From positions 22,806 through 86,805 of the forward strand of contig CAWHBB010000007.1 in the NCBI GenBank assembly GCA_963827485.1: a DNA stretch of 64,000 nt. The letters run 5' to 3'. The stretch's first letter is position 1. Each line of letters begins with the position of its first letter. Under the pieces are notes generated by a model, which was given only the letters and a program-made list of their open reading frames with translations, was not told the DNA's origin and made no database searches. Both the position numbers and the translations under genes were made by a program. Positions 1-64,000 of the stretch are shown piece after piece. This DNA comes from Chlamydiia bacterium (GTDB taxonomy: Bacteria > Chlamydiota > Chlamydiia > Chlamydiales > JAAKFR01).

Positions 1-1571
1 TGGGGCATCCTTTGGAGCTCTTTGGCCTGGGCAAGGGCAAGCTTTCGAGCTAAGATCTCACTAGTGCTTTGGCGCTCCATATCGGATGTGAAAAAAATTG
101 CTGCAGCCACCACTGCCCGCCTTCTTTCGATATTGCTATAGGCGTCTAGGGCTACCTTGACGATATGGATAAGTGTTCCTACGAGAGGTAAACTCTCTAT
201 TACATCGATCCCAGCATCGATCGCAATATCGATAACTGAATCTGCTGCAGAAACAAAATCAGATGCTGCATCTAGTGTGCTTGTCACGGGAGTTGTTTTT
301 GCCTTTCCCAGTATTTTTGTTTTTGCTACTTCACAGGCCTTTATAATATGGTTAAATGATTGTAAGAAAGTACCATAGTAATCATCAATTCTAGCATCCT
401 CTTTAATTGAGCGGAGTTCTTCTTGCTTAGCCCTTCTCGCTGCAGTATGCTCCGCACCCTCTAGAATATCTTCTGAGCGGCCATGTAAACATGATAAGTC
501 GGCACCGCCTGCTCCTTCTTCTCTCGCTTTTGGCGCGGCTGGGGCATTCTCGGGATTTGCAAGATGTTGTCTAGGGGGATCAGAACTTTCTGCCGCTCTT
601 GGAATTTCCTCAGGAGGTATTGTTGGCGTTTTCTCCGATATCGGTTTTGCCATTGCAACCGGTCCCCTATCGATTAGTCCACGATCGGCCCTCTGAGTAT
701 TGGATAAAAGGGAAGCTTTGGGAGTTACAGGATTAGAATCACTCTCAACACTGTCGCCAGCCCCTTTACCCTTGAACTTCAAATGCTCGGGCAGATCATC
801 TCCGAATCCAAACTTATGAATGCCATTCAGCAGATCCTGAGCTTCTGTGTATCCCTGCTTGGCTGATAGCTGGAGGTAGAGACAGGTTTTTGCATAGTCA
901 CGAACACCTCCATGGCCGAAATAATACATACAGCCTAAATTATACTGCGCCTCCGCAATTCCTTGGCTTGCTGCTTTTTTATATTGCTTTCGAGCTCTAG
1001 AAAGATCGCTTTCTCCACCTATTCCACACTCATAGCAGGTTCCTAATAAATTCTGTGCCTGGGCATTTCCTTGATCGGCAGACTTTTTGAGATAGCGACG
1101 TGCTCTTGTCTGGTCCCTAGCAACTCCAAGGCCCTCGAAGTAGATCCGACCAATACAAAATAGAGCAGATGCGTGTCCCTGATGAGCCGCTCTTTTATAC
1201 CATGAGCGAGCTATCCTAAGATCAACCGTTACTCCCCAACCTTCTTGATGCATAACACCTACATCATATTGAGCTTGGGCATCCCCATGTTCTGCTGCTT
1301 GCGTTAATAATTGATGGGCCTTTTGGTAATCTTTTTTTCTCCAAAAAGTTTCACTCAAATAGCGCTGACCTTCATTCCTCAAAGCCACCAATTTTTCAGG
1401 TGGCAGACGTTCTGGGTTTTGACTCCTAGAAGCATCATGCGCATGGGGTTTATTAGTCAGTACACTGCCTGCTACTCTAGAAGCCTTTTGTCCTTCCTGG
1501 CTCAATGGCATTGAATTTGGATGAGTAGATCTAGCCTTGGAAGGAGCGGCTGCTACCCTTGCTACTGCCAT
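1..1571 (-). CDS. Sel1/TPR-like repeat protein (partial, C-terminus beyond window start)
   Basis: Hand translation of the minus strand from ATG at 1571 (AGGAGAG 6 nt upstream) is stop-free to position 1. It contains several Sel1-type repeats (AQYNLGCMYYFGHGGVRDYAKT, AQNLLGTCYECGIGG, ALFCIGRIYFEGLGVARDQTRARRYLKKSADQGNAQAQ). It is absent from the ORF track presumably because it has no in-window stop. Confidence 0.6.
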   Translation of the reverse strand, partial: MAVARVAAAPSKARSTHPNSMPLSQEGQKASRVAGSVLTNKPHAHDASRSQNPERLPPEKLVALRNEGQRYLSETFWRKKDYQKAHQLLTQAAEHGDAQAQYDVGVMHQEGWGVTVDLRIARSWYKRAAHQGHASALFCIGRIYFEGLGVARDQTRARRYLKKSADQGNAQAQNLLGTCYECGIGGESDLSRARKQYKKAASQGIAEAQYNLGCMYYFGHGGVRDYAKTCLYLQLSAKQGYTEAQDLLNGIHKFGFGDDLPEHLKFKGKGAGDSVESDSNPVTPKASLLSNTQRADRGLIDRGPVAMAKPISEKTPTIPPEEIPRAAESSDPPRQHLANPENAPAAPKAREEGAGGADLSCLHGRSEDILEGAEHTAARRAKQEELRSIKEDARIDDYYGTFLQSFNHIIKACEVAKTKILGKAKTTPVTSTLDAASDFVSAADSVIDIAIDAGIDVIESLPLVGTLIHIVKVALDAYSNIERRRAVVAAAIFFTSDMERQSTSEILARKLALAQAKELQRMP

Positions 1572-1836
1572 AAGGATCTCTCCTGGGAATTCTATGGTAA
1601 AAATTAGCGATATGATGCCGATCCGGATTGATAAGAGTCAAGCTTGCTTTAAGGTGGTTGATTGATATGGAAGGCCACAAATTACTGAATGGACCTCTGT
1701 ATAAGTTGCCCTGGGTTGATTTTCCAATAATGGGTAGCATTATTGAAAAGGAGGGGCCAGGTGAGGGAACCTCAAGTCTATATGCAGATGCCCTCCCAAT
1801 GACATCGTGGAAAAAAATTCTACGCTTGCTAGAATT

Positions 1837-2619
1837 TCATTCTGCACAGAGCGTTTCAAGGACTAGCAGCGTGCTGTTTCTCTTCTTCTGGTACATCGAC
1901 CATATCTGTTGCAATTCCGATTCGTAAGTCGCAATGAGGCTTTTGGCCTCTGCTGAATGTGGATTGCCCATGAAGCCAATAGAGGAAAAGTGGCAGCGAC
2001 TATGAGTGGGAGTCGAGAGTATTTGGTAGGTTTCAGCTTTGGGAACATCGGCCACGCCGGGGGATCGATGTTTTTCGTAGAAGGCTCGAGCCGATTCTTC
2101 TCCATAACCCAAAATGATTCCAAGAAGGCAATCATTGTTGTGAATTTCAGAGGGTAATTTATTCTCTTTCTCGAGTGTTTTAAAAAACCCTTCGATCGTA
2201 AAATCCTCTCCCAAGAATTCTTGAAAAGTTTCCAATTTCTCTTCTAGGCACTTTTTCAAAACTTTTTTATTGCAAATGAAGATGCAGCGGAATGCCATAT
2301 CTTCACGGGGGATAAGCTCATCCAGGATGATGAAATTTGGATGAGGGAATAGCTGCTCATTCTTTTTCCAAACACTCCAACCCTCCATCAATTGTTTATT
2401 GAGAAAGTGCCCGTTATTTTCATCGAAACAGATTAGACAGGATGGTTTTGTTTCAAAAAAAAGCACATGCCCAAATAGCTCGTGATGTAAGAAATCCTGA
2501 AAAAGGACCTTAAGATAGAACCTATCGTTATATGAGAGTTTGCTTATTTGCTCATCCACAAACGAAGCAAAAAGTGTTTGATGGACTAGCAAAATAAAAA
2601 CAAATATTTTTCGAACCAT
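1837..2619 (-). CDS. hypothetical secreted protein (N-terminal signal peptide)
   Basis: 260-aa ORF with a hydrophobic N-terminus (MVRKIFVFILLVHQTLFASF). No recognisable domain. The next gene downstream starts 7 bp after its stop (probable operon). Confidence 0.45.
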   Translation of the reverse strand: MVRKIFVFILLVHQTLFASFVDEQISKLSYNDRFYLKVLFQDFLHHELFGHVLFFETKPSCLICFDENNGHFLNKQLMEGWSVWKKNEQLFPHPNFIILDELIPREDMAFRCIFICNKKVLKKCLEEKLETFQEFLGEDFTIEGFFKTLEKENKLPSEIHNNDCLLGIILGYGEESARAFYEKHRSPGVADVPKAETYQILSTPTHSRCHFSSIGFMGNPHSAEAKSLIATYESELQQIWSMYQKKRNSTLLVLETLCAE

Positions 2620-2625
2620 TTTTTA

Positions 2626-2940
2626 TCATGGAGCTTTTTTATATTTGGGACAAGCAGGGTTTTGGCACGTAGAATTGTAGAAATAATTAATATAGCCACA
2701 CGCCTGACACCTCCAATTAAGCTTGACCAAATTCAAGTCTTCGGTTTTGCAGTAAAGGCCGTCGTCAAACCATTCCAAGTTTTTCGCCTGAATGATCTCC
2801 TTATTAATAATAACATAAATTCCCCCTTCTGTGACCGAAACATTCTGCGGGTCAACTTTGCAGTATATTTCAGGAATATCTGTTTGGGCGTTCAACGAAA
2901 GAGCAGCAAGTGCGAAAAATATTGAAAGGCATTTTCTCAT
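2626..2940 (-). CDS. small secreted Cys-rich protein (C-terminal CxxC...CxxxxC zinc-ribbon-like motif)
   Basis: The ORF track gives 2626..2979. The signal-peptide-like start MRKCLSIFFALAALSLNAQ sits at 2940. The C-terminus reads CQACGYINYFYNSTCQNPACPKYKK. Confidence 0.4.
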   Translation of the reverse strand: MRKCLSIFFALAALSLNAQTDIPEIYCKVDPQNVSVTEGGIYVIINKEIIQAKNLEWFDDGLYCKTEDLNLVKLNWRCQACGYINYFYNSTCQNPACPKYKKAP

Positions 2941-3194
2941 AGGATTTCCTAATTGTTTAAGAATGGGGATGACTATCAATGAAATTTACATTTTATGCAA
3001 TGGTGTGGAATTTCACTCCCACTAAAACGGGCTGCCAGTACGCACGTCTTTAGGGATAATTGTTCGGGAAGGCCGCAGTCGCGCTCCGAGCGAAGCGAAG
3101 AGGCGCGGGGCGGCCCCCCTCTGAACGATTAGAAGACTAGCTTGAGATCTCCCCTAGACCCCTCCTAGCCTCCTAGTCCTCTCCTAGATCCCAC

Positions 3195-4220
3195 CTACTT
3201 CCCCACCGCCTCCACCTCTCGAGCCTCTTCCCCAGCCCTTCCGTCGGTTCCAATGTCTGTCCCCATGTCCGTAATCGGACTGCGCTCGTGCACATGAGCT
3301 GTCGGTGCGCGATCGATCAGGAGGCTCAGCAGTTCAGGACGGCTGTAATGCCCCAGCGGATCCATTAATCTTTTGCGCGATTCGATCAGCGCAAAATCAA
3401 GGTCCGCTACCACTGCCCCCTCACCCGTCCTAAGCGGTTCCCCCATGATTCGCCCTTCAGGATCCACAATCGCTGTGAAGCAGCCGCCAGAAATCGGTCC
3501 AATACCACAGCCCGTATCCTTCATGATCTGCGCCTGCTGATCCCCATTCAGCCATGCTGTCGCACAAACCACAAAACAGCCCGATTCCAACGCATGTTGT
3601 CGAATATTAACCTCCGTCTGCTCAGCAAAGAGTTGCCCCGCAAACGAACCAGGATACATCGCCGAGTGAATCTGCTCGCCATCCGCTATTAGGGCGTAGC
3701 GCGCAAGCGGCATGTAATGCTCCCAACAGGCAAGCTGCCCAATACGCCCAACCGCACTGTCGGTCGCACGCAATCCCGAACCATCGCCCTGCCCCCAGAT
3801 CATCCGTTCATGAAAAGTCGGCGTAATCTTGCGCCGCCTCTGAATCAATCTCCCATCCGAGTTGAAGAGAAGTTGCGTATTATAGATAGAGCCCCCCTCC
3901 CGCTCGTTAACCCCAATCGAGACCACCATCTTCGCCTCCCTCGCTGCCTCGCCAATCGCATGCGTCTCAGCAGAGGGAACCGTAACCGCTTCCTGAAGCA
4001 ATCGCAGCTGCTCCTTCGCCATCATATAAGGAGGTTGCACAAATGAAAAATAAGGATAGTAGGGGATGAGCGTCTCCGAGAAAGTCGCAAACTGCACCCC
4101 ACCTTTGCCCAGCTCTCCAATCTTCTTCACCACCTTCTCAACCGTCCCCGCACGGCTGTACAGCACAGGACTCATCTGGACCGCAGCAGCTTTCACAATC
4201 GTCATGGCAAACCCCCACAC
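3195..4220 (-). CDS. nitrilase / carbon-nitrogen hydrolase family protein
   Basis: 341 aa with the nitrilase superfamily Glu-Lys-Cys catalytic triad context (ATFSETLIPYYP; RRRKITP; LACWEHYMP). The region is visibly GC-richer than its flanks. Confidence 0.85.
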   Translation of the reverse strand: MWGFAMTIVKAAAVQMSPVLYSRAGTVEKVVKKIGELGKGGVQFATFSETLIPYYPYFSFVQPPYMMAKEQLRLLQEAVTVPSAETHAIGEAAREAKMVVSIGVNEREGGSIYNTQLLFNSDGRLIQRRRKITPTFHERMIWGQGDGSGLRATDSAVGRIGQLACWEHYMPLARYALIADGEQIHSAMYPGSFAGQLFAEQTEVNIRQHALESGCFVVCATAWLNGDQQAQIMKDTGCGIGPISGGCFTAIVDPEGRIMGEPLRTGEGAVVADLDFALIESRKRLMDPLGHYSRPELLSLLIDRAPTAHVHERSPITDMGTDIGTDGRAGEEAREVEAVGK

Positions 4221-4286
4221 ATATCAATGAAAGCCGATATATACATGGAGATGGAGATGCTATTCAATAGATCTATCGACCGCCAC

Positions 4287-4883
4287 CTAACCCCTTCTCA
4301 TCGTAAATCTCTGCGCAATCAAATCCCGATCGTTTCGAGATCGTAGAGCAATCTCACAAGAGAGAAGACTGCCAGCAGGCGAGCCACGCGCAAATTGTTG
4401 CAGCTCATCTTCAAGGTTATTCTCATCGCGATAAGGGAAGAATGTGTGGGAAAATGTTCGATCGTGTGCATCTCTACAACGCAGCTCAGCAGCATGGTAG
4501 TTGGGTACACTATGCATCATCCGCCTGATCTGCAGGTAAACTTTGTTTCGCCACACCAGGGGATAGAGTTGGCTCGCTTGCTCTCTCAACTGCCTCAGTA
4601 GCGGATCCACCTCAGCTTTCTTAACCCGTGATCCCCTCCAACAGAGATAAAGACCCAGATAGGTAGCAGCCGCAATCGTAAACAACATCGCCGCTCCACT
4701 CACCCCCAGCTGCTCTCCCATCTGGCCAAAAGCGCCGGCAGGCGACCTAACCCCCTCACAGCCAAGCGCAGCGATGATAGTAAGCGCAACCGCAAGGCTG
4801 ATCAACATTGCCACAGCCACAACCTCGCGCCTATCCATCTCTAGGCATATGCACCCTCTTTGCGCCGCAGCAACGTGACTCAT
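4287..4883 (-). CDS. hypothetical membrane protein with bilobed hydrophobic domain (Inc-like topology)
   Basis: 198 aa. Two ~20-aa hydrophobic segments (VVAVAMLISLAVALTIIAALG / AAMLFTIAAATYLGLYLCW) are separated by a short loop, followed by a soluble C-terminal part. Confidence 0.45.
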   Translation of the reverse strand: MSHVAAAQRGCICLEMDRREVVAVAMLISLAVALTIIAALGCEGVRSPAGAFGQMGEQLGVSGAAMLFTIAAATYLGLYLCWRGSRVKKAEVDPLLRQLREQASQLYPLVWRNKVYLQIRRMMHSVPNYHAAELRCRDAHDRTFSHTFFPYRDENNLEDELQQFARGSPAGSLLSCEIALRSRNDRDLIAQRFTMRRG

Positions 4884-4890
4884 AAGATCC

Positions 4891-5724
4891 CTATATTTCG
4901 GAGTCTCTTCCCAGATTGGTGAGCATCCTGCCCGCCTCTGCCGCTTTCAACTTGCCTGCCTTCAATGCCAGCATGATTTGCTGGGTGCTCTCCTCACCCG
5001 CCGCCTTTAGATTGGCCTCCAAGTTGCTTTGCAGCGCTCTAAGTCCTTCTTGCAGCTCCTCAGGGGCATCTTCAGCAAGCGCTTCGATGCGCCTCTGGAC
5101 CGCTCTAATCAGCTTCGTCATCACAGGAAAGGCGGGGACCGTATCCTCGATTGTCATAGCCTTCCTTGTCATCGGATGCTCTCCCGTTCTTGCCAGTATC
5201 TCCTCAAGGGTTGCCTTCTCAAATACATCGCCATTGGGCGTCATCACAGGATCTGTCATAATATCCTCAGTGATCGGATCGAGGCAGCTATCTTGATCCT
5301 CAAGCTCACCTAACACCTCTTTCTTTAATAAGCTCAGCACCCCAGAATCCTCTTGCTTCATACGCCACGCCATAAATTCCGATGCCAGGGACGATTTGAC
5401 GAGGAAATGGGCCGCAAGCCCTTTTACTATGGCCATCGGAATCCCGACTGCTGGCGCCACTATGGGGAAAAGCGGACCCGAACAGACACCCGCCATCATG
5501 CCGATCGAAGCCCCAGAAGCCGCTCCACCCGCCACCATCATCCCCGTATGCACTCTAGCCTCAGTAGGCAGCGAATGGATGAATTTATAGTAACCACACG
5601 TGGTATTTAACCCACTCACTCTCTCAGCAATCTCTTGCAATTTCCCATTTTTCTTCGATTCAGCCCTCTCGACTGGACTTGCGCCCAGAGATCGTGGGGA
5701 TGCTGCTGCCGCCGCTGCTGCCAT
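4891..5724 (-). CDS. U-box domain protein (eukaryotic-like E3 ubiquitin ligase candidate)
   Basis: 277 aa. The N-terminus is MAAAAAAAS, with an internal hydrophobic stretch. The C-terminal half carries a clear U-box-like signature (CLDPITEDIMTDPVMTPNGDVFEKATLEEILARTGEHPMTRKAMTIEDTVPAFPVMTKLI). Confidence 0.75.
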   Translation of the reverse strand: MAAAAAAASPRSLGASPVERAESKKNGKLQEIAERVSGLNTTCGYYKFIHSLPTEARVHTGMMVAGGAASGASIGMMAGVCSGPLFPIVAPAVGIPMAIVKGLAAHFLVKSSLASEFMAWRMKQEDSGVLSLLKKEVLGELEDQDSCLDPITEDIMTDPVMTPNGDVFEKATLEEILARTGEHPMTRKAMTIEDTVPAFPVMTKLIRAVQRRIEALAEDAPEELQEGLRALQSNLEANLKAAGEESTQQIMLALKAGKLKAAEAGRMLTNLGRDSEI

Positions 5725-5801
5725 AAATTAACCCCTGTTGAATATGAACCAAAATCCGCAAGAACAGTTTGCGAGTTCTGCTAAGAAAATGTCAAGGGGG
5801 T

Positions 5802-6803
5802 CTACACCGGTACGATAACCAGCGGCTCGCTTATCTTCCGGAAACTATCGAAATAAGAAGGCGAGACATTGAACAGAGAGGCCAGCGTAGGCGTAGAGAT
5901 AGATCCCATCACCTCTGCAATGCCGATATAGTCCGGCTCAGCATGGCTGAAAAAAGCAAGCACCTCGGCCGAATCACTCCCCATATTCTCAATATTGTGG
6001 AAGTGAGAGGCCGGCGCAAAGGCCCCCTCGCCCCCGGAAACATTCAGTACCTGGGTCTTACCGTCAGGAGAAAGAAGCGTGATCCGCGTCTGCCCCTTCA
6101 CAATATAGACCAGCTCACCCGCATTGGTGTGCCAGTGCGGCTCCACAACACCTCGCGGATTAAGGCCGAAGCCCAAGATCCCAAGTCCTTCAAGGACAGG
6201 AAGATTTGTCTTAGTTGCGAGCTGCAAGTAGCCCCCCTTCGAAAGGACCGATTTGCTGCTATCGGCAATATTGAATTTATAACGGCTGGAGATCGCGTGG
6301 GGGGGTCTTTCGATCATGGAGGGCAGCACGATCAATTCCTCCTTCTGCGATTTCTTCAATCCATCGACAAAGCCCGCCGCTGTGTTGAAGGTCGCCGTAA
6401 ACACATTTTCAGAAAGCGAGCGGATCGCACCCGTAAGTGCCATGATTTCAGGCTTCGTATGGTTATAGGCAAACTTGATCACCGTCTCGCTTGCGTCGAT
6501 ATTGGTAATCTCATGCACATAACCCATAGGAACGAAAAACACATCCCCCGCTTCAACTGTAAACCTCTCCAGCCCACTCGGAGTGCGAATCGAAACGAGC
6601 GCACCTCCCTCCAAACAGCAGCCAATCTTATTCGCATTGGGATGCCAGATCGGCACCTGGATCGCACCCCTGTTCAGCTTCAAGCCCGAAAAGGAGATGT
6701 TCTCAAAACCGCTCACCTCGGACGAGGTCACATTGACGATATATCCGCCGTCAAACTTTTGAGGCTTAATGGAATGTAGACTAAAGAAGTAGGGGTTGTT
6801 CAT
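5802..6803 (-). CDS. bicupin protein (germin/oxalate decarboxylase-like, two cupin barrels)
   Basis: 333 aa with two cupin-like halves (GYVHEITN...; HWHTNAGELVYIVKG...). The opposite-strand ORF 5769..6779 is a shadow ORF. Confidence 0.65.
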   Translation of the reverse strand: MNNPYFFSLHSIKPQKFDGGYIVNVTSSEVSGFENISFSGLKLNRGAIQVPIWHPNANKIGCCLEGGALVSIRTPSGLERFTVEAGDVFFVPMGYVHEITNIDASETVIKFAYNHTKPEIMALTGAIRSLSENVFTATFNTAAGFVDGLKKSQKEELIVLPSMIERPPHAISSRYKFNIADSSKSVLSKGGYLQLATKTNLPVLEGLGILGFGLNPRGVVEPHWHTNAGELVYIVKGQTRITLLSPDGKTQVLNVSGGEGAFAPASHFHNIENMGSDSAEVLAFFSHAEPDYIGIAEVMGSISTPTLASLFNVSPSYFDSFRKISEPLVIVPV

Positions 6804-6936
6804 AAGCTATATCAAGTTAAAATTTTAATTTAAATTTGGCCCAGAAGAGCAATAAAGTCAAGATCTTCTTAGATACAGATATTTACAAAAACTTTATACT
6901 TGCTACGTTTTGAAATAGAAAAGCTTAAGAGGAAAT

Positions 6937-8231
6937 ATGGCAGCAGCGGCAGCGGCAAGTAGCGGGGAGCGAGCAAGGATCGATAACTGCCCCGCTCCCT
7001 TACATCTCGAAGGGGTGCGCGATGGCATGCTTTCGGGCATCGGTCTAGACGACTTGATAAGCGTGGGCAAGTGCTGCAGAGCGTGGAGAGCTGTCGTCGA
7101 TGACTTCGTGCGCTGGGTAGCGTGCAGAGACCGAGAGCGAGATAGAGCGCGTCTTTCGCCTGAGATGCACGCTAAGTTCGATGCAGCATTGAAAGGAGAA
7201 AACTTTTTGAAATTTTTCTTCGAAAAGCCGTTTACTCCCACAGGCATTCGCTTGCGCTGGCATTTAGAACCTGAAGTTCGGACCCCAATTACTCGGAGTA
7301 GAAGAATCGCAAATGGACTACCCTAATCAGATGCAATCTCACTGCGTTGGTAGAATATGATGGTTTTCAATTATCGCTGTTTCCTACCCTAGGAGAGAGG
7401 AGAGCGACGTTCTCTAGCGGCTTGCGTCAGGTGGTTCTTCCACGTCATGGTAGTGAGCTTTCCATGATTTATTCAGATTCCATCACCTTTTTGAGAGAAT
7501 GTGTGATCTACAATTTACCGGCTGTTTTCCAAGATGGGCCTGCAGTCACCGAAGGGCCCTATACCGCCTGTTCAAGCAGAGATTGGGCACATCCCAATCA
7601 CATAAGAGTTGTGCATAGAGTCGGCCGTAATTTTGAAGCATTTAGCCTTTCTTGTGGGGAGGGAGCCGCTCCCCCTGACCGCCTTGCACTCGATCAGCAC
7701 TATCTGGTGAGCGCTGGAAGCGTGAGAGGCCAGGCAGCCGTTTGGGATCTATCGCAACGCAGACAAACGGCTGTTTTAGAGCATAGTGCTACAGATGCTA
7801 TTGAAGTAGCCTGCCATGGGGGAGAGGTGGTCACAGCCTCTCTGCGAAATGTAAAGTGGTGGGATGCAGCAAGCGGCGCGATGAAAAAAGAGATAATGCT
7901 CGGTATCGATGAGAAGCAATTTGCTGCACGAGCAGTCGATTTTCACTACCCCCTTGTGGGTTTGGGCAGCAATGATCGTTCAGGCAGTTACTCAGTACGT
8001 ATAATAGATCTCGCTATAGGGAGATGCTTTAGGCAATTTGAGGGCAATGGACAACTACTGACATTTTCTTTAGGTAGCTCTCAATTTTCAGTTTGTACCA
8101 TCCATAGCTCCGATCCCCACCAAACTTCACGCCTTATTACTTATGACTTCTCAACTGTCAGACGAGCCACGGATGATGCAAAGAAACCGGCCGCCGCCGC
8201 AGCAGCCGCTTCGGGTGCAGGGCCCTTTTAG
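6937..8231 (+). pseudogene. F-box/WD-like paralog copy 1, disrupted (two ORF fragments 6937..7326 and 7347..8231)
   Basis: Fragment 1 (MAAAAAASS...CCRAWRAVVDDFVRW...IRLRW) aligns with the N-termini of the two intact downstream paralogs. Fragment 2 (QLSLFPT...CSSRDWAHPNHI...AAVWDLSQRR...VKWWDAASGA) aligns with their C-terminal two thirds. The frame is lost after IRLRW. Confidence 0.55.
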
Positions 8232-8335
8232 CGATTCCGTAGTCTTTGACAAAATTTTACAATGATGTTATTCTGGTACGGTTTTTTCAAGTCCAACTCG
8301 AATATTATTAGAAACTTGAGCAAGGAGAGGAATGT

Positions 8336-9730
8336 ATGGCAGCAGCAGCGGCAGCAAAACGATCAGGGATCGATATGCCCATCCCAAAGCCTTTACAAAT
8401 GGTTTGGCAGAGCGATGAGATTCTCAAATATGCCGATCTGCACTCCTTGATGCGCTTGAGATGTTGCAGAGCATGGAGAGCGGTCGTCGATAACTTCGTG
8501 AACTGGACAGCCCGAGTAGAGAGAGAGCAGAACAGAGCGACTCTCTCACCCGCATTTCATGCCAAGTTTGATGCAGCGATAAATCAGCCAGGCTTTTTAA
8601 AATTTTGCTTCCAAGAGATGCACACCAAGACCTTCCTCGGTCTGCTCTGGCAAACAGGAGCACACGTCAGGACTCGCATGTTCAATAATACGGACTCTTC
8701 CGATCGAGCTGCCATAATCAGAGCCAATACCAACACAATTTTATTGCAAGATCCTACTCAGAATAAGGTGCTCCATTTTACTCGAAACCCGGATGCCACC
8801 TTCCAGCAAGCGCAATACCCTAGTCCCGCAGTGCGGCAAGTCGCTCTTGATCAACAAGGAGAGGGTATGGCCGTGATTGCACCTGATTGGATCAATTGGA
8901 GGGGAAGGTATTTCCAAGTTCGTTGGCCCGCTTTCCAGGGACCTGCAGTTTGCGACGGCCTTTTTTTCGCTGTGTCAAGCTCGAATTGGGCCCACCCTAA
9001 CCACATACAGACAATCCAGAAAGTATCGGGGAGTGAGGAATATAGAGTCCATATCCTCACATATGGAGAGGGCTTTCCTCCTCCAGACCGGCTTGCAATC
9101 AGCAAGCACCATCTCGTGAGCGCCCTACACCAAAGCGGCCGAGCGGAGCTTTGGGATCTATCTACCTCTCCCCCCACTTTTAGATCCCATCTATATCATG
9201 ATCCTGAAGCGGCGCCCAAGCCAGAGGCAGAGGCTGCAGCCGAGGCTCACGCGATAGAAAGAGAACCTGTTGAGATTGCTTGTCGTAATGGGCATGTCGT
9301 GACCGCCTCTCTTCAAAGAGTCAAGGTTTGGGATTTAGAGACCGGCGCAATGAAGAGAGAGATTCTTTTCGATGAGCACAAGGAGTGGGGTGGGATCTGT
9401 CCGGAGCGGGTCTCTCTCCATTACCCGCTCTTTGGATATGTCACTTGGCGCAAGGATGAGAGCGAGGATGATTCCTCGAGTGAAGAATTTTATAGCGTAC
9501 ATGTAACAGACTTAGACAGAGGGATTTACGTCGGACATTTTCCTATCGATGAGGCTCCGACAGCCTTCTCTCAGAGCTTATGGGGATTCAAGTTTTGCAC
9601 AAGCCAGATGAGGGAGGGCGGTGGTTTTACAGATTACAATACAGAGTACGAATTTCGCTTAGGCAAGCCTCCTCAGGTAGAGGTGACTTCCGGCTCGGGA
9701 GCGCAAAATGCAGGAGCTGGGAATGTGTAA
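8336..9730 (+). CDS. F-box domain protein with WD-like repeats (eukaryotic-like, paralog 2)
   Basis: 464 aa. The N-terminus is MAAAAAAKRSGIDMPIPKPL. An F-box-like motif reads SDEILKYADLHSLMRLRCCRAWRAVVDNFVNW. C-terminal WD-like motifs include AELWDLS, VKVWDLETGA and CSSSNWAHPNHI. Confidence 0.7.
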   Translation: MAAAAAAKRSGIDMPIPKPLQMVWQSDEILKYADLHSLMRLRCCRAWRAVVDNFVNWTARVEREQNRATLSPAFHAKFDAAINQPGFLKFCFQEMHTKTFLGLLWQTGAHVRTRMFNNTDSSDRAAIIRANTNTILLQDPTQNKVLHFTRNPDATFQQAQYPSPAVRQVALDQQGEGMAVIAPDWINWRGRYFQVRWPAFQGPAVCDGLFFAVSSSNWAHPNHIQTIQKVSGSEEYRVHILTYGEGFPPPDRLAISKHHLVSALHQSGRAELWDLSTSPPTFRSHLYHDPEAAPKPEAEAAAEAHAIEREPVEIACRNGHVVTASLQRVKVWDLETGAMKREILFDEHKEWGGICPERVSLHYPLFGYVTWRKDESEDDSSSEEFYSVHVTDLDRGIYVGHFPIDEAPTAFSQSLWGFKFCTSQMREGGGFTDYNTEYEFRLGKPPQVEVTSGSGAQNAGAGNV

Positions 9731-9761
9731 AGAAATTATTTTAATTTAGGAGAGAGTTCAT

Positions 9762-17453: not shown

Positions 17454-19900
17454 ACTCAGGAGTGTGGTAGGTGACCTCGAAGGAGACCAGCTCATCGCCT
17501 ACCGCAACTTCGCTAAAGCCGGAAAGAAGAATGCCACACTCAAGGCCCTTCTTCACCTCTTTGACATCGTCCTTGACCCGCTTGAGAGAGGCAATAGTGC
17601 CCTTCCAGACCCTCTCGCCCGCTCTTTCGACCCGTATCGGCATATTTCTGGCAATGGTTCCATCGGTCACCATGCAGCCAGCAACAGTGCCCAGGGTGCT
17701 CACAGGGAAGATCGCTCTCACTTCAGCACGGCCGAGATCCTTCTCTTCAGGAATCTTATCGAGCATGTTTTTCATCAGCTCCTTCACATCGTCAACCGCG
17801 TGGTAGATGATGTCGTGCAGCCGGATCTGTACCCCTTTCTCTTTGGCCATAGAGCCTGCCTTGCTCTCCACCTGGGTGTGGAAGCCCATGACCACCGCAG
17901 AGGAGGCAGCAGCCAGCTCGATGTCAGACTCAGAGATCTCTCCAATTGCAGCAAAGAGAACGTCGACCTCGATTTTTTTCGATCTGATCTTCGCAAGAGA
18001 GCTCTTGAGCGCCTCAAGCGACCCCTGCACATCGGCTCGAAGCACCAGCTTGAACACCTTTTTCTCTTTTTTCTCAGCCTCGGCGCTCAAGCGATCGAGA
18101 AGAGGCGCCTTCTTCTGCATGAGCACCTGAGCCTTATGGCCCTCAGCACGCATCTCAGAGATCTCTCTTGCCTCCTTCTCGTTTTTGACCACGACAAAGA
18201 CATCGCCCGCTTTGGGCAGCCCCGAAAGGCCGGTGATTTCGACAGGAGAGGAAGGTCCCGCCTCTGTCAGCCGCTTGCCACGCTCATCTTGCATCGTCTT
18301 GATGCGGCCAAAGAGATGGTCGATGACAAGCGCATCGCCCAGTCTCAAAGTTCCGTTTTGGACCAGGATCGTTGCAACCGAGCCCATGCCCTTGTGCAGT
18401 TCAGACTCTAAAACAATCCCACGCGCCCTTGTGGTGGGGTTTGCGCGTAGCTCAAGAACTTCTGCCTGCATCGCTAGCATCTGAAGAAGCTCCGGTATGC
18501 CCTGGCCTGTCACCGCAGAGGTGTTGACAGTGATGGTCTGCCCTCCCCAAGCTTCGGGAAGAAGCTCGATCTCAGAGAGCTGCCGATAGACATTTTCTGC
18601 GTTGAAGTTGGGCTTATCGCATTTGTTGATCGCCACCATGATCGTCACCTGGGCGCTCTTGGCATGCTCGATAGCCTCTTTGGTCTGCTCGCGGATCCCT
18701 TCGTCACCTGCAATCACAAGCACCACAATATCAGTGACTTGAGCTCCTCTTGCTCTCATGAGCGAGAAGGCTTCGTGGCCCGGGGTGTCGAGCACGGTGA
18801 TATCGCCGACCGGCGTTGTGCAGCGGAAGGCGCCGATGTGCTGGGTGATCGCACCCGCCTCCTGGGAGGCCACATTGCTCTTTCGGATAGCATCGATCAG
18901 GCTGGTCTTGCCATGGTCGACGTGGCCCATGAAGGTGACAACGGGAGGTCTGAGAGAGATTCTCGCCCTCTGTTTTCGCAATCTCTTCGCGCACGCTCGC
19001 CTTGACGACGCTGATCTTGTCTTCTAGGGTGCGGTCGACGGTGATCTCACAGGCCAGCTCGGTTCCGATAAACTGGACCATCGTCTCGTCGTCGAGAAAG
19101 TCGTTCAAGGTGAGGGTAATGCCATGCAGAAAGAGCTTCTGGATGAGCTCTGAGGTCTTTCGCTTCATCTTTTCTGCAAGATCTTTGATGGTGATCGGCA
19201 GGCGCACCGAGATCTGGGTCGGTCTCGAGGAGATCTCCTCGACTTGCATGTAGCTCTTTTTCGCTCGCTTCTTTCTCCAGCGATCGTCCTCTTCTCCTGC
19301 ACCGTGCGGTCTGAGCGGTTTATCGGCCTTTGGCTTGAGGTCGCGGAACTCCCGAACTTTCTTCTTCTTCTTGTCAGCCTCGCTCTCTACAGGGGGCGCT
19401 GCCTTTGCAGGTGCGCTTGGAGGGGGTGTGGGTGAGGATCTGATCACAGGCGTACGGAAGCCAGGTCGTGGAGTAAAGGCCGGTCTTGCTGGGGGGGCCT
19501 TGGGCGCTGCGTGCGGTGTGGGAAGCGGGGAGAGAGGCGGCTTTTCCTCTTCGGCTTTCTCTTTCGCTGGAGCCTTTTCCTCTACGGCTGCCTTTGGAAT
19601 CTCCTCTTCGACAGGGGCGGGCTCCTCGACAGCTGCAGGCTCCTCTTTGCTTGCCTGGGCAGCCGCTTCGGCCAGCTTTTCCTCTTCAGTAAGAGGCTCA
19701 AAGGAGGAGCGCGATTTTGCTCGGATGCGGCGAGGCTGCTCTTCCTCAGGCAGGGCGGCAGCAGCTGGCTTCTTGGGAGGCTCTTTCTCTTTTTCCTTCT
19801 CCTTCTTAGGCTCCTTCTCCCCAGCGAGCTTTGCCTTCAGCTTCTCCAGATCGGCGCTCTTGCCGAGCTGGATTTTTTTAATATTGAAGTTCTTTGTCAA
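17449..19900 (-). CDS. infB: translation initiation factor IF-2, read as two overlapping ORFs by an apparent 1-nt frameshift near 18960..18975
   Basis: The 389-aa N-terminal ORF (18731..19900) has a K/E/P/A-rich N-domain and ends with [30 protein letters not shown]...[11 protein letters not shown]. The 510-aa C-terminal ORF (17449..18981, TTG-extended) starts at [24 protein letters not shown] and continues through the complete G domain and C-terminal domains. Deleting one nucleotide in the CTCTCTC tract gives ...[21 protein letters not shown]. Confidence 0.8.
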
Positions 19901-19903
19901 CGC

Positions 19904-21181
19904 TCAACCTTTCTTTTTTGTTCTGCAAGACTCCTCGAGAATACGGTAGGCCATCTCTAGGCTAATGCCAGGGACAGCCGCAATCTCAGCAGGAGAGGCC
20001 CGTAGAACCTTCCTCAGCGTATCAAAGCCGGCATGAACGAGGTTTTGGAGGATCAATTTATTGATGCCCTCGATCTGAAGAGGCTCATCGAGATCTGCAC
20101 TATCCGATTCGGAGAGCTCGTAGCGCTGGATTTCGAGCATCTTGTTGAACTCGCTCATGCGCTGCACCTCGAGCGCGTAGCCGATGAGCTCGGAGGTCAG
20201 TTTCGCATTGGATCCACGCTTGCCAATCACAGTCGCATAGTCGCCATCATCGACGACGATAGCGATGCTCTTCTCCTCTTCGTTGACAGCCACTTTGCGC
20301 ACCTCGATCGGGGAGAGGGCATTTTGCAGGAGCTGCATCGGATCGGGGCTGTAGGGAATGATGTCGATGCGCTCGTTGCCAAGCTCGCGGATGATATTCT
20401 TGACCCGGTTACCTCTCATGCCGACGCAGGCGCCCACCGGATCGACCTTCATATCGTTTGATCTCACGCACATCTTCGTGCGGTAGCCCGCCTCTCGTGC
20501 GATGGCAGCGATGGTCACGGTCCCATCTTCGATCTCAGGCACCTCTTGAGAGAAGAGCTGTTTGACAAAGTCGGGGTGGCTGCGCGAAAGAATCACCTCA
20601 GCGCCCCCATCTTCCATATCCTGTACGCCCTGGAGAAGGGCAAGAATCTTGTCGCCAAGCTTGTATTTTTCGGTCTTGGGGTAGTTGCGCGCAGGTAGGA
20701 GCGCCTCCACTTTGCCAAGGTCGACAACCAGGCTAACCCCTCGGACAAAGCGCTTGACCACACCCGATACGATCTCGCCAATTCTGTGGCGATACTCTTC
20801 GTGGATGACCTCGCGCTCAGCCATGCGGATGCGCTGAGAGATGATCTGGCGCGCAGTCTGGGCGGCGATGCGTCCGAAATTCTGAGGAGTGACAGGGACA
20901 TCGATGAACTGGCCGAGCTCGCAGTCGGGGTCGAGAGAGCGCGCCACTTTGAGATCGATCTCTTTGCCAGGCTGGTGGACCCCTTCGACGATTTTTTTCT
21001 CGCAGAAGACCTCTACGTTGCCTGTCTTGGGATGGATCTCAACGCTGACATTGGCATCTTCTCGGAGGCTCTTGCGAGCTGCTGCCTTGAGCGCCGTCTC
21101 GATGGCCTGGATCAGGGTCTCGCGTTTAATCCCCTTCTCCCGCTCCATGTACTCAAAAATAGCTATGAGATCTTTATTCAT
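19904..21181 (-). CDS. nusA: transcription termination/antitermination factor NusA
   Basis: 425 aa. It has the NusA N-terminal domain, S1 and KH domains and a C-terminal acidic repeat. Confidence 0.9.
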   Translation of the reverse strand: MNKDLIAIFEYMEREKGIKRETLIQAIETALKAAARKSLREDANVSVEIHPKTGNVEVFCEKKIVEGVHQPGKEIDLKVARSLDPDCELGQFIDVPVTPQNFGRIAAQTARQIISQRIRMAEREVIHEEYRHRIGEIVSGVVKRFVRGVSLVVDLGKVEALLPARNYPKTEKYKLGDKILALLQGVQDMEDGGAEVILSRSHPDFVKQLFSQEVPEIEDGTVTIAAIAREAGYRTKMCVRSNDMKVDPVGACVGMRGNRVKNIIRELGNERIDIIPYSPDPMQLLQNALSPIEVRKVAVNEEEKSIAIVVDDGDYATVIGKRGSNAKLTSELIGYALEVQRMSEFNKMLEIQRYELSESDSADLDEPLQIEGINKLILQNLVHAGFDTLRKVLRASPAEIAAVPGISLEMAYRILEESCRTKKKG

Positions 21182-21281
21182 CTAATTCTCCTCGAGGGGC
21201 CAATCGGTATGCTCAACTGCCCAGCATTTTATCTTCTTTGAAGTCTATCGATAGAGAAGCTTCCCCGCTCGATAGAGTTTT

Positions 21282-23054
21282 TTAAGCCTTCTCTTTCACC
21301 TTGGTTCGCTTAGAGGCGCGCTTCTTGCTCGAAGGCTCTTCGTCCTCTTCGCCTTCCCCGTGCTCCTCTTTGCTCGCTACCACGATGTCGTCTCGATTGA
21401 TATCATCGCGTTCGATGAGATACTCCTTGATGGAGAGGGCAACCTTTTTGTGCTCAGGGTCGATTTTGATGACCTTGGCAGTCACCGCATCGCCCACCGA
21501 AATCACATCCTCGACCTTGCCGAAGGCGCGGTCGGAAAGCTCGGTGACGTGGATCAGAGCCTCAATCCCATTTTCTAGCTCGACGAAGGCGCCAAAGGCG
21601 GTGATCTTCGACACTTTGCCTTTGACAAGCATGCCGATCGGCATCGTCTTCTCCATCGATTCCCAAGGATTGGTGCTCAGCTGTTTCACGCCGAGTGAAA
21701 TCTTCTTGCTCTCTTTGTCTATCGAAAGGATCACCGCATCGACCATATCCCCCTTCGTGAATACCTCTGAAGGGTGGGAGACCTTCTTGATCCAGCTCAG
21801 GTCGGAGATGTGGATGAGTCCTTCGATTCCAGGCTCGATCTCGACAAAGGCGCCGTAGTTGGTGAGGCTTCTGATCTCGGCTCTCACGCTGCTGTTGACC
21901 GGATGGCGCTCTTCGATGTTGTCCCAAGGATTGGATTCCATCTGCTTGAGGCCCAGGGAGATCTTCCCTTCATCTTTCTGCACGCCGAGGACGATCGCCT
22001 CCACCTCTTGACCCTTGCTGACGATCTCGCTTGGATCGGAGATATTTTTGGTCCAAGACATCTCAGAGACGTGGATGAGCCCTTCAATGCCAGGCTCGAG
22101 CTCCATGAAGCAGCCGTAGGGCAGCAGTTTGGTGACCTTGCCGCGCACGCGGGTGCCTGAGGGGTATCTTTTCTCGATCTCTTCCCATGGATTGTGCTCT
22201 TTCTGTTTCAGACCAAGAGCGACGCGCCCCTTCTCTTTGTCGATGCTGAGGATCATCACTTCGAGCTCTTGACCGATCTGGACCATCTCCGAAGGATGCT
22301 TGATGCGCTTCCAGGTCATGTCGGTGATGTGCAGGAGGCCATCGATGCCATCGAGATCCAAGAAGACGCCAAAGTCGGTGATATTCTTGACGACGCCGCG
22401 GCGAATATCGCCCTGAGAGATCGTGTCGAGGATCTCTGCTTTCTTGGAGATCCGCTCCGCTTCGAGAAGCTCTCTGCGCGATACGACCACATTCTTGCGC
22501 TCTTCATTGATCTTGAGAATCTTAAAGTCGCAGACCACGCCGAGGTAGTCGTCTAGGTTTTTGATGCGTTTGTTGTCGATCTGCGAGCCGGGCAAAAAGG
22601 CCTCGACGCCGATATCGACCATCAGACCACCCTTCACTTTGCGGATGATCTTGCCCTCGACGACGCTGCCCTCTTCGCAGTGCTCGACGATGAACTCCCA
22701 CTGGCGCTGGCGGTCGGCTTTTTCTTTGGAGAGCACGATCTGGCCGTGCTCATCCTCGGGCTGGTCTAGATAGACTTCGATCTCTTTGCCGAGCTCGAGC
22801 TCTTCGGGGTCGCGGAATTCGTCGATCGGCACTAGGCCCTCGGACTTCAGCCCTACATCGACTACCGCATAATCCTTGGTGACCTCAACGACGGTGCCGC
22901 GCAGGATAGCACCTGGAGCCACCTCCAATCGCTTCTCTTCTTTTTTCGCTCCATGAAGCAGGTGACGGAAGGCCTCAGCATCTGATTCGCGAAATTCAAT
23001 ATCGTCAAGGAAATTTTTATTTTCCCAGGTATATTGTTGGTCGAGTTTGCCCAT
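21282..23054 (-). CDS. rpsA: 30S ribosomal protein S1 (six S1 domains)
   Basis: 590 aa with repeated S1 motifs (GxVxxIxxFGAFVxL) x6. Confidence 0.9.
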
Positions 23055-23129
23055 TAAAAATTCTCCTAAAAACTCATCTGCAAAACAGAGAGTCTAATCC
23101 CCTGCATAAAAAAAGACAAGAGAAAGCAC

Positions 23130-25019
23130 CTAGTAGCGGCCCTTTTTCCCTGTTAGGTGATGGTAGTGGACGATCACAGGGCAACTCGCTCGGTTGATGA
23201 TCCGCTCTATAAAGTGAAAACTTTCTTTTGATGGAGGCGATATATCGCGCCCCGGCCAGCCGATGACGATGAGGTCGATCCGATGTTCTTTGGCAAAGTC
23301 GAGCAAGGTTTTTGAAAAATCCCTTCCGCGCACAAGCTCGATATGGCTCTTGATCTCTCCTTCTCGCAAAAGGGCCTCAGCCTGGTCGAGCAGCGCTAGA
23401 GCGATTGCGCTCCGTTTGGGCAGCGATGCATCGAGAGGGACCGCCACAGGGACCTCCATGAAATAGATGGCGGTCAGGCGAGATGAGTGCTTCTTGGCTG
23501 CATCGATGGCGTAGCTCAGGGTCTCTCGATCGCTCGGTTTCTGGAAAGCGACCAAGATATGTTTGGGGGGCTTTTCTCCCAGCTTGGGAATTTCGACCTT
23601 CTGGATCTGGAGCGAGGCCATGGGTTGAATGCCCATTTTTTTTCGATAGATCCAGAAAGCCAGGATGCCGAGAGCCATCCATACGATGCCGAGATATCTA
23701 GCGTGCGGTTTGGTGATGACGACGAGAAACCAGACCGCAAGGCTTGCCACAAGCCCTATGAGGGCTGTGATGGGAATCGAGCGGCCCCTCCAAGGCAGGC
23801 CAAAGCCCACTCTAAAGGGTCTTTTTTTCTGGGGCTGCTTCAATCGAAGGGCGATGAGGGAGAGGTTGGTGAAAAAGAAGGCGATCATCACCCCAAAGTT
23901 ATAGAGATCGGCGAGGAATTCGAGGCGGCCCCGGCTCAAAAGCACGAGAAGGATGCTCAAAGCCATGAAGATCGCAAGCGGTACGTAGGGGGTTCTGAAG
24001 CGGGGGTGGAGTTTGAAGAAGAAGCGGGGCAGCTGGTAATACTCCCCCATATTAAAAGAAAGTCTTGACGCTCCAAGGAGACCAGAATCGGCGGCGACGA
24101 AGAGGATAATTCCGGCGAAGAGCCCCACCCAGGTGCCGAGGTAGGGTCCGACGACAGGCAGAGCTGCCGCTACCCCTGCGATCGGGTCATCGCGGTAGGT
24201 GGTTCCAATGGTCTCGGGGGCGAGAACCGAGAAGGCGACGAGCGCGAGGCCCAGGTAGAGAAAGAGGAGGAAGAAGATGTTGAGCAAGAATGCGCGCGGA
24301 AGGCTTTTGCCAGGGTTTTTGGCCTCTGCACCTAGCTGTGAGATCGATTCGATTCCGGTATAGGCCACCATGGCCATCGCCGTGCCCTTGATGAAATTGC
24401 CTGTGGATGCCGACCAGCTCTCCGAGAGGTTGAGGCGCAAATGCTCGATGACCGTCGGGAGGTGAACCACGGTGATGAAACCGAGCAGGATGATGGCAAA
24501 TTGGGTCAAGATGGCGATCACGGTCAGGACAAGGCTTGTCTGGGTCGATTTGCGCACGCCGAAGAAGTTGAGCAAGAAGAGCAGGATGATGAGGGCGGCG
24601 GTTGTGCTGAGATGGGTCGTGGGATCCTTGAGAGGGGGAAATAGGAAGCTCAAGTAGGGGGAGATCGAAAAGGCCGAGATCGAGATCGTCACGATGTAGT
24701 CGAGGATAAGGCCCCAGCCTGCAATAAAGGAGACGAGATCGTTGAAGGCGTGTCTCGAGAAGCTAGCTGAGCCGCCCGATTCGGGGTACATGCTAGAGAG
24801 CTCTGCATAGCTCAGAGAGGTGCAGAGGAAGACGAAGCCGGCGATTGCAAGCGAAAGCGGGGTGGCGCCGAGGGCAAAAAAGGCGGTGATTCCGAGTGCA
24901 TAGTAGATGGAGGAGCCCACATCGCCGTAGCCGACGGCGAAGAGCTCTGAGGTGGAGAGCACCCGCTTGACCGACGTTCTGTAGAGCTGAGCTATGCGTG
25001 AGCTGTTTTCTTGCATCAC
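23130..25019 (-). CDS. APC-family amino acid permease fused to C-terminal universal stress protein (UspA) domain
   Basis: 629 aa with ~12 TM helices and APC hallmarks (FAVGYGDVGSSIYYALG). The C-terminal ~150 aa form a USP-like fold (KHILVAFQKPSD...IDLIVIGWPGR...). Confidence 0.8.
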   Translation of the reverse strand: MMQENSSRIAQLYRTSVKRVLSTSELFAVGYGDVGSSIYYALGITAFFALGATPLSLAIAGFVFLCTSLSYAELSSMYPESGGSASFSRHAFNDLVSFIAGWGLILDYIVTISISAFSISPYLSFLFPPLKDPTTHLSTTAALIILLFLLNFFGVRKSTQTSLVLTVIAILTQFAIILLGFITVVHLPTVIEHLRLNLSESWSASTGNFIKGTAMAMVAYTGIESISQLGAEAKNPGKSLPRAFLLNIFFLLFLYLGLALVAFSVLAPETIGTTYRDDPIAGVAAALPVVGPYLGTWVGLFAGIILFVAADSGLLGASRLSFNMGEYYQLPRFFFKLHPRFRTPYVPLAIFMALSILLVLLSRGRLEFLADLYNFGVMIAFFFTNLSLIALRLKQPQKKRPFRVGFGLPWRGRSIPITALIGLVASLAVWFLVVITKPHARYLGIVWMALGILAFWIYRKKMGIQPMASLQIQKVEIPKLGEKPPKHILVAFQKPSDRETLSYAIDAAKKHSSRLTAIYFMEVPVAVPLDASLPKRSAIALALLDQAEALLREGEIKSHIELVRGRDFSKTLLDFAKEHRIDLIVIGWPGRDISPPSKESFHFIERIINRASCPVIVHYHHLTGKKGRY

Positions 25020-25681
25020 TTGCGGACATAGTAGCTGACGGCGCGGAATCTTCCGAATTCATCGCGCATGAGTGCAAGCTCCTCGCGCCCTTTGTTCGAT
25101 CCGGCAAATTGGGTGTCGTAGCGCAGGAGCACGAAATAGCCTCTCGTGCCATGGGGAAGCCGATCTTGGATCTGCTGGCCGGTAGCTTTGCGCGAGCGAA
25201 CGTTGCCGAGAGGCCGGCGCGTCTTGTACATCGCACCGATCCACTGGTCCTCAGTGACGCAATCTTTGAGCAGAGGGCCTGCATCTTGCCATGCCGGGCC
25301 ATATTGGTTCTGGTCGATGAGGTTGAGGAAGTGGGAGGCCTCGCTCAGCGCATCGGAATAGACAGGGGAGGTGCTGCCTCCTTGCGTATCGTAGGGGTTG
25401 AGGTTGCGCTCAGGAGGGCCGTTGAGAAAAATATTCTCGCTCTCTGCACCCGAAGGATTGGCTCTACCGCTCGGTGCTGAGGAGAGGTATTGATCCTCGA
25501 TGGGGACAAAGGGATTGGGTCTATCTGGAGTGATGAGGGGACCTTGAGGGGCCGCCCTTCCAGGCATGGTGAAGTCTACGTCTTGAGCTGTTTGAGCCCA
25601 AAGGCAAACTGGGGCTGCGAATAGAAGGAGAGTCAGGTAGAAAAGGGATCGCATAAACACACTTGCTAAAAACAAACTCAA
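25016..25681 (-). CDS. hypothetical secreted protein
   Basis: 221 aa with a signal peptide (MRSLFYLTLLLFAAPVCLWAQ). The start may be at 25654. It overlaps the upstream permease gene by 4 bp. Confidence 0.45.
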   Translation of the reverse strand: MSLFLASVFMRSLFYLTLLLFAAPVCLWAQTAQDVDFTMPGRAAPQGPLITPDRPNPFVPIEDQYLSSAPSGRANPSGAESENIFLNGPPERNLNPYDTQGGSTSPVYSDALSEASHFLNLIDQNQYGPAWQDAGPLLKDCVTEDQWIGAMYKTRRPLGNVRSRKATGQQIQDRLPHGTRGYFVLLRYDTQFAGSNKGREELALMRDEFGRFRAVSYYVRK

Positions 25682-25766
25682 CAGTTACTGTATCACGGTG
25701 ATTTTGTGCTGAAGTTAGACGAAAGGGGCTGTAAGCGCAATAGATTTTTGAATGGGATTATTTAGC

Positions 25767-25839
25767 GGGGACTTAGCTCAGTTGGTAGAGCATCTGATTT
25801 GCAATCAGAGGGTCAGGAGTTCGAATCTCCTAGTCTCCA
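25767..25839 (+). tRNA. tRNA-Ala (anticodon TGC)
   Basis: Cloverleaf folded by hand: acceptor GGGGACT/AGTCTCC with G3:U70, D-arm GCTC-AGTTGGTA-GAGC, anticodon loop TTTGCAA, T-arm AGGAG-TTCGAAT-CTCCT, 73 nt. Confidence 0.85.
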
Positions 25840-25876
25840 TAGTGCAGCTGCAAAGGCAGCTATTCTCGAAACGCCC

Positions 25877-25950
25877 GCGGTTATAGCTCAGTTGGTTAGA
25901 GCGCGACACTGATAATGTCGAGGTCCCAAGTTCGAATCTTGGTAACCGCA
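25877..25950 (+). tRNA. tRNA-Ile (anticodon GAT)
   Basis: Cloverleaf folded by hand: acceptor GCGGTTA/TAACCGC, anticodon stem CGACA/TGTCG with loop CTGATAA, T-arm CCAAG-TTCGAAT-CTTGG, 74 nt. Confidence 0.85.
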
Positions 25951-25966
25951 AATCTTTGTTTCATTT

Positions 25967-26578
25967 ATGGGAGCTTTCTACTTACCTCTTCTGAAGGGCT
26001 GTTTGACTGGAGCCGGTCTAATCATAGCCATCGGCGCTCAGAACGCCTTTGTTCTCAAGCAGGGGTTGATGAAGAATCGCGTTTTCCTCACCGCCCTCTT
26101 TTGCGCCCTTGTCGACATCCTCCTGATTGCCCTGGGGGCCATGGGTCTCGGCGCCTTCATCACCAGCCACACCGCTCTGCTCGCAGTCGCCAAATGGGGA
26201 GGCGCCGGTTTCCTCTTCTGGTATGGGCTGCGCTCTTTTCGCTCGGTTTTTAGCAACCAAACCCTCGAATGTGTAGGAGAGATGCGTCCACCTTCGCTGA
26301 AAGAGACGATCGTGACGCTTGCGGCCATCAGCTTCCTCAATCCCCACGTCTACTTGGATACGGTGGTGCTGCTCGGTACGATTGGGGCGCAGTTTGAAGC
26401 GAGCCAAAGGCCTCTATTTGCCTATGGTGCCATGCTAGCTTCGCTTTTTTGGTTCTTCGGACTCTGTTATGGAGCGCGGCTCTTGCGACCTTTCTTTGAA
26501 AATCCAAAGTCGTGGAAGCTGCTCGAATTTGCCATCGGCTGCATCATGTGGTTCATCGCCATTACGCTGTTGGTCTGA
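25967..26578 (+). CDS. LysE/ArgO-family amino acid exporter
   Basis: 203 aa with six TM segments. The N-terminus (LLKGCLTGAGLIIAIGAQNAFVLKQG) is typical of LysE-type translocators. Confidence 0.8.
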   Translation: MGAFYLPLLKGCLTGAGLIIAIGAQNAFVLKQGLMKNRVFLTALFCALVDILLIALGAMGLGAFITSHTALLAVAKWGGAGFLFWYGLRSFRSVFSNQTLECVGEMRPPSLKETIVTLAAISFLNPHVYLDTVVLLGTIGAQFEASQRPLFAYGAMLASLFWFFGLCYGARLLRPFFENPKSWKLLEFAIGCIMWFIAITLLV

Positions 26579-26581
26579 CGA

Positions 26582-27513
26582 TGGGAAAATTGCGTTTAAA
26601 AAAATATTTACCATGGGTACTCCCTCCGCTCATCTTTGCCACTCTCTTGGGCGCATTTCTTTGGAGCACGAAAGAGGATTTCGATCCGAAGAGATTGGCT
26701 AAGGCTCAGATTCATCAAGAGGGGAGCGCGCTTCCGGCCGATGAGATTTTAAATCAGCCCTTCACCTACCTGGCTAAGGGATGCCAGAGCTACGCCTTTG
26801 TGAGTGCCGATCAGAGATATGTGCTCAAGTTTTTGAAAAGCCGCCATTTCTCTCCTTCGAAATTGACCCATTGGAGCTGGCTTCCGGGGATCTTTCAGAG
26901 ATGGGTTGCGAAGAGCAATGCGCGTCATCGAAAGAAATTGGACCAGATCTCGATGAGTTTTCTCGTTGCCTTCAACTCTGCTCGAGAGGAGACAGGGGTG
27001 GAGCTCGTGCATTTGGGATGCGGCGGCGATAAGAGAAGAGAGATCGCGCTTATCGATCTACAAAATCGCATCCACCCCATCGTGCTCGATGACTACATCT
27101 TCTTCCTGCAGAGGAAAGCGATTGCTCTGGAGGGGATTCTAGATGAGATACGATCGGGCTCGAGTGCGTGGCAGATGAAGCTCTGTTTAAAGGCGGTCAT
27201 CGCTCTGACAAAAGAGAGGTGCAAAAAAGGGGTTGGCGATGGCGATTCAGCTGTGGTGCAAAATACAGCGATCTGGCCCACGCGCACTCCTGAGGGCGAT
27301 TATAGAGCTCTCTTTATCGATGTGGGGCAGTTCTTCGAAGATCCTTCGCTCAAAGAAAAGGAGGCGATCCAGAGGGAGGTCACCTTCCGCATGCATTCGA
27401 TTTTCTGCTGGATAAAAGATCAGGCGCCCGAGCTCATGAGTTCATTCAAAGAGGCTCTTCGAGAGCTCGAGATCAGCACTGCAGGCCCTGAGTGGGATTT
27501 CGACATCGTTTAG
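26582..27513 (+). CDS. membrane-anchored hypothetical protein, possible atypical kinase-like fold
   Basis: The ATG at 26582 gives MGKLRLKKYLPWVLPPLIFATLLGAFLW (signal anchor). It has a Gly-rich-loop-like AKGCQSYAFV, a Lys-containing RYVLKFLK, and a later IDVGQF (DxG-like) motif. The fold assignment is tentative. Confidence 0.4.
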
Positions 27514-28266
27514 AAAAGAGATGAAAAAAGTGGCAGACTTGCAAGAAATAGGCGCCTCTATTCCCTCTCTTTCTAGATAGCCTCTCATCAGAGCTGCGAG
27601 ATTCTCAAGCTCGTGGCTCTCGAAATCGCCCAGCGCCAAGACCATTTCGAGGATCTGAACGACACCGGTGAGGTATTCTCTATGTGTGCGCTCCTCCTCA
27701 TCCTCTAGCTCATCGAAACTGCCGAGATCGATAAGTGTGAGCTCTCCCTCGCGATCGATGAGGAGGTTGGAGCTGTAAAGATCGTTGTGGATTAGGGAGT
27801 AGCTAAAGGCCAGTTTCAGGGCATCGATAAGCCCGAGAGCACTGTGTAAAGCCTCTTTCTTCTCTAGATATCTGAGAGGCGTCTCTCTCAAGGTTTTCCC
27901 CTCGATGTAGGGCATTATGAGATAGGTGTGGAGCCTCCCTTCCTCGATATCGTTGAAGATCGACTCGATTTTTAAGATGCGCGGATGGTCGAGCATCTGT
28001 CCCACACCATATTCTCCAGCGGCGATGAGCGAAGTTCCATCGGGGGCAAAAAGTCGATCCAGCATCTCCTCTGGCACCTTTAAAGCAACCTCTTCTCTGC
28101 TGTACGACCTCTTGATCGCTTTGAGCTCGCCGAGCTCGTCTTGCGCAAGGAAAACCTCGGCTTGATCACCTCTTCCAATCTGAGAGAGGATCTCATATTG
28201 CGATAGCGAATGGGCAAGGAGAGTGGAGGAGAAGAACCAAATTGAAAGTAACTGTTTGAGTATCAT
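27442..28266 (-). CDS. secreted eukaryotic-type Ser/Thr protein kinase
   Basis: 274 aa with a signal peptide, a Gly-rich loop (IGRGDQAEVF), LKAIKR (VAIK-like), HNDLYSSNLLID (HRDLxxxN-like catalytic loop) and IDLGSF (DFG-like). Confidence 0.7.
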   Translation of the reverse strand: MILKQLLSIWFFSSTLLAHSLSQYEILSQIGRGDQAEVFLAQDELGELKAIKRSYSREEVALKVPEEMLDRLFAPDGTSLIAAGEYGVGQMLDHPRILKIESIFNDIEEGRLHTYLIMPYIEGKTLRETPLRYLEKKEALHSALGLIDALKLAFSYSLIHNDLYSSNLLIDREGELTLIDLGSFDELEDEEERTHREYLTGVVQILEMVLALGDFESHELENLAALMRGYLEREGIEAPISCKSATFFISFLNDVEIPLRACSADLELSKSLFE

Positions 28267-29336
28267 GCAGCCACTTCGTTGAGTGTTTCTTCAGGAAAGA
28301 GATTCCAGCTCGCATCTAGGAAGCTATTGAGCTCTTCGAGGGAGGTGCGATAGGTATCGATCCTCCTCCAGAGTTCTTCTGCCGATTGCATCAGCGTGCG
28401 CCCATAGAGGGTGCGCAGGTGGATATCGGCCTCGAGGATATTCACCCAGCTCAAGAGCCTCTCATGGTTTCTTCTGTAGACCTCCAGGCTCTTCTCGGAA
28501 AAGGGCAGCCGATCGACATATCGAGAGAGCGCCCCGGCCTTCTCTACAAGCTCTCTTGCTAGCTCACAGAGCTCATCTCGGCTCATGCGGTTTGCCATTT
28601 CAGAGTTTAGGGGCAGATAGCTAAAAGCGATGGAGTAGAGAATATTCTCGATTTCGCCAAAGCGGTAGGCCTCGCCATCGAGGGGCTCAAAACGGCATCC
28701 GAAGGCGATGTGGGGGCGCATCTGGAGCAGCGAGGCGAAGAAGCTGGGTTGGTTGATGTTCATGCCATCAAACCACGCCTCAGCAAGCTCATCCTCCCTA
28801 TCGTCGCTCGACATGCGCACGGCCCACCCTCCACGCATCGCAATTGCTTCATCCACTGCCTCGCGCAAGGTGCAACTTAGAGGGTCGTAGAGGTGGAGCT
28901 CGCAGGGAATTCTGCCCGGGATTGGGTAGGAGAGAGGCATGACCAGGATCGCTTTTTCTCCCAAGAGGTAATCTCCTAAGATGAAGGTGTCATAGCAGTT
29001 CAAGTTGATGGTTTGAGGAAGGATTTCAGAGAGGGGAGTGACGACGGCGAAGGGACAATCCTCCCAGCTGATCACCCCTTCGACGGGTCGCACCATTTCC
29101 CCAAGAGAGAAGTGGACTGTGCACCTGAAATCGGGAAAGAGCTCCTCCGGGATCGGTCCAACGAGACTCTCCTTGCCTCCAATGCCCGCATGGAGGATGC
29201 CATCTTGAGGCAGCCTTCTCGTTACATGGACCGCATAGAGCTTTTGAGCAATCGTCTCCTCAGGCAGATCGGTGGCAAGACAGGGGAAAGAGAGCGTCGC
29301 GCTAAATAGAACAGCGACAAGAAATCTGATTTTCAT
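28263..29336 (-). CDS. hypothetical secreted protein, translationally coupled to the downstream kinase gene
   Basis: 357 aa with a signal peptide (MKIRFLVAVLFSATLSFPCLA). Its stop overlaps the kinase start (ATGA, 4-bp overlap). Confidence 0.5.
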   Translation of the reverse strand: MKIRFLVAVLFSATLSFPCLATDLPEETIAQKLYAVHVTRRLPQDGILHAGIGGKESLVGPIPEELFPDFRCTVHFSLGEMVRPVEGVISWEDCPFAVVTPLSEILPQTINLNCYDTFILGDYLLGEKAILVMPLSYPIPGRIPCELHLYDPLSCTLREAVDEAIAMRGGWAVRMSSDDREDELAEAWFDGMNINQPSFFASLLQMRPHIAFGCRFEPLDGEAYRFGEIENILYSIAFSYLPLNSEMANRMSRDELCELARELVEKAGALSRYVDRLPFSEKSLEVYRRNHERLLSWVNILEADIHLRTLYGRTLMQSAEELWRRIDTYRTSLEELNSFLDASWNLFPEETLNEVAA

Positions 29337-29544
29337 AGGGAATATGATATCCCTTTACATGCTAATCTTCAATGCCTTGACTAAAAATTTAAGTTGTCAT
29401 AGCCTCTCTAGTTTGCCCAGGAGGTCTTGTGAGAAAATACATCTATTTCGTTTTTGCGCTTCTCGTCGTCTCAACTGGCTTTTCCAATCCGGCAGGAAAT
29501 TTTTCAAAGGAGCATTTTCTCGAGGTGAAGAGTGCATTAGATGG

Positions 29545-30096
29545 CTACCTGGTCAAGACGCCTCTGATCTTCCTGCCAAGATTGAGCGAGGAGTCGCTCT
29601 CTCTGCCTTTCACTTTGTTGTAGGGATTTCCGCGGCCGATCGTCCCCACTGCCCAGGGGTAGAGGATATCTTTCACGTCATAGCCGCCCCTGATGTGTAG
29701 TTTGCCTTGAGAGTCGATGTGGACTTTGACCTCACCATCGCCATCGTAGAAGATCACCGCATAGAGAATGCGCTCCTGGTTGAAGAAGGAGAGGCCCCCT
29801 TTGCACCTCAGCCAGACATGGAATTTCCAGTGGGGACGGTGATAGCCTGAGTGGCCTGCATCTTCGAAGATGATCTGGTATCGATGATCGCTCGATTGGA
29901 TGACAGCTCCTGGGGTATCGATGAGAAGAGGCAGGGGTTTGCCCCAAGAGGTAGCTCTCGGCAATGGACGGCCATCGGCCAGATTCTTGCAAAAAGCGCG
30001 GTTGGATTCGTTTTTAAATTCGACCAGCTTGATCCTCGCCTCGAGACCGAGAGAGCCCAGGACAAAAGCTGCGGTTAATAGGACTAATGATCTCAT
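29545..30096 (-). CDS. hypothetical secreted protein
   Basis: 183 aa with a signal peptide (MRSLVLLTAAFVLGSLGLEA). Confidence 0.45.
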   Translation of the reverse strand: MRSLVLLTAAFVLGSLGLEARIKLVEFKNESNRAFCKNLADGRPLPRATSWGKPLPLLIDTPGAVIQSSDHRYQIIFEDAGHSGYHRPHWKFHVWLRCKGGLSFFNQERILYAVIFYDGDGEVKVHIDSQGKLHIRGGYDVKDILYPWAVGTIGRGNPYNKVKGRESDSSLNLGRKIRGVLTR

Positions 30097-30399
30097 GTTG
30101 CCACCTTAATTAATTGAGAATAAGCATGTTATGATTGACCTCTCTATTAGTGCAATCGGTTTCATTGGAGGATCTGCATTTCCTTGTATAGAAGGACATG
30201 ATTTCTATACTTGCCCTTATGGACAAGGAAACCAAAAGCAGAGAAGGAACTGGGATTTCCTGGAAGAGTGGTGGATTAAGCAGCCTATTTGCGTGAATTC
30301 TCTAGTTAGTTCATTTTTTAGTTACTTAGATATCATTTTTCTTTACAGATAATTGCTCTAGCTTTAGCATTTCTCTCCACATTTTGATGTGGAGGTCTC

Positions 30400-31461
30400 A
30401 TGTTCTTTAAATCCAAGTTACCCAAATACTTAATTCTATTATTTGCCGCTCTTGTGCTGACGGTGCAGCCTCTGAACGCTCTGATTGGAGCTGCAGCTCA
30501 GGCGCAAGTTGTTGATTCTAAAGTATTTACAAAAGAGATTGAGTCCAAAGCGCTTCTTTTCAGCAATCATGATCCGCAGGCGCGCCCTTCTCCCTTGAGT
30601 GGATCTGCCTATGAGCTCATCGAGCATGCAGAGCGTTCCCTGCTATTCATTACCTTTACCTTATCCGATCCAAAAACCATTCAATTGATCAATCAGAAGG
30701 CAAAGCAGGGCCTTGAGGTGCAGATCATCATGGATCGAGACCATATAGGGCGCCTCAGAGAGGCGCTTGATCCTAAGGTACATATTGGAACGAGGCTTAC
30801 AGGAGAGGGCCATGTGCACCATAAGATTCTGGTTGTCGATGAGGCCTATGTCTGGCTGGGTTCGGCCAATTTCACCTTTGGAGGGGATAAAAATTTGGCG
30901 ATTGGGTTTTACAGCCCTGATGCGGGTCGATACCTGCATGAAGAGGCTGCCTACATCGAATCGGGAGAGCAGCGACTAGATGCAAGTCCGATTACAATTG
31001 CGCTCGGTGCCCAGCGGCTCGATCTCTATGTATTGCCCCACCATCAGCCAGGTAGCATCCGTCCTATCGAGCAGAAGATGAATGCAAACTCTTGTGAGAA
31101 GATCCTTCAGCTCATCCACCATGCTAAGAGGGAGATCAAGCTTTCAGTGGCAGTTCTTACCTACAAAGAGATAAGCCGCGCCCTCATCGCGGCAAAGCAG
31201 AGAGGGGTAAAAGTCTCGGTCTGCACCTGCGATTTGAATCAGGAGGCGGTCAGTCTATTGAGGCAAGCCGGGATTCCTGTCCGATCTGCGGCGGCCCATT
31301 ACAAGTGGATGCTCGTAGACGATCAGATCTTGCTCAACGGATCGCCTAACTGGAGTATGAATATGTTCTCGAGAAGCGACGAGAGCTTTATCTTGCTCTA
31401 TGATTTTACCGCTGAACAGCTTGCGCACATGAGCGCGATTTGGAAAAACCTGGTGAATTGA
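30400..31461 (+). CDS. phospholipase D family protein (two HKD motifs), secreted
   Basis: 353 aa with a signal peptide. HKD motif 1 is HHKILVVDEAYVWLGSANFT. HKD motif 2 is HYKWMLVDDQILLNGSPNWS. Confidence 0.8.
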   Translation: MFFKSKLPKYLILLFAALVLTVQPLNALIGAAAQAQVVDSKVFTKEIESKALLFSNHDPQARPSPLSGSAYELIEHAERSLLFITFTLSDPKTIQLINQKAKQGLEVQIIMDRDHIGRLREALDPKVHIGTRLTGEGHVHHKILVVDEAYVWLGSANFTFGGDKNLAIGFYSPDAGRYLHEEAAYIESGEQRLDASPITIALGAQRLDLYVLPHHQPGSIRPIEQKMNANSCEKILQLIHHAKREIKLSVAVLTYKEISRALIAAKQRGVKVSVCTCDLNQEAVSLLRQAGIPVRSAAAHYKWMLVDDQILLNGSPNWSMNMFSRSDESFILLYDFTAEQLAHMSAIWKNLVN

Positions 31462-31550
31462 GATTTAGGATTCAAGAGACCTCTGCATAATTTGCTTTGA
31501 GGGCCAAAATCATCGATTTTTGGCCCAAATGAAGTTATGCAGGGGTCTCT

Positions 31551-32450
31551 TCAAGGTTTCAGCTCTTTGCCTTCCTTTTCCAACTCCTTTGTCAATGCCG
31601 TTATTCCGGCAATACTGCCCAGCTGCATCGACTCCACGGCCGTACTCGGAACGACGACGATCGTAGCATTGCTCTTCAACCCCTCGTAGAGCATATTCAT
31701 CGCGCGCAGGTGCAGAGCGGTGGGGTTATTGGCATAGGTTTTGGCCGCTTCGGCAAATTTCTCAGCGACTTGCCTCTCAGAATCTCCGAGAATCACCCTC
31801 GCCTGCCGCTCCCTTTCTGCCTGCGCCTGCATCGACATCGCATCTTCTAGAGCAGAGGGAATCAGAACATCTTTGACCTCGACCGAAATGACGTTGATGC
31901 CCCATGGCTCGGTGCGCTCATCGATGATCTTCTGCAACTCTTCGCTGATCTTGCTCCTCCCCTCGAGCATGTCGGAGAGCATGGTTTTGCCGATCACATC
32001 GCGCAGGGCAGTTTGAGAAGCCCAACCTATAGCCGATTGGTAATCAGCGACTTCAAGCGCCGCCTTTTTGGGGTCGATCACTTTCCAAAAGAGGAGGGCA
32101 TCCACATCGACAGGTACGGTATCTTTGGTTAGGGTCTTTTCTGCTTTGAAGGTGGTCAAGATGACCCGTATGTCGATCCAGTAGGGGATGGTGTCTACAA
32201 TGGGGATGATGAAAAAGAGCCCTGGTCCTTTTAAGGCGCGGAAATGGCCAAGTCGCAGAATCACAGCACGATTCCACTGATTGGCAACTTTAATAGACCA
32301 TGCAGCAAGAGAGGCGATGATCAGAGCGCCCACAAAGGTCCAAAAACCTGTCCAGGCAGCCGAGTTTTTATAGAGAGCATATCCTGCGATAATGCCAATA
32401 ATCAAAATGATAAAAAATATCAGAGTCGAGAACGAACTGGTTTTTGTCAT
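31551..32450 (-). CDS. SPFH/band-7 (stomatin-like) membrane protein
   Basis: 299 aa with two N-terminal TM helices, then an SPFH domain (IKVANQWNRAVILRLGHFRALKGPGLFFIIPIVD...) and a C-terminal coiled-coil. Confidence 0.8.
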   Translation of the reverse strand: MTKTSSFSTLIFFIILIIGIIAGYALYKNSAAWTGFWTFVGALIIASLAAWSIKVANQWNRAVILRLGHFRALKGPGLFFIIPIVDTIPYWIDIRVILTTFKAEKTLTKDTVPVDVDALLFWKVIDPKKAALEVADYQSAIGWASQTALRDVIGKTMLSDMLEGRSKISEELQKIIDERTEPWGINVISVEVKDVLIPSALEDAMSMQAQAERERQARVILGDSERQVAEKFAEAAKTYANNPTALHLRAMNMLYEGLKSNATIVVVPSTAVESMQLGSIAGITALTKELEKEGKELKP

Positions 32451-32539
32451 GATTACCTAATAACAATAATAATGTATTTTAAAAATTTTAGTAATACAAA
32501 TCGCATCTTCTTTTCGGAGAACATCCTCCTTCAATTTTT

Positions 32540-33145
32540 TTGCTATTTACTCTAAACAGGAACTTACAGCGGGGTCAGATGAAAGTGGGCTATTTTAGAA
32601 AGCAGCGCAGGAAGAGAGTCATACAATTAGGGGAAGACCTCGATTTTGGCATAAACAGAGTCATGAGAGAGCGCTGGGATTTTTTATCCCATGTCGCATT
32701 CTACCAAAATCTCGAAGAGCTAGAGAGCTTGATTCAGAAGAACAATATTCTAGAAAAAAATTCAGTTGATAGGATTCTTCTCGCGATTGAGAAGATCAAA
32801 AAGGATTACCCAGTCGAGAGGAAGCCGCTCTCTCTCCACGGCGATTTTAATAACTTTATGGGTGAGGTTCTTCTGCTCTCAGGGGAGATAAAAAAGGTCA
32901 TTCTCCTGCCATCGGATAGCGCCTCTGAGCTACCGGCTCACAACCCCACTGCAAGGGCGTGGAGGATTTTGGATGGCTTTTTTACAGCAGCAGAAAAAAG
33001 ACGAGAGACTATGGAGGAGGAGGAAAAGAGGCTCACCACCTTCATAATGATCGCATCCAAAAAACATGTCTATTATATGCAGATGGTAATCAACATCTTA
33101 GCCATAGGGATTGGCATTGTCATCGGCTGGATCTTTTCTCGCTGA
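32540..33145 (+). CDS. hypothetical protein with C-terminal TM anchor
   Basis: 201 aa. The start may be the MKVGYF at 32579. The C-terminal hydrophobic segment is VINILAIGIGIVIGWIF. Confidence 0.35.
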   Translation: MLFTLNRNLQRGQMKVGYFRKQRRKRVIQLGEDLDFGINRVMRERWDFLSHVAFYQNLEELESLIQKNNILEKNSVDRILLAIEKIKKDYPVERKPLSLHGDFNNFMGEVLLLSGEIKKVILLPSDSASELPAHNPTARAWRILDGFFTAAEKRRETMEEEEKRLTTFIMIASKKHVYYMQMVINILAIGIGIVIGWIFSR

Positions 33146-33946
33146 TGAAAGATAGGAATCGATGAGCATGCGGGAGATGCTCAAAGGGGGTGGCAATTGG
33201 GGTAGGTTAGTGTGGTTAAACCAGTCGGCATGCGCGAGTTCCATCGGATCAATGGATATCTCCCCCTCTTCCCAATCACAGGTAAAAGCGATCATGAGAG
33301 ATTGTGAAAAAGGCCATGGCTGACTGCCAAAATAGCGGATATTCTTTACCTTAACCCCTACTTCTTCAAATACTTCGCGGCTAATGCACTGCTCTAGGGT
33401 TTCGCCTGGGTCAACATAGCCTGCGATCACGCTATAGAATTTCTCGGGGAAGTGAGGGCCGCGAGCGAGGAGAATCTCACGATTCTTCTTGATCAGTGCC
33501 ATGACTGCGGGTGCCAATTTTGGGTAGGCTAGATATCCACAGGCGGGACACTCTCGGCAGCGCTCTGTGGGACGGATAAATGTCTCTTTTCCGCAACACC
33601 CGCAATATTTGTGAGAGCGATCCCAACCAAGTAGCTGCAAGGCGCGGCCTGCTACGGCAAAATAGTCGTCGCTGAGGAGGCCATAAAGCGTTCTTAAACT
33701 TCTCCAAAGCCAGCCTGATGGAATGGGCTGCGACGCTTCCGCTTCGGCGGCGAATAGATGGTGGCCTGCTAGAGTGCCCATATAAAGACTTCTTTTTAAA
33801 GTAAGGCCGATCTGATCTGGAATGGCCTCTCCCTCCGTCATGAGCAGTTTGTCTTCTGAAAAAACAAACCAGCGCGATTGACCTTCACTTGAGGGGTGCA
33901 GGCCATTTGTAAAGGCTGCTGGAGCGGCAAATGGAATATTCATCAT
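33098..33946 (-). CDS. nudC: NADH pyrophosphatase NudC (Nudix hydrolase with zinc ribbon)
   Basis: 282 aa with a C4 zinc ribbon (CGCCGKET...CRECPACG) and a Nudix box (GYVDPGETLEQCISREVFEEVG). Confidence 0.8.
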   Translation of the reverse strand: MMNIPFAAPAAFTNGLHPSSEGQSRWFVFSEDKLLMTEGEAIPDQIGLTLKRSLYMGTLAGHHLFAAEAEASQPIPSGWLWRSLRTLYGLLSDDYFAVAGRALQLLGWDRSHKYCGCCGKETFIRPTERCRECPACGYLAYPKLAPAVMALIKKNREILLARGPHFPEKFYSVIAGYVDPGETLEQCISREVFEEVGVKVKNIRYFGSQPWPFSQSLMIAFTCDWEEGEISIDPMELAHADWFNHTNLPQLPPPLSISRMLIDSYLSSARKDPADDNANPYG

Positions 33947-34035
33947 CCCCTAACATTTTTCCAGAGAGGGGGATTATAAAGAAAGTACCTTGTAAAATCT
34001 AAATCGGATTTAGAAAATACAAGGTAAAAGGAGTG

Positions 34036-34781
34036 TTACAGCTTAAAGAGGTAGTTCAAGCCCAATCGAAAGGCATCGACATGGCTCTTGCCGATGGAGA
34101 CATTGAGGCCATTATTAGGAGTAGCGGCGTTGGGGAATATGACCCTTTTGGTAGGACCGCTGCCAAATTGGTAATGCAGGTATTCGGCACGCACCGACCA
34201 TCTCGAAGCAATCATGCGCTCATAGCCCGCGCCCACAACCCAACCCGTTTTAGTCTTGCTGAAGTTGCCAGATGTAGCCTGGCCATATACTGCCGGTGCA
34301 GTTTCCGCAAAATCGAGTGTTTTCCCCTTGAGATGCGCCCAGGCAGCGCCCCCCGTTACATAGATAAGGCTTGATCTCCATACCATCCCCAAGCGGCCGC
34401 GGATAGTGGTTAACCATTGGAGGTCAGCATATACCGATGATGCATTGGTTGACATGTCTAATGTCGGTGGCAGAAAACCTGGAAAAATGGTGCTTTTATC
34501 TTCTATACCGAGTACCGAGCATCTGACCTGCTTATTGAAACCGACTTGGCCTCCAAAAAGCGGGCCATTGATCTGATTGTGAACCGATTGGGGTGTGAAA
34601 TCGTTTATTGCCGTCACACCAAATGGGGTCGCATTGTAATTGCTTGGGACCAACCCCAACCGCCGTTAAAGCCGATGTAGGTGCTAGTCCAGCAAGGATT
34701 AGGAGAGCAGTTGATGTTAGCAGAGAGAGCGGCATGTCCAAAAAGGAGCACTAAAACCGAACATAGAGAAAAACGCTTCAT
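34036..34781 (-). pseudogene. OmpA/Opa-like outer-membrane beta-barrel paralog, frameshifted near 34650..34666
   Basis: Reading from ATG at 34781 gives a signal peptide MKRFSLCSVLVLLFGHAALSA...GFNGGWGW, then a stop. The ORF 34036..34659 in the +1 frame continues with homology to the 61121-63686 paralogs (TTIRGRLGMVWRSSLIYVTGGAAW...GWVVGAGYERMI...RLGLNYLF). The frame break sits in the GGCGGTTGGGGTTGG tract. Confidence 0.55.
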
Positions 34782-34879
34782 ATAACCCCCGTAAGCCTTT
34801 GTTCGAGCTATGCCGAATCTCTATCTTATTTGGAAATATTTTTTTGATGCCTTAATGGTAAAGGCGGGTAACAAAGGAT

Positions 34880-34923
34880 CTCCGGGTGTAGGATTCGAAC
34901 CTACGACCAATGGATTAACAGTC
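34880..34923. repeat. 44-bp direct repeat of tRNA-Asn 3' end (distal att site of integrative island)
   Basis: Identical to 44402..44445 (ctccgggtgtaggattcgaacctacgaccaatggattaacagtc). Confidence 0.85.
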
Positions 34924-35148
34924 TTGTGCAACCCCACAGGTCACAACAACGCACGAATGGTAACGGCAATAAGATTAAATGTTTAGAGAAATTTGCTTTT
35001 GGTAGTGGCTTGTGGCGTTTGGCAGTTTTTTGCCACGGAGTGGGGTAAAAATGGGGAATGATTATCTTCACATAAGTACTGGAATTGGCCTTCTTATTGT
35101 ACCACAAGGGCCTCCAATCAATCTTGCTCTTTAATTTAAATACATGAC

Positions 35149-35562
35149 TTGTTAAAATATACAAAATTTGGTATGCTCATGGTTAGTGAAGAAAGGCATC
35201 TAGAGTACATATCCTCTAGCAAGAAGGATTTAGAAAAACTCCCATTGGATGTAAAAGAAATATTCATTCACGGACTAGAGTTAGCATTAATCGGGGAAAA
35301 GCACCCTGATGCTCAGCCTATGAAGGGTTTTGGTGATGCGAGTGTACTAGAGATTCGCGAAAGACATAAAGGGGATGCCTATAGGGCAATGTACACAGTG
35401 AGATTTGAAAAAGCTGTATATGTCCTTCATGTCTTCAAGAAAAAAAGCAAGAAGGGGATTGCAACGCCAAAACAAGATATTGATCTAATCAAGGCAAGAC
35501 TTAAAGCAGCAGAAACCCATTATAAGGAACATTTTAAGGGTAAGAAAAAAAATGGAAAATGA
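35149..35562 (+). CDS. type II toxin, RelE/HigB (Gp49-like) family
   Basis: 137 aa. The motif YRAMYTVRFEKAVYVLHVFKKKSKKG is typical of Gp49/HigB-like toxins. It overlaps the next gene by 11 bp. Confidence 0.6.
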   Translation: MLKYTKFGMLMVSEERHLEYISSSKKDLEKLPLDVKEIFIHGLELALIGEKHPDAQPMKGFGDASVLEIRERHKGDAYRAMYTVRFEKAVYVLHVFKKKSKKGIATPKQDIDLIKARLKAAETHYKEHFKGKKKNGK

Positions 35563-35944
35563 AGAAGAAATTGTAGAAAGTTCCGGAAATATTTTTGAGG
35601 ATCTCGACTTTCCTGATGCTGAGGAAGCTCAAGTCAAATCAAAATTAGCAATCGAGATCTTTCTCATCATCAAAGCAAAAAAGCTGACCCAAAAAGAAGC
35701 TGCAAAAATCATGAAAACAGATCAGCCCCATGTTTCCGACATTTTGAGAGGCAAATTATCCAAGTTCACGATTGATCGGCTTTTTCGTTGTTTACTCGCA
35801 CTTGGCAAGGACGTCGAAATCAAAATTAAAAACCCGAAAAGTAAAACTGAGTCGCCTAGAATTTATGTGAGAGATGGTACAAAAAGAGCACCCATAGCCG
35901 TCAAGGGAGCTGCTAAGCAAGTATCAAAAAAACTCCGGGTGTAA
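35552..35944 (+). CDS. HTH (XRE-family) antitoxin, HigA-like
   Basis: 130 aa with a helix-turn-helix (LTQKEAAKIMKTDQPHVSDILRGK). The toxin-first gene order matches higBA-type modules. Confidence 0.55.
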   Translation: MENEEEIVESSGNIFEDLDFPDAEEAQVKSKLAIEIFLIIKAKKLTQKEAAKIMKTDQPHVSDILRGKLSKFTIDRLFRCLLALGKDVEIKIKNPKSKTESPRIYVRDGTKRAPIAVKGAAKQVSKKLRV

Positions 35945-36094
35945 GATTCGAACTTACGACCAGTGCATTAGCAGTCTTGTGCAACCCCACAGGCCACAAC
36001 AACGCACGAATGGTAACGGTAATAATAAATGTAGCAGCTTGTGGATTTTGATCATTTTTTCGCCGCGGAGTGGGGTGAAAGTGGGAAATGAATA

Positions 36095-37165
36095 TTAATC
36101 AATAGGGTTTAAAAGAATAGCATGGCCATCGCCAATACCCACCATTTGACCACGGTCATTAATACCAGCTACGTGACTAATACTGCCAACAGGGCAGCTA
36201 AAATCAAAAGCTAAATTTAATATTTTATTTAGATCGATTTTTTCTTCTCCATCCAAGATAAAAAACCGTATAGGGTAATACTGTTGACCATATGTTGATG
36301 TGCCAACTATTTGGCCGCTGTTGTTAAGGCACACTGGGAAGAAATCTTTGTGTAACTTCAGGCCTGTTTCCCTATCCAAAATATAGCCATAGCAATCCCA
36401 ATCAGAAGTTAGAAGCGTACCAATTGCAACTCCTTGGTTGTTCAGCCCTTCGCAGCTTGCATAGCCTTTGAAGTAAAATACATCATCATAGCGGCCGGTT
36501 TTCGGATCAAGGAATCGAAATACATTTTTTTGGCGATCCAATGCATCGACTAAAAAACAATCTTTCTTAGAATTGAATCTGGCAGAAATGATGTGATGTC
36601 CGAAGTTGAGAAAATCACCATCATTCCAAGTAAAAAGAGAAGTAATGCCATCTTCTGTTTTGAAAAAAATCAACTGGCCATCATTGCATATATCAAATAA
36701 CCGCAAGTAATTGTTTATGCAATTTGGAATAGCAAGCTTCTTGAGATTTCCATTTCTCAAAATAAAGAACTCCGGAAAATTTTTACCTATAGCACAGCTG
36801 CGTTCGTCACGTATATGAACGTCATATTGAACGGCGAGTGTTCCGTCATTATTTAACACTACTTTTTGCGCATAACTATGCTCGAATGTCTTAATTCCAC
36901 TATTCACAATCGGAGTAATATGGTCTTTGATTTTAAGCTTTTTGAAGCCATTGATTGGATCCCAAAGGAAAACTTTTTGACCCTCACCGTTGTCATCATT
37001 GTAAAGACCGCAGACCTGTCCCTTCTCATTGATCGAAAGATCGCTTACACTTTTTACGTCTGTAACTCCATAATCCAGAACCATAACTTGATATTTTGAT
37101 ATTGCAAAAAGCGAGGGAACGATACCGCAAAAAAACAAAATTGAGAGAAAAAACTTAAAAAACAT
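36095..37165 (-). CDS. secreted HAF-family extracellular repeat protein
   Basis: 356 aa with a signal peptide. Repeated NxxGQVVG-type motifs occur (INEKGQVCG, LNNDGTLAV, LNNQGVAIGT, LNNSGQIVGTS, INDRGQMVGIGDGHAILL). The gene is very AT-rich. Confidence 0.5.
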   Translation of the reverse strand: MFFKFFLSILFFCGIVPSLFAISKYQVMVLDYGVTDVKSVSDLSINEKGQVCGLYNDDNGEGQKVFLWDPINGFKKLKIKDHITPIVNSGIKTFEHSYAQKVVLNNDGTLAVQYDVHIRDERSCAIGKNFPEFFILRNGNLKKLAIPNCINNYLRLFDICNDGQLIFFKTEDGITSLFTWNDGDFLNFGHHIISARFNSKKDCFLVDALDRQKNVFRFLDPKTGRYDDVFYFKGYASCEGLNNQGVAIGTLLTSDWDCYGYILDRETGLKLHKDFFPVCLNNSGQIVGTSTYGQQYYPIRFFILDGEEKIDLNKILNLAFDFSCPVGSISHVAGINDRGQMVGIGDGHAILLNPID

Positions 37166-37423
37166 TGTTTATCTAAACATTTACATTTGGAAGAGTTAGA
37201 TTATATTGAAAAACGATGAAGACGTCAAATAAGACCGTTGTTTTCGATTTATTTTAATTTGGGGTTTTTGCATGCAAGAGGGTAGTGGTGAATGGCTTAT
37301 CCTGACTTCCGTGATGCATTTCCATTGCCACTAGGAAATCAATGAGTTAATTTTTTTGCATCACGTTACACATATGCCCTCTCTAACAGAGTTGTAGTGA
37401 TCTGGCGATCTAATCGAGTCGCC

Positions 37424-38041
37424 CTACAAATAAGCTCTCATCAGAGATGCAAATCCTTTTAACCCGCTAAATTTAGCGATTCCCCTTATCATCAATTCTT
37501 CATGCAAAGCCTCTATTTGATCTCTAAGCCTGTAGAATGTCTTCCAATGCATCCATTTGGGCTTGTCTAAAATGAGATCCGAATCAGCTCCAAGCTTGCG
37601 AATAATGGCCCATTTCTTATCAATTAACCGATCCAATGCGGTCTTGTTTTGGCTTCGATAGGCGAGATTCAGGCATGTTCTGCACACAAATACCGGCATC
37701 CCATCTGATAATCGATAGAGATAGAGCTTACCGCATCGTCTTAGGCATTTTGGATTAGGACATCGCATCCAATATCTAGAGTTCCCATAGTTGGCCTTAG
37801 ATTGCACGAACTGGATGCGCAAAATCCTTGTGTTATCTTCTGATACGTAGCGGATTTCCATGTGGCTTCGCAACACCAAGACTTTTAATCCATGAATAGG
37901 AATTTCTATGCCTTGTTCTGGCAGCTTCTGCATAATCTTGAATAGGAACATGCCTGCGCTGATCGATTTATGCTCCTGAATAAACCCTTTCGTTCTATGC
38001 GTATTGAAACGTATGCATGTCCCTGAGCCTGGCCCCCCCAT
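37424..38041 (-). CDS. hypothetical protein with Cys4 zinc-ribbon motif (island cargo)
   Basis: 205 aa with CPNPKCLRRCGKLY...FVCRTC. No recognisable family. Confidence 0.35.
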   Translation of the reverse strand: MGGPGSGTCIRFNTHRTKGFIQEHKSISAGMFLFKIMQKLPEQGIEIPIHGLKVLVLRSHMEIRYVSEDNTRILRIQFVQSKANYGNSRYWMRCPNPKCLRRCGKLYLYRLSDGMPVFVCRTCLNLAYRSQNKTALDRLIDKKWAIIRKLGADSDLILDKPKWMHWKTFYRLRDQIEALHEELMIRGIAKFSGLKGFASLMRAYL

Positions 38042-38315
38042 TATTCCACCTATACCGCTATTCTATACGAAATCATTAGGCAACCTTATTCCATTCACTT
38101 TTTGCCTAATTGTGAAAAACGCCCTAGATTTTGATAAGTTTATCAAATACAACCCCAAGCTTTCTGAGTCTCCACTTTTGCGCTGATGTTGAAGGCTGGT
38201 CTTTACATTTGTTATGTAGCACCTCCTCTGCAGCTTTCCTAAGCTCATCATTCGTCATCGATCCAAGATCTTCACCCTGCATACCTTACTCTCTAATTTT
38301 TTTTAATCGCATAGT

Positions 38316-39323
38316 CTATGAGCTTTCAATATTGCTAAGAAACCACTCGTTCAAATTGAGTCCTTGTTCGATCGCCTCTCCGATATCTTTTCCTATGGGC
38401 ACTGGCAATGGCCTTGCATGTGGGTATAGCTTTTGCCACTTAGCCAGCATCGCCATGCCCCCTTCGTCATTATCATGGCAGATAAGAAGGTAAGGTTTGC
38501 GCTTTGCCCAGTAATCCGCGACATTGTCGGGAGTCTTGGTATTGCTTCCAACCGAGATGCAAAAGGCAATATCACCACACGCATAGTGTGCTGCCAATGC
38601 GTCTAGCTCTGATTCCACTACAAGCATTACTAGCCGTTGAAAAGACCCTACGATATTTAAGCCATTCATAGACCCCCTCAATTGCCAATATTTAGGAAGA
38701 TCGTCATCAACTTTCCATTGGGTGCGCCGTATCTTTACCCGGGTCACCTTGCCTGAAGGCTCAAGCGAAGGAATCACTATACCTCTAGGTAAAAAGATCT
38801 TTTTTTTGCCTTCTAATCCGAACTCCTCCGGTGACACCCAGGTGTCATTGATACAATAACCAAGCTTATAACGCTCGATTGCATCCTCAGGAAGGCCTCT
38901 TGATTTTAATTTTGCGAACTTAGCAGGGGACAATCTGAGCTGGCCATTTGCCCAATCAACGAATTCCAGGGCCCGTTCACACCACTTATCATTAGGAGGG
39001 ATAAGAGTCGGCCTAGAGAACGGCTGCTCAATGTGGGACATTTGTGAAGGCCGCAGAGTTATCTCTGCGTTGACGCGCTTACATGCATCTTCAAATGAGA
39101 GCCCTAGAAAGTCACGACAGAACTGGATCGAGTCGCCTCTTTTCTCGCATTTCCTACACCAATAATTGCCAATGCAATTCCTTGAAGGCGATCGAGGCCA
39201 CATACGAAATCTGTCACTGCCGCCGCAGGCAGGGCAGCTTGATGAATATTCGCTTCCTTTAGGCGAGCTAGATTCGAGCTTCGGATTCAGCCCTACCTCC
39301 TTTGCCAGTTCAAGTAAAACCAT
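38316..39323 (-). CDS. DNA primase, zinc-finger (CHC2-like) plus TOPRIM domain
   Basis: 335 aa with CPACGGSDRFRMW...CRKC, then TOPRIM-like acidic motifs (LVVESELDALA; CHDNDEGG). Confidence 0.65.
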   Translation of the reverse strand: MVLLELAKEVGLNPKLESSSPKGSEYSSSCPACGGSDRFRMWPRSPSRNCIGNYWCRKCEKRGDSIQFCRDFLGLSFEDACKRVNAEITLRPSQMSHIEQPFSRPTLIPPNDKWCERALEFVDWANGQLRLSPAKFAKLKSRGLPEDAIERYKLGYCINDTWVSPEEFGLEGKKKIFLPRGIVIPSLEPSGKVTRVKIRRTQWKVDDDLPKYWQLRGSMNGLNIVGSFQRLVMLVVESELDALAAHYACGDIAFCISVGSNTKTPDNVADYWAKRKPYLLICHDNDEGGMAMLAKWQKLYPHARPLPVPIGKDIGEAIEQGLNLNEWFLSNIESS

Positions 39324-39968
39324 CTATAAATCCTTTTAGGTCATAGTAGATCATTTTGGACCTAGTTCTGGTCATCGTAGAAATGTGCTGTAACTTGCTC
39401 ATTTTCATCGATTGGCTACAGATGTCATGGTGGTCGGGGCATTTTGGAACTGCTAAGTAAAAAAATCATTGGGCTGCTGTGCTGAACTCTCATATCTAAC
39501 GCTATGGATCCTTATTTGTACTATGTCCGCACTATGACCACTATGACCATCTATTGAAAATGAAAGACTTATGGTGTCATGCCTACTATGACCGAGCCTT
39601 GGTCGAGGATGCATCTGCTGTGACCACGCTAACTCCATATAGAAGATCGACCTTAAAACTTTTTTCGAAATCCTTTCTTGCTCTTCCAAGTCCTGGAACG
39701 ACGTATAGATTTTCTCGCTTAGAGGATTCTGATCTCGCCCTCTTCTGATAATTGAGCTAATGTGCTCTGCCTAGGCTCTGCCTTAGCCTTTCTTTTGAAT
39801 CATGGAACAATCCTTGCTTCTTGCACCAATTGCAATAATAGTTAAATACTGACCTCGGTAGGGATTTCATTTTTCATTCATAAGACGGCTCTCGATCTAA
39901 TCTGCCGATGTTGAAGCAACCGGTTGATAGGGCCTCGTAGATATATTTTTCGGGTGTTCGAGCGCTCA

Positions 39969-41103
39969 TCATTTTACTTCAAACGCTTCTGTATCGGGTG
40001 CGGAGGATTCTAGATCGTATGCAGAGATGTCTTCATTGAGAAGTTCATAGAGAAGCGCTTGTAGACCCCCATTTTTCATCTCATCGGCAATCGCTTTGAA
40101 GTACTGGGATGTCTTCTTTGTGAATATCGCTTACTTTTAAGACCAGGAAGCGCCGATCGTCTGGATCGATGTGAACTGGCCACTCTTCATTACTCGAGAT
40201 GATCACGTGCTTGAAATTGCGCACCATGATTCTATCTTTACCTTTGCCCTCGATTAGTGAGAATTCGTCGGTGACCATAGACTTCAGGACGCCAATATCC
40301 TTCTTATGTCCGCCCCATATGGCCTCGTTGGCGTGGATTAGGACTGCGTTCTTGAGATGAAAGTTGAATTGACCAAGGAGCTGCTGAATGTTATCTAACG
40401 GAAGGTAGTGAGCGCCAAATACCTCTCCTATGGGGTTCACAAAAGTGTTTTTCCCCACTCCTTGCTGGCCCATTAAGACAAGGCCAGTTGCTAGCAAATT
40501 GGGATGTTGAACTAGATGGGCAAGCCATTTCCAAACATAGGTGAAGTGTTCTGGTTTGCCTGCGCAAATCACTTCTAAGATGTGTTTCTGATAGAGATCG
40601 CAGCTTCCTTTTTTCTGCTCAATAGCAAAGCCCTTCCACATGTTATAGAGGCCATTTTTGTGCCCTGTGGTCGTCGGATCAAATGTGATCCCTTGATACT
40701 GGCGTCGTTTAGGGTGCGCTAGCCACAATCTAGCTACGTTTTTTGGCTTGCCATCTTGCCCTGCGATGACTCTATTCTCATATGTGTTTAGGAAAGATTG
40801 TCTGCTCTCTAGGGTGAAATCAACCCCTTTGGAAAATGGATGAGGTTTTTCAGTGAGGATATAGAACTGGTCTGTGTGTATCACAGCATGTTTTTTATTT
40901 AATTCCTCAACTGTTTTCTCTTCGGGAGGGAGCAGATTGTGAGCTTTTTCTTGCAGTTCTATGAGCTTGCTTATTTTGTCAGAGTCCCAGGTGTCGCTCC
41001 CTGGGATATCCTTCAGTTCAACTCTCAACAGATCTTCAACGGAGAAGGCCAGTCCGAGTGCTGCAAGTTCACTTTTGATGTTCGATTTTAAATCAGACAT
41101 CAC
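39969..41103 (-). pseudogene. P4-type primase C-terminal/helicase (D5-like NTPase) gene, frameshifted near 40100..40125
   Basis: The 340-aa ORF 40081..41103 has a Walker A (LMGQQGVGKNTF) and ends at ...SDIHKEDIPVLQSDCR. The +1 frame continues with a plausible protein tail (KTSQYFKAIADEMKNGGLQALLYELLNEDISAYDLESSAPDTEAFEVK, stop at 39969). Confidence 0.55.
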
Positions 41104-41354
41104 GAATCAATCCCATAGGTTTTTAAGTTGGTTGAGCTATTGCGAATGAATTCAATCACACTTGCTTGGGGAATCACGCGGCGGCGTGGTGAGATCTTGA
41201 CATAGGGCAAGAGACCTTTTAATAAAGCCATGCGAGCTGCTGCCAAGGAACCAAAAAAGCCGACAGAGGTCAATTCTCGAAGCGAATAAAAGGGTTTGTC
41301 ACCTATCGCTTTATGCAGTTCAGCAATTAATGCATCTAAAGGTAATGTGGGCAT
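41100..41354 (-). CDS. AlpA/excisionase-like HTH DNA-binding protein
   Basis: Likely start MPTLPLDALIAELHKAIGDKPFYSLRELTSVGFFGSLAAARMALLKGLLPYV. It is short and sits next to the primase, as in P4-like elements. Confidence 0.4.
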   Translation of the reverse strand: MPTLPLDALIAELHKAIGDKPFYSLRELTSVGFFGSLAAARMALLKGLLPYVKISPRRRVIPQASVIEFIRNSSTNLKTYGIDS

Positions 41355-41702
41355 AGTCTTCTCTGTATAAAGAAAGCCATGCAGAGATTGATGGGGTACG
41401 TCTTTATGAGATCCAATGAATATATCTATTGAATCCCAAGAAAGCGTTTGATAAATTAGGATCACAAAGAGCAGTGGTATCAACCTTGCTATTTAGCCGT
41501 GAGAAAGGTGCGAACTTTTTCACGGTTTTTTTGTGACCTTTATCATAATTTCACCATCTCTGCATGGCTTCCTCTAGTTTCTAGTTAATTTAAATGATCC
41601 AAAGTCTATCTTTGACTTTTAATGCTTCTAATAGCTCTTGATCTATTTTATTTTCAAGTATTTGTTGCTATGTAATGTAAGTGGCTCACTAATTTAAGCA
41701 GT

Positions 41703-41951
41703 TTACTTATTGTCATGGTTTGTGATGATTTGCTCAATGTTGCCATTCTTCTCTTCAATCCAGCGAAAAAACTCCTGTTCGTTGATCAGCACTCTCCTTC
41801 CACAGCGGCGCAGCACTTTATTGAACCCATTCCTTTCCGCATGAAATATCAAATGGCGTAGTCCACCTGCTGGCGGCCATGCATGTTTCTTACACCACTC
41901 GCTCACGGTGAGGTAGCTAGGTTGGTTGCAGTTACGTATTTCTGATGACAC
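41703..41951 (-). CDS. small HTH/excisionase-like protein
   Basis: 82 aa with LTVSEWCKKHAWPPAGGLRHLIFHAERNGFNKVLRRCGRRVLINEQEFFRWIEE. Confidence 0.4.
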   Translation of the reverse strand: MSSEIRNCNQPSYLTVSEWCKKHAWPPAGGLRHLIFHAERNGFNKVLRRCGRRVLINEQEFFRWIEEKNGNIEQIITNHDNK

Positions 41952-42064
41952 ATTGCCTCCTTATTTTTTTGCCATTCCCCAGAGGCCATTACAGGCATGC
42001 TTAGGATTGCTCATCATTGTACCAAAAGGGGAGTGGTATGAAATTTGCCATTTTCAAATAGACA

Positions 42065-43075
42065 TCATGTGGTCGGCGGCAATTTTCCGTGAATTCTTAT
42101 GTGATTGATCATTTGGTATTTGCTATACTCTGCGATGCTATTTACGCAGATGTTGCGCGCAGTGCTTGCTATTATTTGGGGTGCGCCATCGAGGTATAAA
42201 GCGACTACCTGATTTTGTAAAAACTCCTCGACAAACTCATCCACGGTCATTTTATCAAACTTTTCCTTCTTCAGCGCCATTAGGACCCATACAGCAGTTG
42301 ATATGGCTGTACACAGTAGAGAGAAATGATAGTGAGGCAGTTTGCCATTTCCTTTTCTCAAGACTTCAGGAATGGGATGGGGAATGTACTGACGAGGTTT
42401 GGTTTCTTTGGGCGCAGAGGGCGGCCGACCGCGTTGTCCTGGCTCACCAAATAGTGTATTTATTGCCCTGAGCACAGATTTATGCTCTTTATCTGTTGGG
42501 TAGCCAGTGTCGAACGCCTTTTCTTGTTTGTAGCACTGCATTAAAGGATGCTTGTATATGTCCGCAGCCCGGTGCAAATTTGGGTTCAATGTTAGGACGA
42601 ATTGGCCAATGATCTTGTTTTTTACCTTGTTCTGAAGCGGAACAGTAAGCTTGCAATCCGCTATTTGCTTAAACCCTAAGACCTCCAGGAGGTCTTTTGG
42701 AAGGGTTAATTCTCTGCGGAGAGCCCACACGATTACTGCTTCAGAGGGTACAAGATAGGTGATACCATCAGATAAATACTCAAACCTCGCTGCTAGTTCA
42801 CCTTTTTCGATCGAGTCTTTCATTGCCAAGAAGATCTCCCGAAACGCTGCTCCAGTGGATTTGAGGTCGAAGTTTGCTTCGGGGCCTGGCAGAAAAAATG
42901 AAGGACGGTCTTCCTTAATCTCTGCTGGTAATGGGGAGACATGAGTATAATATAAGCCTTCTTTGGGCCACTTGGTCAGCACAAAGGCTGCTTCATGGAT
43001 TGCCCACCATCTAAAGTTGATGAAAGCGTCCATGGAAGGAGGGCAAAACGGTTCTCTGTTCATATTATTACCCAA
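42065..43075 (-). CDS. hypothetical protein in the int-alpA cargo position of the island
   Basis: 336 aa with no recognisable motif. It overlaps the integrase gene by 8 bp. Confidence 0.4.
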   Translation of the reverse strand: MGNNMNREPFCPPSMDAFINFRWWAIHEAAFVLTKWPKEGLYYTHVSPLPAEIKEDRPSFFLPGPEANFDLKSTGAAFREIFLAMKDSIEKGELAARFEYLSDGITYLVPSEAVIVWALRRELTLPKDLLEVLGFKQIADCKLTVPLQNKVKNKIIGQFVLTLNPNLHRAADIYKHPLMQCYKQEKAFDTGYPTDKEHKSVLRAINTLFGEPGQRGRPPSAPKETKPRQYIPHPIPEVLRKGNGKLPHYHFSLLCTAISTAVWVLMALKKEKFDKMTVDEFVEEFLQNQVVALYLDGAPQIIASTARNICVNSIAEYSKYQMINHIRIHGKLPPTT

Positions 43076-44126
43076 AGATTTTCTCGTTCATATTGGAAAT
43101 CACCTTGGCTGTATGGTTTTCAGAGAGGTGTGAGTACCGTTTCACCATACTGAGTGTCCTATGCCCTAGAACTTCAGCTATTTCAGCAAGGCTGGCTCCG
43201 TTCATTGCCAAATAAGAAGCGCACGAGTGTCTCGTATCATGAAATTTTAAATTGATAACGCCACTCTTCTTCACCGCAAATTCCCATGCAGAACGAATAT
43301 CGATGGGTTTTTTGGGGAATTTGCCAGGAAAGAGGTAGTGGGTATCTAGGCGTCTACACTGGTTGAGTTGGTGAAGAAGTTCGAGAGCATGGCCAGTAAT
43401 CGCCACCTGGCGGATTTCTCCGTTTTTGGTTTCATGTAGGATGACTCGGCCCTTATCGAGATCGACATCGGCCCATTTGAGGTGCAGGATTTCGGCTTGA
43501 CGCATACCTGTAGATAGGGCCAGCACGACTATCGTGTACAAGTAGGGGTTTGTGCTCTGTTGGCATGCCTCCAGTAGTTTTGCTCTTTCATCGTCGTCTA
43601 AAAATCGGACTCGTCCGCGAGGCTCGCGAGGTTTCGTGACCTTTCGAATAGGAGAGTCTTCGATCCACCCCCATTCCTTGATGGCGATTGTGAAAGCATG
43701 CGATAGGGCCGCCAGATACCTGACAACGGTCGCAGGGCTTCGGATCTTCCCTTGTTTTGTGATACCTCTGAGGAGAACATCTCTTTGTTCTGCAATCATA
43801 GCAGGGGAGACATCGGAGAGGAGGTAACCGCCGAGTTGCTGCTTCCACCAGATCAATTGAGAGCCCTGGCGCTGCTTACATTTGTGTTTGGTAGGAAGCA
43901 CATCCCTAATGTAGCGGTCGATGAGTGCGCCAAGAGTGTGCTTTTTGGCCTCGGTCGTTTTGAAATGCCGTCCTTCGCGGATCGCAGATTCGGTTTGCTG
44001 GATCCAACGTTCGGCATCGGTCTTCCTTTTGAATGAAGCATATTGCGGAGGGCTTCCCTTAATCCTGACCTGGACATGGAAGCGGGTTTTGCCGTCTTTG
44101 TCTTTGAGTTCTTTGATTGAAGCCAT
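43068..44126 (-). CDS. tyrosine-type site-specific integrase (phage integrase family)
   Basis: 352 aa. The C-terminal catalytic region reads HDTRHSCASYLAMNGASLAEIAEVLGHRTLSMVKRYSHL (R...HxxR...Y). It lies adjacent to tRNA-Asn. Confidence 0.85.
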   Translation of the reverse strand: MASIKELKDKDGKTRFHVQVRIKGSPPQYASFKRKTDAERWIQQTESAIREGRHFKTTEAKKHTLGALIDRYIRDVLPTKHKCKQRQGSQLIWWKQQLGGYLLSDVSPAMIAEQRDVLLRGITKQGKIRSPATVVRYLAALSHAFTIAIKEWGWIEDSPIRKVTKPREPRGRVRFLDDDERAKLLEACQQSTNPYLYTIVVLALSTGMRQAEILHLKWADVDLDKGRVILHETKNGEIRQVAITGHALELLHQLNQCRRLDTHYLFPGKFPKKPIDIRSAWEFAVKKSGVINLKFHDTRHSCASYLAMNGASLAEIAEVLGHRTLSMVKRYSHLSENHTAKVISNMNEKIFG

Positions 44127-44401
44127 ATTTTTTTCCTTCTTTTATCGGTTCAAAATGCACCCAGGGGATTCTTATTCTCCTGGGTTGGATTGCATGGATG
44201 TCTCGTAAGAAAGTGAATTTATGGCTTGCAAGATAGGCGATTTCCCCATTTTTGCCCCACTGAAACACAAACTTAACACTATTAAAACATCCATGCATTC
44301 GCTCTGTGTTGTGATGATGTGGGGTAAAAGTGGGGAATAACGTATCCCCGGAAATGAAAAAGGCACCTAGGTTTTTGGCCTAAGTGCCTGTTAATCTGAA
44401 A

Positions 44402-44473
44402 CTCCGGGTGTAGGATTCGAACCTACGACCAATGGATTAACAGTCCACTGCTCTACCACTGAGCTAACCCGGA
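44402..44473 (-). tRNA. tRNA-Asn (anticodon GTT)
   Basis: The reverse complement folds as TCCGGGT-TA-GCTC-AGTGGTA-GAGC-A-GTGGA-CTGTTAA-TCCAT-TGGTC-GTAGG-TTCGAAT-CCTAC-ACCCGGA-G, 72 nt. Confidence 0.85.
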
Positions 44474-44500
44474 ATAGAGCCTGCTATCTTATGCGAGCGG

Positions 44501-45151
44501 TCAATTTTTGCAAAAGCCTTTGAGAAGGCCAGCCGCCTCCTTCAATTTATCCGTGCTCCAGCGATAGCCCTCAAATGCTTTCGCTCGCAGATCGTCCAAC
44601 AGGCTGGTGCCTTTTTGGCTGACCCTTTTGAGGTTGAGCCGATTGCTGGTCGATGCCTTCGAGAGCCGTTTCAGCAGGTCAGAGGTCAGGGCGGCAGGGG
44701 TCAGGGGAGCTCGTAGCCCAATGCCGTAGACTTCGAAGAGGGGCAGCCGCTCTTTCCCGGCGCTATCCTGCAAGTTGATCACCTGAAAGTGGTGGACCAC
44801 AAATCGCCTCTTGCTATGCAAATCTGGATTTTGGGTCGGAGCTATCTGAGGTTTTGAGATGATCGGATTTTCTAGGCGTAGTTCATCGATTTTAATCGTC
44901 TTCTGGAAGAGCGATAGCGGATTGAAGGTCAGGCGGGTCCTCCCCGATGAGAGCAGCTCCACTCCCTCTCTTTCCATCTTGAGGTCGATGAGCGTTAATG
45001 TGCAGAGACCCACTTCTACGTTTTTCACATGGACAGTGGTCTGGGTCGCTTTTGAGAATGATTTTTCGACGAGAGGCACTCTAAAGAGCCAGAAAAGAGC
45101 ACAGGCGGTGAGGAGGAGGAGTAGCGGGAGGGTGAGTGCGATGCGAACCAT
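44501..45151 (-). CDS. hypothetical membrane-anchored protein
   Basis: The ORF track extends to 45280, which would overlap groEL. The likely start MVRIALTLPLLLLLTACALFW is at 45151. Confidence 0.4.
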   Translation of the reverse strand: MVRIALTLPLLLLLTACALFWLFRVPLVEKSFSKATQTTVHVKNVEVGLCTLTLIDLKMEREGVELLSSGRTRLTFNPLSLFQKTIKIDELRLENPIISKPQIAPTQNPDLHSKRRFVVHHFQVINLQDSAGKERLPLFEVYGIGLRAPLTPAALTSDLLKRLSKASTSNRLNLKRVSQKGTSLLDDLRAKAFEGYRWSTDKLKEAAGLLKGFCKN

Positions 45152-45218
45152 TTGCAGGCAAGCATAAAAGAAAAGCCCCTTTTGCGGGAAGGGTGCAAAA
45201 GGGGCCGAAAGATTGGGA

Positions 45219-46856
<1,638 letters not shown>

Positions 46857-46877
46857 TTAATTTTCAATGAGTTAATC

Positions 46878-47186
46878 TTATTCTTCTACAATTGCAATAA
46901 TATCATCTGCATTGAGAATGACATACTCTTCGCCTTCCAGAGTCACCTCTGTGCCTGCATATTTGTCCATCAGGACCTTGTCGCCCACTTTGACTGGCAT
47001 GGGGATGAGGTTGCCGCTTTTATCTCTCTTGCCTGCGCCGACAGCGAGAATCACAGCTTTCTCCTGTTTCTTCTTGGCTGTGTCGGGCAAGATGATGCCC
47101 CCTTTCTTCTCCTCAGCTTCGAGACACTTGGCAAGAACGCGGTTGCCAACGGGCCGAATCTTGGTTTCAACTGCTTGTCGTGTCAT
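46878..47186 (-). CDS. groS: co-chaperonin GroES
   Basis: The ORF track extends to 47264. The conserved start is MTRQAVETKIRPVGNRVLAK at 47186, giving 102 aa. Confidence 0.9.
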   Translation of the reverse strand: MTRQAVETKIRPVGNRVLAKCLEAEEKKGGIILPDTAKKKQEKAVILAVGAGKRDKSGNLIPMPVKVGDKVLMDKYAGTEVTLEGEEYVILNADDIIAIVEE

Positions 47187-47289
47187 AATCACACCTCTTT
47201 CGATTAAATATGCTTCATCAATAGGAACCCCACACACTTTGGTGGGAAGAGGTAAAAATAGCAAATATGTGATATTTTGATCAAGGAAT

Positions 47290-47316
47290 TTAGCACTTGC
47301 AAAATTTGAGTGCTAA
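47290..47316. promoter_or_regulatory. CIRCE operator (HrcA binding site) upstream of groES
   Basis: TTAGCACTT-GCAAAATTT-GAGTGCTAA matches TTAGCACTC-N9-GAGTGCTAA. Confidence 0.8.
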
Positions 47317-47382
47317 ATCCAGAGATGTTATCTCTCTGTGGGCCCTAAGCATGTGTGGGTGAGGCTGTAGATCCAATTTTCA

Positions 47383-47450
47383 ACCACCGAGCACACCGAG
47401 AGCACCGAGGTGACATGCCCTCTCTCGGTGCTCTCGGTGTGCTCGGTGGT
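47383..47450 (-). terminator. 27-bp perfect-stem hairpin downstream of pepF (terminator/insulator before the groESL promoter)
   Basis: ACCACCGAGCACACCGAGAGCACCGAG - 14-nt loop - CTCGGTGCTCTCGGTGTGCTCGGTGGT. The stem is built from CACCGAG-like heptamers. Confidence 0.6.
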
Positions 47451-47480
47451 TAAATTTCCGATTTATGCAGCGCTGCATTC

Positions 47481-49304
47481 TTAAGCCTGCATTGCCTTTT
47501 CGAGCTCATCCATCCAGTAATGAAATCTTTGAATGGCGCTTGTAATGGGGGCAGGTGTGGTGAGATCGAGGCCTGCGACCTTCAAGAGATCGAGCGGGTA
47601 GCGGCTGCCGCCCGCGGCGAGAAAATCGAGGTAGCTCTTGCTATCTCCCTTGAGAACGTTGCCAGCGAGCGCGATGGCAGAGGCAATCCCTGTGGCATAT
47701 TGGTAGACGTAGAAGTGGTAGTAGAAATGGGGGATGCGCGCCCACTCCATATTGAGGAGGGGATCGAGCACGAGTGAGGGGCCGTAGTAATCTCTGTAAA
47801 TTTGGATGTAGAGCTGCTTGATGGACTCGGCCATCAGAGGCTCGCCCCTTTCTGCAAGACTTGAGAGGGCAAGTTCAAATTCGGCAAAGAGCGTCTGTCT
47901 AAAGAAGGTGGCTCGAATATCTTCGATGCGCTCGTGGATCAACAGCAGCCTCTCCTCCGGCTTTTTGATCTTCGTCAAAAGCGAATGCATGAGCAGCTCT
48001 TCGTTCAGAGTCGAGGCGATCTCGGCTACAAAGATCGGATAGCGATAGTCCTGGAAGGACTGCTTCTCTTTGCTGAGGAGGGTGTGCATGCTGTGGCCCG
48101 CCTCGTGGGCAAGGGTGAACAGGTCGCGCAGGCTGCCTCTGAAGTTCATCAAGATGTAGGGATGGCTGTCGTAGCCGCCGCTAGAATAGGCTCCAGAGCG
48201 CTTCTGTGCGCTCTCTTCCCAGTCGACCCAGCGCTCGGAGCGAAAACCCCTCTCGAGTTTCTCTTGGTACTCTTTTCCAAGGGGCTTCACCGCCTCGATG
48301 ACCAAAGAGACCGATTCCTCCTTCGTAAAAACCGGATCCTTCACATTTTCAGGTAGTGCATAGAGGTCGTAAAAGTGCAGCTCATCGAGTTTGAGCAGCC
48401 GCTTCTTAAGGGCGATATAGCGATCGAGTGCGGCTCGATTGGCCCTCACCGTCTCGATGAGTGTGGTGTAGACCTTTTCAGGAATGGCCCATGGGTAGAG
48501 CGCAGAGGCAAGGGAGGATTTAAAACCGCGGGCGCGGCTCATAAAAATCCCGCTCTCAACCTCGCCTGAGAGGAGCTCTGCGAAGGTATTTTCAAATTCG
48601 CCGTAGCGCCCCTGCATCGTCTCAAAGCTGTTTTTGCGCAAGCTCCGGTCGGGAGAGCGAAGATAGAGAGAGTAAAGACCGTGCGAAAGCGGGTAGCTCT
48701 TGCCCTTGCTATCTTTGACCTCGGGAAATTTCATGTCGGCATTGTTGAAAGCAGAAAAGGCCTTTGAAGATGCTGTGAGGGGTTTTCTTGCCATGGCTAG
48801 AAGCAGCTCTTTATCGGCAGATAGCGTGTGGGGGCGCAGGCGGATGATCTTTTCGAGAAAGAAGCGGTAGGGGGCGAGCTCAGTTGCGCTCAAGAGCGCT
48901 TGGAGCTTTTCTTCGCTTAAGGCGAGGAGCTCCGGCTCGAAAAAGGCCTTCTCCTTGTCGAACTCCGAGGAGAGCCAGAGGAATTTTTCAAAGAGCGCCT
49001 TTGTCTCGGGTTTCCCTACGGCCTCATCGTGCTTGAGATGGGCGTACATGTAGAGCTTTTCCATCTTGCGCGAAAGGCTAAGAAGCGTCTCGATCGCCTC
49101 TTTCACCGTCTGGACACCCTCTCCGAGACGGCCTGAGAAGCGCACAAGCTCGGGGAAGTGTGGGGGGCTCTCTTTTCTCAGAGAGTTGAAATCTCTTTCC
49201 CAAGCTTCGAAGGAGGGGTAGAGGATGTCGACCTGCCATTTGGACTCCTCAGGGATCTGATCGCGCGTTTTAGGTGCGGCTACTTTTTCTTGGGTAAAGG
49301 TCAT
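47481..49304 (-). CDS. pepF: oligoendopeptidase F (M3 family)
   Basis: 607 aa with the HEAGHSMH zinc motif. Confidence 0.9.
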   Translation of the reverse strand: MTFTQEKVAAPKTRDQIPEESKWQVDILYPSFEAWERDFNSLRKESPPHFPELVRFSGRLGEGVQTVKEAIETLLSLSRKMEKLYMYAHLKHDEAVGKPETKALFEKFLWLSSEFDKEKAFFEPELLALSEEKLQALLSATELAPYRFFLEKIIRLRPHTLSADKELLLAMARKPLTASSKAFSAFNNADMKFPEVKDSKGKSYPLSHGLYSLYLRSPDRSLRKNSFETMQGRYGEFENTFAELLSGEVESGIFMSRARGFKSSLASALYPWAIPEKVYTTLIETVRANRAALDRYIALKKRLLKLDELHFYDLYALPENVKDPVFTKEESVSLVIEAVKPLGKEYQEKLERGFRSERWVDWEESAQKRSGAYSSGGYDSHPYILMNFRGSLRDLFTLAHEAGHSMHTLLSKEKQSFQDYRYPIFVAEIASTLNEELLMHSLLTKIKKPEERLLLIHERIEDIRATFFRQTLFAEFELALSSLAERGEPLMAESIKQLYIQIYRDYYGPSLVLDPLLNMEWARIPHFYYHFYVYQYATGIASAIALAGNVLKGDSKSYLDFLAAGGSRYPLDLLKVAGLDLTTPAPITSAIQRFHYWMDELEKAMQA

Positions 49305-49309
49305 ATTTT

Positions 49310-49699
49310 CTAGTAGTGGATGTAGAATTTTTTCTGAGCGAGATCGATGATCGTGGTCACCGCCTCTTCGGCATCATCTCCGCACGCCTCGACATGGATG
49401 CGCGCCCCGCGGGCAGCAGCTAAAGTCAAGATGCCGAGCAGCGACTTGGCATTCACGACGGTGTTCTGGTAACAGAGGTTCACCTCAGCCTTGAAGTGGG
49501 TTGCACACTTGACAAGCTCGGTCGAAGGGCGTGTATGGAGGCCCTTGTCATTTGCCACGATGAAAAAGCCTTTGGCGATCTTCTTGGCAGGGATGGTCTG
49601 CAAGAGCTCTCCTCTGAGCACGCCTCTCTTCGTCGATTTTTTTGCACTTGGCATGGCTACCTCCTGCTCTTTCTTTGATCTGTGATTTCTTGAATACAT
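49310..49699 (-). CDS. ptsH: phosphocarrier protein HPr (with N-terminal extension)
   Basis: The C-terminal ~90 aa match HPr (GLHTRPSTELVKCATHFKAEVNL...AKSLLGILTLAAARGARIHVEACGDDAEEAV). Confidence 0.65.
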   Translation of the reverse strand: MYSRNHRSKKEQEVAMPSAKKSTKRGVLRGELLQTIPAKKIAKGFFIVANDKGLHTRPSTELVKCATHFKAEVNLCYQNTVVNAKSLLGILTLAAARGARIHVEACGDDAEEAVTTIIDLAQKKFYIHY

Positions 49700-49795
49700 C
49701 TAAAATTTTTACCTTACATTTTATATTTTGACCCACCATAGCGAAGAGCTCTTCTTGCTACAAGACTTTTTTTCATCTCTCATTAAGAGAGACCC

Positions 49796-50209
49796 TCACT
49801 CTTCGACCATTGCGATCACTTTTTCCAGCACATCGCGGGTGCAGTAGATGGGGGCTCTTTGGATCAGGGCGAGGGTGATACAGTCGCTTGGTCTTGCATC
49901 GATCTCGACGATCTGGGTGATGTCGGCACATTTTTGCTCGAGAAAGAGGCGCGCATAGTAGGTGGTGTCTTGAAGATCGGAGATCACCACCTGCTTGATG
50001 CGAATGTCAAGACCTCTGTAGACCATCGACATGAGGTCGTGGGTTGAGGGTCGCGCTCTCGCGGTTTCGGTCAGATACATCTGCATCGATTTGCCGCTTG
50101 GAAGATCGGTGTAGATGGCGAATTTCTTTGAGTCGGCATCCAAGACGATGCAGGAATAGGTCTTTGAACGCATGATCTTGTCAAACTTTAGCTGAACTAG
50201 CTCTGACAT
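49796..50209 (-). CDS. bifunctional nuclease-family (DUF151) protein
   Basis: 137 aa, similar to BFN-domain proteins (...IVEIDARPSDCITLAL...). Confidence 0.55.
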   Translation of the reverse strand: MSELVQLKFDKIMRSKTYSCIVLDADSKKFAIYTDLPSGKSMQMYLTETARARPSTHDLMSMVYRGLDIRIKQVVISDLQDTTYYARLFLEQKCADITQIVEIDARPSDCITLALIQRAPIYCTRDVLEKVIAMVEE

Positions 50210-50210
50210 G

Positions 50211-50936
50211 TTATTCCTGAAGCTCTACTTTCCCATTGCCATACCCGATCAGTAGGGCAGTTGCCAAGTCGAAAAAGAAGCCTGTCTCGATCACGCCCGG
50301 AATTTTGAGGATTTCAAGCTCGCTTTTCTCCGGTTCATCGAAGTAAAGAGGGGAGTGGATATCGAAGATGTAGTTGCCGCTGTCGGTTCGATAAAGGGCT
50401 CCCTCTTTTGTCTTGCGAAAGGTGCCCTTGTAGCCGAGGGATTCGATGTGGTGAAGCGTCGCTCTGGCTCCGAATGGGAGCACCTCCACAGGGAGTCCTT
50501 GGGCCCCTAGCTTCTCCACGATCTTCGATTCGTCGATAGCGACGATCATCTTTTTGCTTGCGCTTGCGACGATCTTTTCTCGCAAAAGAGCGCCCCCTTT
50601 GCCCTTGATCAAACGCCACTCGGGGTCGACCTCATCGGCTCCGTCGATCGTTAGGTCGATGGTTTCGACCTGATCCATATCCAGAACCTCGATTCCGCCA
50701 CCAAGTGCTAGCTTGAGGGAGGCCTCTGAGGAGGAGACGGCGCGGATGAAGAGCCCCTTCTTGCATCTTGCGATGAGGCTTTTGATGAAAAAAGTGGCTG
50801 TGGTGCCTGTGCCAAGGCCTATCGTCATGCCCTCTTCAACCAATTGGGCAGCATATTCGCCGAGGGCTGCTTTGATCTCGTCTTGTTTCTTTACATCGAT
50901 TCCCATAAGCCGTACTATAACCCCATTTGAACCCAC
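50211..50936 (-). CDS. rpiA: ribose-5-phosphate isomerase A
   Basis: 241 aa with GLGTGTTATFFI, DGADEVD and KGKGGALLREK motifs. Confidence 0.85.
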   Translation of the reverse strand: MGSNGVIVRLMGIDVKKQDEIKAALGEYAAQLVEEGMTIGLGTGTTATFFIKSLIARCKKGLFIRAVSSSEASLKLALGGGIEVLDMDQVETIDLTIDGADEVDPEWRLIKGKGGALLREKIVASASKKMIVAIDESKIVEKLGAQGLPVEVLPFGARATLHHIESLGYKGTFRKTKEGALYRTDSGNYIFDIHSPLYFDEPEKSELEILKIPGVIETGFFFDLATALLIGYGNGKVELQE

Positions 50937-50951
50937 ATAGCAAAAAGAAAA

Positions 50952-51719
50952 GTGACAAAAAGAAAAGTGAAAAGAAGAGAGCTTTTATCCTACCTAGACG
51001 ACCTCTACAAGCCTCAGCTCTTCGACGACAATGGCCTCAATGGCCTGCAGGTGGAGGGTGGAGAGGAGATAGAGCGCATCGCGGTGGCGGTGAGCGCCTC
51101 TGAATATGCGATCGAGAGTGCGGCGAGGCAGGGCGCGGGTGCGCTCATCGTCCACCATGGGCTTTTTTGGAAGAGAGATCCGGTTGCAATCAAGGGAGCG
51201 ATGAGAAATCGGATTGCGCCGCTTTTGCGAAATAATATCTCTCTGATCGCCTACCATCTTCCAATGGATGCCCATCCTGAGATTGGCAATAACTGGAAAG
51301 CGGCCTACGATCTTGGCTGGAGGGAGCTCTCCCCATTTGGCAGATACAATAGATCGGAAATAGGCGTGACAGGGACGATCGAGCCGATAGCGCTCGAGCC
51401 GCTCTGCAAAGTGCTTGAGGGCTATTTTCGCCATCCTTTGACGCTTGCACCATTTGGAAAGAGGGAGATCCGCACCATCGGCTTTGTTTCTGGTGGCGCC
51501 TACAAATGGGTCGAGGAGGCGGTAGAGCGGGGGCTCGATCTTTTTCTAACAGGCAGCTTTGATGAGCCGGCTTACTCGCTTGCGAAAGAGGGATCGATCC
51601 ATTTTGCAGCTGCGGGCCACTTTGCCACCGAGCGCACCGGTCCGCGCGCCCTGCAAGAAAAGCTTGTTCGTGATTTGAAGATCGACTGCCTCTTTATCGA
51701 TGAAGAGAACCCGTTCTAG
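50952..51719 (+). CDS. Nif3-family dinuclear metal center protein (YqfO/YbgI-like)
   Basis: 255 aa with LIVHHGLFW...YHLPMDAHPEIGNN. Confidence 0.8.
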   Translation: MTKRKVKRRELLSYLDDLYKPQLFDDNGLNGLQVEGGEEIERIAVAVSASEYAIESAARQGAGALIVHHGLFWKRDPVAIKGAMRNRIAPLLRNNISLIAYHLPMDAHPEIGNNWKAAYDLGWRELSPFGRYNRSEIGVTGTIEPIALEPLCKVLEGYFRHPLTLAPFGKREIRTIGFVSGGAYKWVEEAVERGLDLFLTGSFDEPAYSLAKEGSIHFAAAGHFATERTGPRALQEKLVRDLKIDCLFIDEENPF

Positions 51720-51839
51720 GGGCTCTAATAAATCGGGCGCGGGCTCGCAAACGTTCACATGCTGTAATTGCGCGTTGGAATGGAAAGGCGGGTTGCTCTC
51801 TGGCTAAAAAGCCTCGGAGTAGCCTAGGCTCTCCATGAA

Positions 51840-53060
51840 TTAAGTTAACAATCGTTAACTATTACAAAAGGAGAAGCAACCCGTGAGACATTATGTTGGA
51901 CTCGACGTTTCTATGGAAGAAACATCTATCTGTGTAATCGATGAGAGAGGCAAGGTTATCCACGAGACTGTGGTTTATTCTGGTCCTGAGCAGATAGCCG
52001 CTTATCTCCAAAGTAAGGGGCTGCTTATTGAAAAGGTAGGCCTTGAAAGCGGCTCTCTGAGCAATTGGCTTACTCGAGAGCTTCAAAAGCTTGCCCTACC
52101 GGCTGTCTGCATCGATGCACGGCAAATGGCCGCTTTACTTTCCACTCAGATCAACAAAAATGATAAGAATGATGCCAGAGGGATAGCCCAAGCCCTCAGG
52201 GGCAGCTACTGTAAGGAGGTCACCATCAAAAGCGAGGCGGATGTAGCCATACGCACGGCGGTGACAGCCAGAAAGGCCCTAATAAGAGGAGCGGTAAAGC
52301 TCAAAAATACCCTACGTGGACTTCTCAAGTCCTACGGCATACGCATCAAGGCCTCTAGGAAAGAGTTTGAGGCCAAGGTGATGAGCTCGATAGATAAGAA
52401 CGATATTGCCCTTAGCATATCTGTGGAGGCGCTTTTGAGCAGCATCAAGTCAGTTAATGCAAAGGTAGAGGAACTAGAGTGCTATCTTAAAGGGCTAGCT
52501 AAAGAGGATGAGGTGGTCAAAGTACTGATGACAGTACCTGGAGTAGGTGTGCAGACAGCCCTCAGCTTCAAAACAGCCATTGGAGATCCATCTAGATTCA
52601 AAAATTCTAAAAGCGTTGCCGCCTACCTTGGTCTCACCCCCCGGCTATATGAATCTGGCGAGACTTCGAGAACAGGCAAGATTTCAAAGTGTGGGGATAC
52701 GAACACGAGGTCTCTTCTTGTAGAAGCAGCCGTGGTCCATCTAACGCGTACAAAGGGCTCTAGCAAATTAAAAAGCTGGGGTCTAAAGCTGGCCAAGAAG
52801 AAGGGTCATAAGAAAGCAGCGGTTGCAGTTGCCCGCAAGCTTGCAGTGATTCTACATAGGATGCTTGTGACGGAAACGCCTTTTATGACAGGAGAAGAAA
52901 GGCCTTCTGAGGGTACGCCAGAGGGCGCTTCCAAAGAAGCTGTGGTGTCAAAGGCTAAAGGGCCTGCCCTGGCGCCCCGCCGCCGGCTTCGCCGGCGAGA
53001 GCCTGAACAGGCTCTTGGAATGGCCTAAAGGCCATTCTGCGGGGCGCCCCCTAAAACTTT
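51840..53060 (+). mobile_element. IS110-family insertion sequence (ends approximate)
   Basis: A single transposase ORF with no obvious terminal inverted repeats, as expected for the IS110 family. The boundaries are inferred only from the ORF. Confidence 0.5.
51883..53028 (+). CDS. IS110-family transposase
   Basis: 381 aa with a GTG start and an AAAGGAGAAG RBS. The N-terminal MRHYVGLDVSMEETSICVIDE is the IS110-type DEDD domain, and the C-terminal PGVGVQTALSFKTAIGDPSRFKNSKSVAAYLGLTP is the HhH motif. Confidence 0.85.
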   Translation: MRHYVGLDVSMEETSICVIDERGKVIHETVVYSGPEQIAAYLQSKGLLIEKVGLESGSLSNWLTRELQKLALPAVCIDARQMAALLSTQINKNDKNDARGIAQALRGSYCKEVTIKSEADVAIRTAVTARKALIRGAVKLKNTLRGLLKSYGIRIKASRKEFEAKVMSSIDKNDIALSISVEALLSSIKSVNAKVEELECYLKGLAKEDEVVKVLMTVPGVGVQTALSFKTAIGDPSRFKNSKSVAAYLGLTPRLYESGETSRTGKISKCGDTNTRSLLVEAAVVHLTRTKGSSKLKSWGLKLAKKKGHKKAAVAVARKLAVILHRMLVTETPFMTGEERPSEGTPEGASKEAVVSKAKGPALAPRRRLRRREPEQALGMA

Positions 53061-53523
53061 GATTCCATTTTTTTGCAAAAAAACAATAGGAGCGAAAGAG
53101 TCAACCTCACAAGACAGACCGAATGTCCAAGCCATAGACGTCATAACCGTTGGCCCTAGTTTATCTAGAGAGCCGTCGTTCACATTGTCAGGCTTGAGCC
53201 ATTCGCACAGCATAATGGGACGAGGGCAAGAAAAAAGTCCTCTTAAATAGATCCCGTAGGGAACCGTGGATGAAGTCTTGTGTTGGTCTACTCCCAAGAA
53301 GCTCTTGAGAATGAGGAAAAGAGAAAATGTTGACTTAATCGGCGCAATTAGGGAACGTTCACGAAAATAGAGTGCTGACACACTTGTTCATCTTGCGAAA
53401 AATGGCCCTGGGAGCTCTTTCGTGAACGTGAACGCTTGCGAGCTCGCGCCCGATCTTATTTTCAGAAGGTGTTAGCAGAAATAGTTATCAGCGCCCTGAA
53501 CAGTAACTTGGCAAATTCAATAT

Positions 53524-53934
53524 TTAGGGCTCTCCTGCCTCGACCTCTTCGAGGGCAGAGGGGGCTCCGATGCGGATGCGTCCCTTGAGCGCCTCTTTGG
53601 GAATATCCAGTTTGCGCGCCTGCTTGAAGATCTCGCTCGCAATCATGATGATCTCTTCGTTCAGCTTCTGGCGCAAGCTCTGAATTTCAGGTGACTTGGG
53701 CTCCACCAAGATCTTGTGGCTCTTCAGAGCTTCATGCTCGCGGCCCACCCGCATCGCTCGAGAAGCAATAGCCCGCTTGGAAACCTCTTTGAGCTCTTCC
53801 ACGTTGGCCACGTTGCGCTTCTCAAGCGCTCGCTTGAGCTGCTCGTCTTCGCGCTCCTGGTACTTCTTAACAATGTCATCCCAGTTTTCTGGAAACTCCA
53901 GGATATCTTCTTTCTGGGAATCAGCCATAACCAC
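53524..53934 (-). CDS. hypothetical charged/coiled-coil protein
   Basis: 136 aa with no recognisable domain. Confidence 0.35.
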   Translation of the reverse strand: MVMADSQKEDILEFPENWDDIVKKYQEREDEQLKRALEKRNVANVEELKEVSKRAIASRAMRVGREHEALKSHKILVEPKSPEIQSLRQKLNEEIIMIASEIFKQARKLDIPKEALKGRIRIGAPSALEEVEAGEP

Positions 53935-54111
53935 AAGCTCCTTTACATCAGATGATTGATCCCCTTATTATACCAATCCCTTTTTTTTGTAATGCTTTTT
54001 TACTCGCCTTGAGTAAAAAGATGCATTTTAGGGGTCGGCGGCCCGCGGTATAGCCATGGGCAAGAGGCCGATAAAAAAAATTATAACCTAGCGAAACAGC
54101 GAAAGGCAAAC

Positions 54112-55383
54112 ATGAAAAACCTCATCCACCAGCTCGAAAAACGGGGCTTCATCGCCGATATGACCTCCCATGAGCTCTACGAGCTCGCTGAAAAGCCGCT
54201 CACCGTCTACGCAGGCTTCGATCCTACCTCAGATAGCCTCCACCTCGGCAACCTCGTCGGCATCATCGCTCTTGCCTGGTTCCAACGTTATGGCCACAAG
54301 CCCATTGCCCTTCTCGGAGGCGCTACGGGGATGATCGGCGACCCCTCGGGCAAAAGCACCGAGCGGCAGCTTCTAAAAGCCGAAGCTATTGCAACCAATG
54401 TACAGGGAATCGCAAAATCGCTCAAGCAAATTATTGATTTTGAGAATGATAAAGCGCCCGCTCTCCTTTTGAACAACCTCGACTGGTTTGGTGGTGTGAC
54501 CCTCATCGATTTTTTACGCGATATCGGCAAGCATTTCAGGCTCTCGACCATGCTCGCCAAGGATTCGGTTCAGTCGAGGGTGAGCTCTGAGGAGGGGATG
54601 AGCTTCACCGAGTTTAGCTACCAGCTCTTTCAGGCCTACGACTTCCTCCACCTCTTCGACCACCACAAAGTCACCCTCCAGATAGGTGGTAGCGATCAGT
54701 GGGGCAATATCACCGCCGGTACCGAGCTTGTGCGAAAGATGCGATCAGGCTCTGTCTACGGCCTCACCTTCCCTCTCATCACGAGAAGCGATGGAAAGAA
54801 ATTTGGTAAGTCGGAGGAGGGCGCCATCTGGCTCAATGCCGATAAGCTCTCCGAATACGACTTCTATCAATATCTCTTCCGCATGCCCGATAGCGATGTG
54901 ATCAAGTTGATGAAGATGCTCACCTTCATGGAGCTCGAAGAGATCGAGACGATCGAGCGCGAGATGAAGAGCTCCGCCTACCAGGCCAATAGCGCCCAGA
55001 AGCGGCTGGCAAGCGAAGTGACGCGCATCGTGCACGGCGAAAAGGGACTCGCCCTCGCTGAGCAGGTGACCCTGGCCGCTCGCCCAGGAGAGAAGGGGGA
55101 GCTCACTCTGGCCATGCTCGAGGTGATGGCTAAGGAGATTCCAAGCCAGAAGCTCGACCACAAAGATGTGCTGAACAAAGAATATGCGGAGCTCTTTGTC
55201 ACAGCAGGTCTCTGCGATAGCAAGAGCGAGGCCAAAAGACTCATCGTCGGCCAAGGGGCCTACCTCAACAATTTGCGCCTAGAAGACCCTCACAAGCGGG
55301 TCCAGAGCCATGATCTTGTCGAAAAACGGTTCCTTCTTCTTGCAGTCGGCAAGAAAAAGAAACGGGTAATCGAAATTTGTTAG
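54112..55383 (+). CDS. tyrS: tyrosine--tRNA ligase
   Basis: 423 aa with a HIGH-type motif (DSLHLGNLV), KMSKS-type (KFGKSE) and a C-terminal S4-like domain. Confidence 0.9.
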   Translation: MKNLIHQLEKRGFIADMTSHELYELAEKPLTVYAGFDPTSDSLHLGNLVGIIALAWFQRYGHKPIALLGGATGMIGDPSGKSTERQLLKAEAIATNVQGIAKSLKQIIDFENDKAPALLLNNLDWFGGVTLIDFLRDIGKHFRLSTMLAKDSVQSRVSSEEGMSFTEFSYQLFQAYDFLHLFDHHKVTLQIGGSDQWGNITAGTELVRKMRSGSVYGLTFPLITRSDGKKFGKSEEGAIWLNADKLSEYDFYQYLFRMPDSDVIKLMKMLTFMELEEIETIEREMKSSAYQANSAQKRLASEVTRIVHGEKGLALAEQVTLAARPGEKGELTLAMLEVMAKEIPSQKLDHKDVLNKEYAELFVTAGLCDSKSEAKRLIVGQGAYLNNLRLEDPHKRVQSHDLVEKRFLLLAVGKKKKRVIEIC

Positions 55384-55580
55384 AGAAATCTTGCGCTCTC
55401 AAAGCGATCAGTTTGAGCCCTTTTGGGCCATTTTTTAATGCCCGGAAAAAAATTTTTAGCTCACTCGGAGCCTCCGAGAGGAGAGAATCGACTATCCAGT
55501 AAAAATTCTCTTGAACCGAATTTTGCCATTGCTATTATTCGGCTATAAATCAATGAGGTATAACGCGGAGGCTAATTTAT

Positions 55581-55883
55581 ATGGCAACGATGACAAAGAA
55601 GAAGCTCATTAGCACGATTTCACAAGGTCAGGGGATACACCCTAACCACGTGCGCAATGTGATTCAAAAATTCCTAGACGCGATGACCGAAGCGCTCGCC
55701 CATGGCGATCGTCTTGAGTTTCGCGACTTTGGAGTGCTGCAGGTCGTGGAGCGCAAGCCCAAGATCGGAAGAAACCCAAAAAATGCAGCGGTACCTATCT
55801 ATATCCCTGCACGTAAGGCGGTTAAGTTCACTCCAGGCAAAAAGATGAGAAGGCTCATCGAAACCCATGTAAAACATAAGTAG
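55581..55883 (+). CDS. HU/IHF-family DNA-binding protein
   Basis: 100 aa with ...RLEFRDFGVLQVVERKPKIGRNPKNAAVPIYIPARKAVKFTPGKKM. Confidence 0.8.
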   Translation: MATMTKKKLISTISQGQGIHPNHVRNVIQKFLDAMTEALAHGDRLEFRDFGVLQVVERKPKIGRNPKNAAVPIYIPARKAVKFTPGKKMRRLIETHVKHK

Positions 55884-56002
55884 AAACCCTCTCTCTCGAG
55901 GATTTCTTATAACCCTTATGCCGAAAGGCGTAAGGGTTTTTTCTTTTGAAAATTATATATTAATGATTTACTATTCTCCTTTTCAATTATAGTAGCTGCT
56001 CT

Positions 56003-56914
56003 ATGACTAAGAAGAAAGATTCTCCCTCTCTTGTAAAAAAGCGGGGCCAGATCGAAGAGAAGCTTGCCGGGATCAGCGCAGGCTTTTCAGCAAAACTTTC
56101 GAGCGCTGAAAGAGTGGCGCTTGCTCGCCATAGTGCACGGCCGAAGGCGGTCGACTTTATCAAGAATCTTGCAACCCACTTTGTCGAGCTTGCAGGCGAC
56201 AGGCTCATTCGCGATGATCCAGCTGTCATCGGCGGCTTTGCCACCATCGCAGGCAAGCGCGTGGTGCTGGTGGCTCAGGAAAAGGGGAACGACACTGAAA
56301 GCAGGCTGAAGCGCAACTTCGGCATGGTCCATCCCGAAGGTTTTAGAAAGACCTTGAGGCTCGCCCTTCTCGCCGAGAAGTTCAACCTGCCTCTGATCCT
56401 GCTGGTAGATACCCCAGGAGCCTTTCCTGGCATCGCTGCGGAAGAGCGAGGTCAGGGCTGGGCCATTGCAGAGAATCTCAAAGAGCTATTTCGCATCAAG
56501 ACTCCCATCCTGGTCCTCATCTTGGGCGAAGCCTCCTCAGGAGGGGCTCTCGGCATGGGCATCGGCGACGCGGTCGGGATGCTCGAGAACGCCTACTTTT
56601 CCGTCATCTCTCCCGAAGGATGCGCCTCCATTCTCTGGCGCGATGCTAAGCGCTCGCCTGAAGCGGCTGCCGCTTTGAAGCTGCATGCTGAGGATATGCT
56701 CGCCTTTGAAGTGGTCGAAGAGATCATTCAAGAGGGGAGGGGAGCCCATCTGGATCCCGAGCTGACCTACGCCAATTGCTTGAGCTTTATCTCTAAGAGG
56801 CTCAACGACTTAAGAAAAGTGCCGATCGCGAATCTTCTCGAGCTGCGCTACCGTAAATATCGAAAAATAGGCTCTCACATATCTTCCGAGCCAAAAGTCG
56901 CGTCGGCACCATGA
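56003..56914 (+). CDS. accA: acetyl-CoA carboxylase carboxyltransferase subunit alpha
   Basis: 303 aa with ARHSARPKAVDFI...GGFATIAGKRVVLVAQEKG...LLVDTPGAFPG. Confidence 0.9.
   Translation: MTKKKDSPSLVKKRGQIEEKLAGISAGFSAKLSSAERVALARHSARPKAVDFIKNLATHFVELAGDRLIRDDPAVIGGFATIAGKRVVLVAQEKGNDTESRLKRNFGMVHPEGFRKTLRLALLAEKFNLPLILLVDTPGAFPGIAAEERGQGWAIAENLKELFRIKTPILVLILGEASSGGALGMGIGDAVGMLENAYFSVISPEGCASILWRDAKRSPEAAAALKLHAEDMLAFEVVEEIIQEGRGAHLDPELTYANCLSFISKRLNDLRKVPIANLLELRYRKYRKIGSHISSEPKVASAP

Positions 56915-64000: not shown

Follow-up and report, generated by a model that had tools for sequence, protein, structure and literature searches.

A frame break at a TC dinucleotide tract in infB of a Chlamydiota bacterium, most likely a slippage-type sequencing or assembly artefact

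The stretch of DNA analysed here, referred to as the window, comprises 64,000 nucleotides, and in it the coding sequence of infB, the gene for the essential translation initiation factor IF-2, is distributed over two minus-strand open reading frames (ORFs), an N-terminal ORF at 18731-19900 and a G-domain ORF at 17449-18981, which are offset by +1. The two frames meet at a short TC dinucleotide tract, from which one repeat unit appears to be missing. The most likely cause of the break is a slippage-type sequencing or assembly artefact, to which we assign a probability of roughly 0.6. We favour this explanation because both halves of the gene are pristine, the lesion is of the type that slippage produces, none of the relatives shares it, and neither a start signal nor a recoding signal is found at the site.

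One infB gene in two reading frames

The IF-2 equivalog model of NCBIfam (TIGR00487) matches both ORFs, the N-terminal ORF at profile positions 4-75 and the G-domain ORF at positions 82-580. Taken alone, the N-terminal ORF scores 38 bits over positions 4-75 and the G-domain ORF 666.5 bits, the latter value lying above the curated cut-off of 424.4 bits; the repaired, joined protein reaches 711.9 bits over positions 4-580. Pfam places the IF2_N domain in the N-terminal ORF and GTP_EFTU, EF-G_D2, IF-2 and GTP_EFTU_D2 in the G-domain ORF, so that the domain order of an IF-2 protein, i.e. IF2_N, GTPase, domain II, IF-2 (C1) and C2, is found across the two ORFs. The initial annotation had described infB as split into two ORFs with an offset of +1 at a CT/TC tract. 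The ORFs together with the TIGR00487 and Pfam matches confirm this; each ORF represents one half of the same infB gene. A second copy of infB was not found within the 64-kb window.

The N-terminal part consists of a low-complexity region rich in Lys, Glu, Pro and Ala and of the IF2_N subdomain (Pfam IF2_N, residues 235-274). The G2-to-C2 core frame carries the P-loop GHVDHGKT and the GTPase motif NKCD, both read from the translation. The out-of-frame tail of the N-terminal ORF overlaps the coding sequence of the G domain. On the minus strand the tract reads tctctctc from 18959 to 18952, and the longer string gagaatctctctcag spans 18964..18950. The interval 18955-18980, to which the break had been assigned, overlaps this site; the overlap of the two ORFs, given as 18960..18974, was misplaced by about 10 nt. 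The coordinates of all features are summarised in Table 1. Apart from the break at the tract, the translations of both ORFs reveal no further lesion in either half.

Table 1. Features of the infB locus around the frame break (window coordinates)
Feature	Position	Strand	Details
infB N-terminal part, frame 0	18953..19900	minus	TTG start at 19900 to TCT (Ser) codon 18955-18953
(TC)4 dinucleotide tract, meeting point of the frames	18952..18959	minus	plus strand GAGAGAGA
infB G2-to-C2 core, +1 frame	17449..18951	minus	AGA (Arg of RPPVV) 18951-18949 to stop 17449-17451
Out-of-frame tail of the N-terminal ORF	18731..18952	minus	73 nonsense codons, ending in ...SSSH, then stop
TTG start candidate of the G-domain frame	18979..18981	minus	direct reading; preceded by GCGCGAAGAGA
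GAGGG, Shine-Dalgarno-like pentamer	18966..18970	minus	about 7-10 nt upstream of the UCU codon

The neighbouring ORFs at 19904-21181 (NusA-like), 16908-17342, 16099-16896 and 15180-16118 follow the order expected for a nusA-infB-rbfA-truB-ribF cluster, the names nusA, rbfA, truB and ribF being assigned from the ORF translations. At the closest related locus found (L160), the genes after infB likewise match the Pfam families RBFA and TruB_N. With its full domain set, its GTPase motifs and its operon context, the infB gene of the window resembles that of other bacteria, and IF-2 proteins of Chlamydiota are 52-69% identical to its product. In contrast to the relatives examined, all of which carry infB as a single ORF, its coding sequence is broken at the (TC)4 tract; one uninterrupted ORF, as required for IF-2, is not present owing to the +1 frame offset at 18952-18959.

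To obtain relatives for comparison, we searched 5.8 billion protein clusters, which returned IF-2 matches from Chlamydiota genomes and metagenome-assembled genomes (MAGs). The best homologue among the matches listed is 66% identical to the window protein over its full length, and all of the 120 best homologues listed are single chains of 649-973 amino acids. Scans of genome and metagenome contigs contributed 159 further loci. A near-identical strain was not encountered in these contig scans, the best tblastn segment identity being 64% among genomes and 57% among metagenomes. Nor did the exact sequences of five window proteins, encoded by both infB ORFs, the NusA-like ORF, a Cpn60-family (GroEL-like) ORF and an OMP (outer membrane protein) ORF, match any record. 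A recognisable G-domain start is present in 136 related loci, 77 of which come from chlamydia-like sets (the named records being mostly chlamydial MAGs), and in every one of the 136 the 90 codons upstream of this start are free of stop codons. A frame break at the infB junction was thus seen in 0/136 related loci and in 0/120 proteins, and a CT or TC tract of at least three units at the junction in none of the 77 chlamydia-like loci. This comparison with infB of related Chlamydiae, which had been proposed as a check, accordingly yielded no second case of the break and, in addition, the 28-residue spacer rule described below. No relevant publication connecting infB with frameshifting and Chlamydiae came up in our literature search.

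Loss of a TC unit versus insertion of one base

A +1 offset of the downstream frame results equally from the insertion of one nucleotide and from the deletion of two. The initial annotation had assumed the former, i.e. a single-nucleotide insertion in the tract, whose removal yields the protein ENLSRPPVV. To compare the two lesions, we measured the spacer between the anchor F-x-G-x-E-x-x-C-x-I-x-[IV]-D and the RPPVV motif, counting only homologues in which the anchor is present. This spacer comprises 28 residues in all 112 anchored homologous proteins and in 69 of the 71 anchored related loci, the two exceptions (L131 and L137) having 27 and 26 residues; overall, the length of 28 is found in 181/183 anchored homologues. 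In the window, removal of a single base leaves a spacer of 27 residues (ENLS-RPPVV), whereas restoration of one TC unit gives 28 (ENLSL-RPPVV). A profile HMM built from 120 homologues ranks the two versions in the same order, with 1241.9 bits for ENLSL-RPPVV and 1234.7 bits for ENLS-RPPVV, a difference of 7.2 bits. Moreover, ENLSL-RPPVV fits a pattern common among the homologues, in which RPPVV directly follows a hydrophobic residue and Leu occupies the third position ahead of the motif (ELIL, KLHL, NLIL).

Because of the 28-residue spacer and the gain of 7.2 bits in the profile score, the lesion is better read as the loss of a TC unit than as an insertion, and from the sequence comparison it would best be described as one TC unit lost from a (TC)5 tract. 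With the unit restored, the codons read GAG AAT CTC TCT CTC AGA CCT and encode ENLSLRP; if the artefact reading is correct, this string with its (TC)5 would be the true linker between IF2_N and the GTPase domain. Strand slippage, be it of a polymerase in vivo or in the sequencing or assembly process, classically leads to the loss of a single repeat unit.

A literal insertion of one nucleotide into the CT tract, by error or by mutation, with ENLS-RPPVV as the true protein, appears improbable on these grounds. It is true that the IF-2 ORF becomes continuous once a single base is removed, and a shorter linker is conceivable, given the two related loci with spacers of 27 and 26 residues. Against this stand the spacer length in 181/183 homologues and the profile penalty of 7.2 bits for the 27-residue version; furthermore, slippage on a dinucleotide repeat is expected to remove a whole unit and not to add a single base. 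The single-nucleotide insertion is hence disfavoured, and the repaired protein is better given with the additional Leu.

Dinucleotide tracts of at least 8 nt are rare in the window. There are 18 of them, 17 being of the AG/CT type, and they account for about 0.24% of the bases. That a frame break should fall on such a rare tract is unlikely by chance, which points to slippage as the underlying process. On the other hand, 15 other AG/CT tracts of at least four units lie inside uninterrupted ORFs of the window, which argues against a systematic error in the calling of such tracts.

Programmed recoding, real deletion and split IF-2

Were the (TC)4 tract functional, full-length IF-2 could be made by programmed ribosomal frameshifting, the ratio between the N-terminal fragment and the full-length protein being regulated. 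In one version, a tRNA-Ser in the P site would slip by -2 from UCU (18955-18953) to UCU (18957-18955) and thereby yield ENLSL-RPPVV; in this slip, codon and anticodon would pair perfectly again (UCU to UCU), and the spacer would have exactly the 28 residues of the homologues. A +1 slip would instead produce ENLS-RPPVV (junction EGENLSRPPVVTF). The Shine-Dalgarno-like GAGGG pentamer upstream of the UCU codon (Table 1) could be taken as a stimulating element, as its spacing is similar to that which stimulates backward slippage in dnaX. We judge the pentamer to be incidental; GAGG is frequent, with 24 occurrences in the infB mRNA of 2.45 kb and a density of 6.8 per kb across the window. Re-pairing in tandem is impossible, since CUC shifted by -2 lands on AUC.

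The further features of the site likewise speak against recoding. Neither the shift site nor its tract is conserved in the relatives described above. The 0-frame A-site codon, CAG, is common (21.5 per 1000) and is not a stop codon, and AGA is not rare either (13.1 per 1000). A downstream stimulatory structure is not apparent: a segment of 101 nt, extending downstream from two bases upstream of the tract, folds with a minimum free energy (MFE) of -26.5 kcal/mol compared to a mean of -25.7 kcal/mol for shuffled sequences (z = -0.23), and 70 of 200 shuffled sequences fold at least as well. In addition, an abundant essential factor would need a high frameshift efficiency, and nothing in the window supports such an efficiency.

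Compared to the known cases, the +1 frameshifting of prfB and the -1 frameshifting of dnaX, the site is similar in that it lies in a translation-factor gene, offers an option for P-site re-pairing and has GAGGG upstream. It differs in the lack of conservation, of a stop or rare codon and of a structure, and in the non-specific nature of its Shine-Dalgarno-like motif. In prfB, a slowly decoded codon (stop or rare) in the A site is combined with a Shine-Dalgarno-like element some 3 nt ahead of the shift codon; this combination is absent here. Programmed frameshifting, already ranked in the initial annotation below a technical error, is therefore most improbable, a judgement borne out by the absence of conservation, structure, and a rare or stop codon.

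Transcriptional slippage was also considered. Known RNA polymerase slippage needs long homopolymeric runs of A or T; the tract, being (TC)4, is not of this kind, and transcriptional slippage was rejected.

A different possibility is that the 2-bp deletion is real, i.e. that replication slippage converted (TC)5 to (TC)4 in the organism, or in the majority of its population, and that the loss is tolerated or complemented. We regard this as the main alternative, but as less likely than an artefact. Survival could be explained in three ways. The core could be translated separately from the TTG at 18981 beside an N-terminal fragment of 389 amino acids; some full-length IF-2 could come from ribosomes that now and then slip spontaneously on the CU tract; or the intracellular population, being mixed or polyploid, could contain intact copies that complement the lesion. 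Slippage occurs naturally at short dinucleotide repeats, and a (TC)5 tract would be joint-longest in the window. Tracts of the same type elsewhere in the window were called without frame breaks, and genuine-looking pseudogenes exist in the tRNA-Asn island described below. The G-domain ORF, moreover, exceeds the IF-2 equivalog cut-off without its N-terminal partner.

Support for such a core-only IF-2 comes from E. coli. According to a bioRxiv preprint (PMC12919033, citing Laalami et al. 1991), IF2 lacking residues 1-294 or 1-387 sustains growth of an infB-null strain in both cases. The variant without residues 1-387 grows at about 50% of the wild-type rate, and N-terminal extensions are described there as dispensable under laboratory conditions (PMC12919033). 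The G-domain ORF of the window corresponds almost exactly to this 1-387 deletion, which removes N1, N2 and G1, and can thus be set beside the truncations and the natural isoforms IF2-2 and IF2-3 of E. coli (PMC12919033, PMC3334882). The E. coli isoforms, however, are made from in-frame internal starts with their own signals, whereas the core of the window lies in another frame, begins at a TTG and has no Shine-Dalgarno sequence.

This difference weighs against independent expression of the core. Between the upstream stop and RPPVV, the G-domain frame has no ATG, GTG or TTG codon other than the TTG at 18981; no AGGAG- or GGAGG-type Shine-Dalgarno sequence lies 5-12 nt upstream of this TTG, and no promoter-like site was seen in front of it. 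A start with initiation signals ahead of the G domain, as in the internally initiated isoforms, is hence not found in the window. A core-only protein would lack the IF2_N subdomain, which belongs to the universal bacterial IF-2 model (TIGR00487 positions 4-75); the single ORF is kept in all 136 related loci, and a naturally split infB was found in none of the relatives examined. The lack of secondary decay or adaptation in either half would be compatible only with an extremely recent event. Finally, as infB is essential, strong selection would be expected against a null or severely hypomorphic allele becoming the consensus. That (TC)4 is both real and fixed, and is accommodated either by a -2 slip of tRNA-Ser on UCUCUCUC or by a naturally split IF-2 consisting of the fragment and a TTG-started core, is in our view very improbable.

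Phase variation offers no better parallel. Phase-variable contingency genes typically carry a long repeat tract and are non-essential, with surface, restriction-modification or virulence functions. The tract of the window has four units (five in the restored form), the gene is infB, and similar tracts are common in the ORFs of the window, so that the locus does not belong to this class.

Origin of the break and other frame breaks in the window

In the artefact reading, the window would carry an ordinary single-copy infB in the nusA-infB-rbfA-truB-ribF cluster of a Chlamydiota bacterium, encoding a normal IF-2 of about 817 amino acids. One repeat unit (2 nt) would be missing from the (TC)4 of the window, which would put the G domain into the +1 frame, and this slippage-type indel may have entered when the DNA was sequenced, when the consensus was called or at the assembly step. 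An error of sequencing or assembly had been considered most likely from the outset, and this view is still favoured given that no relative shares the break and that it sits on a slippage-prone tract. The break itself, its position, the constancy of the 28-residue spacer and the fact that relatives lack the break are direct observations; that the missing TC unit is technical rather than biological is the most likely interpretation of them.

The case resembles the apparent pseudogenes caused by indel errors or slippage at simple-sequence repeats in draft or finished genomes, in that an essential gene, intact in all other respects, is cut exactly at a short tandem repeat through loss of a single unit, and in that a second gene of the window is broken among homopolymer runs. 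It differs from them in that the repeat is short (4-5 units) and in that the 15 similar tracts are unaffected. Three further observations count against an artefact. Most housekeeping genes of the window are intact, and the assembly as a whole is thus not poor. The broken genes in the tRNA-Asn island look genuinely decayed, and real frameshift mutations therefore probably exist in this genome. Lastly, the break lies at the boundary between the G1 and G2 domains and truncated E. coli IF2 is viable, so that a real lesion might be survivable.

Three other frame breaks had been suspected in the window: in an outer membrane protein (OMP) paralogue near 34650, in a first F-box copy and in the primase of an island. 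The first of these is real. The OMP beta-barrel gene is split into a signal-peptide ORF (34614-34781) and a barrel ORF (34036-34659), the offset being what the loss of a single nucleotide would produce; the surrounding zone is rich in homopolymer runs (G4, C3 and C4). This break, which looks as if caused by a deletion, suggests that the assembly has a measurable indel burden. The window has a GC content of about 50%, and tandem cysteine-rich OMPs are present in it. In these respects it resembles Estrella lausannensis, whose draft genome was built from 33-bp Illumina reads and has a GC content of 48.2% (PMC4333871), and for which a resequencing study reports no variant in infB (PMC5513546); this likeness carries no weight in the argument made here.

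In the island, the outcome is mixed. The low-GC tRNA-Asn island does contain frame changes, at least two within about 150 nt, but these lie downstream of a gene for a DUF5906/VapE-like NTPase and not in the primase ORF itself. They look like genuine decay of a mobile element. Regarding the F-box copy, we saw no frame break in the tandem paralogues at 58.9-61.0 kb and no match of theirs to a Pfam F-box family, and this claim was not supported. It is thus plausible that technical and biological indels occur side by side in this genome.

For the annotation of this genome, we suggest that a single infB gene be recorded with a suspected 2-nt deletion at 18952-18959, the protein being modelled with ENLSLRPPVV instead of ENLSRPPVV. 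Other frame breaks of the assembly, e.g. that of the OMP gene near 34650, call for caution before the affected genes are called pseudogenes. If, against our expectation, the (TC)4 tract proved true, the locus would provide a natural test of whether the N-terminal region of IF-2 can be separated from the GTPase core, or else a rare bacterial -2 recoding site; neither the -2 slip nor the split IF-2 would then have a natural precedent in bacterial infB.

Dinucleotide tracts and the disrupted OMP gene

The window as a whole has 18 dinucleotide tracts at least 8 nt long (about one tract per 3.5 kb); 17 of them are of the AG/CT type, and the majority are located within ORFs. This AG/CT excess is a compositional bias and the source of many potential slippage sites.

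Positions 34036-34781 on the minus strand carry a disrupted gene for an OMP beta-barrel protein (Pfam OMP_b-brl). Its signal-peptide and barrel ORFs have 46 nt in common, and their frames differ in the way that a 1-nt deletion would produce, which bears out the frameshift proposed near 34650 in the initial annotation; G4, C3 and C4 runs are present in the overlap zone.

Coordinates of the features discussed (window positions)
Feature	Position	Strand
tRNA-Ala(TGC) and tRNA-Ile(GAT) pair	25767-25950	plus
Disrupted OMP gene, barrel ORF	34036-34659	minus
Disrupted OMP gene, signal-peptide ORF	34614-34781	minus
Island, two small adjacent ORFs	35149-35944	plus
Island, primase	38316-39323	
Island, DUF5906/VapE-like NTPase	40081-41103	
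Island, integrase	43068-44126	
Island, tRNA-Asn	44401-44474	minus
Tandem paralogue, copy 1	58887-60044	plus
Tandem paralogue, copy 2	~60049-61044	plus
Three tandem cysteine-rich OMP beta-barrel paralogues	61121-63686	plus

The low-GC island at tRNA-Asn

The island at tRNA-Asn (34868-44494) has a low GC content of 39-45%. Copies of a 105-nt direct repeat delimit it at 34868-34972, 35921-36025 (90% identity) and 44390-44494 (61%), an arrangement suggestive of two insertions in tandem. The two small ORFs are possibly toxin-antitoxin-like genes. A frameshift had also been assigned to the primase, whose ORF appears intact; the breaks instead lie 3' of the DUF5906 NTPase ORF (39900-40130, minus strand), where the coding signal continues in a different frame (SQYFKAIADEMKNGGLQALLYELL...) and a second frame change follows within about 150 nt. 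With several frameshifts, this island gene is probably a true pseudogene.

Tandem paralogues and the tRNA pair

The two tandem paralogues, which are 52-54% identical and start with MFPAP(C/Y)EP..FTHAS, gave no Pfam match at E <= 1e-3, F-box included, and no frame break is seen in copy 1, where one had been suspected under the name F-box copy 1. Genes for a DUF4019 protein and a LysE-type translocator flank the tRNA-Ala/tRNA-Ile pair. The three cysteine-rich OMPs are mutually 63-72% identical, end in ...LNYRFGDLC(G/S)CFF and are distant relatives (~32%) of the disrupted OMP at 34 kb.

Follow-up and report, generated by a model that had tools for sequence, protein, structure and literature searches.

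Three neighboring genes for putatively exported, signaling-type enzymes in the genome of an environmental chlamydia

Three adjacent genes, denoted here A, B, and C, lie within the window, which is the whole stretch of 64,000 nucleotides analyzed from the genome of an environmental chlamydia (Table 1). All three open reading frames exist as an earlier, sequence-only reading had described them, apart from the start coordinate of C. That gene is real, and its ATG is at 26581 rather than 26582; the coordinates first assigned to it run into 12 stop codons. The start/stop overlap of A and B that had been proposed is likewise real, with the TGA stop codon of B overlapping the ATG of A at a junction that reads ...GCTGCATGATAC... 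The convergent overlap of A and C had gone unmentioned; an independent Logan assembly (L001) yields the same gene calls there. The stretch that carries the three genes has a GC content of 0.52 and adjoins housekeeping genes. A location on the mobile element of the window was considered and rejected, as this element lies at approximately 34-44 kb and is lower in GC. A scan for promoters and terminators returned fewer sites than expected by chance, and its result was left unused.

Table 1. Features of the A/B/C locus in window coordinates.
Feature	Positions	Strand	Description	Basis
Gene A	27442..28266	-	274-aa minimal eukaryotic-type Ser/Thr kinase with putative N-terminal export signal	Open reading frame and Pfam Pkinase
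A residues 1-20 (MILKQLLSIWFFSSTLLAHS)	28207..28266	-	Putative Sec signal peptide, possible AHS|L cleavage site	Heuristic judgement only
A kinase core, residues 24-195	27682..28197	-		Pfam alignment range, residue alignments with StkP and S. aureus PknB, motif positions
ATGA, B stop codon over A start codon	28263..28266	-		Sequence
Gene B	28263..29336	-	357-aa putative exported protein of an unannotated family	No Pfam/NCBIfam match
B residues ~26-220	28677..29261	-	Alpha/beta domain, candidate ADP-ribosyltransferase fold of H-H-h type	
B residues 224-342	28311..28667	-	C-terminal helical bundle	
Gene C	26581..27513	+	310-aa membrane-anchored protein with protein-kinase-like (PKL) fold	
C residues 6-30	26596..26670	+	N-terminal transmembrane helix (signal anchor)	Predicted helix and family hydrophobicity
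C residues ~47-295	26719..27465	+	Kinase-like domain with K83, D222, N228, D247-V-G249	
A/C convergent overlap of 3' coding ends, 72 nt	27442..27513	.		Sequence
LysE/ArgO-type exporter gene	25967..26578	+	Same strand as C; stop 2 nt ahead of C start	

The protein encoded by gene A matches the Pfam Pkinase profile (PF00069) with an E-value of 9.4e-16 and a score of 58.4 bits, which exceeds the gathering threshold of 31.7, and the same profile matches all 35 of the aligned members of its family. Among PDB sequences, 229 kinases match A at E≤1e-3, the best of which is StkP (2e-9). Residues K52, E85, D162, N167, and D180 of A align residue by residue with StkP and with S. aureus PknB. The recognizable motifs (GRGDQAEV at 31-38, LKAIKR at 48-53, IHNDLYSSN at 159-167, and IDLGSF at 179-184) form a set that, as aligned, is far beyond chance. 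More specifically, the Gly-loop takes the form G31-x-G33-xxxx-V38, K52 is the VAIK Lys, and E85 is the alphaC Glu. The catalytic loop comprises H160-N-D162 together with N167, and the Mg-binding Asp is that of D180-L-G, for which the family motif is IDLxSF. Across the 35-member alignment, G33, A50, K52, N167, D180, and F184 are invariant, and E85 and D162 are each at least 90% conserved. The alignments thus identify A as a true Hanks/ePK kinase, in agreement with the eukaryotic-type Ser/Thr kinase initially proposed. Its catalytic Lys and both Asp residues are in place and conserved, and at the level of alignment the proposal therefore survives the check named in advance as able to refute it, namely the loss of these residues. 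With the Gly-loop and all of the StkP-aligned residues kept, A is predicted to be catalytically competent.

The further suggestion that A carries every ePK landmark holds for the Gly-loop, K52, D162, N167, and DLG, and fails for the catalytic-loop Lys and for everything past DLG. The Pkinase match covers profile positions 1-156 of 263 and ends just beyond this motif. The Lys of the HRDLK catalytic loop is absent, with Tyr164 at this site in A (DLYSSN) and a family consensus of H-x-D-L-x-S-x-N. The family alignment contains no conserved APE-like motif after IDLxSF, and neither it nor the Pfam match reveals a recognizable activation segment, APE, or subdomains IX-XI. Because the match stops after DLG, A is by this measure a minimal kinase.

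The family of A comprises 50 or more short kinases. In an exhaustive HMMER search with A, 18 proteins reached E≤1e-30 and 219 reached E≤1e-10, and the top matches are proteins of 240-310 aa that align end to end. The family emerged only from this search; a word-indexed homologue search had returned A itself and two matches at ~30% identity. Scans of viral contigs yielded no relatives of A or B.

As judged from alignments, the C-lobe of A resembles that of stripped-down kinases such as Bud32 and RIO, because the catalytic-loop Lys, a recognizable activation segment and APE, and the later subdomains are all missing. Perhaps A acts on small molecules, lipids, or glycans, or serves as a Bud32/RIO/APH-style ATPase of the bacterial envelope, rather than as a kinase of host proteins. 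Such a role would be consistent with a Pkinase match that stops at position 156 and with the lack of an APE or P+1 loop. Furthermore, the HNDLYSSN loop, which lacks the Lys of Ser/Thr kinases, resembles the HGDL(S/T)xxN loop of the Bud32, RIO, and APH families. Secondary matches to ABC1, RIO1, and APH also appear in 27/35, 15/35, and 14/35 family members, respectively, along with matches to Bud32 models. However, A as a whole is matched best by genuine protein kinases (Pkinase, StkP, PknB, and CaMKK2), and the same holds for its N-lobe. Moreover, OspG and NleH are minimal effector kinases that lack an activation loop and nevertheless phosphorylate proteins. Such a role for A seems rather unlikely.

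The signal peptides of A, B, and C were judged solely by hydrophobicity and charge, using the Kyte-Doolittle maximum over 10 residues with a threshold of 2.0 for a hydrophobic N-terminus. A reaches 1.63 by this measure (AHS|L), compared to values of 2.5-3.2 for its closest relatives. In these relatives (P0120-P0123) the N-termini are strongly hydrophobic and can be aligned with that of A, and the export signal that had been proposed for A is plausible even though it is less hydrophobic than theirs. Across the family, the N-terminal segment is hydrophobic in 16 of the 35 members and hydrophilic in the other 19. With its putative Sec-type signal peptide, A would be expected for this reason to act outside the bacterial cytoplasm; the periplasm, the lumen of the inclusion, and the host are the candidate sites.

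Alternatively, the N-terminal stretch of A might be neither an export signal nor a cleaved signal peptide, and A might be an ordinary regulatory Hanks-type kinase of the cytoplasm. Its h-region indeed falls under the threshold used, and more than half of its family lacks a hydrophobic N-terminus. In addition, the periplasm of free-living Gram-negative bacteria is not known to contain ATP. However, the N-terminus of A follows an n-h-c arrangement in which AHS occupies -3 to -1, and it aligns with unambiguous signal peptides in its closest relatives. Domains for sensing or regulation are absent from the protein, whose kinase core begins directly past residue 22. Furthermore, Chlamydiae import host ATP across their inner membrane (PMC1951785), and the chlamydial periplasm should for this reason hold ATP. 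On balance, a cytoplasmic location for A appears quite improbable.

The B protein has no match in Pfam or NCBIfam. A hydrophobic N-terminus is present in 27 of its 34 homologues and is clear in B itself (maximum 2.47, candidate cleavage site CLA|T). None of the 34 homologues matches a Pfam ADP-ribosyltransferase (ART) family, and a family-wide Pfam scan returned only scattered chance matches. The AlphaFold2 model of B has a pLDDT of 92.6, and the family alignment contains 12 invariant columns, including H37, T73, H75, Q108, N111, and D116. Judged from this alignment, the invariant polar residues of B form a set like that of an enzyme in its own right, where the sequence-only reading had envisaged a regulator or chaperone. 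H37 and T39 lie in a strand at 34-39, H75 (of VHFS) in a strand at 73-78, and D116-T-F118 at a strand spanning 117-120, and these H-H-h positions are invariant or nearly so. The H-H-h clade has been defined by such residues, and the HVT (HAT in the family), HFS, and DTF of B match the HGT, HLA, and NGV motifs of TRPT1 (PMC7955679).

Comparisons of B with solved structures returned little. A Foldseek search of the PDB gave only ligand-gated ion channels, which are meaningless at TM scores below 0.2, and the B profile found only noise among PDB sequences (best match Cas1, E=0.046). The hhalign comparison of the B family with E. coli KptA is not significant (E=0.83), and the VHFS and VHLS motifs are aligned nonetheless. 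Because invariant His-His-hydrophobic residues fall on strands 1, 2, and 5, we suggest with moderate confidence that B is a candidate NAD+-using ART-fold enzyme. B would then represent a separate exported family in which such an enzyme is fused to a helical bundle. This well conserved, confidently modeled, and unannotated family might represent a new branch of the ADP-ribosyltransferase superfamily.

Given the 4-nt overlap, A and B are probably co-transcribed in the source genome, and co-expression in this organism would make a lineage-specific functional link possible. The same overlap had been taken to mean that B is a partner of the kinase. In a dedicated pair, B might regulate, chaperone, or be modified by A (e.g., as a meta-effector pair). 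The ATGA junction implies one transcript and possibly coupled translation, and both proteins bear putative export signals. If B is ART-like, there is also precedent for pairing a kinase fold with an ART, since in Legionella the kinase-fold glutamylase SidJ acts on the ART domain of SidE. However, among the contigs compared, many of which are short, the pairing is confined to the source genome, as no kinase lies beside B at any of 22 other loci and no B lies beside the kinase at any of 6 loci. When profiles of all three families were run through hmmsearch, neither A nor C was present at 19 genome loci of B homologues. Neither B nor C is present at 5 metagenome loci of A homologues, for which contigs were scanned with a profile of 11 close sequences, or near the A homologue P0123.

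B homologues instead adjoin or overlap quite different genes, including a histone-deacetylase-family gene and a zf-MYND gene, and unrelated genes come after each of the four closest homologues. Across 23 loci, no gene family is a constant neighbor of B within 3.5 kb, and the sole shared one is found in 3. Moreover, 4-nt overlaps are common among unrelated neighbors in compact genomes. We consider a dedicated A-B pair very improbable; to take a 4-nt overlap as evidence of a functional pair is natural but wrong, and this reading is corrected here. These neighborhoods indicate that A, B, and C lie in a local grouping of genes for putatively exported proteins and do not form a conserved module, and that the three genes are neighbors by chance. 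The genes that flank them also encode proteins with hydrophobic N-termini. Homologues of B and C are named from assemblies of Rubidus massiliensis, Parachlamydia, Waddliaceae, Rhabdochlamydia, and Chlamydiales.

Gene C had been suspected to encode a second, atypical, signal-anchored kinase, and this view is supported both by a kinase fold (from the model and from conservation) and by a membrane anchor. The predicted structure of C is a bilobal kinase fold. Its motifs are LAKGCQSYAF at 64-73, YVLKF (K83), GDGDSAVVQN (D222 and N228), and IDVGQF (D247 and G249). Q177, D222, N228, D247, and G249 are invariant in the family, and K83 is at least 90% conserved. An hhalign comparison with the A family places D222, N228, and D247 on D162, N167, and D180, though only at E=0.03. 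No Pfam or NCBIfam kinase family (Kdo/WaaP, RIO1, APH, Pkinase, etc.) matches C, and its 82 family members show no meaningful match to any kinase family, with only scattered chance Pfam matches among them. The C profile likewise has no match among PDB sequences at E≤10.

The N-terminus of C is clearly hydrophobic (maximum 2.40) at its predicted helix, and a hydrophobic N-terminal segment is present in 78 of the 82 family members. On average, 2.6 K/R residues precede this segment and 1.2 follow it, and the N-terminal side is the richer in 55 of 74 members. By the positive-inside rule, the domain of C is predicted to face the periplasm. By model and conservation, C and its family are predicted single-pass membrane proteins whose kinase fold retains the full K/D/N/D catalytic set. 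The C family has been recovered so far mostly from chlamydial assemblies, and the LysE/ArgO-type exporter gene is not beside the C homologue in any of three cases examined. That A, C, or both are pseudokinases serving as scaffolds or binders is scarcely credible. In favor of this reading, A lacks the catalytic-loop Lys and activation segment, the Asp and Asn in the catalytic loop of C are unusually spaced (6 residues from D222 to N228), and no kinase sequence model matches C. However, all of the residues that bind metal and ATP are invariant or almost so in both families (K52, E85, D162, N167, and D180 in A; K83, D222, N228, and D247 in C), which would be unexpected for pseudokinases.

A, B, and C are real and poorly described. 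The reading we favor, with a probability of roughly 0.6, is that they are three independently evolving genes for exported signaling-type enzymes and not parts of a two- or three-part system. Literature searches yielded no description of the A, B, or C families, and none of chlamydial kinases that are periplasmic or exported by Sec. To our knowledge, bacterial kinases are normally thought to be impossible in the periplasm or inclusion lumen, and the bacterial effector kinases known to us enter the host via type III or type IV secretion and carry no Sec signal. A minimal ePK family with putative Sec signals and a Pfam-invisible C family with a predicted periplasmic domain suggest either an unrecognized effector export route or phosphorylation in the periplasm or inclusion lumen, and the setting for such chemistry would be energy-parasitic bacteria.

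It is tempting to speculate that Chlamydiae conduct nucleotide-dependent modification of proteins or the envelope outside the cytoplasmic membrane, with two unrelated kinase-fold families, that of A with its putative Sec signal and that of C with its type II anchor, and perhaps also B, working in the periplasm or inclusion lumen on host ATP (NAD+ for B). These nucleotides must cross the periplasm towards the chlamydial nucleotide transporters. We regard this proposal as decidedly unlikely. If true, it would constitute a bacterial counterpart of the eukaryotic secretory-pathway kinases and of the Toxoplasma vacuolar kinases.

Among known systems, the Hanks-type kinases StkP and PknB are the best sequence matches of A, and their Gly-loop, VAIK Lys, alphaC Glu, catalytic Asp/Asn, and Mg-binding Asp all align. 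Unlike these cytoplasmic kinases, A is only 274 aa long with a putative export signal at its start, and it carries no PASTA, transmembrane, or sensor modules. It also has HND for HRD, DLYSSN for DLKPxN, and DL(G/x)SF for DFG, with no recognizable activation segment or APE. Bud32 and RIO, as well as OspG and NleH as generally described, share with A and C a reduced C-lobe that lacks an activation loop, and the RIO1 and Bud32 models match A weakly over residues 113-192. However, the N-lobe of A is clearly ePK-like, and both A and C fall below the curated score of every Bud32/RIO model. OspG and NleH differ in being type III secretion substrates without Sec signals.

The Legionella kinases LegK1-4 and Chlamydia Pkn5 are, like A, small or stand-alone eukaryotic-like kinases of host-dependent bacteria. 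The genomic context of the A family is variable, as is typical of such effectors, and this is compatible with a putative host-targeting role for A. In contrast to A and approximately half of its family, which have Sec-like N-termini, LegK1-4 and Pkn5 lack Sec signal peptides and depend on type IV or type III secretion systems for delivery. For C, a comparable system is the family of the LPS core heptose kinase WaaP and the Kdo kinases (PF06293), which is also an envelope-associated minimal kinase fold. However, PF06293 matches none of the 82 C family members at the sequence level, and WaaP acts on the cytoplasmic face whereas the domain of C is predicted to be periplasmic.

The eukaryotic kinases POMK, Fam20, and FAM69/DIPK act in the secretory pathway and carry a type II membrane anchor. 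The layout of A, a putative signal peptide followed by a kinase, parallels that of the Toxoplasma vacuolar kinases (WNG1 and the ROPKs), which are reported to be secreted into a parasitophorous vacuole (PMC6442604). The likeness to all of these proteins is one of architecture and predicted location only, with no specific sequence relationship. For B, the relevant systems are the RNA 2'-phosphotransferase Tpt1/KptA (PF01885), of the H-H-h clade of ART-fold enzymes, and DarT. B has no significant sequence or Foldseek match, and it differs from Tpt1 in lacking the N-terminal RNA-binding lobe and in having a putative signal peptide and a C-terminal helical bundle. Nevertheless, B shares with this group the strand-1 His (HxT), the strand-2 His, and the strand-5 Asp/Phe, all of which are invariant, and around the strand-2 His it reads R-x-T-V-H-F-S where KptA reads R-H-Y-V-H-L-S.

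Genes A (the kinase gene), B (its upstream neighbor), and C (the kinase-fold gene on the opposite strand) probably encode three independent exported enzymes, a reading to which we assign a probability of roughly 0.6. A Logan assembly produced independently from this organism gives identical gene calls at all three. The TGA of B overlaps the ATG of A (GCTGCATGATAC), as the sequence-only reading had claimed. That reading also correctly recognized the existence of C, but its start at 26582 is out of frame. The convergent coding 3′ ends of A and C share 72 nt (27442..27513), and no terminator-like site was found between or within the two genes. Given the 2-nt gap and shared strand, C is probably co-transcribed with the LysE/ArgO-type exporter gene, upstream of which are two tRNA genes. 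Flanking genes also encode proteins with signal-like N-termini, so A, B, and C are part of a local group of genes for exported proteins. Homologs of B and C occur in Rubidus massiliensis, Parachlamydia, Waddliaceae, Rhabdochlamydia, and other Chlamydiales assemblies, which makes an environmental representative of the Chlamydiota the most likely source of the window.

Table. Coordinates of genes and other features in the window
Feature	Position	Strand	Remarks
infB ORF with GTPase and IF-2 domains	17449..18981	-	
infB ORF with IF2_N	18731..19900	-	
DUF4019 protein gene	25016..25681	-	hydrophobic signal-like N-terminus
LysE/ArgO-type amino-acid exporter gene	25967..26578	+	stop 2 nt before C start
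Gene C	ORF opening 26512; homology-supported ATG 26581	+	ORF map
Gene A	27442..28266	-	274 aa; ORF map
Gene B	28263..29336	-	357 aa; ORF map
183-aa protein gene, no assigned kind	29545..30096	-	hydrophobic signal-like N-terminus
Two-domain phospholipase-D-like protein gene	30400..31461	+	hydrophobic signal-like N-terminus
Primase zinc-ribbon protein	38316..39323		in low-GC stretch
DUF5906 protein	40081..41103		in low-GC stretch
Phage-type integrase	43068..44126	-	directly adjoins tRNA gene
tRNA gene	44402..44473	-	
IS110-family transposase gene	51883..53028	+	

Elsewhere in the window are housekeeping genes (rpsA, nusA-infB-truB, groEL, and tyrS). The infB gene (IF-2; 17449..19900, minus strand) seems to be broken into two ORFs that overlap in different frames, possibly through a frameshift or a misassembly. 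A stretch at ~34000..44473 is low in GC (0.39-0.45 versus about 0.52) and resembles an integrative mobile element with a tRNA as its insertion site.

The A protein matches Pfam Pkinase at 58.4 bits (cut-off 31.7; E=9.4e-16), in agreement with the initial assignment, and 229 solved kinases at E<=1e-3, led by pneumococcal StkP (2e-9). Residue-level alignments and motif positions identify its Gly-loop (G31-R-G33-DQAE-V38), ATP-anchoring Lys52 in LKAIK, alphaC Glu85, catalytic loop (H160-N-D162-LYSS-N167), and metal-binding motif (D180-L-G). The proposal that every landmark of this kinase class is present therefore holds for the Gly-loop, Lys52, Glu85, D162, N167, and D180, but not for two others. 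Tyr replaces the catalytic-loop Lys of Ser/Thr kinases (family consensus H-x-D-L-x-S-x-N), and the family alignment lacks an APE motif in the ~90 residues after IDLxSF. The Pkinase alignment likewise stops at profile position 156 of 263, straight after DLG, and secondary matches of residues 113-204 to ABC1, RIO1, APH, and Bud32 models would fit a reduced C-lobe.

A word-indexed search yielded almost no relatives of A, and exhaustive HMMER searching returned 18 proteins at E<=1e-30 and 219 at E<=1e-10, the best being 240-310 aa and aligned end to end. Two relatives are already labeled "serine/threonine protein kinase" by JGI. All 35 aligned family members match Pkinase; they all share G33, A50, K52, N167, D180, and F184, and at least 90% of them have G31, V38, E85, and D162. 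By this pattern, A is predicted to be an active enzyme rather than a pseudokinase. It would bind ATP-Mg via K52, E85, N167, and D180 and use D162 as the base for phosphate transfer. With no activation segment, its activity would be expected to be constitutive or to depend on a binding partner, like that of other minimal kinases. The missing substrate-binding elements would also suit an envelope enzyme that is an ATPase or phosphorylates something other than protein, which we regard as unlikely.

Residues 1-20 of A (MILKQLLSIWFFSSTLLAHS) are arranged like an n-h-c signal peptide, Ala occupying -3 and Ser -1, and the kinase core begins at residue 22-24. The signal peptide proposed earlier is plausible: the layout is present and the aligned N-termini of the closest relatives are strongly hydrophobic (2.5-3.2, Kyte-Doolittle 10-residue maximum), but A itself scores a moderate 1.63 and 16 of 35 family members carry a hydrophobic segment. 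Given the layout and this alignment, export via the putative signal peptide is likely, not proven, and a cytoplasmic location for A is very unlikely. The remaining members have a hydrophilic extension of similar length, often Ser/Thr-rich. N-termini in the family seem to be of two kinds, which may reflect two different export routes; that the hydrophilic kind serves as a type III secretion signal is speculation.

B matches nothing in Pfam or NCBIfam. A word-indexed search found 34 homologs (27 with a hydrophobic N-terminus), and a scan of species-representative genomes gave 19 loci with B homologs. When family HMMs of A, B, and C were run against all ORFs of these loci, B was present in every one and A and C in none, both occurring in the window only. 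The four closest homologs (46-57% identity) are each followed by a different gene: an unknown gene of 157 aa, two convergent genes (one zf-MYND, one of unknown kind), and a gene of the histone-deacetylase family with a 4-nt overlap. Across 23 loci, no gene family is a consistent neighbor of B within 3.5 kb, a single family being shared by three, and neither B nor C lies near A relatives in five metagenome loci and one JGI contig. The 4-nt overlap of A and B, from which expression as a pair had been proposed, supports co-transcription in this genome, but with linkage lacking from both sides it lends no support to a conserved kinase-partner system. That A and B form a dedicated pair is thus highly improbable.

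Two B homologs adjoin eukaryote-like or conflict genes. In L029 (B at 6001-7053), one neighbor encodes a zf-MYND protein and another an Ntox50 toxin, the latter accompanied by a MafI2 immunity gene; in L031 (B at 110-961), a histone-deacetylase-family gene overlaps the B stop by 4 nt, as the kinase does here.

C and its 81 homologs have no Pfam, NCBIfam, or PDB-sequence match. The family conserves a GKGxQSYVF loop, V-L-K83-F, D-x-D222-xxxxx-N228, and I-D247-V-G249-Q-F, which bears out the suspicion of a second, atypical kinase-like protein; C is a predicted kinase-fold protein unrecognized by sequence libraries. With catalytic residues conserved, it is extremely unlikely that A, C, or both are pseudokinases. 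Among 74 members with a clear hydrophobic segment, K/R averages 2.6 before it and 1.2 in the 15 residues after, and 55 of them carry more on the N-side. The positive-inside rule would place the kinase domain in the periplasm. C is probably a membrane-tethered kinase. Three C homologs (L033-L035) lie in housekeeping-like neighborhoods with no A, B, or LysE beside them.

The periplasm is normally without ATP, so a periplasmic kinase is normally implausible. Chlamydiae take up host ATP by inner-membrane ATP/ADP transporters (PMC1951785). ATP must therefore be present outside the chlamydial inner membrane, which would make it biochemically feasible for A and C to phosphorylate substrates outside the cytoplasm. 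That both act there seems quite unlikely to us.

Members of the B family share enzyme-like invariant residues (H37, T73, H75, F76, G79, V82, W91, A97, Q108, N111, D116, and F118). An AlphaFold2 model (pLDDT 92.6, pTM 0.88) has an alpha/beta domain (~26-220) and a helical bundle (224-342). Long forms (about 560-840 aa, without a signal peptide) occur at seven loci (L011, L013, L014, L015, L016, L017, and L021), in bins labeled Patescibacteria, Gracilibacteria, an archaeon, Elusimicrobia, Xenobia, and Actinomycetota; the explanation is either mis-binning of contigs or broad horizontal transfer among host-associated lineages.

Literature searches found no published description of the A, B, or C families. 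Foldseek and Pfam gave no support for an ADP-ribosyltransferase (ART) fold in B, and hhalign pairs FRCTVHFSLGE of the B family with ERHYVHLSADE of E. coli KptA (LYHGT...RHYVHLS), but not significantly (E=0.83). Residues on strands 1, 2, and 5 define the ART superfamily; in the H-H-h clade (Tpt1/KptA-like) they are His, His, and a hydrophobic residue (HGT, HLA, and NGV in human TRPT1) (PMC7955679). Invariant B residues fall in corresponding places: H37 (HVT; family HAT) in predicted strand 34-39, H75 (R-x-T-V-H-F-S) in strand 73-78, and D116-T-F118 opening strand 117-120. On this basis we lean toward B being an exported H-H-h-type ART-fold enzyme that would probably bind NAD+, a good lead rather than a result. 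A is a new, truncated form, with a putative export signal, of an enzyme class that is very well known; B and C are unannotated families that appear to form new branches of known superfamilies.

Follow-up and report, generated by a model that had tools for sequence, protein, structure and literature searches.

We have analyzed an island adjoining a tRNA-Asn gene within a 64,000-nt stretch of chlamydial DNA, the whole of which is termed the window. The tRNA-Asn(GTT) gene lies on the minus strand at 44401..44474 by ARAGORN (44402-44473 by Rfam, 76.3 bits), and is identical in sequence to the tRNA-Asn of two of the loci used for comparison, L002 and L052. The 44 nt at its 3′ end (44402-44445) constitute the tRNA-proximal att core. 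They recur without change (44/44 nt) at 34880..34923 (+), the distal core or copy A, and a middle core, copy B, is found at 35933..35976 (+) with five substitutions relative to the tRNA. Two of these form a compensatory pair in the T stem, and the GTT anticodon has become GCT. The T-stem variant is also present in the functional tRNA-Asn of another chlamydial locus, L026. A search of the window allowing 12 mismatches revealed no att copies besides these three.

A preliminary description of this DNA had proposed an integrative island at tRNA-Asn flanked by 44-bp direct repeats, with the tRNA 3′ end repeated exactly at 34880-34923. This is borne out by the exact repeat, the integrase gene beside the tRNA and the low GC content. 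The mutated third copy also exists, but the position given for it (35932-35975) was in error by one nucleotide. The same sequence of ~45 bp was said to follow every copy. This is true of A and B, which have 105 nt in common at 89.5% identity together with a second homologous block (35023-35065 and 36053-36095) of 84% identity, but not of the tRNA copy, where the 5′ half of the tRNA comes next.

By GC content the island stands apart. Its value is 0.43, compared with 0.49-0.55 elsewhere and a minimum of 0.491 among 143 other 9.5-kb windows. The host branches deeply within the Chlamydiota, its PepF being no more than 53% identical to those of its best relatives; all the best PepF and GroEL relatives are Chlamydiota MAGs, in agreement with the earlier assignment to the Chlamydiae.

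The Integrase and the Conserved Early Genes

The gene closest to the tRNA, starting 275 nt from it, encodes an apparently intact tyrosine integrase of 352 aa (43068..44126, −), as had been recognized. It matches PF00589 (2.1e-34) and the phrog_1 integrase family (4.2e-69), and aligns over its full length with more than 100 homologues at identities of at least 63%. The catalytic residues R209, K234, H296, R299, H322 and Y331 are invariant (alignment A3). PF00589 is the sole Pfam match. DUF4102 does not appear even when E values as high as 5 are admitted, and a P4-type integrase was therefore rejected. Relatives of the integrase exhibit a weak Int_N match at residues 63-165.

The end of the integrase gene is overlapped by 8 nt by the integrase partner gene (42065..43075, −; 332-336 aa). 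Homologues with 25-33% identity come after the integrase in L002, L004, L006 and L062, and there are 117 representatives among 1.84e9 proteins. The AF2 model of the partner protein has a pLDDT of 94.2, and no match to its fold was found in the PDB or BFVD.

Two small conserved genes come next. The first (41703..41951, −) encodes an 82-aa protein for which homologues are present in 19 loci, among them the Legionella island described below. It matches HTH_17 at E = 0.0025, below threshold, and is a candidate excisionase or regulator. The second (41136..41354 within the ORF 41100-41483, −; about 73-84 aa) is homologous to L002_79, L004_83 and L006_79 and has a weak HTH_17-like signal; two of the eight members of its family match HTH_17, with a best E value of 6.8e-4. 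The earlier description had listed two AlpA-like HTH genes. The AlpA identity does not stand, the HTH_17 matches being weak and below threshold only.

The Replication Genes and Their Decay

A DUF5906 gene (39649..41103, −; PF19263, 6.8e-22), encoding a D5/P4-C-terminal-like NTPase, is a pseudogene. The reading frame is intact for 340 codons (40081-41103), and the last ~150 codons contain at least five in-frame stops. The 512-aa orthologue in L002 aligns over 41088-39649 at 51% identity. The homology stops at 39649. A 78-aa ORF (39453-39689), for which no homologues were found, adjoins the decayed 3′ part at its end or overlaps it. An intact gene for a primase of 335 aa with Zn-ribbon and Toprim domains follows (38316..39323, −; PF08273 and PF13155; phrog_849 DNA primase, 1.4e-21), and its product is 60% identical to the L002 orthologue over its full length.

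The profile matches bear out the DUF5906 and the Zn_Ribbon_Prim plus Toprim gene calls. The preliminary description had a split P4-type primase/helicase here, and this reading fails. L002 encodes the NTPase/helicase-like protein (512 aa) and the primase (332 aa) in two genes, and because they are separate in this closest relative there is no split gene here. A single P4 alpha-type primase-helicase was also rejected, given that the DUF5906 protein scores 29.7 bits with TIGR01613, the P4 primase C-terminal family, for which the cut-off is 108.7, and given the separate NTPase and primase of L002.

No counterpart of the 466-aa helicase of L002 was found in the window, and no terminase or structural gene was matched there by Pfam or PHROG profiles. 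The marks of a tailed Caudoviricetes prophage, i.e., a large terminase, portal and major capsid, are absent from the island. The partial decay noted previously is thus confirmed, both by the stops in DUF5906 and by the missing DEAD helicase and late genes. The unit next to the tRNA (the proximal unit) has lost the DEAD-box helicase and the C terminus of DUF5906, together with the packaging genes and all that would follow them.

Cargo Genes and the higBA Pair

Beyond the primase lies a gene for a hypothetical protein of 205 aa with a Cx4C...CxxC pattern (37424..38041, −), which is cargo or replacement DNA. It has no Pfam, PHROG or NCBIfam match, and its only matches, at 25-28% identity, are in L263 and L271. 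It is followed by a gene for a 356-aa HAF-repeat protein with a hydrophobic N terminus (36095..37165, −). The HAF repeats had been noted before, and score above the cut-off for TIGR02913 HAF_rpt (6.1e-7; 29.3 bits compared with 22.65). This is the cargo of lowest GC content (0.37-0.39). The low-GC cargo comprising these two genes now fills the end at which the proximal unit lost genes.

Between copies A and B is a predicted type II toxin-antitoxin pair, higB (35149-35562, +; Gp49, PF05973, 1.5e-22) and higA (35552-35944, +; HTH_37, PF13744, 9.4e-26). Its earlier designation as HigBA-like is supported by these profiles, and higB lies upstream of higA with an 11-nt overlap in the HigBA-type layout. 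The last ~14 codons of higA have been replaced, with a stop codon that falls within core B. The pairs in L281 and L282 are closely similar, with HigB 86-90% and HigA 68-85% identical to those of the window. The segment 34873-35892 aligns with L281 at 80% over 1028 nt, and also with L282/L283, where an 8.1-kb island at tRNA-Asn, lacking an integrase, ends in the core, P′ arm and higBA.

Conserved Sequences beside the att Cores

The 20-nt motif GTGGGGTAAAAGTGGGGAAT has four matches with three or fewer mismatches, at 35040 (+), 36070 (+), 44241 (−) and 44319 (+), each of which adjoins an att copy. No matches occurred in 100 shuffles, and a looser form of the pattern has a background of 0.5 per 100 kb in 1.3 Mb of chlamydial loci. 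The recurrence of a motif near all three att copies, reported previously, is evidently not due to chance.

Two of the matches form an inverted pair of arm-type or operator motifs in the P arm (44241..44338), upstream of the integrase gene, at 44241-44260 (−) and 44319-44338 (+). An inverted pair occupies the same position between tRNA and integrase in L002, L004 and L006, and a single copy was found in L062 and L063, at the tRNA-proximal position. The P arms of the island and of L002 share 82% identity along 340 nt. The P′ arm of the proximal element (35977..36095, +) comprises a 16-nt box at 35977-35992 and an arm motif at 36070-36089. A distal remnant of a P′ arm (34924..35148, +), with its box at 34924-34939 and motif at 35040-35059, is homologous to the P′ arms of L281 and L282/L283. 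The box does not differ between copies A and B, nor does it vary in L281 and L282, and the arm motif is conserved in the P′ arm at four independent loci. The suggestion that the motif is a candidate integrase arm-type site is supported, in that its behavior in the sequence comparisons is that of an arm-type or operator site, the motif being kept in relatives at tRNA-Asn, tRNA-Leu and tRNA-Tyr.

An intrinsic terminator with an 11-bp stem and a T run is predicted at 44361..44389 (−), 12 nt 3′ of the tRNA, for which the P arm of the element would be the source. The AGGCAC...GTGCCTTTTT hairpin is also found 3′ of the tRNA in L002, L062, L063 and L052. None of the papers found in a literature search gives an account of the arm motif, of the 16-nt box in the P′ arm or of the orphan partner gene.

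Occupancy of the Site and Relatives of the Element

About 30 Chlamydiota loci preserve the gene order PepF-GroES-GroEL-tRNA-Asn. This integrase follows the tRNA in six of these (L010, L013, L037, L062, L063 and L075), and was not detected in the remainder, a few of which extend less than 1 kb past the tRNA. The content next to the tRNA varies, favoring an island on the comparison of related genomes that had been proposed, although these relatives are distant (best PepF identity 53%) and the left flank is not in common. The identity of the integrases (61-87%) does not track that of host PepF and GroEL.

Integrase, partner gene, two small genes and replication genes succeed one another in this order in L002, L004 and L006 as well, beside tRNA-Asn, tRNA-Leu and tRNA-Tyr. 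Relatives with integrases of 69-87% identity run collinearly toward a small and a large terminase, although as recovered these sequences stop short of the distal end of an intact element. L006 contains both a small-terminase-like gene and a TerL at a distance of 10 kb downstream from the integrase (phrog_26724, 3.5e-63), and the genes following the primase in L002 (166 and 193 aa) match those just before the terminases of L006. In L247 the orthologous DUF5906-ZnPrim-166 module is followed by TerL (Terminase_6N/6C), and in the IMG/VR contig L098/L285 a TerL of 531 aa is joined to the same early genes. An island of 13.3 kb in Legionella adelaidensis, with an integrase of 60% identity, is bounded by a 47-nt repeat that begins in the anticodon loop of tRNA-Met. 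The family of elements is widespread in the Chlamydiota, and is also found in Legionella. An island at tRNA-Asn is of an ordinary kind; this one belongs to a widespread yet little-described family in intracellular bacteria.

Discussion

The anatomy of the island, its homologies, its decay and the conservation of its sites are directly observed. They make it probable that the segment 34880-44445 is a horizontally acquired composite island, comprising two related elements placed in tandem by site-specific integration into the 3′ part of tRNA-Asn, the proximal one being a phage-derived integrase-to-primase end. Horizontal acquisition is indicated by the deviant GC content and by the same site being occupied in some Chlamydiota and apparently empty in others. 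The proximal unit (35933-44445, about 8.4-8.5 kb) appears best read as the decayed integrase-to-primase end, amounting to the first third, of a terminase-type integrative element. We favor a truncated phage-derived element over a naturally small satellite because the elements of its relatives continue toward terminase genes.

Could the proximal unit nevertheless be essentially complete, a naturally small P4- or PICI-like satellite or an integrative mobilizable element mobilized by a helper phage or plasmid, as the preliminary description held? Its 8.5 kb and its set of integrase, small HTH genes and primase are satellite-like, and the complete Legionella relative contains no TerL. Moreover L004, L010, L037 and L075 carry only a small HGGxSTG or small-terminase-like gene within the sequence seen. 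No portal or capsid is recognizable in the available sequence of the TerL-bearing relatives, including the genes after TerL in L285, and the family may include, or consist of, satellites. Against this, the P4-type N-terminal domain is missing from the integrase, the match to the P4 primase C-terminal family is far below the cut-off, and L002 remains collinear with L006 as far as the terminase genes. In addition DUF5906 is a pseudogene, the helicase of the closest relative is missing, and no small terminase, capsid-redirecting gene or relaxase was found in the window. We consider this explanation unlikely, though it is the best of the alternatives.

The distal unit (34880-35976, about 1-1.1 kb), with its host-side core, P′ arm and higBA, is probably what survives of a second element related to the first, at the end that bears the toxin-antitoxin pair. 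It is so read because core, P′ arm and higBA recur as a unit, at ~80% nucleotide identity, in other chlamydial contigs. The three att copies are in direct orientation, and the segment without an integrase shares att and arm sequences with the adjoining element that has one. The tandem or successive integrations previously proposed for the third copy thus find support, with two related elements lying side by side. A third copy made in place, by duplication of the attR end (core and P′ arm) of a single element or by homologous recombination that shuffled such an element, would need only one integration, with higBA as cargo. A and B, 1053 bp from each other, are indeed alike in core, P′ arm and orientation; neither P arm nor integrase remnant is detectable between them, and the 40 nt separating the end of higA homology from core B have no significant likeness to a P arm. 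However, the unit stands alone in L281 and L282/L283, without the proximal element. Furthermore A and B differ by 10-16% and yet A equals the tRNA, where both copies of an old duplication should drift, and the T-stem change of B is compensatory, as for a sequence once functional in a tRNA. Duplication in place is accordingly improbable. Under two integrations, a perfect copy A alongside non-compensatory changes in copy B sits awkwardly with a simple two-step history and crossover in the anticodon loop, and the order of the two events can be suggested only tentatively. The notion that the region is ancestral chromosome, its repeats coincidental or tRNA-derived debris, has nothing in its favor except that no empty site from a close relative is available, and is effectively refuted by the exact 44-nt repeat with its conserved P′ arm, the low GC content, the integrase adjoining the tRNA and the variable content at the same tRNA across ~30 loci.

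The island resembles P4-like satellites and PICIs in its order of integrase, small HTH regulators, primase/NTPase and accessory genes, in tRNA targeting and in small size. It differs in lacking the P4-type integrase N terminus and in its separate primase and NTPase, with a score below the P4 family cut-off; its relatives, moreover, bring their own large terminase. The likeness of the integrase-cargo-alpA-primase order to P4-like satellites drawn previously therefore fails. No match to helper-exploitation genes of the P4 kind (capsid-size determination, packaging redirection, transactivators) was found in the window with PHROG, Pfam or NCBIfam, such genes being fast-evolving. Closer in character are tRNA-integrated cryptic prophages and islands with lambda-type, arm-binding tyrosine integrases, which share the integrase beside the tRNA, a direct repeat of the tRNA from the anticodon region to the 3′ end, a tRNA rebuilt by the element, deviant composition and partial gene decay.

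Accretion is seen in the ICE/CIME arrays of Streptococcus thermophilus ICESt1 and ICESt3, where a cis-mobilizable, att-flanked remnant without an integrase lies in tandem with an integrase-bearing relative at the same att site, giving three direct copies. The arrangement here is alike in the three direct copies and the adjoining remnant, but there is no conjugation module, the elements are phage-derived, and the remnant is only 1 kb, a toxin-antitoxin pair. Within the Chlamydiota, Protochlamydia naegleriophila has islands of 5.5-15 kb at tRNA-Thr, tRNA-Leu and tRNA-Met with integrases, frameshifted mobility genes and, in one case, a large terminase (PMC5010888), the likeness being one of published description. 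The 9.1-kb plasmid of Estrella lausannensis carries an integrase, a putative excisionase, a DNA primase and a RelE-type toxin-antitoxin, together with hypothetical genes common to other environmental chlamydiae (PMC4333871). By the description in that paper it is similar in size and gene list, but is extrachromosomal and has a partitioning gene. A search of PLSDB with the integrase gave no Chlamydiales plasmid among the best matches listed, the best plasmid match being a Legionella record.

We infer the following mechanism. The integrase would recombine attP with the tRNA, with crossover in the anticodon loop, and the 44-nt identity block from anticodon stem to 3′ end would rebuild the tRNA, the element providing its terminator as well. 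The bipartite GTGGGG-N5-GTGGGG sites, an inverted pair in the P arm and one in the P′ arm, may be arm-type sites for the N terminus of the integrase, or cofactor sites. The invariant 16-nt box beside the core could be a core-type site across the crossover, and the directionality factor is likely to be found among the small HTH proteins. The distal remnant may have been kept since loss of its toxin-antitoxin pair would be counter-selected.

Structure of the island at tRNA-Asn

The gene for tRNA-Asn(gtt) lies on the minus strand at 44401-44474, as located by ARAGORN with the agreement of Rfam. Its 3′ part (44402-44445) is duplicated exactly on the plus strand at 34880-34923 (core A), as the preliminary description had stated. 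The degenerate copy reported there (core B) is also present, with five substitutions, but its correct position is 35933-35976, the earlier coordinates being one base low. A scan of the 64 kb allowing up to 12 mismatches gave these three copies only. The GC content of the island (34880-44445) is 0.43, compared with a minimum of 0.491 among 143 other 9.5-kb windows. Both flanks are ordinary chromosome, with genes for an OMP, a NUDIX protein and a Band 7 protein on the left, and a DUF748-like ORF, GroEL, GroES and PepF on the right.

All the genes of the proximal unit (35933-44445) are on the minus strand. A tyrosine integrase of 352 aa with invariant catalytic residues (43068-44126; PF00589, 2.1e-34) overlaps by 8 nt a 336-aa ORF that has no family match (42065-43075). 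Two small proteins follow, of 82 aa (41703-41951; a weak HTH_17 match) and ∼80 aa (41136-41354; HTH_17 matched weakly in family members), and then an ORF for a DUF5906 NTPase (40081-41103; PF19263) and a Zn-ribbon/Toprim primase (38316-39323; PF08273, PF13155). The cargo comprises a 205-aa protein with no family match (37424-38041) and a 356-aa HAF-repeat protein (36095-37165; TIGR02913, above cut-off). Between copies A and B there is a Gp49/HigB and HTH_37/HigA pair on the plus strand.

A common sequence had been described as following all three cores. This holds for A and B, which are 96% identical over the first 49 nt past the core and 84% identical in a second arm block (35023-35065 and 36053-36095), but the tRNA copy does not continue into it. 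The 16 nt after the core (TTGTGCAACCCCACAG) are invariant in a five-way alignment of P′ arms, and an arm motif is kept ∼115 nt further inward. The motif GTGGGGTAAAAGTGGGGAAT has four matches in the window at up to three mismatches, and none in 100 shuffles. Each shared arm has one match, and the other two form an inverted pair that separates the tRNA from the integrase gene. This confirms that a motif recurs near the att copies; its assignment to candidate arm-type sites is likewise supported. Relatives also conserve the terminator hairpin with which the element provides the tRNA. An exact-pattern metagenome scan with the P′ arm returned no match.

Occupancy of the site in related genomes

The PepF alignment was scanned against one genome per species, returning 80 loci, all labelled as Chlamydiota or PVC MAGs. 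PepF identity among them reached 53% at most, indicating that the host belongs to a chlamydial lineage without a close relative in the genome collection. A look-up of the exact GroEL protein gave no match. The order PepF-GroES-GroEL-tRNA-Asn is kept in about 30 of the 80 loci. In six of these an integrase of the island's family (61-86% identical) comes directly after the tRNA; none was detected in the rest, a few of which are too short downstream to judge. Integrase identity does not track host relatedness: in two loci (L010 and L013) GroEL and PepF are equally related, yet identity to the window's integrase is 61% for L010 and 86% for L013. The preliminary description had set identical content in related genomes against its proposal of an integrative island. 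Occupancy of the site in fact varies among the ∼30 loci, and the island is therefore favored. An empty site with the left flank of the window was not found among the genomes scanned.

An apparent mini-island in a further locus (L023) was dropped. The repeat of 1159 nt (6752-7910 and 8991-10149), which includes the tRNA-Asn 3′ part, is 99.9% identical and lies beside a scaffold gap. This is probably an assembly artifact, and was left out of the evidence.

Origin of the segment between cores A and B

We examined contigs carrying close relatives of HigB (75-90% identical). One of these (L281) is 80% identical to window 34873-35892 over 1028 nt, taking in the core, P′ arm, higB and most of higA. 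In L282/L283 the unit of core, P′ arm and higBA closes an 8.1-kb low-GC island lacking an integrase, whose other end is a tRNA-Asn adjoining a DUF748 gene and GroEL. Each distal core matches the tRNA-Asn variant of its own host, which fits independent integrations. Local duplication as the source of the segment is made unlikely by the occurrence of this unit elsewhere. These homologies and the invariant 16-nt box indicate that what survives here is one end of a second, related element, so that the third att copy does mark tandem elements, as had been proposed.

While core A is perfect, core B has a G-to-A and a C-to-T change that make a compensatory T-stem pair, together with three further changes. 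The same pair occurs in a functional chlamydial tRNA-Asn (L026), suggesting that core B descends from a working tRNA 3′ half. The homology in higA ends within its last ∼14 codons, ∼40 nt before core B, and the position of this break points to a putative internal deletion that removed the rest of the second element. These 40 nt were tested as a stump of the P arm, with no significant result.

In the L282 island (9721-17902 of ERZ25039549 contig_101061), two radical-SAM genes cluster with an MbnB/TglH/ChrH-family gene and an 83-aa ORF, an arrangement resembling a RiPP-type locus. Outside this island, at 8233-8508, there is another HigA-like fragment. The 239-aa DUF748 gene of L282 holds the position taken in the window by a weakly DUF748-like 259-aa ORF adjoining the tRNA, for which a genome scan found no relatives.

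Relatives of the element at various tRNA genes

Database relatives of the integrase number more than 7000, and the best 120 are all at least 63% identical. The conservation of this integrase is unusual, with 60-87% amino acid identity across hosts whose PepF is ∼50% identical. The same layout recurs beside different tRNAs: integrase, a partner gene of 290-336 aa, two small genes and replication genes. Examples are L002 at tRNA-Asn, L004 at tRNA-Leu and L006 at tRNA-Tyr, with integrases respectively 87%, 74% and 69% identical to that of the window. L002, L006 and L004 come from CAZPPS010000018.1 and from the 3.3-Mb and 2.05-Mb MAG contigs CAVOJR010000001.1 and contig_17955. Irrespective of the tRNA, these three have the inverted motif pair ∼130 and ∼220 nt upstream of the integrase gene; L062 and L063 have a single copy, in the tRNA-proximal position. 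The family may share GTGGGG-N5-GTGGGG as its arm-site code and differ in the core, which would be adapted to tRNA-Asn, -Leu, -Tyr, -Met or -Arg. A search of the relatives' retrieved loci for direct repeats of the target tRNA gave none.

The family extends to Legionella adelaidensis, where a 13.3-kb island at tRNA-Met (L245 15935-29242; NCTC12735 "plasmid 9," NZ_LR134418.1) has an integrase 60% identical to that of the window and the small-gene layout of the chlamydial elements. It is bounded by a 47-nt direct repeat beginning in the tRNA-Met anticodon loop. Since this "plasmid" carries rpoD, dnaG and rpsU, it is really a piece of chromosome.

A metagenomic scan with the Zn-ribbon/Toprim primase recovered the replication module without the island's integrase, showing modular exchange and not new att ends. 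In another locus (L052) a 239-nt direct repeat, 97.5% identical (7480-7718 and 9672-9909), starts at the tRNA-Asn 3′ end and holds the element-type terminator hairpin and arm motif, with no integrase. This repeat may represent a different type of remnant from the family.

Terminase genes and decay of the proximal unit

Around 10 kb downstream of its integrase gene, L006 has a small-terminase-like gene and a large terminase (phrog_26724, 3.5e-63; phrog_2, 2.9e-28). The contig of the closest relative, L002, stops 9 kb into the element, where the primase is followed by 166-aa and 193-aa genes homologous to those preceding the terminases of L006. In a metagenomic contig (L247) the orthologous module of DUF5906, primase and 166-aa gene has a Terminase_6N/6C protein encoded two genes further on, and an IMG/VR contig (L098/L285) links a 531-aa large terminase with the same early genes. 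The island in the window has neither a terminase nor genes like the 166-aa and 193-aa pre-terminase genes.

The 11-kb L247 contig (1-11029 of Ga0209006_10006001) combines a different tyrosine recombinase, ParA, the replication module and the large terminase. Its arrangement is phage-plasmid-like, and shows exchange of the replication module among types of element. In L285 (925-4077 of IMGVR_UViG_3300022894_000082) the terminase precedes proteins of 189 and 282 aa, neither with a PHROG match nor recognizable as portal or capsid, and a tRNA-Tyr separates the early genes and terminase from an integrase 44% identical. With no portal or capsid seen there, and no large terminase in the Legionella island, part of the family may be satellites.

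The claim of partial decay is borne out. A 512-aa DUF5906 orthologue aligns over window 41088-39649, where the reading frame is broken by five or more stops beyond codon 340, and the 466-aa DEAD helicase of L002 has no counterpart in the window. The terminase-bearing relatives and this decay lead us to read the proximal unit as the integrase-to-primase end of a phage-derived element, the remainder of which would have been deleted, with low-GC cargo in its place. The preliminary description had likened the element to P4. Two defining features fail: the integrase has no P4-type N terminus, and the P4 primase C-terminal model gives 29.7 bits, below its cut-off of 108.7. The split primase and the AlpA-like genes proposed there are also unsupported, the two small proteins scoring sub-threshold on HTH_17.

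The best explanation, which we consider probable, is a truncated phage-derived element together with a toxin-antitoxin-bearing remnant of a related element, both at tRNA-Asn. A wider reading is put forward tentatively, and is somewhat doubtful: that the island is one decayed copy within an undescribed family of elements, found across the phylum Chlamydiota and with a close cousin in Legionella, that encode a terminase and integrate at tRNAs. Such a family may be definable by its conserved integrase, common arm-site code and orphan-fold partner protein.

Proposed integration mechanism

In the window the block of identity runs from the anticodon stem to the tRNA 3′ end, and in Legionella it begins in the anticodon loop, as would be seen if crossover took place in that loop. 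Strand exchange there would leave the tRNA with a new 3′ half and terminator from the element. The ∼60 highly conserved, unassigned N-terminal residues of the integrase, ahead of a weak Int_N/SAM-like domain, may form an arm-binding domain that recognizes the GTGGGG-N5-GTGGGG sites; it is equally possible that a cofactor binds these sites. The two small proteins have an excisionase-type HTH sequence pattern, so classed tentatively given the sub-threshold scores, and profile searches of PDB sequences with both families gave no match. The partner protein is fast-evolving (117 representatives). Its model is confident (pLDDT 94.2), with no fold match among solved structures or the viral structure set, and its profile has no match among PDB sequences.

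Relation to known systems

Islands at tRNAs with integrases and frameshifted mobility genes, one with a terminase, have been described in Protochlamydia naegleriophila (PMC5010888), phage-derived gene sets have been reported in chlamydial plasmids (PMC7846284), and the 9.1-kb plasmid of Estrella resembles the island in its gene list (PMC4333871). A decayed tRNA island as such is already known, and this one is by itself routine. Tandem accretion with integrase-less remnants is familiar from ICE/CIME systems. Less expected are the traits of the family: its breadth in Chlamydiota, reach into Legionella, site code, orphan-fold partner and link to terminases. We found no description in the literature searched of the integrase family, nor of tailed prophages of Chlamydiae. 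To our knowledge only Microviridae have been isolated from these obligate intracellular hosts, and no tailed phage from Chlamydiota.

The island thus gives entry to an integrase, att and arm system conserved in many uncultured Chlamydiota, and ties it to terminase-bearing elements. Its reach into Legionella is consistent with gene flow among amoeba-associated intracellular bacteria. Provided that intact members are active, they would represent temperate tailed phages of obligate intracellular bacteria or the satellites of such phages, as well as a natural system for site-specific integration in environmental chlamydiae. Chlamydiae are hard to manipulate genetically; the defined attP parts (44-nt core, 16-nt box and arm sites) and apparently intact integrase offer a possible integration tool. 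The addiction module of the remnant could keep the att site as a landing pad once the rest of the element is lost.

Other features of the window

A tRNA-Ala(tgc)/tRNA-Ile(gat) pair of the type usual in rRNA spacers lies at 25767-25950, and Rfam finds no rRNA anywhere in the window. To the left of the island, 32000-33150 has a lower GC content (0.40-0.44) and holds a 201-aa ORF with no Pfam match and a 103-aa ORF; no att-like sequence was found in this stretch. On the plus strand, 61262-63554 matches the OMP beta-barrel protein left of the island weakly (27-35%) three times in a row, suggesting a putative tandem family of outer-membrane-protein paralogues.
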